Source: Psychroserpens sp.
GTDB taxonomy: Bacteria > Bacteroidota > Bacteroidia > Flavobacteriales > Flavobacteriaceae
Length of the DNA: 64,000 nucleotides
Direction: 5' to 3'
Assembly (NCBI GenBank): GCA_047612485.1
Contig: JBLGAT010000006.1
Coordinates: 4,565 to 68,564 of the forward strand
Shown here: in pieces, positions 1-64,000 of the stretch
How the letters are laid out: every line of letters begins with the position of its first letter
Position numbering within the stretch: the first letter of the stretch is position 1
Program-made: the position numbers and the translations under genes
Notes under the pieces: model-generated
What the model saw: the letters and a program-made list of their open reading frames with translations, nothing else
What the model was told of the DNA's origin: nothing
Database searches by the model: none

Positions 1-1223
1 TCGTATTCTAAATGTCCAGCCAAACCCATTAGGGCCAATTCGATGGAATCCCCTAATTTTTCTGAGTCAGTTGGATCTACATTATTGCAAAGAATGGCGG
101 CTATAATCATTTTATCAAAAACGGGATTCGCTTTTGCCAATACCAACAATTCCCTTTCTGAATGATACACGTCCTTAATGGTTCCTTCACCAAAAATCAG
201 CGTATGTGCCTTCATCCGATCTTCTGTTAAGGTGCCGGTTTTGTCCGTACAAATAATATTAGTCGCACCCAAGGTCTGCACAGCTTCAAGCTTTTTAATG
301 ATAACCTGCTTTTTCGACAACCGTAACATACCTTGCGCCAAAGCGATAGTCGCTACAATGGGTAGGCCTTCAGGTATAGCGGCAACCGCAAGAGCCACTC
401 CTGTTTCTATCATCAATAAGAGGTCTTTTCCGCGAATATATCCAGTAACAACGATTAGTGCCGCAAATAAAAGCGTCAACCAGATCAGCCATTTGGTCAA
501 TTGGTTCAATTTTTTTTCCAATGGGGTACGGGCTTTTTCGGCCTCCACGCCCATTTGTTGAATTTTTCCCAATTGAGTATGCTTTCCTGTTGCGGTTACG
601 AGTGCCCGGGCAAATCCTGTATTGACCATAGTGCCCCTGAAAACCATATTACGCTGATCGGTTATCGGTGTTTCAGCAGGCAATATTTCAACATCTTTGT
701 ATACTGGAATGCTCTCACCGGTTAAAGCCGATTCTTTGACGGATAGGTTTTCAACCTGTGTCAGCCTAGCATCTGCCGGCACTACATCCCCTGTTTGTAA
801 CAGGATAATATCTCCCTGCACCAGTTCAGATCCCTTTATACGAATTTTTTTGCCTTCACGGAGCACATGGGTCATCATCTGTCCCATTTTTCGCAAAGCC
901 TCCAATGACCGAACGGCCTGAAGTTCCATGGAGAATCCTATGATCACAGAAATTAAAATAACGATGATGATAGTGAATCCTTCCAACTGATCATTGAACA
1001 AAAAAGCCAGGAATGTGGCCGCTGCCAGGATATTGATGATAGGGTTGAATAACTGGTCTGCAAGAATACGCCATCTGTTCTTGGCGGCGTCTTCGGGTAT
1101 TTGATTGGGACCGTATTCTTTTAGACGCTGTTTGGCGGCTTCTTTGGTCAAGCCCTGCTCGGAACTACTGCCCAACTGTGATACCACAATTTCAATGGAA
1201 AGGGCAAAAGGATTTTGGAGCAT
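1..1223 (-). CDS. Cation-transporting P-type ATPase (type II, Ca2+/Na+-like), 5' part; runs off the window
   Basis: Hand translation from ATG at 1223 (MLQNPFALSIE...) gives the in-frame motifs ESALTGES, AIPEGLP and ICTDKTGTLT (phosphorylation site, nt 231-245). Absent from the ORF track because its stop lies outside the window. Confidence 0.9.
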   Translation of the reverse strand, partial: MLQNPFALSIEIVVSQLGSSSEQGLTKEAAKQRLKEYGPNQIPEDAAKNRWRILADQLFNPIINILAAATFLAFLFNDQLEGFTIIIVILISVIIGFSMELQAVRSLEALRKMGQMMTHVLREGKKIRIKGSELVQGDIILLQTGDVVPADARLTQVENLSVKESALTGESIPVYKDVEILPAETPITDQRNMVFRGTMVNTGFARALVTATGKHTQLGKIQQMGVEAEKARTPLEKKLNQLTKWLIWLTLLFAALIVVTGYIRGKDLLLMIETGVALAVAAIPEGLPIVATIALAQGMLRLSKKQVIIKKLEAVQTLGATNIICTDKTGTLTEDRMKAHTLIFGEGTIKDVYHSERELLVLAKANPVFDKMIIAAILCNNVDPTDSEKLGDSIELALMGLAGHLEY

Positions 1224-1326
1224 ATTAAGGTATGGTTTTTACTAGGAAAAACGATGCCGTCTAGCGAAACCTAATCCTAGGAACTTGTAGGTTTTTGCAT
1301 GAAGGCATTCTTGAAGAGAAAAACGT

Positions 1327-1773
1327 TTAGTCGATCTCTATTACTTTTGGAGGTTGCTCTTTAGCTTCTTCCTTTTTAGCCAGTTTGAATTTAAGGATAC
1401 CATCTGTATACTTCGCCTTAATATCATCGTGTTTTATGCTTTCTGGCAATTGCAACGATCTTTCAAAGGAATTATATCTAAATTCCCTTCGGGCATAGTT
1501 TTCTTCATTCTCTTCTTTCTCACTAGACTTTTCCGCTGAAATTTTCAGACAGCCATTGTCGATGGTAACATTGAAATCTTTTTTGTCAAAGCCCGGTGCT
1601 ACGAGTTCTATATCGAAGTTGTTCTCGGATTCCTTGATGTTTAATGCAGGTCCTACTGATTTTAAATTCCAATACGTGTCAGGTATCATATCACTTATCA
1701 TGTTACTATTGTCGAAAAAACCCTGACCTACAAGATTTTCAAAAGGCCTTCTTCTAAATTTTACAAGTGACAT
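1327..1773 (-). CDS. Hsp20/alpha-crystallin small heat-shock protein
   Basis: 148 aa; PALNIKE, ELVAPGFDKKDF, F.RSLQLPE, AKYTDGILK motifs. Confidence 0.92.
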   Translation of the reverse strand: MSLVKFRRRPFENLVGQGFFDNSNMISDMIPDTYWNLKSVGPALNIKESENNFDIELVAPGFDKKDFNVTIDNGCLKISAEKSSEKEENEENYARREFRYNSFERSLQLPESIKHDDIKAKYTDGILKFKLAKKEEAKEQPPKVIEID

Positions 1774-2410
1774 AACGCTATAGTATTAGGTTTAACAATA
1801 ATTTAAATATGACATGAAGGTATAGGGTTTAGCAAACCTGCGAAATGATATTGGTCAGTCCAAAAAAACTACTAAATACTATTGCGGAAATCAATTTAAT
1901 GGAAGTCTTCCTCTAGGGAAATAATCCGTTCGAATACGGAACATGAGGTATTGAAGAGCAATCCTCTATTTATGATAAGAACTTACTGTTTGGCCGTTGG
2001 CGAAAATTAAATCTGTGTTCCCTGCTTCGCTCTTATTGATAATCTTGTTAGGGGCACGCAGTGGAATCCAATTGAGCTAAGTTTAAATGTTTAACCTCAA
2101 AGTAAGCTAGTATTGCACACAAGGCAAACACAAAAACATCCCTAACTTTCGTTTTCAAAAAGCAATGAATCCGGTAAACGAATATATAATAGTTGTGAAA
2201 AGTCAATTCAAAAACAAAGAGATATTCTTCGCCCTCTGTATTTTTCCAATAATGCGTAAAAATTAGGATCAAATCCTTTTTCCAATAACAAAGATTCTCT
2301 TGCGATTACTTCCCCCCCTATATTATATTCATTTAATTTTTGCGCTTTAATCTTAGTTGGTTAGCTACGTTATTATAAAATTGTCCGCGTTGCTCTTTGG
2401 TTTGTTGGTA

Positions 2411-2444
2411 AGGGCTCTTGCAGTGTAAGTTGCCCTATTTTTTA
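2411..2444 (+). terminator. Intrinsic terminator-like hairpin with no upstream + strand gene
   Basis: AGGGC...GCCCT stem followed by ATTTTTTA. Confidence 0.45.
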
Positions 2445-2890
2445 TTTGTTCTACCTATACACTCAATATCACAGTACAGATCTTAGTAGTATCACTTCCA
2501 AATACGTCGTGGTGCCAAGAATATGGGATGTTCCATATGCCGAACACTAAAAGAAATCTAGACATAATATTCAAACCCTTGCATGGGGTCGCCTTGGGTC
2601 AATAACAACTACTTCTTTACGGAGAAAATATTCTAATATTGTATAACATGAAGCTTATAACATATTTATTTTCGTATAACGAAAGTTACTTTCATATAAC
2701 AGAACAATAAGCAAGTTCACAAATTGTCAACATTAATTGTAAAAAATAGCAAAGAAACAACTCTGACCGGCTTCATAACTTCAGTTGCGAGCCCCAGCCA
2801 GATTAACAGATCGGATACACTCCAAGTCCAAAACCTGGCTAATCTTATGATTGGTATCGTTAAAAAGTATCAGCATGTCTCGTAGAGCTT

Positions 2891-4714
2891 TTACATCTCC
2901 TCATAAATAGCAGCAATTTCCACACTATATTTTTCTCTTATAACCCTTCTTTTAAGTTTTAATGTAGGTGTAAGTTCTGCCAAAGAACCATCTTCATGAA
3001 TGGGCAGCCAAGGAGTGGCTATTAGTTTAAATTTCTTTATCTGTTCAATATGACCAAATTCTGGGTTGTAGCTATCAATTACTTTCTGATATTTTCGGAT
3101 AACCCTTTCATTCCGTATCATTTCCTCTAAGGTGGTCCACTCAATTTTTTTATGGAGGCACCAATTTTTTAGTGCTTCTTCTGAAGGTAGGACCAAAGCG
3201 GAAACAAACTTTTGATTATCCCCTATTACCATCATCTGTTCAACCAAAAAATCTTCCTTGATTCGGTTTTCAATGGGTGCAGGAGCTACGTACTTTCCCC
3301 CAGAGGTTTTCAACAATTCTTTCTTCCTATCCGTAATCTTAAGAAATTCTCTTCCGTCAGGTCCTTTGATCAGTTTTCCGATATCACCTGTACAAAACCA
3401 TTTTTTACCATCAATTGTCTGGAATACCTCGGCATTTATTTCTGGTTTTTGATAGTACCCTAGCATCACGTTTGGGCCGTGGGCCATAATCTCTCCCTCG
3501 TCTTCCTTATACTCTCCTGAAGTCTTATCAATATATAACTCCACGCCGTCAATGGCATACCCGACCGTTCCAATCATTGTGCCATTTGGCTCCAAGCTAT
3601 TACCTGTTAAGGTCGGCGAGGTCTCCGTTAACCCGTAAGCTTCTCTAATAGGGATGCCTGCTGCACAAAAAACACGTAATATTTTAACGGAACAAGGGGC
3701 GGCACCAGTAATGATCTGCCTTACATTACCACCTAAAGCTGCCCTCCATTTACTAAAAATCAATGTATCGGCCACCTTCCATTTCAAACCTGCCATAATA
3801 GATAACTGCTGGTCTATCTCGTAATCATTGGTTAGGTCCAAAGCCCAAAAAAATAAATTTCTTTTTGCACCTTCCAATGCCAAACCTTTATTATAAATAG
3901 CTTCATAAATCTTTTCCAATAATCGTGGAACTGTTGTAAAAGCAACTGGACGAACCGCTACCAAATCCCCATCCGGTCCACTTAGATTGTTTGTCCCACA
4001 GAAAAACACCGATACTCCTTTAAATCAAACACAAAAAGACACGGCTCTTTCATAGATATGACATAGTGGAAGAAAACTTAATACGTTTTCTTGGGGTTTA
4101 GCAACTATTAATTCTGAGGTAGCTGTAACAACATGCATAATATTGGCATGGCTCAGCATAACTCCTTTAGGTTTTCCTGTTGTTCCCGAAGTATAGATTA
4201 TCGTAACCATATCTTCTCCCTTTATTTTGGATTGGATACTTTCCAAGCTGGAAATACCTTTGGTGTCAAAAATGGTTTCCCAAAAAGGGTTGCCGTTCAA
4301 CCCATCAAAGGTGTAAATGTGTTTTAGTGTAGCTACTACTTTTTGAGTTTCCGATAGTTTAGCATACAAATCCAATCCCCCACAGAAGGCTGCTTTTACC
4401 TCTGCTTCATTTAAAATGTATTCATATTCCGAGACACTGATTGTAGGGTATAGGGGAATACTAATCATTCCGGCCATTTGCACAGCATAGTCCATGATAA
4501 TCCATTCTGGCCTATTTTCATAGGAAACAATGGCCACCTTGTCTCCTGGCACAAGTCCTAATTTAAGTAATCCTGCTGCCGCTTGTTCCGCAGTGTCCAT
4601 TAATTTTTGGGTGCTGTAGGATTCCCAATTCCCATCGTTATTCCTTCCGCTAATGGAAGCTTCTAACGGATTATTTTTTAATTGATGATCGAGTAAATCG
4701 AAGAGTCTGGTCAT
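2891..4714 (-). pseudogene. Long-chain fatty-acid-CoA ligase (AMP-dependent synthetase) interrupted by one in-frame TGA at 4025-4027
   Basis: The two track ORFs (4025-4750, 2891-4009) share one frame: ...ERAVSFCV*FKGVSVFFCGTNN.... IYTSGTTGKPKGV lies upstream of the stop; EAYGLTET, TGDIG, ITDRKKEL and PTLKLKR lie downstream. Likely start MTRLFD at 4714; 607 codons in total. Confidence 0.85.
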
Positions 4715-4797
4715 TGGTTTGGTTTTTTTTTGACAACCCTGAATATACAAAATAAAGCGTACTGATTCATAAGGGTAGTTAAGGTATTGGTTAGGTA

Positions 4798-5262
4798 TTA
4801 TTCAAACATAATACTAATAAATTCGGCTACACAGGCAGGTTTGTCTGCCCCCTCAATTTCCACTGAGCAGTGCCATGTGATTTTGACACCATTTTCGGGA
4901 TATTCCTCAATAGCAGCAACTTTCCCATGCAATCGCAACTTGCTATCCACCAAGACGGCATTTGGAAAACGAACCTTATTCAAGCCATAATTCACTCCCA
5001 TTTTTACGGATTTAACCTGTAAAAGGTCTCCCAGCATTTTGGACAATAGGGATACCGACATAAAGCCGTGCGCAACTGGCTTTTTAAACGGGGAATATTG
5101 GGTCGCCTTTTCCACATCCACATGTATCCACTGAAAATCTAAGGTAGCCTTTGCAAAATCATTTATCATTTCCTGTGTAATGGTAATCCACTCGCCTATC
5201 GGCAATGCTTTTCCTTCGTATGTACTCAATTCCTTTAAATCATCTAAAACTAGTTTAGCCAT
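4798..5262 (-). CDS. MaoC-family (hot-dog fold) dehydratase / (R)-specific enoyl-CoA hydratase-like
   Basis: DFAKATLDFQWIHVD and AHG motifs; NYGLNKVRF. Confidence 0.88.
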   Translation of the reverse strand: MAKLVLDDLKELSTYEGKALPIGEWITITQEMINDFAKATLDFQWIHVDVEKATQYSPFKKPVAHGFMSVSLLSKMLGDLLQVKSVKMGVNYGLNKVRFPNAVLVDSKLRLHGKVAAIEEYPENGVKITWHCSVEIEGADKPACVAEFISIMFE

Positions 5263-5274
5263 TTTTTCTATCGT

Positions 5275-6012
5275 TTATCTTGAAATTCCACCATCAATGG
5301 TCAAGCAAATTCCAGAAACAAAACGTGCCTCATCAGATGCTAGGTATAAATAACCATAGGCTATATCGATAGGTTGTGCAACCGTTTTTAAGGGTATACT
5401 TGCCTTGATCGCCTCAAGGTGTTCCTCCGGAATTTTGTCGACCATATCGGTCATGGTAAAACCGGGAGCTATGGCATTTGAGGTTATACCATATTTACCC
5501 AGTTCCATGGTCCAAGTCTTGGACATGGCAATGACACCTGCTTTGGTAGCCGCATAATTCGTTTGACCAAAATTACCCCGCAATCCCACATTGGATGCCG
5601 CACTTACAATTCTTCCATATTTATTTGCCTTCATGTAAGGTGCAACTGCCTGGGTACAAATGAACACCCCTTTCAGGTTCACCTCTATAACAGCGTCAAA
5701 TTCATCCTCACTCATTTTTTCCAAGGTGCGGTCCCGTGTTATTCCGGCATTATTAATTAGGATATCAATTTTACCGTATTTGGAATTCACCTGTTCAAAG
5801 AGTGCTTCTACAGCCGATTTATTGGTTACCGAAACGGTATGGAATTCTGCCTTGCCACCGGATGCACTTATACTGTTGGCTACTTCTTGGCCTTTGGGAA
5901 GCAAATCCATGATAATCACTGTAGCACCCTCCCTTGCGAACAGTTCGGAAATGGCCTTTCCGATTCCCTGTGAACCTCCTGTTACAATCGCTATTTTATC
6001 CTTTAATCTCAT
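5275..6012 (-). CDS. SDR, 3-oxoacyl-[ACP/CoA] reductase (FabG/PhaB-like)
   Basis: TGGSQGIG, NNAGITRD, GNFGQTNYAATKAG (YxxxK). Confidence 0.88.
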   Translation of the reverse strand: MRLKDKIAIVTGGSQGIGKAISELFAREGATVIIMDLLPKGQEVANSISASGGKAEFHTVSVTNKSAVEALFEQVNSKYGKIDILINNAGITRDRTLEKMSEDEFDAVIEVNLKGVFICTQAVAPYMKANKYGRIVSAASNVGLRGNFGQTNYAATKAGVIAMSKTWTMELGKYGITSNAIAPGFTMTDMVDKIPEEHLEAIKASIPLKTVAQPIDIAYGYLYLASDEARFVSGICLTIDGGISR

Positions 6013-6178
6013 ATCTCTTAGTGTTAATTAGTTACTCGGGGTACGTTTGAAAAAATTCGATTTAAATCCTGTTCTCTACATAAACGTCGGGAACAATTCT
6101 CCTTCGAAGATCACACGAACTGACATTTCTTTATAGCCAACCAAAATGTATCACGGGTTAAATAGTTATATCATCTTT

Positions 6179-7153
6179 TCAGATTTGCACTACCATTTTC
6201 CCTTTCACCTTTCGGTTCATCATTTCTTCTAAAGCCTCTTTAGCATCTTCTAAGGGGACTATTTTATGAATATGTGGTTTTAACTTACCTTCTGCATGCC
6301 ATTGCATTAGGGTCATAGTATTGGCCATATTTTCCTTGGGGTATTTCATTGCGAATCCGCCCCAAAAAACACCAACAATAGATGCTCCTTTTAGCAAGGG
6401 CAGATTTAATGGAATCTTAGGTATTGTACCAGCCGCAAACCCTACAACCAAAAATCTACCATTCCATGCGATAGCTCTTAGTGCTTGTTCGGAAAAGTCA
6501 CCCCCAACAGGATCGTATATCACATCGACACCTTTTCCATCCGTTAGTTCCTTTAGGGTCGATTTCAAATCTTGGGTGGTATAATTAATTCCTTCATCGG
6601 CGCCATACTCCTTACAGAGTTCTAGTTTTTCTTGGGTGGACGCTGCCGCAATTACCTTGGCTCCCATTAATTTCCCTAGTTCAACAGCGGCCAGGCCAAC
6701 CCCTCCCGAGGCACCCATAACCAACAGCGTCTCCCCTTCCAGTAACTTTGCCCTATCTTTTAATGCATGGTAGGAGGTACCATAGGCCATCATAAAAGAG
6801 GCCGCTACCGGATAGTCCATTTGGGGTGGTTTAGGAAAACAAGCGTTCCCTGGCACAATAACTTCTTCCGCCAAGCCTCCATGTGCCACAAAGCCAAAAA
6901 CTTCATCACCAATTTTCAGGTGTTTCACCTCTTCCCCAATTTCTTTGACTACCCCTGCTATATCGCTTCCCGGAGTAAATGGCAGCTCCGGTTTAAATTG
7001 ATACAAGCCTTGAATGATCAGTGTATCCGGGAAATTTAATCCACAAACTTTTACTTGCACTACCACTTCCTTTGGACCTGCATGTAAGGAATCTATTTCC
7101 TCTAACTCCAAATTGGAGGGCGGACCGTATGTTTTACATCGTATTGCTTTCAT
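6179..7153 (-). CDS. NADPH:quinone oxidoreductase family (MDR)
   Basis: GLNFPD, GASGGVG; no zinc-ligand Cys cluster. Confidence 0.85.
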   Translation of the reverse strand: MKAIRCKTYGPPSNLELEEIDSLHAGPKEVVVQVKVCGLNFPDTLIIQGLYQFKPELPFTPGSDIAGVVKEIGEEVKHLKIGDEVFGFVAHGGLAEEVIVPGNACFPKPPQMDYPVAASFMMAYGTSYHALKDRAKLLEGETLLVMGASGGVGLAAVELGKLMGAKVIAAASTQEKLELCKEYGADEGINYTTQDLKSTLKELTDGKGVDVIYDPVGGDFSEQALRAIAWNGRFLVVGFAAGTIPKIPLNLPLLKGASIVGVFWGGFAMKYPKENMANTMTLMQWHAEGKLKPHIHKIVPLEDAKEALEEMMNRKVKGKMVVQI

Positions 7154-7268
7154 TACTCAACCTAATTTTACAATTACTAATTTTCCTGTTCCTACGTTCT
7201 CTCCCGAAAGTTCGGTACGCTCGAAATAACAATAGAGGCTTATGCTTTGGTTTCTAATCTCTAGAAAA

Positions 7269-8273
7269 TCAATCCTCAATAACCTTCAACACCAATTTAC
7301 CCAATTTGTCGCCAGAGAAAAGTCGGTTATACGTCTCTGGGAAGTTCTCTATCCCATCATAAATATCCTCACGAGTTTTCAACTTGCCTTCTGCCATCCA
7401 TTTGCCCATTTGTTGACCAGCTTCCCCATATCTATCGGCCCAATCAAATACCACCATCCCTTGCATAGTAGCCCTATTCACCAATAAAGAAAGGTAATTG
7501 GATGGTCCTCTCATATTTTGCTTGTTATTATACTGGGAAATCGCACCACAAATAACCACTCTTGCGTGCATTCGCAACCTTCCTAAAGCTGCGTCCAAAA
7601 TCTCCCCTCCAACATTATCAAAATAAACATCCAATCCTTTTGGACATTCTTGCTTCAACCGCTCCTTTACATCTTCATTTTTATAATCGATACATGCATC
7701 AAAACCTAAATTATCAACCACATATTTACACTTATCCGCGCCACCAGCAATGCCAATCACGTTACATCCTTTAATCTTTGCTATTTGTCCAACAATACTA
7801 CCCACTGCGCCAGCTGCTCCGGAGACTACTACTATATCCCCCTCCTTAATTTTGCCCACTTCCAAAATTCCGAAATAAGCGGTCATTCCAGGCATTCCCA
7901 AGGTGCCAATATAGGTGGGTAGCGGTGCTAACTTTGGGTCTACTTTATAATATCCTTTTCCATCCGTAGCTACGTATTGTTGAACGCCACCATGGCCTGA
8001 AATAAAATCCCCAACCCTGAACGTAGGATGATTTTTTGCTTTTATGACCTCGCCTACTGAGCCTGCGCGCATAACAGCGCCAATTTCTACCGGCGCTATA
8101 TAAGATTTTCCCTCATTCATCCATCCACGCATGGCGGGGTCAAGAGAGATATAATGATTCTTTACTAAGACCTGCCCCTCCTCTAGTTCTGGAATTGGGT
8201 TTGTTTCTAAGGACCAAGTAGAAGCATCTGCCGCTCCTACTGGTCTCTTTTCAAATATGAGTTGTTTGTTCAT
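7269..8273 (-). CDS. NADP-dependent 2-alkenal/prostaglandin reductase-like oxidoreductase (MDR)
   Basis: YISLDPAMRGWM, LGMPGMTAYFG, SGAAGAVGS, YFDNVGG, CGAISQYN. Confidence 0.88.
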   Translation of the reverse strand: MNKQLIFEKRPVGAADASTWSLETNPIPELEEGQVLVKNHYISLDPAMRGWMNEGKSYIAPVEIGAVMRAGSVGEVIKAKNHPTFRVGDFISGHGGVQQYVATDGKGYYKVDPKLAPLPTYIGTLGMPGMTAYFGILEVGKIKEGDIVVVSGAAGAVGSIVGQIAKIKGCNVIGIAGGADKCKYVVDNLGFDACIDYKNEDVKERLKQECPKGLDVYFDNVGGEILDAALGRLRMHARVVICGAISQYNNKQNMRGPSNYLSLLVNRATMQGMVVFDWADRYGEAGQQMGKWMAEGKLKTREDIYDGIENFPETYNRLFSGDKLGKLVLKVIED

Positions 8274-8287
8274 CCTAATTTATTTTT

Positions 8288-9061
8288 CTATTTTTTGTTT
8301 TTATTGGTAAAACTTTCTACATACGCCTTCATCTTGGACCTAATTTCAGGTTTCCACCACAATATGGATGCTTCTTTCAATGCGTTCTCCGCATTTAAAT
8401 CGAGTTTGTCCCATAGGTGCTTCCGCAATTTTTTCTTGGTATTTATCAAGATTTCCTGATTTGCTTTCAAGTAATGCTTCATCTGTTTTTCGGAACGTTC
8501 CAAAACGGTATCCAAGTGAACCAATTCATCTACCAGACCAGCAGCCAATGCTTCCTTTCCATTCAATAATTTACCTTCCAAAATATACCGATGTGCTAAC
8601 CCATCACCCATCCAGAAGGCATAAATTTCTGTGAGGTTTTGACTGATTTGAATATTTACGGCCACCTCGTTCAGGCCAATGACATAGGTGTCACCTTCCG
8701 CCATATAACGATTATCGCTAGTAACGGCCAAAACACATCCCCCAGCTGGAGCATGCCCCGTTATGGCTGAGATAAAAGGTTTTTTAAACTGTACCAATTG
8801 CAGATACAGCCCTCCAAAAGCGGTGAAAAATTCCTGTATTTGCTTTTCATCGTATTGATACAATTCAATCAAATCCAATCCTGCCGAAAAATAGTGAGGC
8901 TGTCCCGTTAAAATAACGCCCATAACCGCAGGGTCTTCTTCGAACTTCTTGAAAACCTCGGTTAACTCGTTCACCATCTCCAGGTTTATGGCATTTACCT
9001 TTCCCCGGATCATTTGAACAATGACATAGTTTTCCTTTTCTGTTAATTCTAATGTTTTCAT
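8288..9061 (-). CDS. Enoyl-CoA hydratase/isomerase (crotonase; delta3-delta2 isomerase-like)
   Basis: FSAGLDL, GHAPAGGC, GLNEVAVNI. Confidence 0.85.
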   Translation of the reverse strand: MKTLELTEKENYVIVQMIRGKVNAINLEMVNELTEVFKKFEEDPAVMGVILTGQPHYFSAGLDLIELYQYDEKQIQEFFTAFGGLYLQLVQFKKPFISAITGHAPAGGCVLAVTSDNRYMAEGDTYVIGLNEVAVNIQISQNLTEIYAFWMGDGLAHRYILEGKLLNGKEALAAGLVDELVHLDTVLERSEKQMKHYLKANQEILINTKKKLRKHLWDKLDLNAENALKEASILWWKPEIRSKMKAYVESFTNKNKK

Positions 9062-9070
9062 ATATTGCTT

Positions 9071-9826
9071 TTATAATGAGGTTCCTCCGTCCAAGGTTAT
9101 TGTTTGCCCGGTGATGAATTTGGAATTTTCAGAGGCCAACCAGCAAATAGCTTCCGCAATTTCCTCTGCCTCCCCAAACCTACCCATAGGTATAACCCGT
9201 TTTAACTTATCACCCATATCTGGACTTACCGAGAGTAATTGTTCCAACAATGGCGAATGTGTAAACCCAGGGCACACTGCGTTGATTCGGATTTTTTTTC
9301 TTCCATACTCCAAGGCGGCCGATTTTGTCATTCCTACTACTGCAAATTTACTAGCAGAATAAGAAAGGTTATTTCCCGAAGCCTTTAATCCCGCCAAAGA
9401 AGCAACATTCACAATATTACCATATCCCTGTTTTAGCATCTGTTGTATCGCAAGTTTCATGCAATAGAATACTCCGGTTTGGTTCACCGCAATCACATTA
9501 TGCCAGTCCTCAAGGAAATAATCGGCAGTCTTTGCTTGGTGTTTGCCTCCTATTCCAGCATTGTTCACCATGACATCCAGACGATCATGTTTCTCAATTA
9601 CGGTTTGAAGTAATTCCTTTACCTGCTCAAACTGGGTTACATCGGTTTCTATTGCTGAGGCCATTCCTCCATCATTTCGGATTTCACTTGCCACCTTTTC
9701 TGCACTTTCCAAATTGATATCAGAGACAACGACAATGGCCTTATGTGCGCCAAAAAGTTTTGCCGTGGCTGCCCCTATGCCACTACCAGCTCCTGTAATC
9801 ACCACTACTTTGTCTTTCAAATTCAT
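9071..9826 (-). CDS. SDR family oxidoreductase
   Basis: TGAGSGIG, NNAGIG, YSASK. Confidence 0.88.
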   Translation of the reverse strand: MNLKDKVVVITGAGSGIGAATAKLFGAHKAIVVVSDINLESAEKVASEIRNDGGMASAIETDVTQFEQVKELLQTVIEKHDRLDVMVNNAGIGGKHQAKTADYFLEDWHNVIAVNQTGVFYCMKLAIQQMLKQGYGNIVNVASLAGLKASGNNLSYSASKFAVVGMTKSAALEYGRKKIRINAVCPGFTHSPLLEQLLSVSPDMGDKLKRVIPMGRFGEAEEIAEAICWLASENSKFITGQTITLDGGTSL

Positions 9827-9848
9827 TTTTCCGTTTTTGCTTGATTTA

Positions 9849-10244
9849 CTATTTGTAATGAGGTGTGCAATGAATTAATCGTGAATCTTCCAATGCTTGC
9901 TCCCTTAATTCTGAAGGATATCCATCGGCCATTATCATGGTCATAAAATCGGAAACGGAATTATATTTTATGATAAGTACATCATCCCATAAGGTATCTT
10001 CTGCAGGACCTATCACCATATGCTTGGGCGATCCGTAAAACACTATTTCCGCATTCACTTTTAAAAAAAAAGGAGTCGCTTGTCGCATATATTCGGTGTA
10101 GGATTCCTTTCCCGTCATTCCCGTTTCTGGCACAAGAGCTTTATATTTTACCATATTTAGCATGACCACAGAATCCTTGGATGCGCTTTTTGCAAAGTCC
10201 GATACTTGGTCTGGATTCATGTTTAAATAGTATTGCCCGTCCAT
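9849..10244 (-). CDS. DUF1330-like small protein (dimeric alpha-beta barrel)
   Basis: VVMLNMVKYK...Y.EY...WDDVLIIKY...F..M...Y...R.QALEDSRLI pattern. Confidence 0.65.
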   Translation of the reverse strand: MDGQYYLNMNPDQVSDFAKSASKDSVVMLNMVKYKALVPETGMTGKESYTEYMRQATPFFLKVNAEIVFYGSPKHMVIGPAEDTLWDDVLIIKYNSVSDFMTMIMADGYPSELREQALEDSRLIHCTPHYK

Positions 10245-10246
10245 AG

Positions 10247-11326
10247 TTAGTATAAATTATCTATTTGATTTTTTTGAATTGCCTGCCATGCGGTATTACA
10301 ACATAAAGCAGAAGCCTTATTCAAATTCGCAAACTTGGGATCACTGGTATGGCCATGTTTATATCTGTAATAAATCTGCTGGGCAATTACCGCAATCTTA
10401 AAAAGTCCGTAAGCAAAATAAAAGGTAAGGTTATCTATATTTCTACCACTTTTTAAAGCATAGTGCTGCACAATTTCAGTTCGTGAGGGATTTCCTTTCA
10501 TAACCGTTGGGGAAGGAAGCCCTTGTTTCATAAATTCTGGGTCATCTGCCGTTGTCCAATAGGCAAGTGAAGTTCCCAAATCCATTAAAGGATCTCCAAG
10601 CGTACACATTTCCCAATCTAAAATAGCTGAAATCTTCTTCCAACTATCATCAGCAAAAACCACATTGTCATATTTGAAATCGTTGTGAATAAGGGCATGG
10701 CCATATTTTTTGGGTTGATTTTCACTCATCCACGTCATTACCTTTTGTGCTGCCGGCACTTCATCGGTTGCCGCGGCCAGATACTGCTTGCCCCAATTAT
10801 GTACCTGACGTTCTACGTACCCTTCTGGTCTTCCCAGTTCTGAAAGTCCTGCGGCTTTATAATCTATATCGTGAAATTCTGCAAAGGCATCGACCCAAGT
10901 ATCGGAAATGATTTTAAATTCCTCGGGGGAAACTTGTTTACTAAGGGCAGATGAAGCCGTTAGAATCTCGCCATTTACCTTCTCCATAATATAAAATGGA
11001 GCTCCCATAATTTTGGGATCTTCATTAAAGACATATACTTTAGGACTCTTGTCATAAACAGGGTTTAACTGCTGTAGCACCCTAAATTCACGTCCCATAT
11101 CATGCCCGCGTTTGGGCGCTGCAAAGGGCGGTCTTCGTAGGACGTATTCCTTGTCCTCAATTTGAAGTAGATAGGTTAGGTTGGAATAACCATTGGTGAA
11201 TTGTTTCACTTTCAATTCGGTATTCACCTTGGTTATTAGCGCTTGTTTTAGCAAAAAATCCTTAAGCTTAACCTCATTGATTTCCTCCCCTTCCCGTACC
11301 GGTTTTAAGTTTTTTTCGTTAGACAT
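10247..11326 (-). CDS. APH-type phosphotransferase (ACAD10/11 kinase-domain / LvaA-like)
   Basis: [47 protein letters not shown]. Confidence 0.87.
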
Positions 11327-12545
11327 TCTGTTTTTTTACATACTTGTATATCGTACTTTTTCCCAATTGACTCATATGAACTTCATCCGGACCATCGGCC
11401 AAACGTAGCGTCCGTGCCGCGGCAAAGAAATGGGCCAAGGGGGTATCACTGCCAACTCCCTTTCCGCCTAAAATCTGAATAGCTCTGTCAATAACCTTCA
11501 AGGCCATTTGGGGCGTGACTATTTTTATCATGGCAATTAAATCCTTAGCCTCTTTATTTCCTACTTTATCCATTTTATCAGCTGCGGACAACACCAACAA
11601 ACGGGTCTGTTCAATCTCACAGGCAGAAAGGGCTATATCTTGTCGTACACTACTAAAAGTATCCAAGGTTCTACCAAAAGGTTTTCTTTGCACTGTGCGT
11701 TCCGACATAATTTCCAAAGAACGTTGCGCCATACCAATCAACCGCATACAGTGATGAATACGGCCCGGACCTAAACGGCCCTGCGCTATTTCAAAACCTC
11801 TACCCTCACCTAATAGTAAATTGGATTTGGGTACGCGAACATTGTCCAAAATTATTTCAGCGTGGCCTTCCGGCGAATCGGTATACCCAAAAACACTCAG
11901 CGCTCTTTCAATCTTTAGACCTGGGGTATCCATGGGTACCAAAATCATACTCTGTTGTACATGACGCGGTGCATCAAAATTAGTCTTTCCCATCACAATG
12001 GCTATTTTGCAATTGGGGTCCATCGCACCGGAAGACCACCATTTTCTACCATTAATAATATAGTCATTCCCGTCCGAAATAATGGCGGTTTCAATGTTGG
12101 TGGCATCGGAAGAAGCAACCTCGGGCTCCGTCATTAAAAAAGCCGAACGTATTTCTCCGTTCAATAAAGGCCCCAACCATTTTTCTTGTTGTTCTAGAGT
12201 GCCATATTTGGCGAGTACCTCCATGTTTCCCGTATCGGGAGCGCTACAATTAAAGATTTCAGACGACCAGATTATGCGCCCCATGATTTCCGCCAAAGGA
12301 GCATATTCCAAATTCGAAAGCCCTGGACTAAGTTCTCCATACGAGGCAGGAAGAAAAACATTCCAAAGTCCAGCATCTTTGGCCTTTTGTTTTAAGGCTT
12401 CCATGCCAGGCCAACGTTTCCAACTATTTTCCGGATTTTGATGGAACAACTCCACCTCCTTTTCAATAGGGTGAACATAGGTTTCCATAAAATCCCTCAA
12501 TTTTTCTTGAAGTGCTATCGATTTACCGCTGTAGTCAAAATTCAT
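11319..12545 (-). CDS. Acyl-CoA dehydrogenase, ACAD10/11 (LvaC-like) subfamily
   Basis: [53 protein letters not shown]; 8-nt overlap with the kinase gene. Confidence 0.9.
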
Positions 12546-12556
12546 AGTTCATTTTA

Positions 12557-13330
12557 TTAACCCGAAATTAAATAACCTCCATCCGCAGCATACACTCCGC
12601 CTGTCATGTAAGAGCCAGCATCGGACGCCAACAACATTACTATTCCGGCCATTTCATCAGGTTCTGCCACCCTTTTCAAAGGAATGATACTGGTATATTG
12701 TGCAGCCAGTTTTTCATCGGACCACAGACTTTCACTAAATTTTGTTTTGATCAATCCTGGACAAACCACGTTGGAACGGATTCCGTATCGGCCCCACTCC
12801 TTTGCTTGGTTCTTTGTGAGCATGATCACAGCAGATTTCGTCATACTATAGAGTCCCAATCGAAATCCGGGATGTATGCCCTCTACCGATGCAATATTGA
12901 TTATACTACCACCTCCATTTGCTTTCATATACGGCTGTGCCAAATTGGAAAGTATCCAAGGTGCCTTAACGTTTACGTTCATGATTTTATCGAACACTTC
13001 TTCCCCTGCCGATTCCAATGGTCCGTAAAACGGATTTATGGCCGCGTTGTTGACCAGGATGTCTATTCTTCCATAGGCCTCCATCGTTTTGGCTATCAGT
13101 TGCTCCCTTTGGGTGGCGTCCCCAATATGACATTCGATTCCTATGGCTTCTAACCCAGCTTCATTAAACTCCTTCGCCACGGCATCAACAGCCTCTTGTT
13201 TTCTACTACTAATTACCACTTTGGCCCCGTTTTCAGCAAGACCCTTGGCTATGGAAAGTCCTATCCCCTTGCTTGATCCCGTAACGATGGCCACTTTCCC
13301 CGTTAGGTTAAATTTTGATTTTATACTCAT
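12557..13330 (-). CDS. SDR (DHRS4-like carbonyl reductase)
   Basis: TGSSKGIG, NNAAINP, YSMTK, PGLIKTKFS. Start moved to MSIKSKF (13330) because the extra 25 codons in the track ORF cover a low-complexity heptamer run. Confidence 0.85.
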   Translation of the reverse strand: MSIKSKFNLTGKVAIVTGSSKGIGLSIAKGLAENGAKVVISSRKQEAVDAVAKEFNEAGLEAIGIECHIGDATQREQLIAKTMEAYGRIDILVNNAAINPFYGPLESAGEEVFDKIMNVNVKAPWILSNLAQPYMKANGGGSIINIASVEGIHPGFRLGLYSMTKSAVIMLTKNQAKEWGRYGIRSNVVCPGLIKTKFSESLWSDEKLAAQYTSIIPLKRVAEPDEMAGIVMLLASDAGSYMTGGVYAADGGYLISG

Positions 13331-13423
13331 TTTAGTTGATTGTTGTTTGTTGTTGGCTTTTGGCTTTTGGCTCTTAAATCTATCCTTACCTATTACACTT
13401 ATCATATCTTTCGTGTTCCGAAG

Positions 13424-13447
13424 TTCTCGACTCCGCTCGAAATGACA
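13424..13447 (+). repeat. REP-like intergenic repeat TTCTCGACTCCGCTCGAAATGACA (cleanest of three related copies)
   Basis: Related TTCTC...CGAA(A/C)T(G/A)ACA elements at about 6097-6125 and 7197-7231, same orientation. Confidence 0.55.
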
Positions 13448-13468
13448 GTTTGTGTTCTTGGCTCTAAT

Positions 13469-15280
13469 TTATGCAAATACCTCCTTCTCTGTATTCAGTG
13501 TCAATGCTTGCTTGTCCATCAATATTTCGGAAAGCCCAGTTGTTTTGGGGAGTTCGTATTTAAAATAAAACTGCATGGCGTGGATTTTGTTTTCGTAGAA
13601 TTCAGCGCTAAAATTGGTATCTCCAGAGACCAATGCTCTTTGTGCTTCACGGCCAATATCCAACCATTGCCATGCAATGATGATAGTACTGAAGAATTCC
13701 ATAAAGGGTGTGGCGTCTGCCAAGAATCGCTGATAATCGCCCTTCATTGCATAACCCACAAGGGATTGCAGCACTTTTTGGGTGAGTTCCAGTTTACTGC
13801 CTAATTTCTCAGCCAACGGTTTCAACGATTCGTGCACCATACTTTCCTTGATAGAATTCATAATTTCCTCAGAGAGCAATTGCAGTGCTTTTCCATTTTC
13901 CATAGTGATTTTTCTTCCCAAAAGATCCTGGGACTGTATGCCGGTAGTACCTTCATAAATGGCCGAGATTCGGATATCCCGTAAATATTGTTGTAAAATA
14001 TAATCGGAACAAAAACCATAACCCCCTAGTACTTGTACCCCATTATTTACAGAAGTAATGCCCATTTCAGAGGGGTAGGTCTTAACTACCGGGGTCAATA
14101 TTTCCAACAACAACTTGTATTTCTCCCTACTTTCTGCATCTGGAAGCGATTGCGAAAGGTCTTGATACCGTGAAGTCAAAAAGACCAAGCTTAAAGATCC
14201 TTCTGTAATTACCTTTTGTAAAAGCAGCATTCTGCGAACATCGGGGTGATTAATGATGAGGGTTTGTTCTTGGGAGGCATCTTTTTTACCTGTACGTTGC
14301 AGCTCCCGACCCTGAGGTCTTTCTTTAGCATAGCTAACCGAGGCATGGTAGGCACCTGTAGCAATTGCAGCAGCACCTCGGCCTACAGCGATCCGTGCGC
14401 CATTCATCATTAGGAACATATACTTTAAGCCTTTATTGGGCTCACCAACCAACCAACCGGTGCAGTCTTCCTTATCCCCAAAAAACAGATGTGTGGTACA
14501 ATACCCTTTTTGACCCATTTTTTGAAAATCACCAACCGTGGTGACATCATTATCTTCCAAGTTACCGCCTTCATCTAGTCGGTTTTTTGGCACAACAAAA
14601 AGTGAAATGCCCTTGGTTCCTGCAGGCGCTCCTTTGATACGGGCCAAAACCAGATGTACAATATTTTCTACTCCTTTATAATCCCCGCCGGAAATGAATA
14701 TTTTTTGTCCGTTTATTTTATAGGAATCTCCGTCAGGCACGGCGGTTGTCACAATATCCGAGAGCGAGCTTCCTGCCTGTGGTTCAGTGAGGCACATGGT
14801 GCCGCCCCATTGCCCGGCCATCATTTTGGGTACATAGGTATCCTTAAGGAATTGATTCCCAAAATGCACAATCAATTCTGCTGCCCCGATCGTAAGGCCA
14901 ATGTAACCGGGTAAGTGATTATTGGCCGCCTCCTGAATAAAGGCAGAAGCATGTACTGCCATTGAGGGCATTTGCATGCCACCAGCCTCATAGGAGAACG
15001 GACCCGATAAAAACCCCATTTCACCGCCTTCCTTCATGTACTTGTTTACCTGTGGATGAACAATAATTTCCCCATCCTTAAAGTGGGCGGGGTTTTCATC
15101 CATCTCCCTAAAATAAGGGTAGAGTTCCTTATCTGAAAAATCCTTTACGGAGTCGAGCATCATGGCAATAGACTCCTCATCGTATTCCGAGAAGCGTTCT
15201 TGTTGCAGTACCCCCTTGATATCGTGTACGTTGAACAGTAAAAATTTAAGGGTATCCATTTCTATATAGGTATTGGCCAT
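13469..15280 (-). CDS. Long (603 aa) acyl-CoA dehydrogenase with C-terminal extension
   Basis: GTMCLTEPQAGSSL, KIFISGG, KGISLFVVPK, MMNGARI, QVLGGYGF, IYEGTTGIQ. Confidence 0.9.
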   Translation of the reverse strand: MANTYIEMDTLKFLLFNVHDIKGVLQQERFSEYDEESIAMMLDSVKDFSDKELYPYFREMDENPAHFKDGEIIVHPQVNKYMKEGGEMGFLSGPFSYEAGGMQMPSMAVHASAFIQEAANNHLPGYIGLTIGAAELIVHFGNQFLKDTYVPKMMAGQWGGTMCLTEPQAGSSLSDIVTTAVPDGDSYKINGQKIFISGGDYKGVENIVHLVLARIKGAPAGTKGISLFVVPKNRLDEGGNLEDNDVTTVGDFQKMGQKGYCTTHLFFGDKEDCTGWLVGEPNKGLKYMFLMMNGARIAVGRGAAAIATGAYHASVSYAKERPQGRELQRTGKKDASQEQTLIINHPDVRRMLLLQKVITEGSLSLVFLTSRYQDLSQSLPDAESREKYKLLLEILTPVVKTYPSEMGITSVNNGVQVLGGYGFCSDYILQQYLRDIRISAIYEGTTGIQSQDLLGRKITMENGKALQLLSEEIMNSIKESMVHESLKPLAEKLGSKLELTQKVLQSLVGYAMKGDYQRFLADATPFMEFFSTIIIAWQWLDIGREAQRALVSGDTNFSAEFYENKIHAMQFYFKYELPKTTGLSEILMDKQALTLNTEKEVFA

Positions 15281-15451
15281 AACAACTGTTTTTAAAAATT
15301 AATGCGATTGAAATTAGTATTTATTCCAAGGAATCTCGTTAAACTGGTTTAATAAAATTGAAAGATATTCCCTGATGAGATTATTGTATTTCACAGGGAA
15401 AGGTATTTACATGTTTGCAAGTCCTATGTTTATTAGACCAAACGTAAAAAA

Positions 15452-16051
15452 CTATCCCTTTCCCAAACGTTTCCTAAGTTTTGAAAGACCAACTGCAGTT
15501 AGTCCCAAATAGGAAGCAATCAAATATTGAGGCACACGCTGAAAAAGGTCGGGACGTTTTTCCAACAATCGCAAATAACGTTCCTCGTTGGTACGACTAT
15601 TAAGACGCTCCACTCTCGTGAAAATTTTCATAAACGCCTCCTGCATGGACAACCGACCAAAACGCTCCAACTGGTGCGACCTTTCAAAAGAGTTCTCAGC
15701 ATCGGATTTTTTTATAGCGTAAACTACGGTGGCCTCGGAAGCCTTTAGATAATAATTGGATGGGGTGCCCTTTACATAGGCCGGTAAATCGGTAAAAAAG
15801 ACATCGTCGGTATAAAATTCCAATACTTTTTGCTCACCTTCGTCCAACTTATAATAGTAAATACAACCTGTCGCTACATAATAAAAGTAATGAACCAATT
15901 GCCCTGGGGTTACCAACGTATCGCCCTTTTTTAGATCCATTCGTTGGTAGAATTGCATCTGTTCCTGTACCACCTTATCGTTTACCTGAGTATAAGATAA
16001 AATCTTTTGTTTTAGACTCTCAAGATGTGCTGTTTGGAATATTGTTTTCAA
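15452..16051 (-). CDS. Crp/Fnr-family transcriptional regulator (Bacteroidota type)
   Basis: cNMP-binding-like N-terminus; EERY..LL...P.L.QRVPQYLIASYLG.T...LS..R C-terminus. Confidence 0.85.
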   Translation of the reverse strand: MKTIFQTAHLESLKQKILSYTQVNDKVVQEQMQFYQRMDLKKGDTLVTPGQLVHYFYYVATGCIYYYKLDEGEQKVLEFYTDDVFFTDLPAYVKGTPSNYYLKASEATVVYAIKKSDAENSFERSHQLERFGRLSMQEAFMKIFTRVERLNSRTNEERYLRLLEKRPDLFQRVPQYLIASYLGLTAVGLSKLRKRLGKG

Positions 16052-16949
16052 GGAGTATTTTTAAATAGGAAAGAAATCCAAGATTAATATTAGCCGTTCT
16101 GCCATTGCCATTTGGTGTTTTTGAATCAGATTAACATAAGGAAAGCCTATCTTCTCGATAGAAAGTGGCATTAAGGTCTCCATTGCTGCTGTAGATTCGA
16201 ACTGATCGAAGGAAATTTTATCTCGAAACAGGAGGAGTTTTTGGAACCAGCCAAGCTCTTGGCGATGATTTCTACGTAAGATTCATTTATTTTCATAAAA
16301 AACACTAGTTTCTGCAACTGCTAAATTAAGTCAACACAAGTTCGTGAATAAAATTTAAAAACCTTATTCCCTCATTAGGTTTAATGAATTTTAATTAACG
16401 TTACAATTTCAAGCCTCATAATTTTTAGCAAAACATGCTACAACTATTCCTATAACTCATTGTAGCTGAATCCTACACTGAAAGTTTCTTCCTTTGTATA
16501 ATAGCTTGGTTCTCACGGAATAGACCTCCAAGAAAATTCAATATTAATCTGTAGCCGTATTTTAGAACCTAACATTCACCAAAACGCACACCTTTTATTT
16601 GGTATTAGAAGATATCAAATGAATGGATTTAAAACAAAAAAACAGTGATAATCATATGATTAACATTGTTTTTTTGTTACCTATTTCTAGGTGGGTAAGG
16701 GTAGCGGGATCAGCTTCCCTGAACCTTTAATGGCTTGATAATCAATAGAATCTGAAACGGGCGATTGCTCTTTTCTGTTTTTTATTTCCCTGGCTTACAA
16801 CGAAGGACTAAGTGAATATTATAAATAGGATTAAGCCTGCGGCGTGATCCTAAAGTTTTGTAGGGGCTCAACAAAAGCTTGAAACCTTCGGTTTTTTATT
16901 TTTTATTTTCCATACTTACAAAAGCAAGCTTTTGACGCTGGAAAACAAA

Positions 16950-16975
16950 AAAGCCAGACAATATTGTCTGGCTTT
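16950..16975 (-). terminator. Terminator hairpin 3' of tRNA-Pro
   Basis: Perfect inverted repeat AAAGCCAGACAATATTGTCTGGCTTT. Confidence 0.75.
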
Positions 16976-16978
16976 CGT

Positions 16979-17056
16979 TGGTCGGGGTGGCAGGATTCGA
17001 ACCTGCGGCCTCCTGCTCCCAAAGCAGGCGCGATAACCGGGCTACGCTACACCCCG
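16979..17056 (-). tRNA. tRNA-Pro(UGG) with encoded CCA
   Basis: Acceptor stem CGGGGTG/CACCCCG, anticodon arm CCTGC-TTTGGGA-GCAGG, T-loop GGTTCGAATCC, 3' ACCA. Confidence 0.97.
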
Positions 17057-17104
17057 AAAAATATATGATAGATACTACCAGTAAACCATCATATTTTCGG
17101 ATTG

Positions 17105-17112
17105 CAAATATA
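17105..17112 (-). promoter_or_regulatory. Bacteroidota -7 promoter box for tRNA-Pro
   Basis: TATATTTG on the minus strand matches TAnnTTTG. Confidence 0.7.
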
Positions 17113-17154
17113 AGATAATACTTAGAAAAACAAGTCAAAAAATGCCTTATAAAA

Positions 17155-17190
17155 CAAAATAGGTGCTAAAAATATTTAGCACCTATTTTG
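17155..17190 (-). terminator. Terminator after the adhesin gene
   Basis: Perfect 16-bp arms CAAAATAGGTGCTAAA / TTTAGCACCTATTTTG. Confidence 0.75.
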
Positions 17191-17217
17191 TCAAGCTTTT
17201 AGCCATTTATATTGTCC

Positions 17218-20200
17218 TTATCTAAAGAGGGTAAAATGCCCTACATATTGTTGTTTATCCGAGTCATTGGCATTTACTACATACCAATAATCCCCTGTTG
17301 GAACTTCATTTCCTTCATATCTACCGTCCCAGCCTTTAACTTGGTCCAATATAGCAACCACCCTACCGTACCGGTCATAAATCTTGACCTCTAGATTTGG
17401 GAAAAGTTCCCGATTGCCAGGAGCCCAAACCTCGTTCATGTTATCCCCATCCGGGGTAAAGAAATTAGGCATTTCCAGTACACCTGTAAAATCGAACGGG
17501 ATGGTAATAGTAACATTACAGCCATTGGCATCTACCACTCGGATAGTCACCGTAGCATCCATATTCAGGGTAAACACGTTGTTGTCGCCTGTGGATTGCC
17601 CTTGAAAGAAATATTCGTAGTCACCAAAACCACCTGTTGCTGTTGCCGTAATTTCATTAGGCCCAGTTTTGATAGCTTCAAGTATCAAAGGATCATAAGG
17701 ATCTATGGTGAATGACACCGAAGTGGAACATCCGTTCTCATGGTACAAATACACTATATGGTCTCCGGGAGCCAAATCTCCAAATGTATAATTGGTATTG
17801 GCTAAAGCAATATCATCAACATCCAAAGAAAAAAGCAATCTGGAGAGTACGCTTGGATCCTGCATTTCCACGGTAACCGTACTATTGGGAAATATCCCTT
17901 CACAACCATATTCAGGTATAGCTGTCGCCGTAAGATCCACTCCTATTATAATTGGCATTACCACATTGGTTTCACAACCTCTGGCATCCCTAACAAAAGC
18001 TACATAAGTCTCACCTCCTACTAAATTATCAAAGAACAAGGCATCATTCCTCACAAAATCTGCTGGATCGGAAGAATTTAGGCTGGTCTCATAATATGTC
18101 TGCAACGTTACAGGGTCCACAAATGGCGTTCCCCCAGTTATGGTCAATTGGGCCGAGCCATCCATTGCATTGATACATGTTTCGGGAGTCTCAATGGAAG
18201 AAACCGTCAGCACATCTGGTTCCATAATAGTCAAAGTTTGTTTCTCAGAACATCCTTTTTCATCCAATATCAAAATTTCATATGTCCCTGCATCCAAATC
18301 ATCGAATACAAACTGTCCCGGTGTTGTTGGCTCACTAAAGAATTCGTTGAAGTTGGGAGAAATGGCGAACTGCAAAAGTCCTACCCCCCCTGACTGTACT
18401 TCAATCTCAATGGAACCATCCGATAAACCGTTACAAGACACTCCTTCGGGTCTTGCCGTGAACTGTATTGGTTCTGGTCTTAGGATTACTAATGGGCCTT
18501 TCACATCCCAACAGGTCACTCCACTGATGACACTCACATAATAATCGTTTCCGGCAGGTAACCCTTCAAAAGTACCATCATTTTGAGTAGGTCTAAACAA
18601 GGTTGCAGATGCATTTGGCGCAAATGGATCTCCTGGATCACCAACCCATAATTGGAATTGATAATTACCTACTCCACCGGCAGCAAAGGATTCAATTCTA
18701 CCATCCAGTTCCGAAGCACAAGATATATCATCAGGTAGGTTCATAACCAGATCTACATTTTCCGCATTCACCAATGTAATACCCTGGGAACGTACACTGT
18801 TACAAACATTCAATCCCAAAACATCTTTTTTACGGATATCGTATTGATAAAACCCGGGACCTACCGTAATCAATACCGAAGTACCGGCCATATCCATAAA
18901 GGTATCTGTGGGTAAGGCATTAAAAGCTCTGTATTCGTATACATACCCAACTTCAGGGTTTTCTACACTTAATCGTATTTGGCCCTGTCCCCCACAACCA
19001 GGTGCTTGCACCTGCACCAATTTAGGATCAATTGGTGGTGGTGGGTTTACAAAATAAGGCACTGTTGCCCCTATACAAGCAAAACCTGAAGAAATCTCAA
19101 TCGCATACCAGCCAGAGCTTATATAACCGCCTGATAACCCAACAAAGGTTGGCAAATCTTGCAACCCACTGGTAGATACAACATCCGTGTTATCGTTACT
19201 CCCCAAATACAACAATCTGTACTTGTATCCTGCTCCGGGAACACCTCCAGATGCGCCCGCTAAGGCTGTAAGGATAGTACCCGTAGTTGTATCATAAGCC
19301 TCCAATACGGCATTGTTTCCTCCAGGACATATCAATGCCTGTGGCTCTCTTATACCTGCTATAATTGGAGCAATAGGGTTTAATTGGATATCCATGGTTG
19401 CTTCGCACCCTTCTATATCCCTTACCGTTATCCTATAATTTCCACTGGATAAATTTTCAAATTCATTGTTCGGTCCTGAAGCTACTATTGCAACAAAGGC
19501 ACCACTGCCAGCTGGGCTTTCTATGTCCAGACTAAAATCATAAGGCGCTATGTCCCATCCCCCTTGGGCGGTTGCCTGGATTTTACCAAGATTATCATCA
19601 CAACTTACATTACCTAGTTCTAAGGCTGTTAAAGTAAGCGGTCCACTAGGACTTCTTATCGTAGCCACATTGCTATTTCCTGAACAATATGGTAAATCCT
19701 CAGAGGTAACGACCACATAGAAATTACCCCCTGGGAGTCCCGTAATGGTTTCGGGATTGTTGGCAGTATGAAAACTACCGGTAGCCAAAGAGATAGAAGC
19801 TGTCAAATCAAGGCTGCTATAGACATTATAGGTATAGTTCCCTGTATAATCCGTTACCGTAATGTCCATTTCTCCGTCGTCCACACCAAAACATTGGATT
19901 GGTTTAAATTCACTTATGACAACAGCGGGGGCTATTGGCTCATCCACGGTATGTTTTGGCATAGGATAGGTACAACCACCTATATTGTCGGTTATCTCAA
20001 AAAGATAGTCTCCGGCAATTGGCAAATCGATCAGTGCAAAACTATTGCCCACAACAACTACAGGTGCCACAGGAACGATAGAATTTGTGGTGACCGTAAA
20101 GCTTGTTGTTCCCAAAACATCGATCCGAACTTGCTCTGGATCTCTACAATCCAGATCTCGAATAACGCTCAGCGTAGGTACCACATCCGTAGGTGGATTA

Positions 20201-23200
20201 ATTGTTGGTAATATATAGGTAGTCTGACAACCATTACCGTCAATGGCATAAATGGTAAAGTCCTGTTGGGCTCCGTTATCGATAATTTCGAACAGATTAC
20301 TGCTCTGGTAGTTTCCAAATCCTGTTAAACTGTATTGATAACCTACCGTTCCCGGATCTACAATGTTTACGGTTATTATGGTAGAGCTAAATCTGTTGGC
20401 ACCAACTTCACAAGAAAAATCAGGTGCAGATGCACTAATAGAAAACGGTGCCGGTTCGGTTATATCCACAAGGCCCGTTTGATCCATACAATTTCTATCC
20501 GTTACTACCTCCACCTCGTAACGCCTTGGTGTAAGGTTAGGGAAGGATCCAGAATTATTGGAAGCCAATAAGACTCTTGTATCAAAATCGACCAAGTTAT
20601 AGGTGATTGGCGTATCTACATCCGAACCACTTGTCAAAATAACATCTATACTTCCATTATTATCCCCAGCACAGCTCACATTTAAATCCAAGACAGCACT
20701 AATTACAGGTAAGGTTGGATCGGCCAAGAAAATATTATCAACTAAGAAGAAACAATTCCCAGTTCCATCACTAACTATATTATCTGTCACCAATACTTTA
20801 TAATCTCCTGGTCCATACCCTGTAAAGACACCCGCATTTCTATCACCAACAATTGGCGCTCCTATATTCGCTCCCGTACCGTCCTGTAATTGGTAGGTAA
20901 AATCATCACTACCCCCAACTGTGACCACACTAATGGCGCCATCTGCAGCTTCACATGTGGGTATTGTGGTAAAACCACCAGATGCGGATACAAATTCGTA
21001 TACCTCAGCGATACTTGTACTGGTACAACCATTGGCATCTATTACATCAATGGTATAAAACCCTGGTGTTGTTACAAAGAATGTTGCTGGACTGCCTATT
21101 TGAGTAACACCCCCCAAAGTAAATCTTGGCGTATCTGTGCCCGCGGGCATTGTAATATCAATTTGAAAAGAGGTTGATGTATTATCACATTGGTTGATCA
21201 CCGTAATGGCTGGCGCAGGCAAAGGTGGATCCAACTGTACGATCTGTCCTATTCCAAAGGAAATACAGCCACTGATATCCCTTATATAAATTTCATAGTT
21301 CCCGGCTGGCCTTGAGGCCGTGGTCTGGGTTGTAAAATCGTCTGTTAGATCTGCAGGCGTTGCCGTACTATCATAATCCGGTGTTGTTCCTTGCTGTACA
21401 TAGGCAAATTCGTAGGGTCCTCCCGCTCCGCCATAACCTTGTACCGTAAACTGTCCGTCAGCATTACAATTGGCCGGATCATCCTGTAATATAAATATGG
21501 ATGGTAGGTTTTGATTGATTATAATTGGGTCAGCATCCGTACAATTGTCGAATAGATCGGTGGCCACTATTTGATAGTTCCCTGGTAGTGTTTCATAGGT
21601 ATTGGTATATGTAGGTCCAACAAATCCAGGTTCGGAGATTATTACTTGACGTGCTCCAGTATCAGAATTAACCAGCTCTATAATAATGCCGGGGCCCGTT
21701 AAGTTATTCACGGTGTAGGAAATCTGTCCATTTCTATTCGTATCACAAAAACCAGCAGTAGATGTGGCCGTTACATCTATGGGCGATGGCCCATCTATAG
21801 GATCAATTACATCCAAATAGGTACAACCAGTTCCTAAATCCAAGACTTCAACCGTATAGGAAACCCCATATTGTAATCCAGTAAAAGTATGTCTTGTTCC
21901 CCCTTGGTTAGGAGTTTCAAATGCATTGGCCGGCACTTCTACCAACCGAATTTCAAAGGGACCGGTACCTCCAACTATGTTTACTGTTTCGGAAAAACCA
22001 GTAGCACTGCATACCAATGGACCAACAGGTTCCGGAACTACATCTACGGTTGTTTGTGATACCGTTACAGTATCAATATCATTACAACCATACCTATCTA
22101 CTGTAATAACAGTGTAATTTCCTGGGATCACATTGGTAAAAGTCTCAACAGTACTTGCCGTAGGTCCTATTCTTTCCAATTCAAGCCCAAATTGATCTTG
22201 AAGGATGTAGGTGAAATTGGCAACTCCGTCCGTTACACCGGTTATTTGGATACTACCCGCAACGGCTCCCGCACTACATGTAGCATTAACAGGTGATACC
22301 GTGGCATTGGGCGGAGGAGTGCCATCCGTTGGAATGGTAACGGTTTTTCCTATGGTCTCACATCCCCTTGAATCTCTTACTATATAATTATAGGTTGCAG
22401 CAGCTGTTAAATTAGAATACGTTGTTTGGGAAGTAAAAGGACCTCCATCAAAACTGACCACATAGGGCGGCACGCCAATTGTAGCATCTGGTATTATGGT
22501 AGCGCTACCATTATTTGGCTGTCCACAGCTTGCAGGGGTTGTCGTTTCTGTAGACTCAATTGCTAAAGGTGGCTCTAAAACCAATGGGTTGGATTCTGCA
22601 GTACATCCTTCGTTATCTGTTATTCTAAATACATAAGTTCCACTAGCGTTGGTGTTATAAAAGAACACATTGGAAACTAAAGGAGATGGTGGGCTTGTAG
22701 TTACGGTAACACCGTTATCGTAAATTACTTCATATTGTTTTGGACCGGCACCCACTACATATCCATTAGTGGCTTCTACCCTTATACTGCCATCTGCGCC
22801 ACCACAGGGAATTTCTGCCGCGATGGCACTGGTTACCCTCAATTGAGGATTAATAGTCACGCTTAGCTGATTAGAACAATTATTGGCATCAAAAACTTCT
22901 ACGGTATAATTACCAGGAGTGAGACCGCTGAAAGTGGTACTTCCCTGTAAAGCACCTCCATTGATTCTATATTGGTATCCTGGAGTTCCTCCTGCAGCGT
23001 TTACCACTACGGTTGCTCCCGTGCTGGGCACATAACAATAATCTGTGGCGGCATCTAGACTTATAGTAGGTGATGCCAGCGGTGTTAACGTAAAACTAAA
23101 AGTAGCCGTACAACCTTCTGCATCTATAACACTTAAATTATATGTTCCAGGGGTTGAGAGATTCCCAAAAGTCCTATTGGTCCTAGGTCCGACTATTGGT

Positions 23201-25725
23201 GCCCCTCCAGGATAAACTAGGGTATATCTATAGCTGCCCCATCCTCCAGAAGCATTGGCCACTACCCTACCGATATTGCCATTCTGGCAATTCATATCCG
23301 TTACCGTACCTCCTAAGGCTATAGGCGTTGCGGGTTCCGTGATGGTAAATGAAGTAGAATCGGTACAACCCGTGTCCACATCTGTTACATTAATGACATA
23401 TACACCGGCACCTGAGGGAGGCAATACTACCTCTGGTACATTTTGGGGGGCACTTTCCGGCCCACCACTAATATTATAGGTATAATTATTAGCAAAACCA
23501 TCTATTAAAAATGTTCCTGTGCCATCGGCACCTCCTGAACAAACTCTGGTGTCCCCGCCTGCCTTGATCCTAGCCCTTATCGAGCTAATATTAGCTGGGG
23601 TATAACTGCTTGCATAGGTACATCCATTGATGTCTGTTACCCTAAACTGGTAGGCAGTAGAGGTATTTAAAGCAATAAATGTATTGCTGCCACCATTGTC
23701 CACAATAGGAGCTGGACTTATTATTTCGTATTTAGCAATAGCAAAGCCACTGGTTACCGTTAACTGTACGTCTGCCGTTCCTGCACCACAATTCACATTG
23801 CTCTGGGCAAAGGCTATTCCTGTTGGAGGGGCTGCGTCTGTAATGGTTATTGATGGTAACTGAGCACGACAACCTCCAGAATCCCTGATTATAGGAATAT
23901 AAGTACCTGGGGCAAGATTGTTATAAAGTGTTTGGGTGGTAAAGTTGGCCGGTGCGTCCCCTGAAATACTAAAGACATATCCACTTCCAGATCCTCCTGA
24001 AAAAGGACCTTGAAATTCAATAGATCCCCCAATAGTGCCACCGGCACCATCACAGGTCCTATCTGCCAATTTCACTGCTGTACCATTAATAGCACCGGTA
24101 GCAGTAACCGTTACCGTATTTGGTAAAGTCAAAATACAGTCAAAGCCACCTTGTTGGTAACGCACTTGTAAATTGTTATAAGTTCCTGCGGGCACCGATA
24201 ATTGGGTGTTGGTGCTCCATGGATCGGTAGGGGTCGCCCTAAATGATAGATTATACCCTTTGCCATCGATGACATTAAAGTTTATTTTAGCACCACCATT
24301 GCTACAGGTACCATTCACTCCACTGGCCGTAATATCGGGTGGTGTAAGCACCTCAACATCGGAAGAAGCGGTAATGGTACAGCCATTACTATCTGTAATA
24401 TAGAAATCATATGAACCAGGAGAGGTGACCGTATATATTGTAGAACCGGTATAAGACGGACTTACCGTTGCACCTCCATTTACCGTAAAGGTATAAGGAG
24501 CTGTTCCTCCAGAGGTTCTCACGGTTATATCCACACTTGACACGCTACATCCAAAACTATTGTTAACCTCAGTGGAGGCGCTCAATGCTACAATACCACT
24601 ACCTATAATAATAGGATTACCATTGATGTCAAAACTCTCTGTTGGTGGTGGAATGCCATTTGCTGGATCCCCTTTACATTGTTGGGTCTCAACCCTAACG
24701 CTATACGTACCAAAACCAACGGCACTAAAAACATAGTTGCTCGCTGCAATAAAGGAAGTAAACTCCTGTGGTACCCCATTGGAATCCAATAAGGTGTATT
24801 TAAAAGGACCGGGGACATTATTGGCAACAACGGAAATACTACCGGTATCTCCACTACATTGTGCATCAATAAAAGTAACATCAATATCCATATCCCTTTG
24901 TTCAATTACAATGGGCTCATAAGGATATTCACAGGTGTTGGAAGTATTTTGAAGTCTTGCCTTAACTACATAGGTGCCTGGCAATAAATTGTCAAATATT
25001 GGTCCTTGATAAGGCCCAAAACCGCTACCGCTATTGATACTGTACTCATAAGCACTGGATAAGTTGGTGATCTGGATTCTTCCAGGTGCCCCACATATAA
25101 AGTTACGTTTTACGTAGGTTTGGGTAATGGTACTCTTTTTAACCTTGAAATAATAATATGAGCCAGAGCCGTTCACTCGCACCCTAAATCCACCTCCTGT
25201 TGAAGAATTGATGGTACTGGCATCTATATTAAAGCTTGAGCTGGTACTTACCACACTCCAACAACTTGCCGTTGTATTGGCACATTCACTGTTCACATCA
25301 AAAATACAACTACCACTAGGATTAAATTTCTCCCATTGATAGCTGCTATAGGCGGCCTGTAAGGTCACTAACCTATCGTCGAAGTCACCACAAAGGTTGT
25401 ACCGGACCATGGTACTGCCGTCATTACTGCAACTTACGGTTTCATCACCGTTGGTAATGATGGTTGAGAACATGGCCGTACTCGCAAATGCCCCATTGTC
25501 CAAAGTGGACTCAGTGGATAAATTAGTTAATGGTGTAAATAAATCAGAATTGGCAACTATATCATCTTCTAAAGAAGCTGAATCATCATAATCTAGATTA
25601 TAGACTGGGAGAATATCGGTAATAAGATGAGGTACTTTGAAATTTGCCAATGCCGAAGTACACACGACCGATAACGCAATCAGCAGTATGGCATATAGTA
25701 GATGCCTTGGTTTTCTTGGAAGCAT
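17218..25725 (-). CDS. Large SprB-like surface adhesin with T9SS type-B C-terminal domain
   Basis: 2835 aa; signal peptide; about 20 beta-rich modules ending in a D-x-x-G-C-type motif; C-terminal NFFTPDGDN.NE.W...IYDRYGR...GWDG.Y.G..VPTGDYWY...GHFTLFR. Confidence 0.9.
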   Translation of the reverse strand: MLPRKPRHLLYAILLIALSVVCTSALANFKVPHLITDILPVYNLDYDDSASLEDDIVANSDLFTPLTNLSTESTLDNGAFASTAMFSTIITNGDETVSCSNDGSTMVRYNLCGDFDDRLVTLQAAYSSYQWEKFNPSGSCIFDVNSECANTTASCWSVVSTSSSFNIDASTINSSTGGGFRVRVNGSGSYYYFKVKKSTITQTYVKRNFICGAPGRIQITNLSSAYEYSINSGSGFGPYQGPIFDNLLPGTYVVKARLQNTSNTCEYPYEPIVIEQRDMDIDVTFIDAQCSGDTGSISVVANNVPGPFKYTLLDSNGVPQEFTSFIAASNYVFSAVGFGTYSVRVETQQCKGDPANGIPPPTESFDINGNPIIIGSGIVALSASTEVNNSFGCSVSSVDITVRTSGGTAPYTFTVNGGATVSPSYTGSTIYTVTSPGSYDFYITDSNGCTITASSDVEVLTPPDITASGVNGTCSNGGAKINFNVIDGKGYNLSFRATPTDPWSTNTQLSVPAGTYNNLQVRYQQGGFDCILTLPNTVTVTATGAINGTAVKLADRTCDGAGGTIGGSIEFQGPFSGGSGSGYVFSISGDAPANFTTQTLYNNLAPGTYIPIIRDSGGCRAQLPSITITDAAPPTGIAFAQSNVNCGAGTADVQLTVTSGFAIAKYEIISPAPIVDNGGSNTFIALNTSTAYQFRVTDINGCTYASSYTPANISSIRARIKAGGDTRVCSGGADGTGTFLIDGFANNYTYNISGGPESAPQNVPEVVLPPSGAGVYVINVTDVDTGCTDSTSFTITEPATPIALGGTVTDMNCQNGNIGRVVANASGGWGSYRYTLVYPGGAPIVGPRTNRTFGNLSTPGTYNLSVIDAEGCTATFSFTLTPLASPTISLDAATDYCYVPSTGATVVVNAAGGTPGYQYRINGGALQGSTTFSGLTPGNYTVEVFDANNCSNQLSVTINPQLRVTSAIAAEIPCGGADGSIRVEATNGYVVGAGPKQYEVIYDNGVTVTTSPPSPLVSNVFFYNTNASGTYVFRITDNEGCTAESNPLVLEPPLAIESTETTTPASCGQPNNGSATIIPDATIGVPPYVVSFDGGPFTSQTTYSNLTAAATYNYIVRDSRGCETIGKTVTIPTDGTPPPNATVSPVNATCSAGAVAGSIQITGVTDGVANFTYILQDQFGLELERIGPTASTVETFTNVIPGNYTVITVDRYGCNDIDTVTVSQTTVDVVPEPVGPLVCSATGFSETVNIVGGTGPFEIRLVEVPANAFETPNQGGTRHTFTGLQYGVSYTVEVLDLGTGCTYLDVIDPIDGPSPIDVTATSTAGFCDTNRNGQISYTVNNLTGPGIIIELVNSDTGARQVIISEPGFVGPTYTNTYETLPGNYQIVATDLFDNCTDADPIIINQNLPSIFILQDDPANCNADGQFTVQGYGGAGGPYEFAYVQQGTTPDYDSTATPADLTDDFTTQTTASRPAGNYEIYIRDISGCISFGIGQIVQLDPPLPAPAITVINQCDNTSTSFQIDITMPAGTDTPRFTLGGVTQIGSPATFFVTTPGFYTIDVIDANGCTSTSIAEVYEFVSASGGFTTIPTCEAADGAISVVTVGGSDDFTYQLQDGTGANIGAPIVGDRNAGVFTGYGPGDYKVLVTDNIVSDGTGNCFFLVDNIFLADPTLPVISAVLDLNVSCAGDNNGSIDVILTSGSDVDTPITYNLVDFDTRVLLASNNSGSFPNLTPRRYEVEVVTDRNCMDQTGLVDITEPAPFSISASAPDFSCEVGANRFSSTIITVNIVDPGTVGYQYSLTGFGNYQSSNLFEIIDNGAQQDFTIYAIDGNGCQTTYILPTINPPTDVVPTLSVIRDLDCRDPEQVRIDVLGTTSFTVTTNSIVPVAPVVVVGNSFALIDLPIAGDYLFEITDNIGGCTYPMPKHTVDEPIAPAVVISEFKPIQCFGVDDGEMDITVTDYTGNYTYNVYSSLDLTASISLATGSFHTANNPETITGLPGGNFYVVVTSEDLPYCSGNSNVATIRSPSGPLTLTALELGNVSCDDNLGKIQATAQGGWDIAPYDFSLDIESPAGSGAFVAIVASGPNNEFENLSSGNYRITVRDIEGCEATMDIQLNPIAPIIAGIREPQALICPGGNNAVLEAYDTTTGTILTALAGASGGVPGAGYKYRLLYLGSNDNTDVVSTSGLQDLPTFVGLSGGYISSGWYAIEISSGFACIGATVPYFVNPPPPIDPKLVQVQAPGCGGQGQIRLSVENPEVGYVYEYRAFNALPTDTFMDMAGTSVLITVGPGFYQYDIRKKDVLGLNVCNSVRSQGITLVNAENVDLVMNLPDDISCASELDGRIESFAAGGVGNYQFQLWVGDPGDPFAPNASATLFRPTQNDGTFEGLPAGNDYYVSVISGVTCWDVKGPLVILRPEPIQFTARPEGVSCNGLSDGSIEIEVQSGGVGLLQFAISPNFNEFFSEPTTPGQFVFDDLDAGTYEILILDEKGCSEKQTLTIMEPDVLTVSSIETPETCINAMDGSAQLTITGGTPFVDPVTLQTYYETSLNSSDPADFVRNDALFFDNLVGGETYVAFVRDARGCETNVVMPIIIGVDLTATAIPEYGCEGIFPNSTVTVEMQDPSVLSRLLFSLDVDDIALANTNYTFGDLAPGDHIVYLYHENGCSTSVSFTIDPYDPLILEAIKTGPNEITATATGGFGDYEYFFQGQSTGDNNVFTLNMDATVTIRVVDANGCNVTITIPFDFTGVLEMPNFFTPDGDNMNEVWAPGNRELFPNLEVKIYDRYGRVVAILDQVKGWDGRYEGNEVPTGDYWYVVNANDSDKQQYVGHFTLFR

Positions 25726-25859
25726 AGGTTAAGTTTTTTAAGAATATATTCGATTTGGGATCTTGAATATTCTTTGGTGTAATTCTTTTTACTTATAAAA
25801 TCTATTTATCTTTAAGCATTAATTCTATTCCTTTCTATTATTAATCTTAACGTTAAGAT

Positions 25860-26981
25860 ATGAAAATTAGTATCGTACTCCTCTATTTATTCGTTGTAAT
25901 GACAACCTTTTCTTGTGGACAGGAACCTGAAAACAAGGCCAAAACCGCAGAAAATATAGCCTTTACCGTTGAAACGGTCGTGGATGGGATTTCCATCCCT
26001 TGGGGCATGGTAATGCTCCCGGATGGTGCTTTTTTGATCACCGATAAATCAGGAGAGCTGATCCATTTTAAGGATGGAAAAAAGACAAGTATAGAAAATG
26101 TTCCTGAAGTTTATGTTCGGGGACAAGGAGGACTTTTGGACATAGAATTACACCCTAATTATGAAGAAAATGGATGGATCTATATCTCCTATGCTTCCTC
26201 TGAAGGAGAGGAAAAAGGTGGACATACTGCCGTAATGAGGGCTAGATTGAAAGATTTTAAATTAGTGGACAACGAATTATTGTACAAAGCCACTCCCAAT
26301 ACCACGGCCGGACAGCATTTTGGTTCCCGTTTAGAGTTTGATAATGATGGATATTTATTCTTTTCCATTGGAGAACGCGGGGATAGGGACGTTAACCCAC
26401 AAGACATCAAAAGGGATGGAGGAAAAATCTATAGAATTATGGATGATGGCAGTATTCCGTCGGACAATCCGTTTGTAAATGAAATAGGAGCTAAAAAAGC
26501 CATCTACAGTTACGGGCATAGAAACCCACAAGGTTTGATGAAACACCCTGAAACAGGTGCCATATGGGATCACGAACATGGACCAAGAGGCGGAGATGAG
26601 ATCAATATCATTCAAAAAGGCAAAAACTACGGATGGCCAGTAATAACGTACGGCATCAATTATAGCGGCACCCCAATTACGGATAAAACCGAAATGGAAG
26701 GGATGGAGCAACCCATCCATTACTGGTTGCCTTCTATTGCTCCCAGTGGCATGGTGATGGTCACCTCCGATAAATACCCAAATTGGAAAGGTAATTTGCT
26801 GGTGGGTTCATTGGTATTCCAATACTTGGAAAGATTGGCCATGGAAGGGGAAAAAGTAGTTTACCGTGAAAAACTTTTGGAGGATATCGGAAGGGTAAGA
26901 AGCGTCTACCAAGCCCCAGACGGATTTATCTATATAGGAGTTGAAGGTAAGGGAATTTTGAAACTGGTTCCCAGTGAATAG
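25860..26981 (+). CDS. PQQ-dependent sugar dehydrogenase (GSDH family), lipoprotein
   Basis: Lipobox FSC; QGGLLDI.LHP, HFGSR, YSYGHRNPQG, EHGPRGGDEIN, NYGWP. Confidence 0.9.
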   Translation: MKISIVLLYLFVVMTTFSCGQEPENKAKTAENIAFTVETVVDGISIPWGMVMLPDGAFLITDKSGELIHFKDGKKTSIENVPEVYVRGQGGLLDIELHPNYEENGWIYISYASSEGEEKGGHTAVMRARLKDFKLVDNELLYKATPNTTAGQHFGSRLEFDNDGYLFFSIGERGDRDVNPQDIKRDGGKIYRIMDDGSIPSDNPFVNEIGAKKAIYSYGHRNPQGLMKHPETGAIWDHEHGPRGGDEINIIQKGKNYGWPVITYGINYSGTPITDKTEMEGMEQPIHYWLPSIAPSGMVMVTSDKYPNWKGNLLVGSLVFQYLERLAMEGEKVVYREKLLEDIGRVRSVYQAPDGFIYIGVEGKGILKLVPSE

Positions 26982-27065
26982 GTTCAACATTAGATCATAT
27001 TACATTCCCTATATTAGCCCTACCGAAAGCCCTCTGCCTTTTCAACAAATAAAAAAGTTTTAAGA

Positions 27066-27470
27066 ATGAAAGTTTTACTAGTTATTTATATTTCCATTGT
27101 GCTGTTAGTGGCCAATACTCTATTTCAGGACAATAAACTAAAAGAAAGCATGGAGCGCGGTAGCGAGATCTATGCCGATTTTTGTGTTACCTGTCATTTG
27201 ACAAAAGGGGAAGGTGTACCTTATACGTTTCCGCCCTTGGCCAAATCTGATTATTTAATGAACAATAGAAAGGAAAGTATCCGAGGTATCAAATATGGTC
27301 AAAGGGGCGAACTTGTCGTCAATGGAAAGACATATTCCAACACCATGATGCCCATGGGCCTTACCGATGATGAGGTGGCCGATGTGATGAATTACATCAC
27401 TAATTCCTGGGGCAATAAAAATGATAAAATGGTAACCGAAGAAGAGGTTGCCACTATCGGAAAAAGGTAG
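27066..27470 (+). CDS. Monoheme cytochrome c
   Basis: Signal peptide, CVTCH heme motif, FPPLA, distal Met (MMPM). Confidence 0.88.
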   Translation: MKVLLVIYISIVLLVANTLFQDNKLKESMERGSEIYADFCVTCHLTKGEGVPYTFPPLAKSDYLMNNRKESIRGIKYGQRGELVVNGKTYSNTMMPMGLTDDEVADVMNYITNSWGNKNDKMVTEEEVATIGKR

Positions 27471-27472
27471 CC

Positions 27473-28288
27473 CTATTTTTGGTAGGCGTCTATGGCCTTT
27501 TTAACGGATCCATACTGTTGCAATAACCGTTCTGCATCTTCATAAGGGATTTCCAAAGCTTCCACCAGATAACGGCTACCACGGTCTACCAATTTCTTGT
27601 TACTGAGTTGCATATTCACCATTTTGTTGCCCTTTACCCTACCAATTTTGATCATTAAGGCGGTGGAGATCATATTGAGCACCAATTTCTGTGAGGTGCC
27701 ACTCTTCATTCTCGTACTACCGGTTACAAATTCGGGTCCAACATTAATGGCAATAGGTATTTCCACAGCGACGGTCAAAGGCGATCCTGGATTATTGGTG
27801 ATACAGCCCGTGAGCAATCCATTGTTTTTTGCGGCTGCCACTCCCCCCAACACATAAGGGGTGGTACCAGAAGCGGCTATGCCAATTACAGTGTCATTTA
27901 TGGTGGGTTTATGAGCCTCCAAATCTTTCCAAGCTTGTTGGGTATCATCTTCAGCGCCTTCCACGGCCTTTCTAATGGCGCTGTCTCCCCCTGCGATAAT
28001 TCCAATGACCCTGTCATGGGGCATCCCAAAAGTGGGTGGAATCTCAGAAGCATCCAATATCCCCAACCGGCCACTGGTGCCTGCACCAATGTAAAACAGT
28101 CTTCCGCCTTGTTCAAAACGATGGGCCAAGGCATCTACAAGTTTTACAATCTGGGGAATGGTCATCTCAACCGCTGCTGCCACCTTTTTATCCTCTGCGT
28201 TCATATATTCCAGGATTGCATTGGTCGCCATCTGTTCAAGACTATCGTAATGAGAAGGTTCCTCTGTAATTTTGTTGTATTTGGACAT
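27473..28288 (-). CDS. murQ: N-acetylmuramic acid 6-phosphate etherase
   Basis: GAGTSGRLGILDASE.PPTFG; GPEFVTGSTRMKSGT.QKLVLNMIST. Confidence 0.93.
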   Translation of the reverse strand: MSKYNKITEEPSHYDSLEQMATNAILEYMNAEDKKVAAAVEMTIPQIVKLVDALAHRFEQGGRLFYIGAGTSGRLGILDASEIPPTFGMPHDRVIGIIAGGDSAIRKAVEGAEDDTQQAWKDLEAHKPTINDTVIGIAASGTTPYVLGGVAAAKNNGLLTGCITNNPGSPLTVAVEIPIAINVGPEFVTGSTRMKSGTSQKLVLNMISTALMIKIGRVKGNKMVNMQLSNKKLVDRGSRYLVEALEIPYEDAERLLQQYGSVKKAIDAYQK

Positions 28289-28290
28289 GG

Positions 28291-29040
28291 CTATAGCAAG
28301 TGGATATCGTGGTTTCTAAAAGAGTCTAATTGTTTGTTCTCCGGACTTAACTCCGTAATCATAATGTTCACTGAATTAATATCACAGGTTTTGTATCGAT
28401 GCTGGGAGTTCAATTTCTCAGAGATGCACAAAAGTACCGTTTTTTTAGAAGCGTCCATGACTGCCTTTTTTACCTGGACAATATCCCAATCGAATTCGGT
28501 AAGACCAAAAGCAGAATCTACATAACCTGTCCCTATAAATCCATAATCCACCTTAATTTGAGAAAGGTTATAAACTGTACTAGCCCCAATGGCCATTTGG
28601 GCATCTTTAGAAAGTTGCCCTCCCACAAAAATCACTTCTATATTGACTTTGTTCAATAATTCCAAAGCAACAGGTAAGCTATGGGTAAAACAAGTAAGCT
28701 GCATTTTTGAAGGAATGGCCCTTGCCAATTCCAAACACGTAGTACCGCCATCTATAAATATCACGCTTCCCTCTTTTATAAATCGGACCGCCTTTTCTGC
28801 AATCACTGACTTTTCTTCTAAAGCGTAGGTATTCACATTTTTTGGAGTATAATTGGTAAATCCCAAGGCTATGGCACCTCCGTGAACCTTTTTAAGCTTT
28901 CCTTCAGCATCCAATTCCTTCACATCCCTGCGCACCGTATCAATTGACACATTAAGGTTTTCAGCAATATCGGTCAGTAGCACCCTATTGTGCAAGACCA
29001 CTTCGTTCATTATAGTTCTTTGGCGTTCTTCCTTTAACAA
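28291..29040 (-). CDS. DeoR/GlpR-family transcriptional regulator
   Basis: VS.DTVRRD..EL HTH; KVHGGA; IDGGTT. Confidence 0.9.
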   Translation of the reverse strand: MLKEERQRTIMNEVVLHNRVLLTDIAENLNVSIDTVRRDVKELDAEGKLKKVHGGAIALGFTNYTPKNVNTYALEEKSVIAEKAVRFIKEGSVIFIDGGTTCLELARAIPSKMQLTCFTHSLPVALELLNKVNIEVIFVGGQLSKDAQMAIGASTVYNLSQIKVDYGFIGTGYVDSAFGLTEFDWDIVQVKKAVMDASKKTVLLCISEKLNSQHRYKTCDINSVNIMITELSPENKQLDSFRNHDIHLL

Positions 29041-29066
29041 AGTTTCCTTCTTTTATATAATTTCAG

Positions 29067-29193
29067 CAAAGATATAGTTTTATATTTTATGCCGTTTTAA
29101 TTCCTTTAAAACACTAATATACACAAATAACAGCATTAAACAGCAATTTTTACGGCATAAAAAAGCATTTATTCAAATATTTGCGTATATTTG
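29067..29193. promoter_or_regulatory. Divergent promoter region DeoR / nagB
   Basis: TATCTTTG on the minus strand (29067-29074) and TATATTTG on the plus strand (29186-29193); repeated AC(A/G)GCA motifs between and around them. Confidence 0.65.
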
Positions 29194-29225
29194 CCGTAAA
29201 TATGTCCCTTTAAAAAAAACACTCA

Positions 29226-31139
29226 ATGACCAGTAGACAGGAAGATATCGAAGCTAAAAAATTTGAAAAAATAAACACCATCATCCATCAAAACTCGGAA
29301 GAGGCTTCTTTGTTCGTAGCAAAAGAAATTGCCCAACTCATCAAACAACGACAAAAATTAGGCAAAAAGGTAGTTTTAGGCCTGGCCACGGGATCGTCAC
29401 CTACAAAAATGTACGAGTATTTAGTACGGTTTCATAATGAAGAGGGGTTGAGCTTCAACAACGTGGTTACCTTCAACTTGGATGAGTACTACCCTATGCA
29501 ACCGGATAGTATCCACAGCTATGTACGTTTTATGAACGAACATCTGTTCGATCATTTGGACATCAAAAAAGAAAACATCCATATCCCTGATGGCTCCCTT
29601 CCCAGAGAAGACGTACGGTCGTTTTGTGAGCGATATGAACAAAAGATAAAAGATTTAGGCGGACTGGACATCCAAATATTGGGCATAGGGAGAACGGGGC
29701 ATATTGGTTTTAACGAACCAGGATCTACCCTCTCCAGTAAAACAAGGATGGTTCGTTTGGACCGTGTCACCAGATTGGACGCCGCCAGTGATTTCTTTGG
29801 ACATGAAAATGTACCAACCAAAGCCCTAACCATGGGGGTTGGTAGTATCATGGGGGCAAAACGGATCATCCTAATGGCATGGGGGGAAGGAAAATCGGAA
29901 ATTATTAGGCAAGCAGTGGAAGGTGAGATCAAGGAATCGGTTCCTGCTACCTTTTTACAGCATCATGGCAATTGCGATTTTATCTTGGACGAAGCTTCCG
30001 CCTCTTCTTTGACAAGGATAAATACGCCTTGGTTGGTGGGGGAATGTGAATGGGACGACGTAAGGATCAAAAAGGCCACCATTTGGTTGTCCCACATCTT
30101 GGGAAAGGCCATTTTAAAATTGACCAACGAAGACTACAACGAACACGGCATGGGTAGTATGGTGGCCGAAAAAGGTTCAGCCGAAGATATCAATCTTAAA
30201 GTTTTCAATCAGTTGCAACATACCATAACCGGATGGCCGGGAGGTAAACCCAACGCTGATGACCACAATAGGCCAGAACGAAATACTCCCTTTCCCAAAA
30301 CATCTTTGATATTCAGTCCCCACCCCGATGATGATGTCATCTCAATGGGCGGAACCCTGCTGCGCTTAGTAGACCAGGGTCATGACGTGCATGTGGCCTA
30401 CCAGACCTCTGGTAACATTGCCGTTTTTGATGATGAAGTGATTCGTTTTATGGATTTTGCCAGTGATATCCAACATCAAAATGAACCCTTTAAACAAAAA
30501 TACAAGGAGGTTAGAGACTTTTTAAACCATAAGGGCGCAGGGGAAGCCGACAGTTTGGAAATACAAAATTTCAAAGGGCTGATCAGAAAAGGAGAAGCCC
30601 TATCTGCCTGCCGCTACTCCGGGGTAAAAGAAGAAAATGCCCATTTCCAGAACCTCCCGTTTTACGAAACGGGCACGGTAAAGAAAAAACCGTATACAGA
30701 GGTGGATATCAACCTCACCATTGAACTGTTGAAAAAAATCCGACCCCACCAAATTTTTGCCGCAGGTGATCTATCCGATCCCCATGGAACCCATAGGGTA
30801 TGTCTCCAAGTTATTTTCAAGGCCTTGGAGCAATTGAAAAATGATGGGGCCGATTGGCTCAAAGATTGTTATGTCTGGCTGTATAGGGGCGCTTGGCAGG
30901 AATGGGATATTGCAGATATGGAAATGACTGTCCCTATAGGGCCAAAAGATATGCGAAGAAAAAAGAATGCCATATTTAAACACCAATCACAAAAGGATAG
31001 CGCTATGTTCCCGGGAAGCGATGAAAGGGAGTTTTGGCAACGTGCGGAACAGCGCAACCAAGAAACCGCTAAAAAGTACGATGCCTTGGGATTGGCAGAA
31101 TATGAAGCTATGGAAGGCTTTGTTAGATATCACTTCTAG
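29226..31139 (+). CDS. nagB: Glucosamine-6-phosphate deaminase fused to a PIG-L-family deacetylase domain
   Basis: GLATGSSP, FNLDEYY, LGIG..GHIGFNEPG, TMG; C-terminal PHPDDDVISMGG and DPHGTH. Confidence 0.92.
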   Translation: MTSRQEDIEAKKFEKINTIIHQNSEEASLFVAKEIAQLIKQRQKLGKKVVLGLATGSSPTKMYEYLVRFHNEEGLSFNNVVTFNLDEYYPMQPDSIHSYVRFMNEHLFDHLDIKKENIHIPDGSLPREDVRSFCERYEQKIKDLGGLDIQILGIGRTGHIGFNEPGSTLSSKTRMVRLDRVTRLDAASDFFGHENVPTKALTMGVGSIMGAKRIILMAWGEGKSEIIRQAVEGEIKESVPATFLQHHGNCDFILDEASASSLTRINTPWLVGECEWDDVRIKKATIWLSHILGKAILKLTNEDYNEHGMGSMVAEKGSAEDINLKVFNQLQHTITGWPGGKPNADDHNRPERNTPFPKTSLIFSPHPDDDVISMGGTLLRLVDQGHDVHVAYQTSGNIAVFDDEVIRFMDFASDIQHQNEPFKQKYKEVRDFLNHKGAGEADSLEIQNFKGLIRKGEALSACRYSGVKEENAHFQNLPFYETGTVKKKPYTEVDINLTIELLKKIRPHQIFAAGDLSDPHGTHRVCLQVIFKALEQLKNDGADWLKDCYVWLYRGAWQEWDIADMEMTVPIGPKDMRRKKNAIFKHQSQKDSAMFPGSDEREFWQRAEQRNQETAKKYDALGLAEYEAMEGFVRYHF

Positions 31140-31156
31140 GAAACTAGATTCAACAC

Positions 31157-31186
31157 AAAAAAGCCCGCCTTGCATGTGGGCTTTTT
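31157..31186 (+). terminator. Intrinsic terminator after nagB
   Basis: AAAAAAGCCC...GGGCTTTTT. Confidence 0.7.
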
Positions 31187-31337
31187 CAATTTCCGAAAGT
31201 ACCATAATCCTAATAGCATTTAATCTTTACACATATCCCATAAAAGTAAAACGAGGCACAACATTTTGGCACTTTTAAATCAATATATATATCCAAAAGT
31301 TCTTCAATTATACTATTTTTAGGGCAATAAGCTTACT

Positions 31338-32612
31338 ATGATTCAAAAAGACAAATGGGCATGGGCATGGGTCCCCATTCTTTACTTTACCCAGGGACTT
31401 CCCTATATATTAGTTGTCAGTGTGTCAGTGATCATGTATAAAAAACTGGGTATCAGCAATTCAGATATCGGTTTTTACACCAGTTGGCTGTATCTGCCTT
31501 GGGTCTTAAAACCATTATGGAGTCCGTTCGTGGATCTAAAGAGTACCAAACGCAATTGGTTCCTGAGTATGCAATTGCTTATTTCTATAGCCTTATTGGG
31601 CGTAGCCCTTACCCTGCCCACCAGTATTTTCTTTATGACTTCCTTGGCCTGTTTTTGGATGGCGGCCTTTGCCTCTGCCACCAATGACATTGCCTCAGAT
31701 GGGTATTATATGATAGGGCTGACAGAAAAAAAACAATCTTTTTTTGTTGGTATGCGTAGCACGTTTTATAGGTTGGCCATGGTCACCGGTCAAGGTCTAA
31801 TAGTGATCCTCGCTGGGTTTCTCGAAAACTATTATGGGGACAATAACAAAGCATGGTCCATCACCATGACCTGCACGGCTTTCCTAATGTTGTTGCTTAC
31901 CCTGTCCAACTTTTTTGTTACCCCAAAGTTCGAAACATCTTTGGCTATACCACAGGATAAACCTGCCAGTTTTTTGGAGGTCTTTTCCTCCTTTTTTAAG
32001 AAACCACATTTGGGTATTGCCCTGGCTTTTATCCTATGTTATCGCTTGGGAGAATCGCAATTGGTAAAAATGGCCTCTCCCTTTTTATTGGATGATGAAG
32101 CTGTAGGTGGATTGGGCTATTCTACGGAAGCAGTAGGAACCATCTATGGAACGGTTGGAGTTGTCATGCTTTCTATCGGGGGGATTTTGGGAGGTATTTT
32201 AATTTCTAGGGATGGCCTAAAAAAATGGATGCTGCCCATGGTCCTCTCTTTAAATATACCCAATGCCCTTTATGCTATTTTGGCCGTAACGAAGACCACT
32301 AACATTGTGGCCGTTGTCGGCACGGTGGTATTGGAACAATTTGGCTATGGCTTTGGTTTTGCTGCCTTTCTGATATTCCTTATTTATACGGCAGAAGGAA
32401 CCTCTAAAACCTCACATTACGCCATTGCCACAGGATTTATGGCCCTCGGCATGATGCTTCCAGGAATGATCAGCGGCTATATCCAGGAATGGCTGGGATA
32501 TGGCGGGTTTTTCATTTGGGTGGTCATTGCCGCCCTCCCTTCCTTATTCCTTTTGAAATTCATAAAATACCCTGCTGATTACGGCAAAAAAACAGCCCCT
32601 ACAAATGAATAA
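31338..32612 (+). CDS. AmpG-like MFS muropeptide permease
   Basis: YFTQGLPY, LPWVLKPLWSPFVD, SAT.DIA.DG, EQFGYGFG; multiple TM segments. Confidence 0.85.
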   Translation: MIQKDKWAWAWVPILYFTQGLPYILVVSVSVIMYKKLGISNSDIGFYTSWLYLPWVLKPLWSPFVDLKSTKRNWFLSMQLLISIALLGVALTLPTSIFFMTSLACFWMAAFASATNDIASDGYYMIGLTEKKQSFFVGMRSTFYRLAMVTGQGLIVILAGFLENYYGDNNKAWSITMTCTAFLMLLLTLSNFFVTPKFETSLAIPQDKPASFLEVFSSFFKKPHLGIALAFILCYRLGESQLVKMASPFLLDDEAVGGLGYSTEAVGTIYGTVGVVMLSIGGILGGILISRDGLKKWMLPMVLSLNIPNALYAILAVTKTTNIVAVVGTVVLEQFGYGFGFAAFLIFLIYTAEGTSKTSHYAIATGFMALGMMLPGMISGYIQEWLGYGGFFIWVVIAALPSLFLLKFIKYPADYGKKTAPTNE

Positions 32613-34221
32613 ACTAGTCCCCTATCAAAAAGCCTCGGCCGCACTTTCCCTACCAGAGAAAGTCGGACAATTATTTATGCCCGCCGCCTTTATCAATGAT
32701 AGTGAAGCAGAAATACAGGCCTTGGAAAAGCTTATTGAAGATTCCCATATTGGCAGTCTCTGTTTTTTTCACAGTAGGGCCAGTGCCGCCACTAATTTTG
32801 AGGGCAAGAAAGAAGTGATCTACAACGAGGACAGCCTTGACACCCTAAAAAAATTAATTGCACGATACCAAAAAGCAGCTAAAACCCCCTTACTCATCAG
32901 TATCGATGCCGAATGGGGCTTAGCGATGCGGGCGGAAAACACCCCCCAATACCCCTATGCCATTACCCAAGGCGGAATTATTGGGCACACCGATCTTATT
33001 TTTAAAATAGGGAAAAATATTGCCCATGATTGCAAATACTGCGGTATTCATTGGAATTTGGCGCCTGTCGTGGATATCAACAACAACCCGAACAATCCTG
33101 TTATAGGCTACAGGTCCTATGGTGAGAATAAAAAGTTGGTGTCCGAAAAGGCAATTGCCTATACCCTCGGCACAAAAAGCGAGGGTGTTCTTACGTGTGC
33201 AAAGCATTTTCCAGGCCATGGAGATACGGCGGTCGACTCCCATTTGGGGCTACCCGTCATAGATAAATCCAAAGAGGCGCTTTGGGAAAATGAACTTTTT
33301 CCTTTTCGGGAATTAATAGAAAATGGTGTAGATTCCGTAATGATAGGGCATTTATCCGTCCCTAGTCTGTCCAACGGAAAAAAAACGCCAGCTACACTCT
33401 CCAAAGAGATTATCAAAGGGGTATTGCGCATAGAAATGCAGTTTTCCGGTGTTGTTATTTCCGATGCCTTAAACATGCACAGCGTTTCCAAAATGTATCC
33501 CACAAAAGGAGAATTGGAATGGACGGCTTTTGATGCGGGGAACGATGTTCTCTGCTTTGCCGAAAATACAAAGGAGGGTATGGACCTCATCTTAAAAAAC
33601 GCTTCCGAACAACAGATAGAAGAAAGCTTTGAGCGTTTTTGGAAACTCAAACTTAAAGCTTATACCCAATTGGAAAATGCTCCCAATACTGTTATAAACC
33701 CAGAGGGCTTGAACCATAAACTCGCCTATGAAAGTCTTAGCCTTGTTTGTGGCGAACAAAAGGATATCAACCAATTTACAAAAGCAGGCTTTGTGGGCGT
33801 TGCCATGGGAAAGGAAGCCCATCCTCCTTTTTTTAGCACCATTTCAAAATCGGTTACTTTTACTGCTTTTTCTACCGAAAATCCTTCAAAAGAAGCTATT
33901 TTAGAGCAAACTGATGGCAAAAACATCCTATTGGCCCTATTTCCACCCCAAGCCAAGCCTAAAGATAATTTTGGGGTATCCCAGCAAGATTTGGAATTTG
34001 TTTTAGAATTGCTTGCCAACCAAAATGTGATCCTCTATCTTTTTGGGAATCCCTACTTTTTAAACCTTTTGCCTTTTCAGAAAGCTAAGGCGGTTGTGGT
34101 TGCCTACCAAGATTTTGAAACATTCCAACAAAACGCCGCAAACCATTTTCTGGGCAAGGTAGATGCTAAAGGAGAACTCCCAATAACCCTAAATTCAGCG
34201 GAATGCATAACTACAAAGTAA
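32605..34221 (+). CDS. GH3 beta-N-acetylglucosaminidase (NagZ-type)
   Basis: DAEWG, APVVD, RSYGE, KHFPGHGDTAVDSH (His-Asp dyad), VISDALNM. Confidence 0.9.
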   Translation: MNKLVPYQKASAALSLPEKVGQLFMPAAFINDSEAEIQALEKLIEDSHIGSLCFFHSRASAATNFEGKKEVIYNEDSLDTLKKLIARYQKAAKTPLLISIDAEWGLAMRAENTPQYPYAITQGGIIGHTDLIFKIGKNIAHDCKYCGIHWNLAPVVDINNNPNNPVIGYRSYGENKKLVSEKAIAYTLGTKSEGVLTCAKHFPGHGDTAVDSHLGLPVIDKSKEALWENELFPFRELIENGVDSVMIGHLSVPSLSNGKKTPATLSKEIIKGVLRIEMQFSGVVISDALNMHSVSKMYPTKGELEWTAFDAGNDVLCFAENTKEGMDLILKNASEQQIEESFERFWKLKLKAYTQLENAPNTVINPEGLNHKLAYESLSLVCGEQKDINQFTKAGFVGVAMGKEAHPPFFSTISKSVTFTAFSTENPSKEAILEQTDGKNILLALFPPQAKPKDNFGVSQQDLEFVLELLANQNVILYLFGNPYFLNLLPFQKAKAVVVAYQDFETFQQNAANHFLGKVDAKGELPITLNSAECITTK

Positions 34222-35279
34222 TAGGACTCATGTCTGGTACCTCTTTGGACGGCTTGGATCTGGCCTATTGCCAAATCTGGAAAAAGCTGGGCCGTTGGGA
34301 GTTTAAGATTTTGGAATCAAAAAGCGTTTCTTACAATAAAGAAACATTTAACAAACTAAAAAAATCCATTTACCTCCCTGCCGATGAGCTTCTTATTTTC
34401 CATAACACCTATGGCACGTGGTTGGGCGAACATGCGAAAAAATTTATAGAGGAGTATAATTTGGAGGTCGATTTTATTTCTAGCCATGGGCATACAACGC
34501 ACCACCAACCTGCAAGAGGGCTCACCTTTCAAATAGGATCTGGACAGCATTTGGCCAATGCCAGTGGCCAAAAGGTGGTCTGTGATTTCAGGACCAATGA
34601 TGTGGCCTTGGGCGGACAAGGAGCACCGTTGGTGCCCATCGGGGATCGGTTATTTTTTAGCAGTTATGATTTTTGTTTAAATTTAGGGGGCATCAGCAAC
34701 ATCTCCTTTGAGCAAAACGGAAAACGCTTGGCCTATGACATAGGCTTGGCCAATATGATTTTGAACCACATTACCCAAAAGGTACAATTGGCTTACGATG
34801 AAGATGGACAATTGGCGAGAAAAGGAACCCTGAACAAGGGCTTATTGCAACAATTGAACGCCTTGGAGTTCTATAGCTTGCCCTTTCCTAAATCCATTGG
34901 TTTTGAATGGTTTGTGGAAAAAGTGGTTCCCATAGTGGATGGCACAGTGGATAGCTTGGAAAACCTTTTGCGCACCGCTATCCACCATATTTGTGAGCAG
35001 GTAGCCCTGCAGGTACAACAGCAGGCAACAAAAAAAGAAAATACTCTTTTGGTGACCGGAGGTGGGGCATTGAACAGCTTTCTTATTGATACCCTACAAG
35101 AAAAATTAGGATCCACCACCAAGGTGGAAACCCCATCCAAAACCCTTATTGAATACAAAGAGGCCTTGGTTTTTGGGCTTATGGGCGTACTGCGATTAGA
35201 ACAGGAAATCAACTGTTTGAGCTCTGTTACGGGGGCTAAGCGCGACTCCTCTAGTGGGGTGGTATTCTTGCCTAATTAA
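34203..35279 (+). CDS. anmK: Anhydro-N-acetylmuramic acid kinase
   Basis: GLMSGTSLDGLD, SHGHT, GGQGAPLVP, LNLGGISN. Confidence 0.92.
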   Translation: MHNYKVIGLMSGTSLDGLDLAYCQIWKKLGRWEFKILESKSVSYNKETFNKLKKSIYLPADELLIFHNTYGTWLGEHAKKFIEEYNLEVDFISSHGHTTHHQPARGLTFQIGSGQHLANASGQKVVCDFRTNDVALGGQGAPLVPIGDRLFFSSYDFCLNLGGISNISFEQNGKRLAYDIGLANMILNHITQKVQLAYDEDGQLARKGTLNKGLLQQLNALEFYSLPFPKSIGFEWFVEKVVPIVDGTVDSLENLLRTAIHHICEQVALQVQQQATKKENTLLVTGGGALNSFLIDTLQEKLGSTTKVETPSKTLIEYKEALVFGLMGVLRLEQEINCLSSVTGAKRDSSSGVVFLPN

Positions 35280-35377
35280 CAAACTTAAATCGATGCTTTC
35301 GAAAACGGTGTAGGTCGTTCCATCAAAAAGTCCGTAGTTTCATCCCAAATCCTTATTTTTGGGCAAAATATATAAGC

Positions 35378-35986
35378 ATGCTGATTATCGGAATAGCGGG
35401 GGGAACAGGTTGCGGCAAAACAACCGTTGTAAATCAGATCGTTAACGAACTGCCCTTTGAAGAAGTTGGGGTCATTTCACAAGATTCGTATTACAACGAT
35501 ATCTCCAACCTTACCTATGAAGAACGTACCAATATCAATTTTGACCACCCAAGAGCCATAGATTTTGACCTGCTCATTGAGCATTTACAAATATTAAAGC
35601 TAGGGCAACCCATTGACCAACCCGTATATTCCTTTGTAAAGCACAACCGCACCAAGGATACCATACATACCTTTCCGAGAAAGGTGATGATCGTAGAAGG
35701 GATTTTGATCCTGACAAACCCTCAGATTAGAGATATGTTCGATATAAAGATTTTTGTCCACGCCGATTCCGATGAGCGTTTGATACGTAGGCTAAAAAGG
35801 GATATTACCGAACGAGGCAGGGATTTGGACGAGGTGCTGAGCCGCTACCAGAACACCCTGAAGCCCATGCACAACCAATTTATAGAACCTACCAAGGAGT
35901 TTGCGGATATCATCATCCCCAACAACAAATACAACACGGTGGCCGTGGATATCGTACGGACAATTATTAATGAAAAATTAGCATAG
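35378..35986 (+). CDS. udk: Uridine kinase
   Basis: GIAGGTGCGKTT, NFDHP.A.D, VEGIL; TATTTTTG box at 35354-35361. Confidence 0.93.
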   Translation: MLIIGIAGGTGCGKTTVVNQIVNELPFEEVGVISQDSYYNDISNLTYEERTNINFDHPRAIDFDLLIEHLQILKLGQPIDQPVYSFVKHNRTKDTIHTFPRKVMIVEGILILTNPQIRDMFDIKIFVHADSDERLIRRLKRDITERGRDLDEVLSRYQNTLKPMHNQFIEPTKEFADIIIPNNKYNTVAVDIVRTIINEKLA

Positions 35987-35992
35987 ACTACC

Positions 35993-36325
35993 ATGGGCCT
36001 AAAAGAACTGAAAAAGAAAAAATGGTTTGGTATCGCGACCAATATGTATATGTTGGTGCTCACCGCATTTTTGATTTGGATGATCTTTTTTGATACCAAT
36101 TCCCTCTTTATCCATTGGGAACTAAAAAAGGAAATTAAAAAATTGGAGAAGCAAAAGGAATTCTTGCAGGAAGAGATCGAAAATGACAAAGAGACGATAG
36201 AAAAGCTATCCGACAAAAAGGAACTTGAAAAATTTGCCCGGGAGAAATATTACCTCAAGAAAAAGAACGAGGATATATATTTGATAGAATACGAGGACAG
36301 CCTAAAAAACAAAAAAGATGAGTAA
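35993..36325 (+). CDS. FtsB/DivIC septum formation initiator
   Basis: N-terminal TM, coiled coil, LEKFAREKY.LKK.NE. Confidence 0.8.
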   Translation: MGLKELKKKKWFGIATNMYMLVLTAFLIWMIFFDTNSLFIHWELKKEIKKLEKQKEFLQEEIENDKETIEKLSDKKELEKFAREKYYLKKKNEDIYLIEYEDSLKNKKDE

Positions 36326-37709
36326 ACCCAAACTTTTTAACGAATTTCAAGAAGTTTCCTCCAAAGCCTGGAAACAACAAATACAGTTCGACTTAAAAGG
36401 GGCGGATTATAATGATACCTTGATCTGGGAATCGCCAGAAGGCATTAAAGTCAAGCCTTTTTACCATTCGGATGAAAATGGGGAACGTATCTTGTTCCCC
36501 CAACCTTTGGGAACATCTTGGAAAATTACCCAGCATATTTATGCCAAGAATGCAACTATGGCCAATGCCAAAGCCTTGGAAGCCTTAAAAAAAGGGGCCG
36601 AGAGTTTACTTTTTACTGTTGCTTCTGAGGAGATTAAAATAGAACGACTTTTAAAGGATATCCCCCTTGAAGCTACTGTCATCCACTTTGATTTTCAGTT
36701 TATATCGGATACTTATATTCAGAAACTCTTTGATTTTGTAGGCAATAAAACACATCGCATCCATTTAAATATCGATATTATTGGCCATTTGGCCAAAAGT
36801 GGAAACTGGTACCATAACCTTAATAAGGACCATGAGATCTTGGAAAAAGTTTTTACCCTGGACCACGCCAGTAACTTCAATAATATCCTTTCTGTAGATG
36901 CCAGTTTGTATCAAAATGCCGGTGCAAATATGGTACAACAATTGGCCTATGCCCTATCCCATGCCAATGAGTATTTAAATCATTTTGCAAAGGACGCTTC
37001 CAACACTAAAATTCAGGGCATCACTTTTAAAATGGCCGTGGGCACCAATTATTTCTTTGAAATAGCAAAACTTAGGGCGATGCGCCTATTATGGAAAACC
37101 TTGGCCAGCGAATACATTTTGGATATGGAATGCCACATTCTGGCCCTGCCCACCAAACGGAACAAAACACTTTATGATTACAACGTAAACATGCTCAGGA
37201 CCACTACGGAATGTATGTCGGCCATCGTTGGTGGAGCAGATGCCATCTGTAATATACCCTACGATGCCCTGTACCATAAAAGCAATGAATTTGGGGAACG
37301 TATAGCACGGAACCAATTGCTGATCCTAAAGCATGAAAGCTATTTTGACAAGGTCAGCAATCCGGCTGACGGCGCCTATTATATAGAAAGCCTAACCACC
37401 CAATTAGCAGAAAAAGCCTTGGACCTCTTTAAAATCTTGGAAGCAGGGGGTGGATTTTTAAAGCAACTGAAAGAACATACCATCCAGAAAAAAATCAAGG
37501 AGAGCGCCCAAAAAGAACAGGAATTGTTCAATACCCATAAAGAGGTATTGGTAGGGACCAATAAATACATCAATAAGGAGGATAAAATGAAGGAGGAGAT
37601 GGAGATTTTTCCTTTTGTAAAGACCGATGCCAGAAAAACACTGTTGGAGCCCATTATTGAAAAACGCTTATCCGAAGCCCTGGAACAAAAAAGATTGAAC
37701 GATGAGTAG
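36318..37709 (+). CDS. Methylmalonyl-CoA mutase small (beta) subunit
   Basis: W...[37 protein letters not shown]-like [10 protein letters not shown]; adjacent to the large subunit. Confidence 0.88.
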
Positions 37710-39846
37710 AAAAGACCTGCAACACCTAAAACTAAAAGAGGCTGAAGTTTCGGGTACCGAAGCTTCAGTTTCCAAAACAAAGAGGAAAGTCAATTCAGAT
37801 ACCCCCATCTATATTAAAGAGGACGTATCAGATTTGGAGCACCTTAATTTTGTGGCAGGGATCGCTCCCAACCTACGTGGCCCCTACTCTACTATGTATG
37901 TAAGAAGACCATGGACGATTAGGCAATATGCTGGTTTCTCCACAGCAGAGGAAAGCAACGCCTTTTACAGACGTAACTTGGCCGCAGGACAAAAAGGGCT
38001 TTCCGTAGCCTTTGACTTACCCACACACCGTGGATACGACAGTGATCATGAGCGCGTAGTGGGAGATGTGGGCAAGGCCGGAGTTGCCATTGATTCTGTA
38101 GAGGACATGAAAATTCTCTTCGATTCCATTCCCTTGGGTGAAATGTCGGTTTCTATGACCATGAACGGGGCGGTATTGCCCATTATGGCCTTTTATATTG
38201 TTGCAGCTGAAGAACAGGGAGTATTGCCAAAACAACTGGCAGGGACCATACAGAACGATATTCTTAAAGAATTTATGGTGCGGAACACCTATATCTACCC
38301 TCCGGCACCTTCCATGCAGATCATTTCAGATATTTTTGAATATACAAGCAAGCACATGCCAAAATTCAATAGTATCAGTATCTCCGGCTATCATATGCAG
38401 GAAGCTGGGGCAACCCCGGAAATAGAATTGGCATATACCTTGGCAGATGGTCTGGAATATATTAGGACCGGACTAAAATCTGGCTTGGAAATCGATCAGT
38501 TCGCTCCCCGACTATCCTTCTTTTGGGGTATAGGAATGGACCATTTTATGGAAATAGCCAAAATGAGGGCGGGCCGTATGCTTTGGGCTAAATTGGTCCA
38601 AAAGTTCGATCCCAAAAGTCAAAAATCCCTAGCGCTAAGGACACATTCACAAACCAGTGGCTGGAGTCTTACTGCCCAGGACCCTTTCAACAATGTGGCT
38701 AGAACCACTATTGAAGCCGCAGCAGCGGCCTTTGGAGGCACACAGAGTCTACATACCAACGCCCTGGACGAAGCCATCGCCCTTCCTACCGATTTCTCGG
38801 CACGGATTGCGAGGAATACCCAACTCTTTTTACAGGACGAAACCAAGATCACCAAAACCGTAGATCCTTGGGCCGGAAGTTATTATGTGGAATACCTGAC
38901 CGATGAGATTGCCCAAAAAGCTTGGAAACTGATTGACGAGGTAGAGGAATTAGGAGGGATGACCAAGGCGATTGAGGCCGGAATTCCTAAAATGCGTATT
39001 GAACAGGCCGCCGCAAAAAAGCAGGCCCGTATAGATAGCAACCAGGATATAATTGTAGGTATCAATAAGTACCAATTGGAAGAAGAGGATACCCTTATGA
39101 TTTTGGAAGTGGACAATGAGCAGGTACGCAAACAGCAGCTGGAGCGTTTGGCACAAACCAAGGAAAACAGAAATACAGTTACCGTAGAAGCTGCCTTGAA
39201 TAAATTGACCGAAGCCGCTAAACAAAAACAAACAGCTGACGGATCTGCAACTAAAGAGAATTTACTAGCTTTAGCGGTGGAAGCAGCAAGGGCGAGAGCT
39301 ACCCTAGGGGAGATAAGTGACGCCATGGAAGTTGCTTTTGGACGGTACAAGGCTAAAATTCAATCATTTACAGGAGTGTATTCCAAAGAAATAAAAAACG
39401 ACGAGAGTTTTAAAAAGGCCAGAGAGATGGCCAACCAATTTGCAGAGACCGAAGGCCGTAGGCCGCGGATCATGATCGCAAAGATGGGTCAGGACGGACA
39501 TGACAGGGGAGCCAAAGTAGTGGCAACAGGGTATGCCGACCTAGGCTTTGATGTGGATATAGGTCCCTTGTTCCAAACACCTCAAGAGGCTGCCAAACAG
39601 GCCGTTGAAAACGATGTGCATGTGGTAGGGGTTTCCTCTTTGGCGGCAGGCCATAAAACTTTGGTGCCCCAGATTATTGAAGAACTCAAGAAACATGGTC
39701 GGGAAGATATCATGGTCATCGTAGGTGGAGTGGTTCCAAAACAGGACTATGACTATCTTTTCAAGGCTGGAGCAGTGGCCATTTTTGGGCCCGGCACCAA
39801 AATTAGTGAAACAGCCATCCAAATATTGGACATCCTAATGGACTGA
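37702..39846 (+). CDS. scpA: Methylmalonyl-CoA mutase large subunit (B12-dependent)
   Basis: [46 protein letters not shown]12-binding motif. Confidence 0.96.
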
Positions 39847-39995
39847 CCTCTTGCATTAAAGATTCCTGATCCGTGAATTCCCTTATGTTTAAGATCTTTT
39901 TAGGACTTAATAGGTTGTTATTCACCGTCTGTTAACAAAATACATTTTTTAGCGTTATAAATAATCGTATTTTTAGCCCCTAACTTACTATGATA

Positions 39996-40769
39996 ATGGG
40001 CAAGATAATTGCTATAGCAAATCAAAAAGGTGGGGTTGGGAAAACCACCACTTCAGTGAACCTAGCTGCCTCCTTAGGTGTATTGGAAATGAAAGTATTG
40101 TTGATAGATGCAGATCCCCAAGCCAATGCCACTTCTGGTCTAGGAATAAACGTGGATAATGTGGAAATGGGAACGTACCAACTTCTGGAGCATTCCAAAA
40201 CAGCTTTGGAAACGATTATTACAACATCCTCCCCAAATGTGGATCTTATTCCCTCACATATCGACCTTGTAGCCATTGAAATTGAATTAGTGGACAAAGA
40301 GAAAAGGGAATATATGTTGAAGCAGGCCCTAGAAGGGTTAAAGGAAAAATATGATTATATTTTGATCGATTGCGCTCCTTCTTTGGGATTGTTGACATTG
40401 AATGCATTGACAGCGGCAGACTCCGTCATAATTCCTATTCAATGTGAATATTTTGCTTTGGAAGGTTTGGGCAAATTGTTGAACACCATTAAAAGTGTTC
40501 AAAAAATACATAATCCTGATCTTGATATCGAAGGATTATTGCTTACCATGTTCGATTCACGTCTACGCCTGTCCAATCAGGTGGTAGAAGAAGTGAACAA
40601 ACATTTTTCTGAAATGGTTTTTGATACCATCATCCAAAGAAACGTTAGATTAAGTGAAGCTCCAAGTTATGGGGAAAGCATCATTAAATATGATGCCTCA
40701 AGTAAGGGAGCGGCCAATTATTTGAATTTGGCCAATGAAGTAATGAAAAAAAACAAGGAGATAGTTTAA
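39996..40769 (+). CDS. parA: Chromosome partitioning ATPase
   Basis: NQKGGVGKTT, DADPQANATSGLG, IPIQCEYFALEG; start taken at MGKII. Confidence 0.95.
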   Translation: MGKIIAIANQKGGVGKTTTSVNLAASLGVLEMKVLLIDADPQANATSGLGINVDNVEMGTYQLLEHSKTALETIITTSSPNVDLIPSHIDLVAIEIELVDKEKREYMLKQALEGLKEKYDYILIDCAPSLGLLTLNALTAADSVIIPIQCEYFALEGLGKLLNTIKSVQKIHNPDLDIEGLLLTMFDSRLRLSNQVVEEVNKHFSEMVFDTIIQRNVRLSEAPSYGESIIKYDASSKGAANYLNLANEVMKKNKEIV

Positions 40770-40770
40770 T

Positions 40771-41676
40771 ATGGCGAAAGCAGTAAAAAAACAAGCTTTA
40801 GGAAGAGGATTGTCCGCACTTTTGAAAGATCCAGATAACGATATCAAATCAGCATCGGACAAAAATGCAGATAAAGTTGTAGGGAATATTGTAGAATTGG
40901 AGCTTTCGGCCATTGAAATGAACCCATTTCAGCCGAGATCCAACTTTAATGATGAAGCCCTTCAGGAATTGGCTACTTCTATTCGGGAACTGGGTGTCAT
41001 ACAACCTATTACCGTAAGGAAGCTCGACTTCAATAAATATCAATTAGTATCAGGAGAAAGAAGATTTAGGGCCTCCAAGCTCATTGGTCTGGAATCTGTT
41101 CCTGCCTATATCCGAATTGCCAATGACCAAGAATCCTTGGAAATGGCCTTGGTGGAAAATATACAGCGACAGGACCTCGATCCCATTGAAATTGCTTTGT
41201 CCTACCAACGTCTGATTGACGAGATTCAGTTGACACAAGAGAAATTAAGTGATCGGGTCGGCAAAAAACGCTCCACCATCACTAATTATTTACGTCTTTT
41301 ACGATTAGATCCCATTATCCAAACCGGCATCCGTGACGGCTTTGTTAGTATGGGACATGGCAGAACCCTGGTAAACGTTGAAAAAAGAGAGGATCAAATT
41401 GCCCTATATGAGAAAATAGTTGGACAGAACCTATCTGTAAGGGATACTGAAAAAGCCGTTAAGGCCTATCAAGATGCCTTGGAAAATCCGGAAAAAGCGG
41501 TGAAAAAGGTTGCAAAAATCCCTGATTTCATCAAAAAGGATGCTCCAAGATTTAGCGACTACCTCGCCGTAAAAGTAGATGTGAAAGCTTCTGAAAAAGG
41601 GAATGGCAAAATAACCATCCCATTTAGTTCCGAAGAAGAATTTCAGCGTATAAAAAAACTGATCACAGGTGAATAG
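40771..41676 (+). CDS. parB: Chromosome partitioning protein
   Basis: GRGLSALL, QPR, GERRFRA, ENIQR.DL.PIE.A. Confidence 0.95.
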   Translation: MAKAVKKQALGRGLSALLKDPDNDIKSASDKNADKVVGNIVELELSAIEMNPFQPRSNFNDEALQELATSIRELGVIQPITVRKLDFNKYQLVSGERRFRASKLIGLESVPAYIRIANDQESLEMALVENIQRQDLDPIEIALSYQRLIDEIQLTQEKLSDRVGKKRSTITNYLRLLRLDPIIQTGIRDGFVSMGHGRTLVNVEKREDQIALYEKIVGQNLSVRDTEKAVKAYQDALENPEKAVKKVAKIPDFIKKDAPRFSDYLAVKVDVKASEKGNGKITIPFSSEEEFQRIKKLITGE

Positions 41677-42316
41677 ATCACTTTGCTCCTTACTGATTTT
41701 TTTTCTTTTAATTCTTTCCTCCTCAGCACAAGAAAAACTAAAGGATACCACCGCAGTAGATTCTGTAAAAACGGATCTTACTAAAAAAGGCGTTGTGGTC
41801 AAGGATGTGATTTTAGAGAAAAGAGAGGAAATAAACCCTTTGGCACCAAGTAAGGCTGCCTTTTTTTCCGCCATTCTACCGGGATTGGGCCAAATCTACA
41901 ACAAACGTTATTGGAAAGTTCCCCTTGTATATGCAGCAATTGGCACAGGAGTGTATGTCTATGTGGTCAATGATGATTTTTATGACCGCTTTAGAACTGC
42001 ATTTAAAAGAAGAAAGGCGGGTTTCATTGATGACGAGTTTTACGATATCAACAATAGTGGGGTGGTTCTCGGAAATCCCGATCTCTCTGATGTAGCGTTG
42101 CAAGATGCCCAAGAGCGGTATCAGCGGGATAGGGATCTAGCCTTGGTAGTAACAATTGGTCTATATGCCCTTAATATTATAGATGCCAATGTGGATGCAC
42201 ATTTACGACAATTTAACGTAGACGACAACCTGAGCATGGACTTTAAACCTTACTTGGAATACAACCCAATTAACGCCAATCCCAATTACGGAATGGCATT
42301 AACCATAAAATTCTAG
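41669..42316 (+). CDS. DUF5683-family membrane protein
   Basis: SAILPGLGQIYNK.YWKVP; IIDANVDAHL; usual position after parB in Bacteroidota. Confidence 0.75.
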   Translation: MNRSLCSLLIFFLLILSSSAQEKLKDTTAVDSVKTDLTKKGVVVKDVILEKREEINPLAPSKAAFFSAILPGLGQIYNKRYWKVPLVYAAIGTGVYVYVVNDDFYDRFRTAFKRRKAGFIDDEFYDINNSGVVLGNPDLSDVALQDAQERYQRDRDLALVVTIGLYALNIIDANVDAHLRQFNVDDNLSMDFKPYLEYNPINANPNYGMALTIKF

Positions 42317-42319
42317 CGC

Positions 42320-43021
42320 ATGAAAATTGCATTGTTTGGATACGGTAAAATGGGTAAGATGATAGAACAGACCGCTATCACTCGCACCCACACCATTGTA
42401 GCCAAAGTAGATGTGGACACCCAAGAAATTGATTTTTCCAATATCGATGTGGCCATAGATTTCAGTCAACCAGACGCGGCTTTTGACAATATTAAAAAAT
42501 GCATGGCACACAACGTTCCCGTTATTTCAGGAACCACAGGATGGTTGAAAGATTATGCTAATGCCGTGGCATTTTGTAATGAACATAAGGGAGCATTTAT
42601 TTACGCTTCCAACTATAGTCTAGGGGTCAATATTTTTTTTGAGCTGAACGAATATTTGGCCAAAATGATGAAGTCCTTGGACCAATACAAGGTATCCATG
42701 GAAGAAATACACCACACCCAAAAGCTGGATGCCCCGAGTGGCACGGCCATCACCTTGGCGGAAGGCATCATAAAGAACACAGATTATAAAGGATGGGAAC
42801 TGGAGAAAGCAACAAATGCCAATATTCCTATTGTTGCCAAACGGATCAATGATGTTCCGGGAACACATTCCATCAATTATGAAAGTCCCGTGGATAGCCT
42901 TGAGATTAAACATACGGCATATAATCGGGAAGGTTTTGCGCTTGGAGCAGTCGTAGCAGCGGAATGGATTGTAGGCAAAACAGGGATTTTCACCATGAAG
43001 GATGTGTTAAACCTAGGTTAA
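42320..43021 (+). CDS. dapB: 4-hydroxy-tetrahydrodipicolinate reductase
   Basis: GYGKMG, GTTGW, EIHHTQKLDAPSGTA. Confidence 0.95.
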   Translation: MKIALFGYGKMGKMIEQTAITRTHTIVAKVDVDTQEIDFSNIDVAIDFSQPDAAFDNIKKCMAHNVPVISGTTGWLKDYANAVAFCNEHKGAFIYASNYSLGVNIFFELNEYLAKMMKSLDQYKVSMEEIHHTQKLDAPSGTAITLAEGIIKNTDYKGWELEKATNANIPIVAKRINDVPGTHSINYESPVDSLEIKHTAYNREGFALGAVVAAEWIVGKTGIFTMKDVLNLG

Positions 43022-43118
43022 GAAACGTAACAATAGGACACCTTCCGGTACTTAGTTATAGACAATATCTTTTGGGTACCCAAAAAAATATTTTTAAGTT
43101 CACCAATAACAATATCGT

Positions 43119-44810
43119 ATGAACGGCACACAATGGATTCTTTTTATTTTGATCATACAGGTCATCCATTTTTTAGGAACATGGAAATTATATGTAAAAG
43201 CTGGTAGAAAAGCATGGGAGGCCGCTATTCCAATTTATAATGCAATTGTATTGATGCAAATCATCAACCGACCGAAATGGTGGGTATTCCTACTCTTTAT
43301 TCCGGTCATCAACCTGCTTATGTTTCCCGTAATTTGGGTGGAGACCATTCGAAGTTTTGGAAAAAACTCCCTATTGGACACTTGGCTGGTTATTTTAACC
43401 CTAGGTTTTTATATCTATTATGTAAGTTATACCCAAGATGTCAAATATGTTGAAAATCGTAGCAGACACCCTAAAACAGCCTTAGGGGAATGGGTAAGTT
43501 CCATAGTATTTGCAATTGTTGCGGCTACCTTGGTACATACCTATTTTATCCAGCCTTATGTTATCCCTACAGGATCTTTGGAAAAAACATTACTTATTGG
43601 TGATTTCCTTTTTGTGAGCAAGTTTCATTATGGTGCCAGAACCCCTATGACAACAATTGCGGCCCCAATGGTCCACGATACCCTGCCTATCCTCAAAACG
43701 AAATCCTATTTGAGCAAACCCCAACTCCCCTATTTTAGGATTCCCGGTTTTGAAAAAGTAGAACGAAATGATATTGTGGTGTTCAGTTGGCCAGCGGACA
43801 CTGTGCGGCAGTTCTTTAAAAAGGAAAAAGGGGTCAAAAAACCAATAGACAAGAAGTCGAACTACGTTAAAAGATGTGTGGGAATCCCAGGGGATAGCCT
43901 TTCTATTGTAAATGGAGACGTGTATATCAATGGTGAAAAATTAGCCCTGTCCGATAGGGCTAAGCCCATGTTCCTTCATGTGGTTACCACCAAAGGACAA
44001 ATAGGCAACACCGCTATTAACTTATTAGGCCGTAATAATTTTGGGGGTAATGTGATAAAAGTCCCAAACGAAGTTTTGACCCAAGATAAGGTTGCAGAAG
44101 TTATAGACCAAAAGACCACCTTGGAGGAATTTGAAAAGGATTCCTTATACACCTATTATACAGGTAATATTTTTGATGGCAAAGTAGTATCATTCCTAAA
44201 GGCTACGTCTGTAAATTCCAAAGCCCTCTTCAACATGACAGAGGAAGAAGCTAAGAATGACATCGGAAAAGCGGACATCGTCAACATTGAGAAATTCAGC
44301 TTTAAAAGGCCTGAAACCGCTATTTTCCCTCAAAGCGGACAATATTCGGGTACCCAGGATAATTTTGGACCTATTTATCTTCCAGAAGCAGGAAAGACAA
44401 TTGCTCTAAATGTAAAAGTCCTTCCCCTTTATAAGAAAATAATAAGAGAATACGAGGGGAATACCCTTTCTGTCTCTGGAAATCAAATAAGCATCAATGG
44501 GCAGGTAACGGACTCCTATACCTTCAAGCAGGGTTATTATTGGATGATGGGAGACAATCGTCATAAATCTGAAGACAGTAGGTTTTGGGGCTTTGTTCCA
44601 GAAAACCATATTGTGGGTAAACCGGTATTTATATGGATGAGTATTGATGGGATCAATGAGGGAGTAAGCAATTGGAAAGTTCGCTGGGACCGTGTTTTCA
44701 CCACAGTGGGTGGAGATGGGGAACCCCAATCTTATTTCAGGTACTTTCTAATAGCCCTTGCCGGTTGGTTCGTGTTTGATTATTTTAGAAAAAAGAAGAA
44801 AAAGAAATAA
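43119..44810 (+). CDS. lepB: Signal peptidase I (long Bacteroidota form)
   Basis: IPTGSLEKTL (Ser), YVKRCVG (Lys), MMGDNRH.S.DSR.WG. Confidence 0.93.
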   Translation: MNGTQWILFILIIQVIHFLGTWKLYVKAGRKAWEAAIPIYNAIVLMQIINRPKWWVFLLFIPVINLLMFPVIWVETIRSFGKNSLLDTWLVILTLGFYIYYVSYTQDVKYVENRSRHPKTALGEWVSSIVFAIVAATLVHTYFIQPYVIPTGSLEKTLLIGDFLFVSKFHYGARTPMTTIAAPMVHDTLPILKTKSYLSKPQLPYFRIPGFEKVERNDIVVFSWPADTVRQFFKKEKGVKKPIDKKSNYVKRCVGIPGDSLSIVNGDVYINGEKLALSDRAKPMFLHVVTTKGQIGNTAINLLGRNNFGGNVIKVPNEVLTQDKVAEVIDQKTTLEEFEKDSLYTYYTGNIFDGKVVSFLKATSVNSKALFNMTEEEAKNDIGKADIVNIEKFSFKRPETAIFPQSGQYSGTQDNFGPIYLPEAGKTIALNVKVLPLYKKIIREYEGNTLSVSGNQISINGQVTDSYTFKQGYYWMMGDNRHKSEDSRFWGFVPENHIVGKPVFIWMSIDGINEGVSNWKVRWDRVFTTVGGDGEPQSYFRYFLIALAGWFVFDYFRKKKKKK

Positions 44811-44830
44811 TCTATTTTATTAAACCAAGA

Positions 44831-45463
44831 ATGAAGCTACTCCTACATCCCGGATATTTTTTGAATATTGCCAATTTTGTGGCCATAGCCAAAAATGATA
44901 TCTGTTGGGAGACTTCTGGCAATTATCAAAAACAGACCTATAGGAACCGATGTTATATAGCCACTGATATCGGAAGACATCCAATGAATATCCCCATACA
45001 GCATGTAGGCGGCAAGAATGGCAGGCAAAGTTACAAAGATGTAAAAGTGGATAATTTCTACCATTGGCAACGCCAACATTGGCGTACCCTGGAAACGGCA
45101 TACAGGACCTCTCCCTTTTTTGAGTTCTATGAGGATGACCTTGTGTCGCTATTTAATACCGAGCACAGCTATTTATTGGATTTTAATTTGAAGTCCATTG
45201 AAGCTATCTGCTGTTGTCTTCAGATCCCAATGCCGGAAGAAAGCACCTCCGAATTTGAGAAAGAACCAATGGATTTTGTAGATGCACGCATCCTGATCAA
45301 TGCCAAAGTGAATCCGCCCCTAGTTCAAAAACCATATGTTCAGGTTTTCGATGACCGCAATCCATTTATTGACAACCTCAGTATTTTGGATCTTTTGTTC
45401 AACGAAGGTACCAACGCCCTATCCTATCTTAAAGAACACCAATTAGACCTAAAGGATGCTTAG
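44831..45463 (+). CDS. WbqC-family protein
   Basis: KQTYRNRC.I, AY..SPFFEFY, LSILDLLFNEG. Confidence 0.85.
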   Translation: MKLLLHPGYFLNIANFVAIAKNDICWETSGNYQKQTYRNRCYIATDIGRHPMNIPIQHVGGKNGRQSYKDVKVDNFYHWQRQHWRTLETAYRTSPFFEFYEDDLVSLFNTEHSYLLDFNLKSIEAICCCLQIPMPEESTSEFEKEPMDFVDARILINAKVNPPLVQKPYVQVFDDRNPFIDNLSILDLLFNEGTNALSYLKEHQLDLKDA

Positions 45464-45764
45464 ATTCTTAATTCATTATGGTATTCATATTTTAGTGCCA
45501 ATAGCTATTGGCCTCTACTTTTACAAGGAGAATAGGTTTTGGGCCATATTGATTCTATTGGCAGGAATATTGATAGACCTGGACCATCTTTTGGCAAGTC
45601 CTATTTTTGATAGTACACGCTGTAGTATTGGATTTCACCCCCTACATACCTATTGGGCAATTATGATGTATATAGGACTCTCATTTTTTAAGAAGACCAG
45701 GATTGTGGGCCTCGCCTTATGCATCCATATTATTGCTGATACGGCCGACTGCCTTTTGATGTAG
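45456..45764 (+). CDS. DUF6122-family small membrane protein
   Basis: IDLDHLLA.PIFD..RCSIGFHPLH. Confidence 0.7.
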   Translation: MLRFLIHYGIHILVPIAIGLYFYKENRFWAILILLAGILIDLDHLLASPIFDSTRCSIGFHPLHTYWAIMMYIGLSFFKKTRIVGLALCIHIIADTADCLLM

Positions 45765-46790
45765 CTATAATTTGATGGAGGCCATTACCGGGAAATGATC
45801 GGATAATTTAACGTCGTAATTTTTATGGGTCAAAACTTCCATTTGCCCATCTACCAAAATAAAATCGATTCTTAGAGGCAAAAACTTGAAATTATAGGTG
45901 CGACCATAACCTGAGCCCATTTCCATGAACGTATCCTTCATATCACCTTTTATATCATAATAGACACTGGAATATTGGGAGTTGTTGAAATCACCACAAA
46001 TTATCTTTTTATGGGAAGTTGTTTTACTGTGATCCAAAACAATTCCGGCCTGTTCTTGTTGCTTTACAAATGAATTACTCAGCCTTTTTAGTAATTTTTG
46101 AGATTCTTCCCTACGTATGGATCCGGGACGAACCTTTAAAGATTGGAGATGTAAGTTATAAATACGTACCGTATCCGATTTTACAACAATATCCGCAAAT
46201 AACGCATTATTGCTGCTATTAGGAAAATCTAGAGACCCTTTTTCAATGATGGGATATTTGGAATAGATGGCCTGTATCACTTTATCACTATTAACCCCAA
46301 ATTCAAAATTTACATATTTATAAGCATACTGCTTAAAATCCTTACTCCTAATTTTTTCATAGTCGAATTCCTGAAAACAGACAATATCCGCATCTTCTTC
46401 CATAATAAATTCAACAATGTTATCGCTCAATTGGGGGTTATTTTCCCTTGAATTACCGCGAAAAGACTGTGTATTAAAGGTGAGGACACTAAGGCTTTTT
46501 TCTACTGATTCTGGCGTGGAATCAAAAAATTTAATAAAGGTTCCCAATGAAAAGTACCCTATGAGAAGTATCAAAAAAGACAACCAAAACTGTCTTTTAC
46601 CATTCAACAACCAATAGCTCAAGAATAGTACGTTCACTGCGACCAGATATGGCACGGCGAGACTAAAAATAAATAGGAATGAAATTGATTGAAGGGAGAT
46701 ATGTGGCACTATACAGGAAAACAACAGCAGCAAAGCCGCTATTGAATTCAGAAAAAAAACGAATTTGTTTACAATAGATAATTTTTCCAC
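45765..46790 (-). CDS. Endonuclease/exonuclease/phosphatase-family protein with N-terminal TM helices
   Basis: CFQE, ICGDFN, RIDFI, SDHFPV. Confidence 0.88.
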   Translation of the reverse strand: MEKLSIVNKFVFFLNSIAALLLLFSCIVPHISLQSISFLFIFSLAVPYLVAVNVLFLSYWLLNGKRQFWLSFLILLIGYFSLGTFIKFFDSTPESVEKSLSVLTFNTQSFRGNSRENNPQLSDNIVEFIMEEDADIVCFQEFDYEKIRSKDFKQYAYKYVNFEFGVNSDKVIQAIYSKYPIIEKGSLDFPNSSNNALFADIVVKSDTVRIYNLHLQSLKVRPGSIRREESQKLLKRLSNSFVKQQEQAGIVLDHSKTTSHKKIICGDFNNSQYSSVYYDIKGDMKDTFMEMGSGYGRTYNFKFLPLRIDFILVDGQMEVLTHKNYDVKLSDHFPVMASIKL

Positions 46791-46798
46791 AATCGACC

Positions 46799-47668
46799 CT
46801 ATTCTTTGCCTGCCTTGAAAAGAAAGTCCTTCTCCGATTTGGACAAGCTCTCGTAACCCGATTTGCTGATTTTATCAAGAATGGCATCTATCTTGCGTTG
46901 CCTGCTTTCCTTATTGTGGTCCTCTTTGGTATTTGCAGTGGATTTAGCCTTGCGGTATACCGTTTTCATTGGTGCTTTATTGGATTTTTTAAAGAGGCTG
47001 GACAAACGATCCAATAGCCTTGAAAATCCTTCTCCTATATCCTTTCCTTTCACCAATTGTCTCGCATAAACATACCCCAGAAGGGCACCTCCCAAATGCG
47101 ACAAATGTCCTCCTGCATTACCTCCGGTCGGAATCTGTATCAAATCTACCAAGACAAAGAAAACGCCGATGTACCATAGTTTAACGTTAAAAAAGACGAT
47201 CCTTACCTCTTGGTTGGGAATATAGGTACACACAAAAATCAAAACAGCTGTTACCCCAGCCGAAGCTCCTATCAAAGAAGTATTTATCCCCAAAAACGCG
47301 GGAAATATATTATAGCTCAATAGAAAAAGTAGCCCCCCTAAAATGACCCCTAAAAAATAGACATTGATGAACCTTTTGGGTCCAAAAAGGTTTAAAAAAA
47401 TGCGCGCTGCGAAGTAAAGCATCACCATATTCCAAAATATATGGCCCAACCCGGCATGAAAGAAGGAATATGTAATTATGGACCATGGTTGCAACAAAAA
47501 GTCAAAAAAATCTTTGGGCAACTCAAACCACCTGATCAAAATATTTGGCGACAACTGAAGTAAGAAAGTCAGTAAGCCATTGAAAATAAATACCACCACA
47601 TTAATTGCGATCAATTTTTCTGCAATGCTAAGTCTGGCAAACTGATATTTTAAATTTCCTGTATTCAT
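46799..47668 (-). CDS. Rhomboid intramembrane serine protease with C-terminal DUF6576-like tail
   Basis: HIFWNM, GASAG, GHLSHLGG; IDAILDKISKSGY.SL tail. Confidence 0.88.
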   Translation of the reverse strand: MNTGNLKYQFARLSIAEKLIAINVVVFIFNGLLTFLLQLSPNILIRWFELPKDFFDFLLQPWSIITYSFFHAGLGHIFWNMVMLYFAARIFLNLFGPKRFINVYFLGVILGGLLFLLSYNIFPAFLGINTSLIGASAGVTAVLIFVCTYIPNQEVRIVFFNVKLWYIGVFFVLVDLIQIPTGGNAGGHLSHLGGALLGYVYARQLVKGKDIGEGFSRLLDRLSSLFKKSNKAPMKTVYRKAKSTANTKEDHNKESRQRKIDAILDKISKSGYESLSKSEKDFLFKAGKE

Positions 47669-47670
47669 AG

Positions 47671-48414
47671 CTAATCCCAACGGTTTTTATTAAACTGGTT
47701 CTTCTTCCAGTACCACATCATAAGAAACCCTATCAATGCACCACCTACATGAGCAAAATGGGCAATTCCACTTCCAAAGATAGCATAACCGGTAATCCCT
47801 GAAAACAAATCCAGACCTATTAAAACAGGAATGAAATATTTCGCCTTAATGGGAACAGGCACAAATATTAAGAAAAGCTCGCTATTGGGATAAGACATCC
47901 CATAGGCGACCAATATTCCATATATGGCACCCGAAGCTCCAACAGCAGGGGTATTATAAGCACTTAAAAAGTTGTCAACGGTACTTTTAGAGGCAAGGTT
48001 GTACCAATCCGGGCTATATTTACCGCTCGATATTATCTCTATGACCTGGCTCCTCGTTATTCCTGAATTTACCAAAGCATCCATGCCCTCGTTAAAATAA
48101 TAATAGTTCACTGCAGTGTGCAAGAGTGCAGATCCCAACCCTGCGGAGAAATAGAAAAAGAAGAATTTGTTCCTTCCCCACATCCGTTCCAAAGGTGATC
48201 CAAATGCCCATAGCGCATACATATTGAACACAATGTGCATTAATCCCCCATGCATGAACATGTGTGAGATGATCTGCCACAATTCAAAATTTGCATTCTG
48301 CGGGAACCAAAGGGAAAACCATTGATACATTTGATCGCCATACAAGGAGGTGGCCACAAAAAACATTACGTTAATTATAAGTAAATGCTTAATAGCATCT
48401 GTCAATCTTCCCAT
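47671..48414 (-). CDS. Rhomboid intramembrane serine protease
   Basis: HMFMHG..MHI.FNM, GASGA, HFAHVGG. Confidence 0.9.
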   Translation of the reverse strand: MGRLTDAIKHLLIINVMFFVATSLYGDQMYQWFSLWFPQNANFELWQIISHMFMHGGLMHIVFNMYALWAFGSPLERMWGRNKFFFFYFSAGLGSALLHTAVNYYYFNEGMDALVNSGITRSQVIEIISSGKYSPDWYNLASKSTVDNFLSAYNTPAVGASGAIYGILVAYGMSYPNSELFLIFVPVPIKAKYFIPVLIGLDLFSGITGYAIFGSGIAHFAHVGGALIGFLMMWYWKKNQFNKNRWD

Positions 48415-50262
48415 TTATATAAATTTTTTATCAATGTCGTTTTCTGTAATGGTAATATATATTGTTTTGTTGAAAGGGCTAACCATGGATTCCTTGCAGG
48501 CAAACAGATCGTTCACCAATGCCAACTGGGAATTTCTATCCAGCACCTCCCCTGTCTTTACCGCCAAAGTCTTGCACAAGGTTTTTGATAGGATATCGGT
48601 CTGTGAAAAACCATCCCCGGAAACGTCCTGCTGGCAATCTGCAATCAATTGATCCAAAACCATCCCCACCTCACTTTCGGCCACCAACAAAGGAACCCCT
48701 GTAATCTCCAATACTTCCTTGTCCTTCTTTCCAAAACCAAACCCTATGGTGGCAAGACTTTCTTTTATCTCTTCTATAATCACCATATCCGAGCTGGAAA
48801 AGGATAAGGACAAAGGAAACAGTAATTGCTGGCTTACGGCCTCTTTAATGGTGATATTCTTTAAAAACTTCTCATAAAGTACGCGTTGGTGCGCCCTGCT
48901 TTGATCTATTACGATCATACCAGAGATAATGGTAGTGACAATATACTTTCGTCTTAACTGAAACGTGGTGGTGGTGGTCTCCACAATTTCCTGATGTCCG
49001 TCAAAAATGGAGCCCGTAATACTGTCAGATTCAAAGCTTACGCTGGAGAAACTATCTTCTTTCCCAAGTCTGGATTCCAATCCCACATACATACTTTCCC
49101 ATCCTTGCGTTTTCTCTTTTTGGTAGGTATTTTTAAAGCCTTTGTGTACCTCCTCCTTAAAAGGGTTGAATCCTGAGTCAACTACAACTTTGGGGAGTTC
49201 CGCAGTCCTATTCTTAAAGGCATAGGGTGTATCCAGATTAAGGTCCTGATCAAAATCGAGTGCCGGGGCAACATTAAACTGTCCCAAACTATGTTTTACG
49301 GCAGATCTCAACAACGCATACAAGGTATGCTCATCATCAAATTTGATCTCCGTTTTTGTAGGGTGGATATTGATATCAATAGAAGCCGGATCCACCTCCA
49401 AATACAAAAAATATCCTGGGTGATTTTCAGATTTTATAAGTCCCTCGAACGCCGCTACCACAGCATGGTGGAGGTATGGACTTTTTATAAAGCGGTTGTT
49501 GACGAAAAAATACTGCTCTCCCCTACTTTTCTTGGCAAATTCTGGTTTTCCAATGTAGCCCGATATGTTCACCACCTGTGTTTCTTCTGCTACAGGCACC
49601 AATTTTTCATTGGTCTTACTTCCAAAAATATTGACAATCCGTTGTCTATAATTGCTCTGGGGCAAATTGAACAATTCGCTCCCGTTATTGTAAAAATAGA
49701 AATGTATGGAGGGGTGTGCCAGGGCGACCCTATGAAACTCATCGGTGATATGCCTAAGCTCTACACTATTGGATTTTAAGAAATTTCTTCTGGCTGGAAT
49801 ATTAAAAAATAGATTTTTTACGGCAATGGAGGTGCCTTTAGGAGTCACAATCACTTCCTGGGCCGATATCTTACTACCTTCTATCTTAATATGGGTACCT
49901 ACTTCGGAATTGGAAGGTTTGGTTTGCAGTTCTACATGGGCGATAGCAGCTATAGATGCCAATGCCTCACCCCTGAATCCTTTGGTATTCAAGTTGAAGA
50001 GATCTTCTGCGCATTGTATTTTGGAGGTAGCGTGCCTTTCGAAACTTAGTCGGGCATCCGTATCACTCATACCAACACCATCATCCACTACTTGGATCAG
50101 GACCTTTCCGCCTTCTTTAATAATAAGCTTTATGGATGCGGCTCCGGCGTCTATGGCATTTTCCATCAACTCCTTAACAACTGAGGCAGGTCTTTGGACC
50201 ACTTCACCAGCTGCAATTTGGTTGGCAACATGATCGGGTAAGAGTTTAATGATATCCGCCAT
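48415..50262 (-). CDS. mutL: DNA mismatch repair protein MutL
   Basis: NQIAAGEVVQRPAS.VKEL.EN, RHATSK, GFRGEALASI, DQ.RAHQR. Confidence 0.96.
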   Translation of the reverse strand: MADIIKLLPDHVANQIAAGEVVQRPASVVKELMENAIDAGAASIKLIIKEGGKVLIQVVDDGVGMSDTDARLSFERHATSKIQCAEDLFNLNTKGFRGEALASIAAIAHVELQTKPSNSEVGTHIKIEGSKISAQEVIVTPKGTSIAVKNLFFNIPARRNFLKSNSVELRHITDEFHRVALAHPSIHFYFYNNGSELFNLPQSNYRQRIVNIFGSKTNEKLVPVAEETQVVNISGYIGKPEFAKKSRGEQYFFVNNRFIKSPYLHHAVVAAFEGLIKSENHPGYFLYLEVDPASIDINIHPTKTEIKFDDEHTLYALLRSAVKHSLGQFNVAPALDFDQDLNLDTPYAFKNRTAELPKVVVDSGFNPFKEEVHKGFKNTYQKEKTQGWESMYVGLESRLGKEDSFSSVSFESDSITGSIFDGHQEIVETTTTTFQLRRKYIVTTIISGMIVIDQSRAHQRVLYEKFLKNITIKEAVSQQLLFPLSLSFSSSDMVIIEEIKESLATIGFGFGKKDKEVLEITGVPLLVAESEVGMVLDQLIADCQQDVSGDGFSQTDILSKTLCKTLAVKTGEVLDRNSQLALVNDLFACKESMVSPFNKTIYITITENDIDKKFI

Positions 50263-50555
50263 TAAAAAAACATGTCTATTTTACCATATTTTACAGCCGC
50301 ATAGGCAAATATCAAAAGAAAGATGAGGATGACTATAAAACGAAGCCTTCGGTTTCGATCGCTCTGAGCACTTTTCACCGTTCTCCAATCTTCCCTGAAA
50401 CTTTTTTTTCTGTAGCCAGAGAAATATTCCTGGTCCGGTTTTGCTTCTTTGGATTTCCTTAATTTTTCCAAACGTTCCTTGCGCTCGTTATAATAACGTG
50501 GTGAATAGTTATAGGATTTATTCCTACTTAATTTAAAAAGCGAAGGGAGTCTCAT
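50262..50555 (-). CDS. Conserved small membrane-anchored hypothetical protein
   Basis: NKSYNYSPRYY pattern, C-terminal TM. Start at 50555 preferred because the TACTTTTG promoter box (50574-50581) overlaps the longer start. Confidence 0.65.
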   Translation of the reverse strand: MRLPSLFKLSRNKSYNYSPRYYNERKERLEKLRKSKEAKPDQEYFSGYRKKSFREDWRTVKSAQSDRNRRLRFIVILIFLLIFAYAAVKYGKIDMFF

Positions 50556-50739
50556 ATTTATCTTAACTATCTCCAAAAGTACTGAAAATAGGGCAAAATG
50601 GTCGAATGAAGATGCTAAAAATTGTTAACAACCTAGAAGGCTTGAATCATAGTGATTTGCCATGGAAATGAGATGCTAACGTCTAATTTACCTAGACTAT
50701 TTAACCAAAGTAATATCACCAGATAACTATTTCTAAGAT

Positions 50740-51222
50740 TTAGTTGCCCAGGGCAGCCATCTTAATGGCCGCTATGGCAGCCTCGGAACCTTTGTTTCCG
50801 TGAACTCCACCACTGCGATCAATGGCTTGTTGCAGGTTGTTATCGGTCAACACACAAAAGATAACGGGAGTATCCGTATTTACATTTAGGTCCTTTATCC
50901 CTTGTGCTGTGGCACTGCAAACAAAATCGAAATGTTTGGTCTCCCCCTGGATCACGCTCCCAATGGCGATAACTGCATCAACATTTTGGGTAGCGATCAT
51001 TTTTTTGCTACCGAAAATCAGTTCATAACTTCCGGGAACGTTCCAACGAACGATATTTTCCTTGATTGCCCCGCAATCCAACAATGCTTGCATGGCGCCA
51101 TTGAACAAGCCTTCCGTTATTTCTGAATTCCATTCTGAAACAACAATCCCAAACCGAAAATTTTTCGCGCTTGGGATTGTTGCTTTATCGTATTCCGATA
51201 AATTCTTGTTAGCCGTGGCCAT
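50740..51222 (-). CDS. ribH: 6,7-dimethyl-8-ribityllumazine synthase
   Basis: VVSEWN, VPGSYEL, G.VIQGET.HF, HGNKG.EAA. Confidence 0.95.
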   Translation of the reverse strand: MATANKNLSEYDKATIPSAKNFRFGIVVSEWNSEITEGLFNGAMQALLDCGAIKENIVRWNVPGSYELIFGSKKMIATQNVDAVIAIGSVIQGETKHFDFVCSATAQGIKDLNVNTDTPVIFCVLTDNNLQQAIDRSGGVHGNKGSEAAIAAIKMAALGN

Positions 51223-51225
51223 TAT

Positions 51226-51990
51226 TTATTGTTTTTGGGACTTTCCGATAAAAACATCTATCGTTCTTGCCTCATCAGAAGCAGCATATTCATCCTTAAT
51301 TCTTTGGAAGTATTCCAACGCCTTGTCATTTTCATTTAATTCCAAAGCGGTAATACCTGCCTTGTACAAAAATTTAGGGGCCGTAAAACTATTGTCACTA
51401 TGGGCTACAGCTTTCTCGTAATAGGAAAGTGCATCTTCAGGCTGGTTCAGTTGCATAAATGCATCCCCAAGACCTCCTTTGGCAAGTGCACCCAAGATAG
51501 CGTCATCAGAGGAGAAATCCTCCAAATGATTGATGGCCTCTTGATATTTTTGCATGTTCAAATAAGCCATTCCTGCAGAATAATTTGCAACATTTGCGGC
51601 CTTTGTACCATTGTATTCTTTGATAATATCCAAGAATCCATATTTTCCTTCTGCTCCATTCAGTGAAAGGGTAAACAATGAATCACGTTCTGTAGCGCTG
51701 TTCAATGCTTGATCGAAATATTGCTGCGGATAGTACATTTCATTATCTGCACTGGCTTCATTTGGTTTCAATACAAATTGATTGTAGGCCAAATACCCCA
51801 AAACGGCTACAGCAATCACACCAATAAAACCTAGAATGTAGTTTTGATTATGTGAAACCCACTCTTCGGTTTTGGAAGCACTTTCGTCCAGAGTACTAAA
51901 AACTTCCGCTGTAGTACTGTTCTGCTCATCCAATTCATTCTCTTCAGCTTTGTTCTTTGGTTTGTAACCTCTCTTATTGTATGTTGCCAT
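51226..51990 (-). CDS. TPR membrane-anchored protein (YfgM-like)
   Basis: Single TM followed by TPR-like helices; TATTTTTG box at 52011-52018 (minus strand). Confidence 0.75.
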   Translation of the reverse strand: MATYNKRGYKPKNKAEENELDEQNSTTAEVFSTLDESASKTEEWVSHNQNYILGFIGVIAVAVLGYLAYNQFVLKPNEASADNEMYYPQQYFDQALNSATERDSLFTLSLNGAEGKYGFLDIIKEYNGTKAANVANYSAGMAYLNMQKYQEAINHLEDFSSDDAILGALAKGGLGDAFMQLNQPEDALSYYEKAVAHSDNSFTAPKFLYKAGITALELNENDKALEYFQRIKDEYAASDEARTIDVFIGKSQKQ

Positions 51991-52114
51991 TTTTATATTT
52001 ATTGATCGCGCAAAAATAAAGTTTTTATTGAAATCCGAAAGGTTATTTATTCGTTATTTTTCGATAATTTGCACGATACTTAGCTATTGAAAAATAAAAT
52101 TGTCACCCCACGGA

Positions 52115-53194
52115 ATGTTTCTGAAAAAATTAACACTTATAAATTACAAGAATTTCAGCTCCCAAAACTTTGAATTTGACCATAAGATAAATTGTTTTGT
52201 AGGCCCCAATGGAATAGGCAAGACCAATATTTTGGACGCCATTTACCACCTGTCTTTCAGCAAGAGCTACTTTAATCCGGTGGCAACCCAAAATATAAAA
52301 CACGGAGAGGATTTTTTTGTCATTGACGGGGAATATGAAAAGGACGGCAGGGAAGAAAAAATTATCTGTAGCCTAAAAAAGGGCATGAAAAAGGTCGTGA
52401 AACACAATGGAAAGGCCTACGACAAACTGTCGGACCATATTGGCTTTCTCCCATTGGTGATCATTTCGCCGGCAGATCGGGATCTTATCATTGAAGGCAG
52501 TGATACCCGTAGGAAATTTATGGATGGGGTCATTTCCCAATCGGATAAGACTTACCTATCCTCATTAATGAATTACAATAAGGTTTTGGCGCAACGGAAC
52601 TCCCTTTTGAAATACTTTGCTGCCAACCATACTTTTGACCGCACCACCCTTTCTGTCTACAACGAACAATTGAATGTGTACGGCACCGAAATCCACAACA
52701 AAAGGGTGGCATTCCTGGAAGCCTTTATTCCTATTTTTAGGGAACAGTACGAAGTTATTTCCGGGGGCAAGGAACTGGTGCACATCCATTATGACAGCAA
52801 ATTATTGGACGATGGCCTACTTACTTTGCTGGAGGGCAGCCTATATAAGGATAGGGCCCTGCAATATACGACCGTTGGCATCCACAAGGACGACCTCAAC
52901 TTAGAAATTGAGGGGTATCCTATTAAAAAATTTGGCTCTCAGGGACAACAGAAGTCTTTTCTGATCGCATTGAAATTGGCGCAATTCAATTTTATAAAAA
53001 ACCAGGCAAAAACTACCCCAATTTTACTTTTGGATGATATCTTTGACAAACTGGACGAAAATAGGGTCGCACATATTGTCACCTTGGTGGATGATGATTA
53101 TTTTGGCCAAATATTTATAAGTGATACCCACGCCGACCGTACGGAAGAGGTTGTAAAAACTATTCACAAGTCCTATAAAATTTTTAAATTGTAG
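52115..53194 (+). CDS. recF: DNA replication/repair protein RecF
   Basis: [37 protein letters not shown]. Confidence 0.95.
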
Positions 53195-53195
53195 C

Positions 53196-53615
53196 ATGAG
53201 AACAATCCTGTCCATTTTCGCTTTTATATGCCTTCTAAGCTGTCAGCGGACCATTTCCGAAAGTGATCTCATCAAGTTAAACGGGTATTGGGAAATCAGC
53301 AAGGTGGAGTTTCCGGACGGTACCACAAAAGAATACAAAGCCAACACCACTATAGATTTTATTGAAATGGCAGGTTTCAAAGGTTTTCGAAAAAAGGTAC
53401 AGCCTTCTTTGGAGGGTACATATTTTGCAAATGATGATGCGGAATCCTTTTTGATCATTCAAAAAGGGGAAGCCTATGAAATGTTATATAAAAATAATTA
53501 CAGTGAATGGAGCGAGCTACTGATGACCCTATCGGAAAACACCTTCTCGGCAATCAACAAGGAAGGCATCACCTATCACTACAAGAGGTACGAACCTATT
53601 AATATTAACGAATAA
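53196..53615 (+). CDS. Lipocalin-like lipoprotein
   Basis: Lipobox LLSC; LNGYWEI motif. Confidence 0.6.
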   Translation: MRTILSIFAFICLLSCQRTISESDLIKLNGYWEISKVEFPDGTTKEYKANTTIDFIEMAGFKGFRKKVQPSLEGTYFANDDAESFLIIQKGEAYEMLYKNNYSEWSELLMTLSENTFSAINKEGITYHYKRYEPININE

Positions 53616-53911
53616 TGGCCAAAAGAAAGAACGACAATATCCCATTAAGTGAAGCTTTGCAAGAATTCATCAAGGTGAACAAATTGCAGAACGGCATGGA
53701 TAAGGTCAATGTTCGTGAAGCCTGGGGCAATCTAATGGGCAACGGTGTAAACAATTATACCACTGCGATCGAATTAAGAAACGAGACCCTTTTTGTTTCC
53801 CTTTCCTCTTCGGTGCTGCGCGAAGAATTGAGTCATGGAAAATCAAAAATAATTACAATGATAAACGAGGAACTAGGCAAGGAGTTGGTGAAAAAACTGG
53901 TCTTGCGCTAA
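53615..53911 (+). CDS. DUF721/DciA-family protein
   Basis: W..LMG....YT, L.SSVLREEL; located downstream of recF. Confidence 0.75.
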   Translation: MAKRKNDNIPLSEALQEFIKVNKLQNGMDKVNVREAWGNLMGNGVNNYTTAIELRNETLFVSLSSSVLREELSHGKSKIITMINEELGKELVKKLVLR

Positions 53912-53912
53912 C

Positions 53913-53943
53913 AAAAAAAAGCCTACAAGAATTTCCTGTAGGC
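53913..53943. terminator. Hairpin between convergent DUF721 and ndk
   Basis: GCCTACA...TGTAGGC flanked by an A-run. Confidence 0.6.
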
Positions 53944-53966
53944 CCTTAGTATTCTATAATGATATA

Positions 53967-54386
53967 CTAGTAGATTTCTCTTCCCGCAAAATGAAAAGCA
54001 CCTTCTAAAGCTGCATTTTCATTGCTATCCGAACCATGCACTGCATTTTCTCCTATTGATGTTGCGAACAATTTACGAATAGTACCCTCTGCCGCGTCAG
54101 CAGGATTTGTAGCACCGATAAGTGCCCTAAAATCTTCCACTGCATTCTCTTTTTCCAAAATAGCAGCTACAATTGGTCCTCTGGTCATAAATTCTACCAA
54201 TTCTCCAAAAAATGGACGCTCTCTATGGACGCCATAAAATTCTTGTGCGTCCCTTAAGCTCAACTGCGTATATTTCATAGCCGCAATTTTAAAACCCGCA
54301 GAAGCGATTTTTTCCAAAATCGCACCGATATGTCCATTCTCAACCGCATCGGGCTTAATCATGGTAAATGTTCTGTTTGTAATCAT
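53967..54386 (-). CDS. ndk: Nucleoside-diphosphate kinase
   Basis: [20 protein letters not shown]. Confidence 0.96.
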
Positions 54387-54437
54387 CTCTTTTTAAATTT
54401 TGCGCAAAAATACGCTTTATTCATTAACCCGCAAGTC

Positions 54438-55493
54438 TTAATAGTTTTGTTCTAGTTCTCCCAACAATACCCCATGGTCCCCAACCATCTTGAAGCGCAC
54501 CTTTTTTTTGTTAAAGTCGAAATCTAAAAGTCCAAAACTTTTCTTGGAAACAACCGCTCCCACCCTAAACGGATTCGGTTCTCCTGAAAAACTTGAATAT
54601 ACATGTGTAAGACCACTACTGGTGAAATCTATCAAGGGATAAGCCAGTCCATCCACCTTGGTCCTTGAAAATTCCGATATGTGTCTATCGCCACTTAGAA
54701 GTACCACTCCCTTTGCCTTAGAGGAGGCTATCAGACTTTTCAATTGGTCCACTTCATGCGGAAAATTTCCCCAGCATTCAAAGCCGTGTTCATTGGATAG
54801 AAATTGAATACTACTTACGATGATGTTGAAATCGGCCTTGGAAAAGTTCAATTCATCTTTCAACCAAGCCCATTGTTCCATGCCTAGAACTGTTCCTTGT
54901 CCATAAACATTTGGTTTGTGCCTCTTTTTTGTATCCTTATCGGGAGTCAGGGCTGTTCTGAAATATCTAGTATCCAGCACTATTATCTTAATACTTCCTA
55001 CTGGAACGGTGTAATCATGGGATGAATAAACCCCTTCTCTTGTTCTTCTAGGACTGTCCACAGGGACGTCCATAAAATCCAAAAACTCCTGCTGACTCCA
55101 TTTTTTGCCCTTAAATTCCACTCCCCCATCATTTAAACCATAGTCGTGATCATCCCAAGTACCTATAACAGGCATTTTAGTTTTTAATAGGGCATAACCT
55201 GCAACGTTATCCTGATCCATATACATTTCCCTCAACTTTTTCCTATTGTCCGTATCTGCATAAATAATATCTCCTCCCCAGATCCACACATCTGGCCTTG
55301 CGGAAACTATATCATCCCATAAAGGATTACTCAAACTACTCTTGTTGCAGGAACCAAAGGCAATGGTAAAATCGGACTCCGCTTGCTGAACCAAACTATT
55401 TGAACCAGCAGATTTGCAACCCATATATAGAAAGAGTAAAATGAAATAAAATGGTATTTTTCCCACGTAATATTGTTTTAAATTCATCCTCAA
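54438..55493 (-). CDS. Alkaline phosphatase D (PhoD) family lipoprotein
   Basis: FGSCN, WGGDIIYAD, TWDDHDYG, LDTRY, SGDRH. Confidence 0.88.
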   Translation of the reverse strand: MRMNLKQYYVGKIPFYFILLFLYMGCKSAGSNSLVQQAESDFTIAFGSCNKSSLSNPLWDDIVSARPDVWIWGGDIIYADTDNRKKLREMYMDQDNVAGYALLKTKMPVIGTWDDHDYGLNDGGVEFKGKKWSQQEFLDFMDVPVDSPRRTREGVYSSHDYTVPVGSIKIIVLDTRYFRTALTPDKDTKKRHKPNVYGQGTVLGMEQWAWLKDELNFSKADFNIIVSSIQFLSNEHGFECWGNFPHEVDQLKSLIASSKAKGVVLLSGDRHISEFSRTKVDGLAYPLIDFTSSGLTHVYSSFSGEPNPFRVGAVVSKKSFGLLDFDFNKKKVRFKMVGDHGVLLGELEQNY

Positions 55494-55546
55494 AAATAAG
55501 GCTTTTAAGAATAAGGTCTATATGATAAAATTGTATCTTTGCGCCC

Positions 55547-56563
55547 ATGAATTTGAAGGAAATAAAAGCTACCGAGGTATTACTCTCTACGCCGCAAAAA
55601 ATTGTTATAGTACCGCACAAAAACCCTGATGGGGATGCCATCGGTTCAACTTTAGGTCTTTACCACTATCTAAAAAATAGAGGTCAGGAAGCAACGGTGA
55701 TTTCCCCTAATGATTATCCCAAGTTTTTAAAATGGATGCCAGGCAATGAACATATCGTGAATTTTGAAAAAGATTCGCATCATGCCAAGCAACTCATCAA
55801 AGAGGCAACAATAATATTCACATTGGATTTCAACCATTTGGGTAGAATAGACCATATGCAACCTCATTTGGAAGAAGCCACGGCTACTTTTGTAATGATT
55901 GACCACCATCAAGCCCCAGATGATTATGCAGATATCACGTATTCGGATGTAAGCATGAGCTCTACCTGTGAAATGGTGTACAATTTTATAGAGTTCTTGG
56001 GCCATAGCGATGAAATCAATGCGGATATTGCCAATTGCCTTTATACGGGCATTATGACGGATACAGGTTCTTTTAAGTTTCTCTCTACAACCAGTAGAAC
56101 CCATAGGATCGCTGCCGACCTGATCGACAAAGGTGCCAACAACACCCAAATTCACAATAAGGTTTTTGATACCAATACCCCCAGCCGTCTGCATCTTTTA
56201 GGCTGTGCTCTAAAAAATATGGTCATTTTGGAGGATTATCATACAGTCTATATCACGCTGAGCCAGGAAGAGTTGGACAGTAATCATTATAAAAAAGGCG
56301 ACACCGAAGGCTTTGTCAATTATGGCCTAACCTTGGACGGCATTTGTTTTGCAGTAATTTTTATTGAAAACAAAGAGGATGGCATCGTAAAGATTTCCTT
56401 TAGGTCCGAAGGGAATTTTTCCGTTAATGAATTTGCCAAAAAACATTTTCAGGGTGGTGGACATACCAATGCTGCTGGAGGGAAGAGCGATGTATCCTTA
56501 AAAGAGACCACAGCCTATTTTGTATCACTACTAGAAAACTATAAAGAACAATTGAACGCATGA
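55547..56563 (+). CDS. DHH/DHHA1 phosphoesterase (NrnA-like)
   Basis: H.NPDGDA.GS, IDHH, TDTGSF, GGGH.NAAG. Confidence 0.92.
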   Translation: MNLKEIKATEVLLSTPQKIVIVPHKNPDGDAIGSTLGLYHYLKNRGQEATVISPNDYPKFLKWMPGNEHIVNFEKDSHHAKQLIKEATIIFTLDFNHLGRIDHMQPHLEEATATFVMIDHHQAPDDYADITYSDVSMSSTCEMVYNFIEFLGHSDEINADIANCLYTGIMTDTGSFKFLSTTSRTHRIAADLIDKGANNTQIHNKVFDTNTPSRLHLLGCALKNMVILEDYHTVYITLSQEELDSNHYKKGDTEGFVNYGLTLDGICFAVIFIENKEDGIVKISFRSEGNFSVNEFAKKHFQGGGHTNAAGGKSDVSLKETTAYFVSLLENYKEQLNA

Positions 56564-57114
56564 AATATTTTTTAATCCTTTTAGTATTGGGAATATCCCT
56601 GGTATCCTGCCAAGAGGCCGAACCAAGAAGACCTACAAAAGTACGGACAGGTAGTTTTTTTAAAGAAACCATAAAACGGAACAAAGAACTTCTTGCCCAA
56701 GAAGAAAAACTGATCAAGGCAATCATTGCAAAAGATACGGCACATACCTATCTGAGCAGTTCAAAGGGCTCATGGTATTACTACGATATAAAAAATGATT
56801 CGGTATCCTACACGCCAAAACCGGATGATTTAGTGATCTTCACCTACAACATGGTCAGTTTTTCCAATGATACCATTTATAAAAGTGAGGAAATGGGAAC
56901 CATAAAATATAAGGTGGACAAACAAAATCTTTTTCCAGGTTTAAGAAATAGTATAAAGCTTTTAAGGGAAGGCGAAACAGCAACTTTTTTATTCCCATCA
57001 TCCCTGGCTTTTGGCTACCATGGAGACAATAAAAAGATTGGCACCAATATACCAGTAAAATCAACCATAACCCTTTTAAACATTGATCGACAAAAAGACA
57101 GTATCCAAAATTAA
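56560..57114 (+). CDS. gldI: Gliding motility-associated FKBP-type PPIase lipoprotein
   Basis: SC...EPRRP N-terminus; FPS.LAFGYHGD..KIG.NIP. Confidence 0.85.
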   Translation: MKYFLILLVLGISLVSCQEAEPRRPTKVRTGSFFKETIKRNKELLAQEEKLIKAIIAKDTAHTYLSSSKGSWYYYDIKNDSVSYTPKPDDLVIFTYNMVSFSNDTIYKSEEMGTIKYKVDKQNLFPGLRNSIKLLREGETATFLFPSSLAFGYHGDNKKIGTNIPVKSTITLLNIDRQKDSIQN

Positions 57115-57128
57115 AATTTATTAAAAAA

Positions 57129-58250
57129 ATGAAAAAAACATATTTATTATTCATGGCCGCGGCCTTAGCCCTTACTAGTTGCAAATCCAGTAAACACGCC
57201 GATTTAGGCGATGGCCTTTTCGCCAACATCCAAACCAATAAAGGTGACATCATCATTAAATTGGAAAGTGAAAAGACTCCTGTTACCGTTGCAAATTTTA
57301 TTTCCTTGGCAGAAGGTACCAGTCCATTTGTAAGTGATAGCTTAAAAGATAAAAAATATTATGATGGACTTATTTTTCATAGGGTGATGAAGGACTTTAT
57401 GATTCAAGGAGGTGATCCTACTGGCACAGGAAGGGGAAATCCTGGATATAAATTCAAGGACGAGTTCAATGACTCCCTTACCCATTCCAAAGCTGGCATC
57501 CTTTCTATGGCCAATTCTGGACCAACCACCAATGGAAGTCAGTTTTTCATCACGCACAAAGAAACACCGTTTCTAGATGGCAGACATACCGTCTTTGGTA
57601 TGGTTGTAGTAGGCTTGGATGTTGTTGATAGTATTGCCAATGTAAAAACTTCTATAGAGCCCATGACCAAAGATAGGCCTCTTGAAGATGTCGTCATGAA
57701 CAAAGTAGAGATCATCCGAAATGGAAAGGAAGCCAAAAAGTTCGATGCCGTTAAGATCATGACCGATTATTTTGCAGAGGAAGAAGCTAAATTAAAGGCC
57801 ACGGCAAAGATGAAGGCCGACTTTTCTGCAGAAATTGAAAAACAAAAAGCAGTAGCCGAAACATTGGCTTCTGGTCTTCAGATTTACAGCATGCAAAAAG
57901 GAACGGGAGAATCTCCAAAAATAGGACAACAAGTAAACGTCTACTATGCCGGTTATTTGGAATCTGGGGAATTGTTCGACAGTAACGTAGAGGCTGTTGC
58001 TGTAAAATATGGCAAATTCGACGAGAGAAGAAAAGCAGGTGGCGGTTACGAAGCCATCGCTATGGATTATAGCACTGAAGCGCAGTTGATAGCTGGTTTT
58101 AGAGAAGGTCTATTGTCTATGAAGGTAGGTGATAAAGTACGCTTGTTCATCCCTTCGCATTTGGGGTACGGGCCAGCTGGTGCAGGTAATGTAATTCCTC
58201 CAAATGCTGATTTAGTATTTGATTTGGAAATCACCGGAATAACGGAATAA
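57129..58250 (+). CDS. Peptidyl-prolyl isomerase, cyclophilin plus FKBP fusion, lipoprotein
   Basis: FHRV..DFMIQGGDP, MANSGP.TNGSQFFIT, then LI.GF.EGL..MKVG...IP..LGYG. Confidence 0.92.
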   Translation: MKKTYLLFMAAALALTSCKSSKHADLGDGLFANIQTNKGDIIIKLESEKTPVTVANFISLAEGTSPFVSDSLKDKKYYDGLIFHRVMKDFMIQGGDPTGTGRGNPGYKFKDEFNDSLTHSKAGILSMANSGPTTNGSQFFITHKETPFLDGRHTVFGMVVVGLDVVDSIANVKTSIEPMTKDRPLEDVVMNKVEIIRNGKEAKKFDAVKIMTDYFAEEEAKLKATAKMKADFSAEIEKQKAVAETLASGLQIYSMQKGTGESPKIGQQVNVYYAGYLESGELFDSNVEAVAVKYGKFDERRKAGGGYEAIAMDYSTEAQLIAGFREGLLSMKVGDKVRLFIPSHLGYGPAGAGNVIPPNADLVFDLEITGITE

Positions 58251-58269
58251 CAATTAACTATAGGTATAA

Positions 58270-58298
58270 AAAAAAGCTCGCAAATTGCGAGCTTTTTT
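58270..58298. terminator. Bidirectional intrinsic terminator
   Basis: AAAAAAGCTCGCAAATTGCGAGCTTTTTT between convergent genes. Confidence 0.85.
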
Positions 58299-58347
58299 GT
58301 TTTAATGGCATATTCTAAGGAGTTAAATCAATAAGCTGAACCTTGGC

Positions 58348-58812
58348 TTACCACCAATTTTGTGACTTCAATTCTATGGTAGCCTTAAGAATATCCATTT
58401 GAGATATCTGGCCTACCAAGACCCCTTTCTCCACAATGGGAAAACGTCGTCTTTTGGCCTGTAAAAATTTATTGGCGGCATCAAATATATCCATATTACC
58501 ATCTATGGTCTCCACATTGGATATCATATGCTGCCCAACGGTCCTGGTCTCTCCCGGTATATTGTGATACTTGCTTTCACTGATGTGTTTGATACAATCC
58601 CCTTCAGAGATCATTCCGATAAGTTCATAATTGTCATTAACGACCGGTCCACCAGATATCCTATACTTTATCAATTGTACAATAACCTCTTCCACAGACT
58701 GCTCCGGCTTGAAGGTTATCAGTTTTTTGGTCATATAATCACTGACCTTTAACGAGGCATCATCCTTGGATTCCCTCAGTTTCATTGGCCCTTGAAAACT
58801 CTTGATTCCCAT
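58348..58812 (-). CDS. CBS-domain protein
   Basis: Two CBS repeats (VSDYMT...ISGGPVV...GMISEGD; RRFPIV...GQIS..D). Confidence 0.88.
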   Translation of the reverse strand: MGIKSFQGPMKLRESKDDASLKVSDYMTKKLITFKPEQSVEEVIVQLIKYRISGGPVVNDNYELIGMISEGDCIKHISESKYHNIPGETRTVGQHMISNVETIDGNMDIFDAANKFLQAKRRRFPIVEKGVLVGQISQMDILKATIELKSQNWW

Positions 58813-58904
58813 AACTAGCTCATTTTAAGACAGTCTTTAAGTTACTAAAAATAAGCGAGTTATCCAATAAAATTGGGTTGAATTATTGCATCAATAATCA
58901 GACC

Positions 58905-60365
58905 TCATTTTTTCGGAATATCTTTCAAGATCTCCAATAAAAATTTCCAAAATTTTTGGACCGATGAAATACTCACCCGTTCATCAGGAGAATGGGCACC
59001 CTTTATAGTAGGGCCAAAACTGATCATATCCATGTTCGGGTAATTTTTTCCTAGAATTCCACATTCCAAACCGGCATGGCAGGCAACCACATTGGCACTA
59101 TCTCCGAAAACGGCTTTATACTTATTTTCCAGTACTTTTAATATGGCAGAGTCCGGATTGGGATTCCAACCTGGATAGTCCCCATTTAGGGTCACCTCAC
59201 ATCCCGCAAGTTCAAAAGCACATTTCAGGGAATTTGCCAAATCCAATTTGGCGGAATTTACAGACGACCTCGTTAGGCACATAATTTCCAAAAGACCATT
59301 GCTCACAATCACCCTCGCTATGTTATTGGACGATTCCACCAAGTCATCCATTGCCGCACTCATAGCATATACTCCATTTTTTGCAGCATATATAGCTTTT
59401 ATCAAACTTAGCTGCGCCTCAGATTCCATCATTTGGGTAGGTAGGGCGACCTTTTCGACCGCAACTATGAATTGGGGTTCGGTGTGCTTTAATTCCTCTT
59501 TGATGGTTACCTCCAAGGCTGACATTGCTTTTTCAAAATCAACTTTATACGCTTCATCCACCACCACCACCGCAAAGCTTTCTCTAGGTATGGCATTGCG
59601 CAGACTGCCGCCATTTATTTCAGAAACACCAATCTTAAAGCTCTCACAAGCCGTGTAAAGCAGTCTGTTCATTATTTTATTGGCATTCCCGAACCCTCTA
59701 TGGATATCCATGCCACTGTGTCCGCCTTGCAGACCTTTAACGGCAATTCTAAAAGCCACATGGTTTTTTGGAACAGCTATTTGCTTATAATTTCTCGTTG
59801 CAGTGACGTCTATACCTCCAGCACAACCAATGTCAATCTCGTCATCTTCCTCCGTATCCAGGTTCAATAATATTTCACCTTGTAGGACACCTCCTTTTAG
59901 GCCCATGGCGCCTGTCATCCCAGTTTCTTCATCAATGGTAAAAAGAGCTTCCAACGCAGGATGGACAATTGTATCGCTTTCCAACAAGGCCATTATTGCA
60001 GCAACACCCATACCATTATCGGCCCCCAGGGTTGTCCCTTTAGCCTTTACCCAATCCCCTTCAATCTTCATTTTAATTCCTTGAACATCAAAATCAAAAA
60101 CAGTGTCCGCATTTTTTTGGTGCACCATATCTAAATGTGACTGTAGGGTGACCATTTTACTATTCTCCATTCCCACCGTCCCAGGCTTACGGATGATCAC
60201 ATTGCCTACCTCATCTTTAAAGGTCTCCAATCCCAAGGATATCCCAAAATCCATCATAAATTGTATGACTCTTTCCTCTTTTTTAGAGGGTCTTGGGACC
60301 GCATTCAAATCAGCGAATTTGTTCCAAACGTTTTTGGGTTCCAATTGACGTACTTCTTTGCTCAT
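58905..60365 (-). CDS. pepD: Aminoacyl-histidine dipeptidase (M20C)
   Basis: LQSHLDMV, TTLGADNG, TIDEETGM, HAGLECG, HSPDE. Confidence 0.93.
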   Translation of the reverse strand: MSKEVRQLEPKNVWNKFADLNAVPRPSKKEERVIQFMMDFGISLGLETFKDEVGNVIIRKPGTVGMENSKMVTLQSHLDMVHQKNADTVFDFDVQGIKMKIEGDWVKAKGTTLGADNGMGVAAIMALLESDTIVHPALEALFTIDEETGMTGAMGLKGGVLQGEILLNLDTEEDDEIDIGCAGGIDVTATRNYKQIAVPKNHVAFRIAVKGLQGGHSGMDIHRGFGNANKIMNRLLYTACESFKIGVSEINGGSLRNAIPRESFAVVVVDEAYKVDFEKAMSALEVTIKEELKHTEPQFIVAVEKVALPTQMMESEAQLSLIKAIYAAKNGVYAMSAAMDDLVESSNNIARVIVSNGLLEIMCLTRSSVNSAKLDLANSLKCAFELAGCEVTLNGDYPGWNPNPDSAILKVLENKYKAVFGDSANVVACHAGLECGILGKNYPNMDMISFGPTIKGAHSPDERVSISSVQKFWKFLLEILKDIPKK

Positions 60366-60491
60366 AAGGTTCTATAAAGTTGAGACCAAAAATACACATT
60401 GAAAAATGACTTTGCCACAGTTATGCCCATTTAACATTTTATTAGAGCATAGGTCTACAAATACTAATTCTGATTGGTTATTTTTGATCCG

Positions 60492-61559
60492 ATGAACAAC
60501 CGTTTTAAAAATAGTATTGCCCTATCCATTATCCCGCAAATAATCCTGGTCAAATGGATAGGTCATTACCCACAATTCATAGAATCTTATTATAGTTTAG
60601 GGATATACCCAATGCTATCAAAAATCTCCAGAACTGCGTTTGGATGGATTCCCTTTTCTGTGGGGGATATCATCTATACCTTGTTATTGGTGGCCTCACT
60701 TCGCTATATAATTTTGAATAGAAAGAAAATAAGACAAAGGCCCAAGGCTTTTATCCGCACTATTTTTATAGTACTCTCCACCGCCTATTTTAGTTTCCAC
60801 CTGCTTTGGGGGCTTAATTATTATAGGGTGCCTTTAAGTGAAACCCTTTCCTTGGAAGAAAATAATTCCAGCATAGCATTGGAATCTTTTGTTGAAAAGC
60901 TTATCGACAAAACAAATGAAACACAAATGCTCATAGTTGGCGATAGCACGAGAATGGTTACGGTGCCCTATTCTAAACAAGAGATACTGGAAAAGACTAT
61001 TCAAGGCTATCAAGACCTGGATTCCCGATTTTCAATATTTCATTACCAACGGCCAAGTCTCAAGAATTCCCTCTTTAGTACTGGTCTTTCCTATATGGGC
61101 TATGGGGGATATTTAAATCCGTTCACCAACGAGGCTCAAGTAAACGCACTACTGCCCAATTTTAGGTATCCTGTAGTGGCAGGTCATGAAGTAGCGCATC
61201 AATTGGGTTATTCTGCAGAAAATGAGACCAATTTTATAGGATATCTGGTGACAGCCTCCAATAGCGACATCTATTTTAAATATTCCGCTTATTCCTACGC
61301 CTTGGCCTATTGTCTTTCAGATATCAAAAAAAGAGATGAGCCTACATTTGAAAGGTTGTTTGGAACATTAAATATCGGGGTCAAAAAAAACTACAAAGAG
61401 GTGTCCGATTTCTGGATGGCCTATGAAAATCCTGCAGAACCTGTCTTTAAATCTATTTTCGACACTTTTTTAAAAGCCAATAACCAGTCCAAAGGCATAG
61501 AAAGTTACAATGCCGTGGTGGCACTTTTGATAAATTATCATGAACTACACCCATTATAG
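60492..61559 (+). CDS. DUF3810-family membrane protein (zincin-like)
   Basis: N-terminal TMs; GY.NPFT.EA; HEVAH (HExxH) followed by E.ETNF. Confidence 0.8.
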   Translation: MNNRFKNSIALSIIPQIILVKWIGHYPQFIESYYSLGIYPMLSKISRTAFGWIPFSVGDIIYTLLLVASLRYIILNRKKIRQRPKAFIRTIFIVLSTAYFSFHLLWGLNYYRVPLSETLSLEENNSSIALESFVEKLIDKTNETQMLIVGDSTRMVTVPYSKQEILEKTIQGYQDLDSRFSIFHYQRPSLKNSLFSTGLSYMGYGGYLNPFTNEAQVNALLPNFRYPVVAGHEVAHQLGYSAENETNFIGYLVTASNSDIYFKYSAYSYALAYCLSDIKKRDEPTFERLFGTLNIGVKKNYKEVSDFWMAYENPAEPVFKSIFDTFLKANNQSKGIESYNAVVALLINYHELHPL

Positions 61560-61640
61560 TGTTAAAAAAAAGTGAATACGTGTTAAAGGAGTCTTAAGAA
61601 TTCTACCTTTAAAGAGACTAATTTAAAACACCTTTATAAA

Positions 61641-64000
61641 ATGAAAATGCGACTTCTAGTCTTGGCCATCTTATGGTCAAGCACAACTTTGTTTGCACAA
61701 GATTATTTTCCTAAAAATGATGGCGTAAAAACAACGAACAACAACTACACGGCATTTACCAATGCAAAAATTTATGTAACCCCAACCCAGATCATCGACG
61801 GTGGCACCTTATTGATCCAGAATGGCAAGGTGGTGCAAGCCGCCAAAACAGTTACCCTACCCAAAAGTACAATTGTTATTGACCTAGCTGGGAAATCGAT
61901 CTACCCCTCTTTTATCGATATCTATTCCGATTTTGGGGTGGAAAAACCAAAAAAAGCCTCGGGTGGGGGAAGAACCGCAGAATATGAGCCTTCTAGGGAA
62001 GGCTACTACTGGAATGACCATGTAATGCCTGAAAACAAGGCGATTTCGGTTTTCAAGTACGATGATAAAAAGGCCAAGGAAATACGTGACGCCGGTTTCG
62101 GTGTTGTTAACTCCCACATTCAGGATGGCATTGCCCGGGGAACGGGAATACTCGTTGCTTTAAATGGTGCTGGTAACGATGCCGAAAGAATCTTGGATGA
62201 TGCCTCTGCACAATATTTTTCCTTTGAAAAAAGTGTAGCCAAAACCCAATCCTATCCATCTTCATTAATGGGCTCCATGGCTTTGCTAAGACAAATGTAC
62301 AGCGATGCCGACTGGTATGCGAAAGGCAACTCCAAAACCAAGGATCTTTCTTTGGAAGCATTGAACAAAAACAAGGGTGTAATATCTATTTTTGAAGCAA
62401 AGGACAAAGGAAATGCCCTAAGGGCAGATAAAATTGGGGATGCCAACAACATCCAATACGTAATACTTGGAGGAGGAAACGAATATGAGAGTATAAATGA
62501 AATAAAGGGCACCAATGCCAAATTTATTTTACCCTTAAATTTCCCGGATGCCTATGATGTATCCAACCCATACCAAGCATCCTATGTAACCCTGGAAGAT
62601 ATGAGATATTGGAACCAAGCGCCAGCCAATCCTAAAGTTATGGAGGAAAACGGCGTATCTTTCTCATTGACACTATACGATTTAAAATCTCCATCTGTCT
62701 TTAAGGATAAGGTAATGCAGGCCATTGACAATGGTCTTTCAAAAACGATGGCATTGGAGGCTTTGACCACGATACCGGCCAGTATTTTAGGCAAAACCAA
62801 CAAAATTGGATCCCTTTCACCGGGCACCTATGCCAATTTCCTGATTACTTCGGGAGACGTTTTTGACAAGGGCACCACCCTTTATGAAAACTGGGTGCAG
62901 GGAACAAAAAACATTGTAAACAGCAAAGACCAAAAAGATATTCGTGGAGATTACGACCTATCCATTGGTGGCGTTACCTATAAGCTTGCAATTTCGGGTG
63001 AAATCAATAAACCAAAATCAGAAATCACCCAGGACACCGTTAAATTAAAATCGAAAATCAGTTATGACGATAACTGGATGGATCTTAGCGTAAACACGGA
63101 TGAAGGTGCTAAAATATATAGGATGACCGCCTTGGTGGTTCCAAACTCGGATAACATAAATGGCCGACTAATCCTGCCAAATGGCAATGAGTCTTCCTTC
63201 AACGCCTTAAAGACAAAACCCTTTGCTGAGAAAGAGAAAGAGAAAAAAGACAAGGAAGCCCCTGTAGTGGTTCCTGTCACCTTTCCCAATGTTGGACATG
63301 GGTATGCTTCCAAACCGGTACAAGAAACCATGTTGTTCAAAAATGCTACCGTATGGACCAGCGAGGATGCTGGGATTTTAGAAAACACGGATGTCCTGAT
63401 AAAAAACGGTAAGATTTCCAAGATTGGAAAGGACCTAAGTGCAAGTGGCGCAACCGTTTTTGATGCCACAGGAAAACATCTTACTGCTGGAGTAATTGAT
63501 GAACACAGTCATATCGCAGGCCTTGCTATAAATGAAGGTGGACAAAATTCTTCTGCAGAAGTAAAGATGGAAGATGTCGTAGATCCAGAAGATGTTGGTA
63601 TCTATAGGGATCTTGCAGGGGGTGTCACTTCAATCCAATTACTCCATGGTTCGGCCAATCCTATCGGAGGACGTTCTGCCATTTTAAAGCTTAAATGGGG
63701 AGAAACTGCGGAGAATATGATTTACAGTAATTCACCAAAATTCATAAAGTTTGCTTTGGGAGAAAATGTAAAGCAATCCAACTGGGGTAGCTTCAATCGC
63801 TTTCCGCAAACCAGAATGGGTGTAGAACAGGTATTTATGGACTATTTCCAAAGAGGAAAGGAATACGACGCTAAAAAGAAAAGTGGTCAGCCTTTCCGTT
63901 ATGATGAGGAAATGGAAGTCATTGCCGAAATTTTAAATAGCGAGCGCTTTATTAGCTGTCACTCTTACGTACAGAGCGAAATAAATATGTTGATGAAGGT
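61641..64000 (+). CDS. Secreted two-domain amidohydrolase-family protein, partial (runs off the window)
   Basis: Hand translation MKMRLLVLAILWSSTTLFAQDYFPKNDG...; in-frame DEHSHI at 63498; GGVT..QLLHGSANPIGG; KFALGENVKQ. Confidence 0.85.
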   Translation, partial: MKMRLLVLAILWSSTTLFAQDYFPKNDGVKTTNNNYTAFTNAKIYVTPTQIIDGGTLLIQNGKVVQAAKTVTLPKSTIVIDLAGKSIYPSFIDIYSDFGVEKPKKASGGGRTAEYEPSREGYYWNDHVMPENKAISVFKYDDKKAKEIRDAGFGVVNSHIQDGIARGTGILVALNGAGNDAERILDDASAQYFSFEKSVAKTQSYPSSLMGSMALLRQMYSDADWYAKGNSKTKDLSLEALNKNKGVISIFEAKDKGNALRADKIGDANNIQYVILGGGNEYESINEIKGTNAKFILPLNFPDAYDVSNPYQASYVTLEDMRYWNQAPANPKVMEENGVSFSLTLYDLKSPSVFKDKVMQAIDNGLSKTMALEALTTIPASILGKTNKIGSLSPGTYANFLITSGDVFDKGTTLYENWVQGTKNIVNSKDQKDIRGDYDLSIGGVTYKLAISGEINKPKSEITQDTVKLKSKISYDDNWMDLSVNTDEGAKIYRMTALVVPNSDNINGRLILPNGNESSFNALKTKPFAEKEKEKKDKEAPVVVPVTFPNVGHGYASKPVQETMLFKNATVWTSEDAGILENTDVLIKNGKISKIGKDLSASGATVFDATGKHLTAGVIDEHSHIAGLAINEGGQNSSAEVKMEDVVDPEDVGIYRDLAGGVTSIQLLHGSANPIGGRSAILKLKWGETAENMIYSNSPKFIKFALGENVKQSNWGSFNRFPQTRMGVEQVFMDYFQRGKEYDAKKKSGQPFRYDEEMEVIAEILNSERFISCHSYVQSEINMLMK

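Follow-up and report, generated by a model that had tools for sequence, protein, structure and literature searches.

A putative Crp/Fnr-controlled, horizontally transferable auxiliary beta-oxidation cluster around an unfused ACAD10/ACAD11-type pair in Psychroserpens sp.

What thirteen consecutive genes around an ACAD and a kinase might do together in a marine flavobacterium is the question raised by a locus of Psychroserpens sp. (assembly GCA_047612485.1, contig JBLGAT010000006.1), which an earlier note had read as a self-contained module for oxidised fatty acids. The window analysed here is the whole 64,000-nucleotide stretch of that contig, and the cluster occupies positions 2891-16051 on its minus strand. 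ORF listing together with Pfam and NCBIfam profiles matched exactly the thirteen co-oriented genes and the gene content that the note had listed (Table 1). Intergenic gaps are mostly 2-63 nt, with four wider ones (171, 166, 115 and 47-83 nt), and the claimed 8-nt overlap of ACAD and kinase genes was seen at 11319-11326. The tRNA-Pro(TGG) gene, followed downstream by a strong terminator-like hairpin (16949-16976; terminator scan), marks the upstream border of the cluster and is a possible integration landmark; tRNA genes also adjoin the cluster in loci L001, L004 and L006 of the synteny survey. That survey was strongly positive: the arrangement is not random, because the same order of 12-13 genes repeats in ~40 independent Bacteroidota loci. 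Self-containment, on the other hand, had to be given up, since the cluster (2891-16051) contains neither a thiolase nor transporter genes (SusC/SusD or other uptake genes) and its ligase carries a stop codon in this genome. Aldehyde dehydrogenase, lactonase and glutathione transferase genes were also absent from the cluster, as was a phosphatase partner (Pfam content).

Table 1. Features of the cluster and its upstream border, in order of position in the window.
Feature	Position	Strand	Basis
Long-chain (ACSL/FadD11-like) acyl-CoA ligase	2891-4750	-	AMP-binding profile, in two halves
MaoC-type R-specific enoyl-CoA hydratase, 154 aa	4798-5262	-	Pfam MaoC_dehydratas; Rv0130 (2c2i), 125 bits
SDR3, FabG-like 3-oxoacyl reductase/3-hydroxyacyl dehydrogenase	5275-6012	-	TIGR01830, 272 bits (cut-off 298)
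MDR, quinone-oxidoreductase/PIG3/zeta-crystallin type	6179-7153	-	TIGR02824, 242 bits
MDR ene-reductase, CurA/PTGR1 type	7269-8273	-	CurA, 397 bits (just short of the equivalog score; NCBIfam cut-off 440); TIGR02825, 234 bits; Pfam ADH_N_2
Crotonase-fold protein	8288-9061	-	Nearest to mitochondrial delta3,delta2-enoyl-CoA isomerase (ECI1)
SDR2, classical SDR, 251 aa	9071-9826	-	Pfam adh_short
DUF1330-like protein, 131 aa	9849-10244	-	Starts 2 nt after kinase; without Pfam match
APH-fold small-molecule kinase, ACAD10/11 type, 359 aa	10247-11326	-	Pfam APH, 5e-43; HNDFKYDN, LDWE
ACAD10/ACAD11/LvaC-type flavoenzyme, 408 aa	11319-12545	-	443 bits to human ACAD11; LADGPDEVH
SDR1, DHRS4-like NADPH carbonyl reductase	12557-13405	-	PDB 2zat (DHRS4), 221 bits; PRK07035, 303 bits
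FadE5/P. aeruginosa FadE/DmdC-type broad-range ACAD, 603 aa	13469-15280	-	Pfam ACAD N/M/1 and PF12806
Candidate operator, perfect palindrome TTAAAC-N2-GTTTAA	15339-15352		Conserved footprint
Crp/Fnr-family transcription regulator, 199 aa, TTG start	15452-16051	-	Pfam PF00027, 1.7e-10
tRNA-Pro(TGG)	16979-17056	-	Rfam tRNA, 69 bits; ARAGORN

The 408-aa ACAD, of which this genome has one copy, belongs to the ACAD10/ACAD11/LvaC subfamily and not to the medium-chain ACADs, as had been claimed: its score against human ACAD11 (2wbi) was followed by 438 bits against mouse ACAD11, while other solved ACADs reached ≤134 bits, and it groups with ACAD11 in the tree (clade support 0.98). All four ACAD11 residues R626, H634 and R637 (phosphate-binding) and D753 (catalytic Asp) are retained in motifs identical to those of ACAD11, whereas the five other ACADs of the genome have YEGT-type motifs. 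These residues are required for 4-phosphoacyl-CoA turnover, and ACAD10/11 are inactive on unsubstituted acyl-CoAs (PMC12440821). The protein is proposed to be a 4-phosphoacyl-CoA phosphate eliminase yielding 2-enoyl-CoA. The suggested ACAD10/11 link of the kinase likewise holds: its best match among solved structures was 9o56 (309 bits), which we infer to be the ACAD10-type kinase of Caldalkalibacillus thermarum, it scored 157 bits against the kinase domain of mouse ACAD11, and it keeps VLRR, REF, veRqv (equivalent to R176, the CoA-contact Arg), HNDFK..DN and DWE. We propose that it is a 4-hydroxyacyl-CoA kinase. ACAD and kinase genes are adjacent in all ~60 loci examined, type-A and type-B clusters alike. 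Such a pair is not rare in bacteria and is already known, unfused examples from Pseudomonas and Burkholderia having been assayed for 4-hydroxyacyl-CoA chemistry (PMC11342911). The most likely function of the pair in Psychroserpens is phosphorylation of 4-hydroxyacyl-CoA followed by FAD-dependent phosphate elimination to 2-enoyl-CoA, chemistry that would open normal fat breakdown to 4-hydroxy fatty acids. For this core pair considered alone, a kinase and a phosphate-eliminating ACAD acting on 4-hydroxyacyl-CoA, we hold the proposal with good confidence.

Mammalian ACAD10/ACAD11 (8v3u, 8v3v, 2wbi; PMC12440821, PMC11342911) resemble the pair in their ACAD domain (438-443 bits; ~60% identity by eye, not computed), in identical phosphate-binding and catalytic motifs and in equal kinase catalytic and CoA-contact residues, but here two separate genes replace the single fused protein, a HAD phosphatase domain is missing, and the genes lie within a bacterial cluster that has its own regulator. 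Among biochemically tested bacterial systems the nearest analogue, compared by description only, is the kinase (Q63VL0) and ACAD pair of Burkholderia pseudomallei, which replaces the ACAD10 domains in vitro (PMC11342911); it too is unfused and of the ACAD10-like branch, although from another phylum.

Distribution of this ACAD type is patchy: it turned up in 10 genomes of a Bacteroidota sample and in 32 genomes (8%) of a Flavobacteriaceae sample, each sample comprising 401 genomes, and two congeners lack it. In reduced clusters (Neolewinella, type-B pairs) the ACAD-kinase-SDR1 trio is retained as an invariant core. Identities of cluster proteins far exceed those of housekeeping proteins in Maribacter arcticus and M. 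orientalis (90-97%, against 72-73% for MutL and 77% for methylmalonyl-CoA mutase), Subsaximicrobium (84-95%, against 66 and 80%) and Neolewinella (80-87%, against 57 and 69%), and therefore point to spread by recent horizontal transfer. In the tree, Sphingobacteriales MAGs and Neolewinella nest inside a flavobacterial clade; part of this evidence consists of MAGs, which can be mis-binned, and the transfer argument is carried by the isolates M. arcticus, M. orientalis, Subsaximicrobium, Lacinutrix and Neolewinella. Polar or cold-water isolates dominate the recently transferred clade.

A Crp/Fnr gene adjoins the cluster in 26 related loci. The Psychroserpens protein combines a cNMP-binding-like sensor domain with a C-terminal helix-turn-helix (…RVPQYLIASYLGLTAVGLSKLRKRL). 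Read along transcription, the palindrome begins 72 nt before the ATG of the first structural gene and is centred ~65 nt before it; a TAnnTT-type -7-like box follows the palindrome at ~28 nt. Of 38 loci, 30 keep the palindrome between -63 and -75 with diverging flanks, and the 2.99-Mb genome contains no second exact TTAAAC-N2-GTTTAA. The palindrome occurs in 26/26 loci with the Crp gene and is missing in 8/12 without it (Fisher p = 1e-5, loci not independent), a pattern suggesting that the Crp/Fnr-like protein regulates the cluster through this candidate operator.

Our preferred reading, to which we assign a probability of about 0.65, is that the unfused ACAD10/ACAD11 pair forms the core of an auxiliary beta-oxidation cluster that is under Crp/Fnr control and can be transferred horizontally, with the following route. 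The long-chain ligase would form the acyl-CoA, the APH-type kinase would phosphorylate the 4-hydroxyl of 4-hydroxyacyl-CoA, and the atypical, Asp-based ACAD, using FAD transiently, would remove the phosphate to give 2-enoyl-CoA for ordinary beta-oxidation. SDR1, which directly precedes the ACAD gene throughout the type-A loci, down to the three-gene core of Neolewinella, would most likely reduce 4-oxoacyl-CoA in an LvaD-like step that feeds the kinase; its true start is probably near 13330, giving 257 aa, a length shared by relatives (257-aa ORF in L001). SDR2, present in every type-A locus, may interconvert hydroxyl and oxo groups on the acyl chain, and with the two MDRs (CurA/PTGR1-like and QOR-like, the latter matching PDB 4eye at 230 bits and 1yb5 at 154 bits) would plausibly convert allylic 4-hydroxy- or 4-oxo-2-enoyl groups to the saturated 4-hydroxy form. 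This step is modelled on animals, which saturate allylic hydroxy-enoic lipids by 15-hydroxyprostaglandin dehydrogenase, PTGR1 (leukotriene B4 12-hydroxydehydrogenase, a 2-alkenal/one reductase) and carbonyl reductase, and carry out R-specific beta-oxidation by peroxisomal MFE-2. The SDR, PTGR1/CurA-type ene-reductase and DHRS4-type reductase found here would parallel the former in logic, and SDR3 with the adjoining MaoC hydratase would by the same kind of analogy resemble a split MFE-2; PDB matches of SDR2 were generic, including the (3R)-hydroxyacyl-CoA dehydrogenase domain 2et6, with no specific similarity to 15-PGDH among them. Further cycles on unsaturated chains would be continued by the isomerase, by MaoC and SDR3 and by the FadE5-like ACAD (PDB 8pns, 8r1e, 6ijc and 6kpt at 260-319 bits; canonical catalytic Glu in YEGT), with thiolase supplied from elsewhere in the genome. 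The crotonase, closer to isomerases (PDB 1xx4, 116 bits; 1sg4, 92 bits) than to hydratases (≤76 bits), is dispensable to the cluster, as it has been lost in six loci (L006, L007, L038, L040, L043 and L047). For SDR2, SDR3 and both MDRs the proposed roles come from broad family likeness, and taken together the accessory genes would suit an auxiliary path for fatty acids that are oxygenated or unsaturated; their individual roles are tentative, and algal oxylipins as substrates are a guess.

The ligase appears as two ORFs because a single in-frame TGA (4025-4027) interrupts it. Its halves, in the same frame, cover AMP-binding positions 4-224 and, for the second half, 252-384 together with the C-terminal domain; in relatives the site of the TGA is occupied by TGC, TAC or another sense codon and a 607-aa ORF is intact; the start is probably the ATG near 4714. 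Owing to this stop codon the first pathway step may be defective in this genome; alternatively, one of two paralogous ligases may take it over.

The ene-reductases and SDRs might instead serve to quench enals and enones arising from the cell's own or algal lipid peroxidation (4-hydroxy-2-alkenals, 4-oxo-alkenals and polyunsaturated aldehydes), the kinase/ACAD pair merely clearing the residue. Two ene-reductase-type MDRs, one near the CurA/PTGR1 equivalog score, and a DHRS4-like carbonyl reductase would suit such detoxification, as would the lack of uptake genes in the cluster, unusual for a Bacteroidota nutrient locus, and the mainly polar or cold-water origin of the recently transferred clade, from habitats of high membrane unsaturation and oxidative load. 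However, neither an aldehyde dehydrogenase nor a glutathione transferase is encoded in the cluster, and the ligase, two ACADs, hydratase, dehydrogenase and isomerase give it a catabolic character; detoxification is unlikely as the main role and overlaps with the auxiliary beta-oxidation reading instead of excluding it.

Two neighbouring genes hint at lipids of another kind: Maribacter arcticus has a YhhN-family gene (which we take to be the lysoplasmalogenase family) between the regulator and the first structural gene, and in Neolewinella a patatin-like lipase follows the core. The kinase could then be an acyl-CoA-activated 1-O-alkylglycerol or monoacylglycerol kinase and the cluster a salvage route for glycerol-ether lipids or monoglycerides, a rival that the earlier note had not considered. 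ACAD10 and several prokaryotic homologues are reported to phosphorylate 1-O-alkylglycerols such as chimyl alcohol in vitro (2026 preprint, 10.1101/2025.09.10.675409), and the C. thermarum kinase of that preprint, presumably the 9o56 matched best by ours, is described there as a 1-O-alkylglycerol kinase stimulated by acetyl-CoA, whose R(beta3), E(alphaC), HxDxK, N and DWE are conserved here. Yet an alkylglycerol-lipid context is not visible in the cluster, which lacks glycerolipid acyltransferase, phosphatase and AGPS-like genes; translation of the kinase is coupled to that of an ACAD in which all residues shown to bind the acyl-CoA 4-phospho group are retained, all remaining genes are predicted to act on acyl-CoA or carbonyl/enone groups, and the preprint does not settle how the two activities relate. 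We regard this salvage role as improbable. Least probable is a second, generic set of beta-oxidation enzymes that would serve ordinary fatty acids, long-chain or unsaturated, with the pair as a passenger of unrelated or minor role, for although the ligase, FadE5-like ACAD, hydratase, dehydrogenase and isomerase all have functions usual in beta-oxidation, the trio survives cluster shrinkage, ACAD10/11 do not act on unsubstituted acyl-CoAs (PMC12440821), a thiolase is missing from the cluster and the candidate operator was found at this cluster only.

How far the auxiliary beta-oxidation cluster departs from known systems is best seen against the lva operon of P. putida KT2440 (Rand et al. 2017), which, as described in PMC6692424 and PMC11342911, encodes LvaA (kinase), LvaB, LvaC (ACAD-like), LvaD (SDR) and LvaE (ligase). 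Both have a separate kinase beside an ACAD10/11-type flavoenzyme, an adjoining SDR and a co-directional acyl-CoA ligase, and the proposed chemistry is equal (4-oxo to 4-hydroxy to 4-phospho to enoyl-CoA). In contrast, our kinase falls in the ACAD10-like branch (309 bits to 9o56; Lva proteins compared by description only), whereas LvaA is just 29% identical to ACAD10/11 kinase domains (PMC11342911); the ligase, of 607 aa, is a long-chain enzyme, a Crp/Fnr-like regulator lies on the cluster's own strand, and there are seven additional enzymes (two MDRs, two SDRs, isomerase, MaoC and FadE5-like ACAD). The host also differs, being a member of the Bacteroidota, while lvaABCD homologues are described from Alpha-, Beta- and Gammaproteobacteria (PMC6692424). 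A literature search turned up no description of such a cluster from Bacteroidota, in agreement with the earlier note, whose interpretation was supported in part. New, then, are a large and apparently horizontally spreading version with its own regulator, not described before in Bacteroidota, its conserved gene order, the patchy ACAD type, the upstream palindrome and the DUF1330-like protein after the kinase. The last occupies the slot after the kinase in a cluster with no recognisable 12-kDa LvaB. It is conserved in at least 21 loci with 27 invariant residues, and its relatives match PF07045 (~1200 related clusters). An AF2 model (pLDDT 76) with a Foldseek match to 3dca (RPA0582; E 1.7e-10, TM 0.80) predicts a DUF1330-like dimeric alpha/beta-barrel, for which the candidate roles are kinase partner or small-molecule isomerase-type enzyme.

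Searched against all PDB chains, the 408-aa acyl-CoA dehydrogenase (ACAD) of the cluster scored highest against ACAD11, at 443 bits for the human protein (2wbi) and 438 bits for the mouse protein (8v3u), whereas its best match to an ordinary ACAD reached 134 bits. The catalytic base, equivalent to D753 of mouse ACAD11, is the Asp of the motif LADGPDEVH, which is letter for letter the same in ACAD11 and in the window protein; the genome's five other ACADs and the 603-aa ACAD of the cluster read YEGT, YAGT or GGGT at the catalytic motif. A 14-residue phosphate-binding motif (R626, H634 and R637, on one helix) is identical in the window ACAD, in human and mouse ACAD11 and in 12 of 13 aligned Bacteroidota relatives, the remaining copy, from a distant bare ACAD-kinase pair (type B), reading HHSMR with R626, H634 and R637 still kept. 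In ACAD11 these three residues bind the 4-phospho group and D753 acts as catalytic base, and mutating R626, H634, R637 or D753 abolishes turnover of the phospho-intermediate (PMC12440821). A small tree, which drew its references from the PDB alignments (ACAD11 of human and mouse) and from the genome itself, united the window ACAD, its Bacteroidota relatives and ACAD11 in one clade (support 0.98) against the genome's own ACADs. Bit scores, clade, Asp and phosphate-binding residues all uphold the ACAD10/11 subfamily proposed in the earlier note. The ACAD gene adjoins an APH-type kinase gene in every locus examined, whether with a full or reduced cluster (type A) or of type B, and the genome holds a single copy of each. 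Membership of this core pair in the ACAD10/ACAD11 enzyme kind is as secure as sequence allows. Pairs from Pseudomonas and Burkholderia phosphorylate 4-hydroxyacyl-CoA and then eliminate phosphate to give 2-enoyl-CoA (PMC11342911), and phosphorylation of 4-hydroxyacyl-CoA followed by phosphate elimination is the activity we would predict for the window pair.

Among PDB chains the kinase matched 9o56 best (309 bits), followed by 3dxp and the mouse ACAD11 kinase domain (157 bits). Judged from the description in a 2026 preprint (10.1101/2025.09.10.675409), 9o56 is probably the ACAD10-type kinase of Caldalkalibacillus thermarum whose structure was solved there. In alignments with 9o56 and mouse ACAD11, with residue roles taken from the literature, the window kinase keeps the Arg replacing the beta3 Lys, the alphaC Glu, the HxDxK..N loop (HNDFKYDN) and the DWE metal motif (LDWE). 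The equivalent of R176, a CoA-contact Arg of mouse ACAD11, is also kept (aligned with 'gyckRqvstw'), as is an Arg beside the alphaC Glu ('gREf' of the window kinase aligned with 'dREf'); assignment of the second CoA-contact Arg (R86) is approximate because paper and chain numbering do not match exactly. In the same preprint, 1-O-alkylglycerols are reported as phosphorylation substrates of ACAD10 and of several prokaryotic kinase homologues, acetyl-CoA stimulating the reaction (10.1101/2025.09.10.675409), and the kinship of the window kinase to 9o56 would suit such a substrate in place of 4-hydroxyacyl-CoA, with faint hints added by the insertion of a YhhN-family gene into the Maribacter arcticus locus and by a patatin-like gene that follows the core in Neolewinella. 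We nevertheless consider alkylglycerols an improbable substrate here, as translation of the kinase is coupled to that of an ACAD with an intact phospho-acyl-CoA pocket, all other cluster genes are of acyl-CoA or carbonyl type, and the cluster contains no glycerolipid genes. Whether 4-hydroxyacyl-CoA or alkylglycerols are the substrates of ACAD10-type kinases is disputed, and the gene context of the cluster speaks for 4-hydroxyacyl-CoA.

An ORF listing with Pfam and NCBIfam scans gave 13 minus-strand genes, all co-oriented, within window 2891-16051, so that the gene inventory of the earlier note proved correct (see the table).

Features of the cluster and its surroundings, in window coordinates
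Feature	Position	Strand	Remarks
Long-chain acyl-CoA ligase	2891-4750	-	last gene of cluster
In-frame TGA in acyl-CoA ligase	4025-4027	-	single
MaoC hydratase	4798-5262	-	
FabG-like SDR3	5275-6012	-	
Quinone-oxidoreductase-like MDR	6179-7153	-	
CurA/PTGR1-like MDR	7269-8273	-	
Crotonase	8288-9061	-	
SDR2	9071-9826	-	
131-aa protein	9849-10244	-	without significant Pfam match
APH-fold kinase, 359 aa	10247-11326	-	8-nt overlap with ACAD gene
ACAD10/11-type ACAD, 408 aa	11319-12545	-	
SDR1	12557-13405	-	probable start near 13330, from 257-aa ORF of closest relative
FadE5-like ACAD, 603 aa	13469-15280	-	
Crp/Fnr-type regulator	15452-16051	-	first in transcription order
tRNA-Pro(TGG)	16979-17056		upstream border of cluster; Rfam, ARAGORN
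2835-aa protein	17218-25725		SprB repeats and CHU_C type IX secretion signal; directly upstream of tRNA and cluster

No thiolase, transporter, aldehyde dehydrogenase, lactonase or phosphatase occurs among the 13 genes, and none of the 13 products matched a His_Phos or HAD family, which makes the cluster a phosphatase-less variant of kinase/ACAD modules. At 221 bits, the closest characterized relative of SDR1 is the peroxisomal NADPH carbonyl reductase DHRS4; SDR2 is a generic SDR by its matches, and SDR3 scores slightly below the FabG equivalog threshold. The crotonase lies nearer to mitochondrial delta3,delta2-enoyl-CoA isomerase than to hydratases, the MaoC protein resembles the R-specific hydratase Rv0130, and the 603-aa ACAD is of the FadE5, Pseudomonas aeruginosa FadE and DmdC type. 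The first MDR matched curcumin reductase CurA at 397 bits (cutoff 440) and also leukotriene B4 12-hydroxydehydrogenase/PTGR1, and the second resembles PIG3 and zeta-crystallin quinone oxidoreductases. A route can be proposed from these likenesses. SDR1 would serve as an LvaD-like 4-oxoacyl-CoA reductase, and SDR2 with the ene-reductases may convert allylic 4-hydroxy- or 4-oxo-2-enoyl intermediates, such as would form on shortening of lipoxygenase-type or even-position hydroxy fatty acids, to saturated 4-hydroxyacyl-CoA. The kinase and core ACAD would then strip the hydroxyl, and the isomerase, the MaoC and SDR3 pair and the large ACAD could carry on further cycles. An MCRA oleate hydratase, sought as an endogenous source of mid-chain hydroxy acids, was not found in the genome.

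The ligase appears as two ORFs because of one in-frame TGA, which would reflect a nonsense mutation of recent date or else a fault in the assembly (160 contigs, genome 90% complete), given sense codons in the relatives, an intact ligase ORF of 607 aa in Sediminicola arcticus and no tRNA-Sec among the 29 tRNAs of the genome. At this point the window has TGT GTT TGA TTT and four close relatives have TGT TAT TGC TTT, the codon before the TGA thus differing too (GTT for TAT); in 27 relatives the residue aligned with the TGA varies among Cys, Tyr, Ile, Val, Ser and Thr. This variation, together with the missing tRNA-Sec, led us to reject a selenocysteine reading. Two paralogous long-chain ligases are encoded elsewhere in the genome, and the cluster ligase of Pseudomonas putida is dispensable (PMC6692424).

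The regulator has a cNMP-binding-type sensor domain and, C-terminally, a recognition helix typical of the Crp family. Alignment of 23 loci revealed a 14-bp palindrome, TTAAAC-N2-GTTTAA (often ATTAAAC-N2-GTTTAAT), conserved before the first structural gene amid diverged sequence. In 30 of 38 loci its distance to the ATG is 63-75 nt, and 26 of those 30 have it in perfect form; no second exact copy exists in the 2.99-Mb genome. The palindrome was present in all 26 loci with the Crp-like gene and missing in 8 of the 12 without it (P = 1e-5, the loci being related). Its centre is ~28 nt upstream of a TAnnTT-type box, a spacing that would suit a class-II-like activator position. Between regulator and first structural gene, the Maribacter arcticus locus (L002, 4200-4859) carries a YhhN-family gene and a second ORF on the opposite strand; we take the YhhN family to be that of lysoplasmalogenases. 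The gap between crp and the large ACAD gene is of the same size in L004, one of the tRNA-flanked loci.

A kinase query with one genome per species returned 50 loci, and the survey of synteny proposed in the earlier note, made by tblastn with all cluster proteins, found the order from regulator to ligase kept in ~40 of them. Carriers include Sediminicola, Maribacter, Zobellia, Croceivirga, Cellulophaga, Lutibacter, Lacinutrix, Subsaximicrobium, Urechidicola, Eudoraea, Muriicola and Cerina, as well as MAGs labelled Pseudopedobacter, Pelobium and Chitinophagales. The large ACAD, SDR1, core ACAD, kinase and SDR2 form an invariant core, six loci have lost the isomerase gene, and Neolewinella antarctica retains SDR1, ACAD and kinase alone. 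The core ACAD type is rare. In an even sample of 401 Bacteroidota genomes 10 contained it, as did 32 of 401 Flavobacteriaceae genomes (27 of 302 genera), and it is absent from two other species of the window's genus. A second, distant ACAD type in Bacteroidota (50-54% identity) takes the form of a bare ACAD-kinase pair.

Identity to the window differed between cluster and housekeeping proteins in some carriers. Sediminicola arcticus, with housekeeping proteins 92-95% and cluster proteins 88-97% identical, is by these values a true close relative of the window genome. In Maribacter arcticus and M. orientalis, however, cluster proteins are 90-97% identical against 72-73% for MutL, 77% for methylmalonyl-CoA mutase and 58% for NagB-PIG-L; in Subsaximicrobium wynnwilliamsii the values are 84-95% against 66% (MutL) and 80% (mutase), and in Neolewinella antarctica, from a different class, 80-87% against 57% and 69%. 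No such excess was found in Zobellia and M. antarcticus. At the nucleotide level the match to M. arcticus (85-90% identity) extends over ~13 kb and ends at the cluster borders. In a tree of ACAD plus kinase, M. arcticus, M. orientalis, Subsaximicrobium and Neolewinella form a tight clade nested in Flavobacteriaceae together with Lutibacter, Cellulophaga, Pseudopedobacter and Pelobium MAGs. From the discordant identities, their limit at the borders and the nested clade, we conclude that recent transfer has carried the whole cluster between cold-water Bacteroidota. In the window, S. arcticus, M. orientalis and a Lutibacter MAG, the cluster is directly flanked by tRNA genes (in the related loci L001, the closest relative, at 18714-18788, L004 at 2617-2691 and L006 at 4207-4388); their types are Pro-TGG, Pro-GGG, Gly and Leu, with side and identity varying among these four members of the transferred clade. 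No integrase or transposase was found in the cluster flanks examined. A 31-nt direct repeat bracketing the cluster (2436-2466 and 16897-16927) was discounted as a mark of mobility since it is only 71% identical and AT-rich.

The core pair clearly belongs to a known kind of enzyme, described in the literature from Proteobacteria and mammals, and its central chemistry is already established elsewhere: the kinase-plus-eliminase route for 4-hydroxy acids was previously worked out only in Pseudomonas, Burkholderia and mammals. The same core is now found in marine Bacteroidota, major degraders of algal matter. The earlier note knew of no characterized example in Bacteroidota, and a literature search likewise found no paper on such a cluster there; a proteomic study of diatom polyunsaturated aldehydes (PMC13290949) treats beta-oxidation in general terms only, with no link to the cluster. 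Set against the lva levulinate operon of P. putida, the cluster offers a possible counterpart of LvaD in the DHRS4-like SDR that always stands beside the ACAD, and of LvaE in its closing ligase, which is of long-chain type and interrupted in the window; no LvaB, the 12-kDa kinase partner of that operon, is recognizable, and a DUF1330-like 131-aa protein follows the kinase. ACAD10 carries a HAD phosphatase, whereas the window cluster has no phosphatase at all. It differs from the described cases also in its Bacteroidota host, a fixed set of seven further enzymes, a dedicated Crp-like regulator with a candidate operator, and recent spread of the whole 13-kb unit. The accompanying reductases, isomerase and R-specific hydratase and dehydrogenase suggest oxo-, hydroxy- or enone-bearing fatty acids rather than levulinate as substrates. 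Tentatively, with a probability of about 0.3, we read the cluster as a self-regulated, mobile "oxygenated-lipid island" of cold-water Bacteroidota that crosses families and classes and serves to burn or disarm oxidized fatty acids. Its proposed targets are lipoxygenase-type or peroxidation-derived acids stalled at the 4-hydroxy, 4-oxo or 4-hydroxy-2-enoyl stage, which would pass through a relay of SDR oxidation, PTGR1-like ene-reduction, DHRS4-like re-reduction, phosphorylation and flavin-dependent phosphate elimination, with the Crp-like protein as sensor of an oxidized lipid or acyl-CoA. With its rarity, its recent exchange across genera and even classes, and its one regulator with one clear operator, the cluster is a tidy, well-defined and testable system for finding substrate and inducer.

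In the same reading, the 131-aa protein would be a new dedicated component in place of a phosphatase or LvaB. The cluster offers a functional handle on a DUF1330-family protein. The gene for the 131-aa protein is real and conserved, with 27 invariant residues across 21 loci; it starts 2 nt after the kinase gene and is missing in about one-third of related loci. The closest structural match of its AlphaFold model (pLDDT 76) is the functionally uncharacterized RPA0582 (TM 0.80), followed by other DUF1330 and dimeric alpha/beta-barrel proteins, and its relatives in a profile search match PF07045. Neighbours of distant DUF1330-like relatives are mixed and give no firm rule, with an atypical histidine phosphatase before one, two ordinary ACADs after another and a response regulator beside a third. 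On a metagenome contig (L068, 138-2796) such a relative (E 4e-33 to the profile) directly follows an atypical histidine phosphatase (RHAQASF…SGG) and precedes an acyl-CoA carboxyltransferase.

Upstream, the tRNA-Pro(TGG) and a strong hairpin with T-run right after it (terminator scan) stand between the cluster and the adhesin gene, whose product is a giant surface protein of gliding-motility or adhesin type. That hairpin was the sole notable item in a scan for sigma-70 promoters and terminators whose counts equalled shuffled expectation, and Rfam found no riboswitch or other RNA family besides the tRNA in window 1-27000. A 93-nt tRNA-Pro(AGG) called by ARAGORN inside the CurA-like reductase gene (7526-7618) was unconfirmed by Rfam and is therefore most likely a false positive. 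Between regulator and tRNA, ~580 nt upstream of the regulator gene, lies a 46-nt palindrome (16633-16678) of two 23-nt arms, 91% complementary, with no spacer and a perfect centre. An Hsp20 small heat-shock gene (1327-1773), seen beside the cluster in no related locus, lies 1.1 kb beyond the ligase, downstream and on the same strand. At a distance of 20 kb from the cluster (36318-39846) are the genes for both methylmalonyl-CoA mutase subunits, so that the genome can route propionyl-CoA from odd-chain products.
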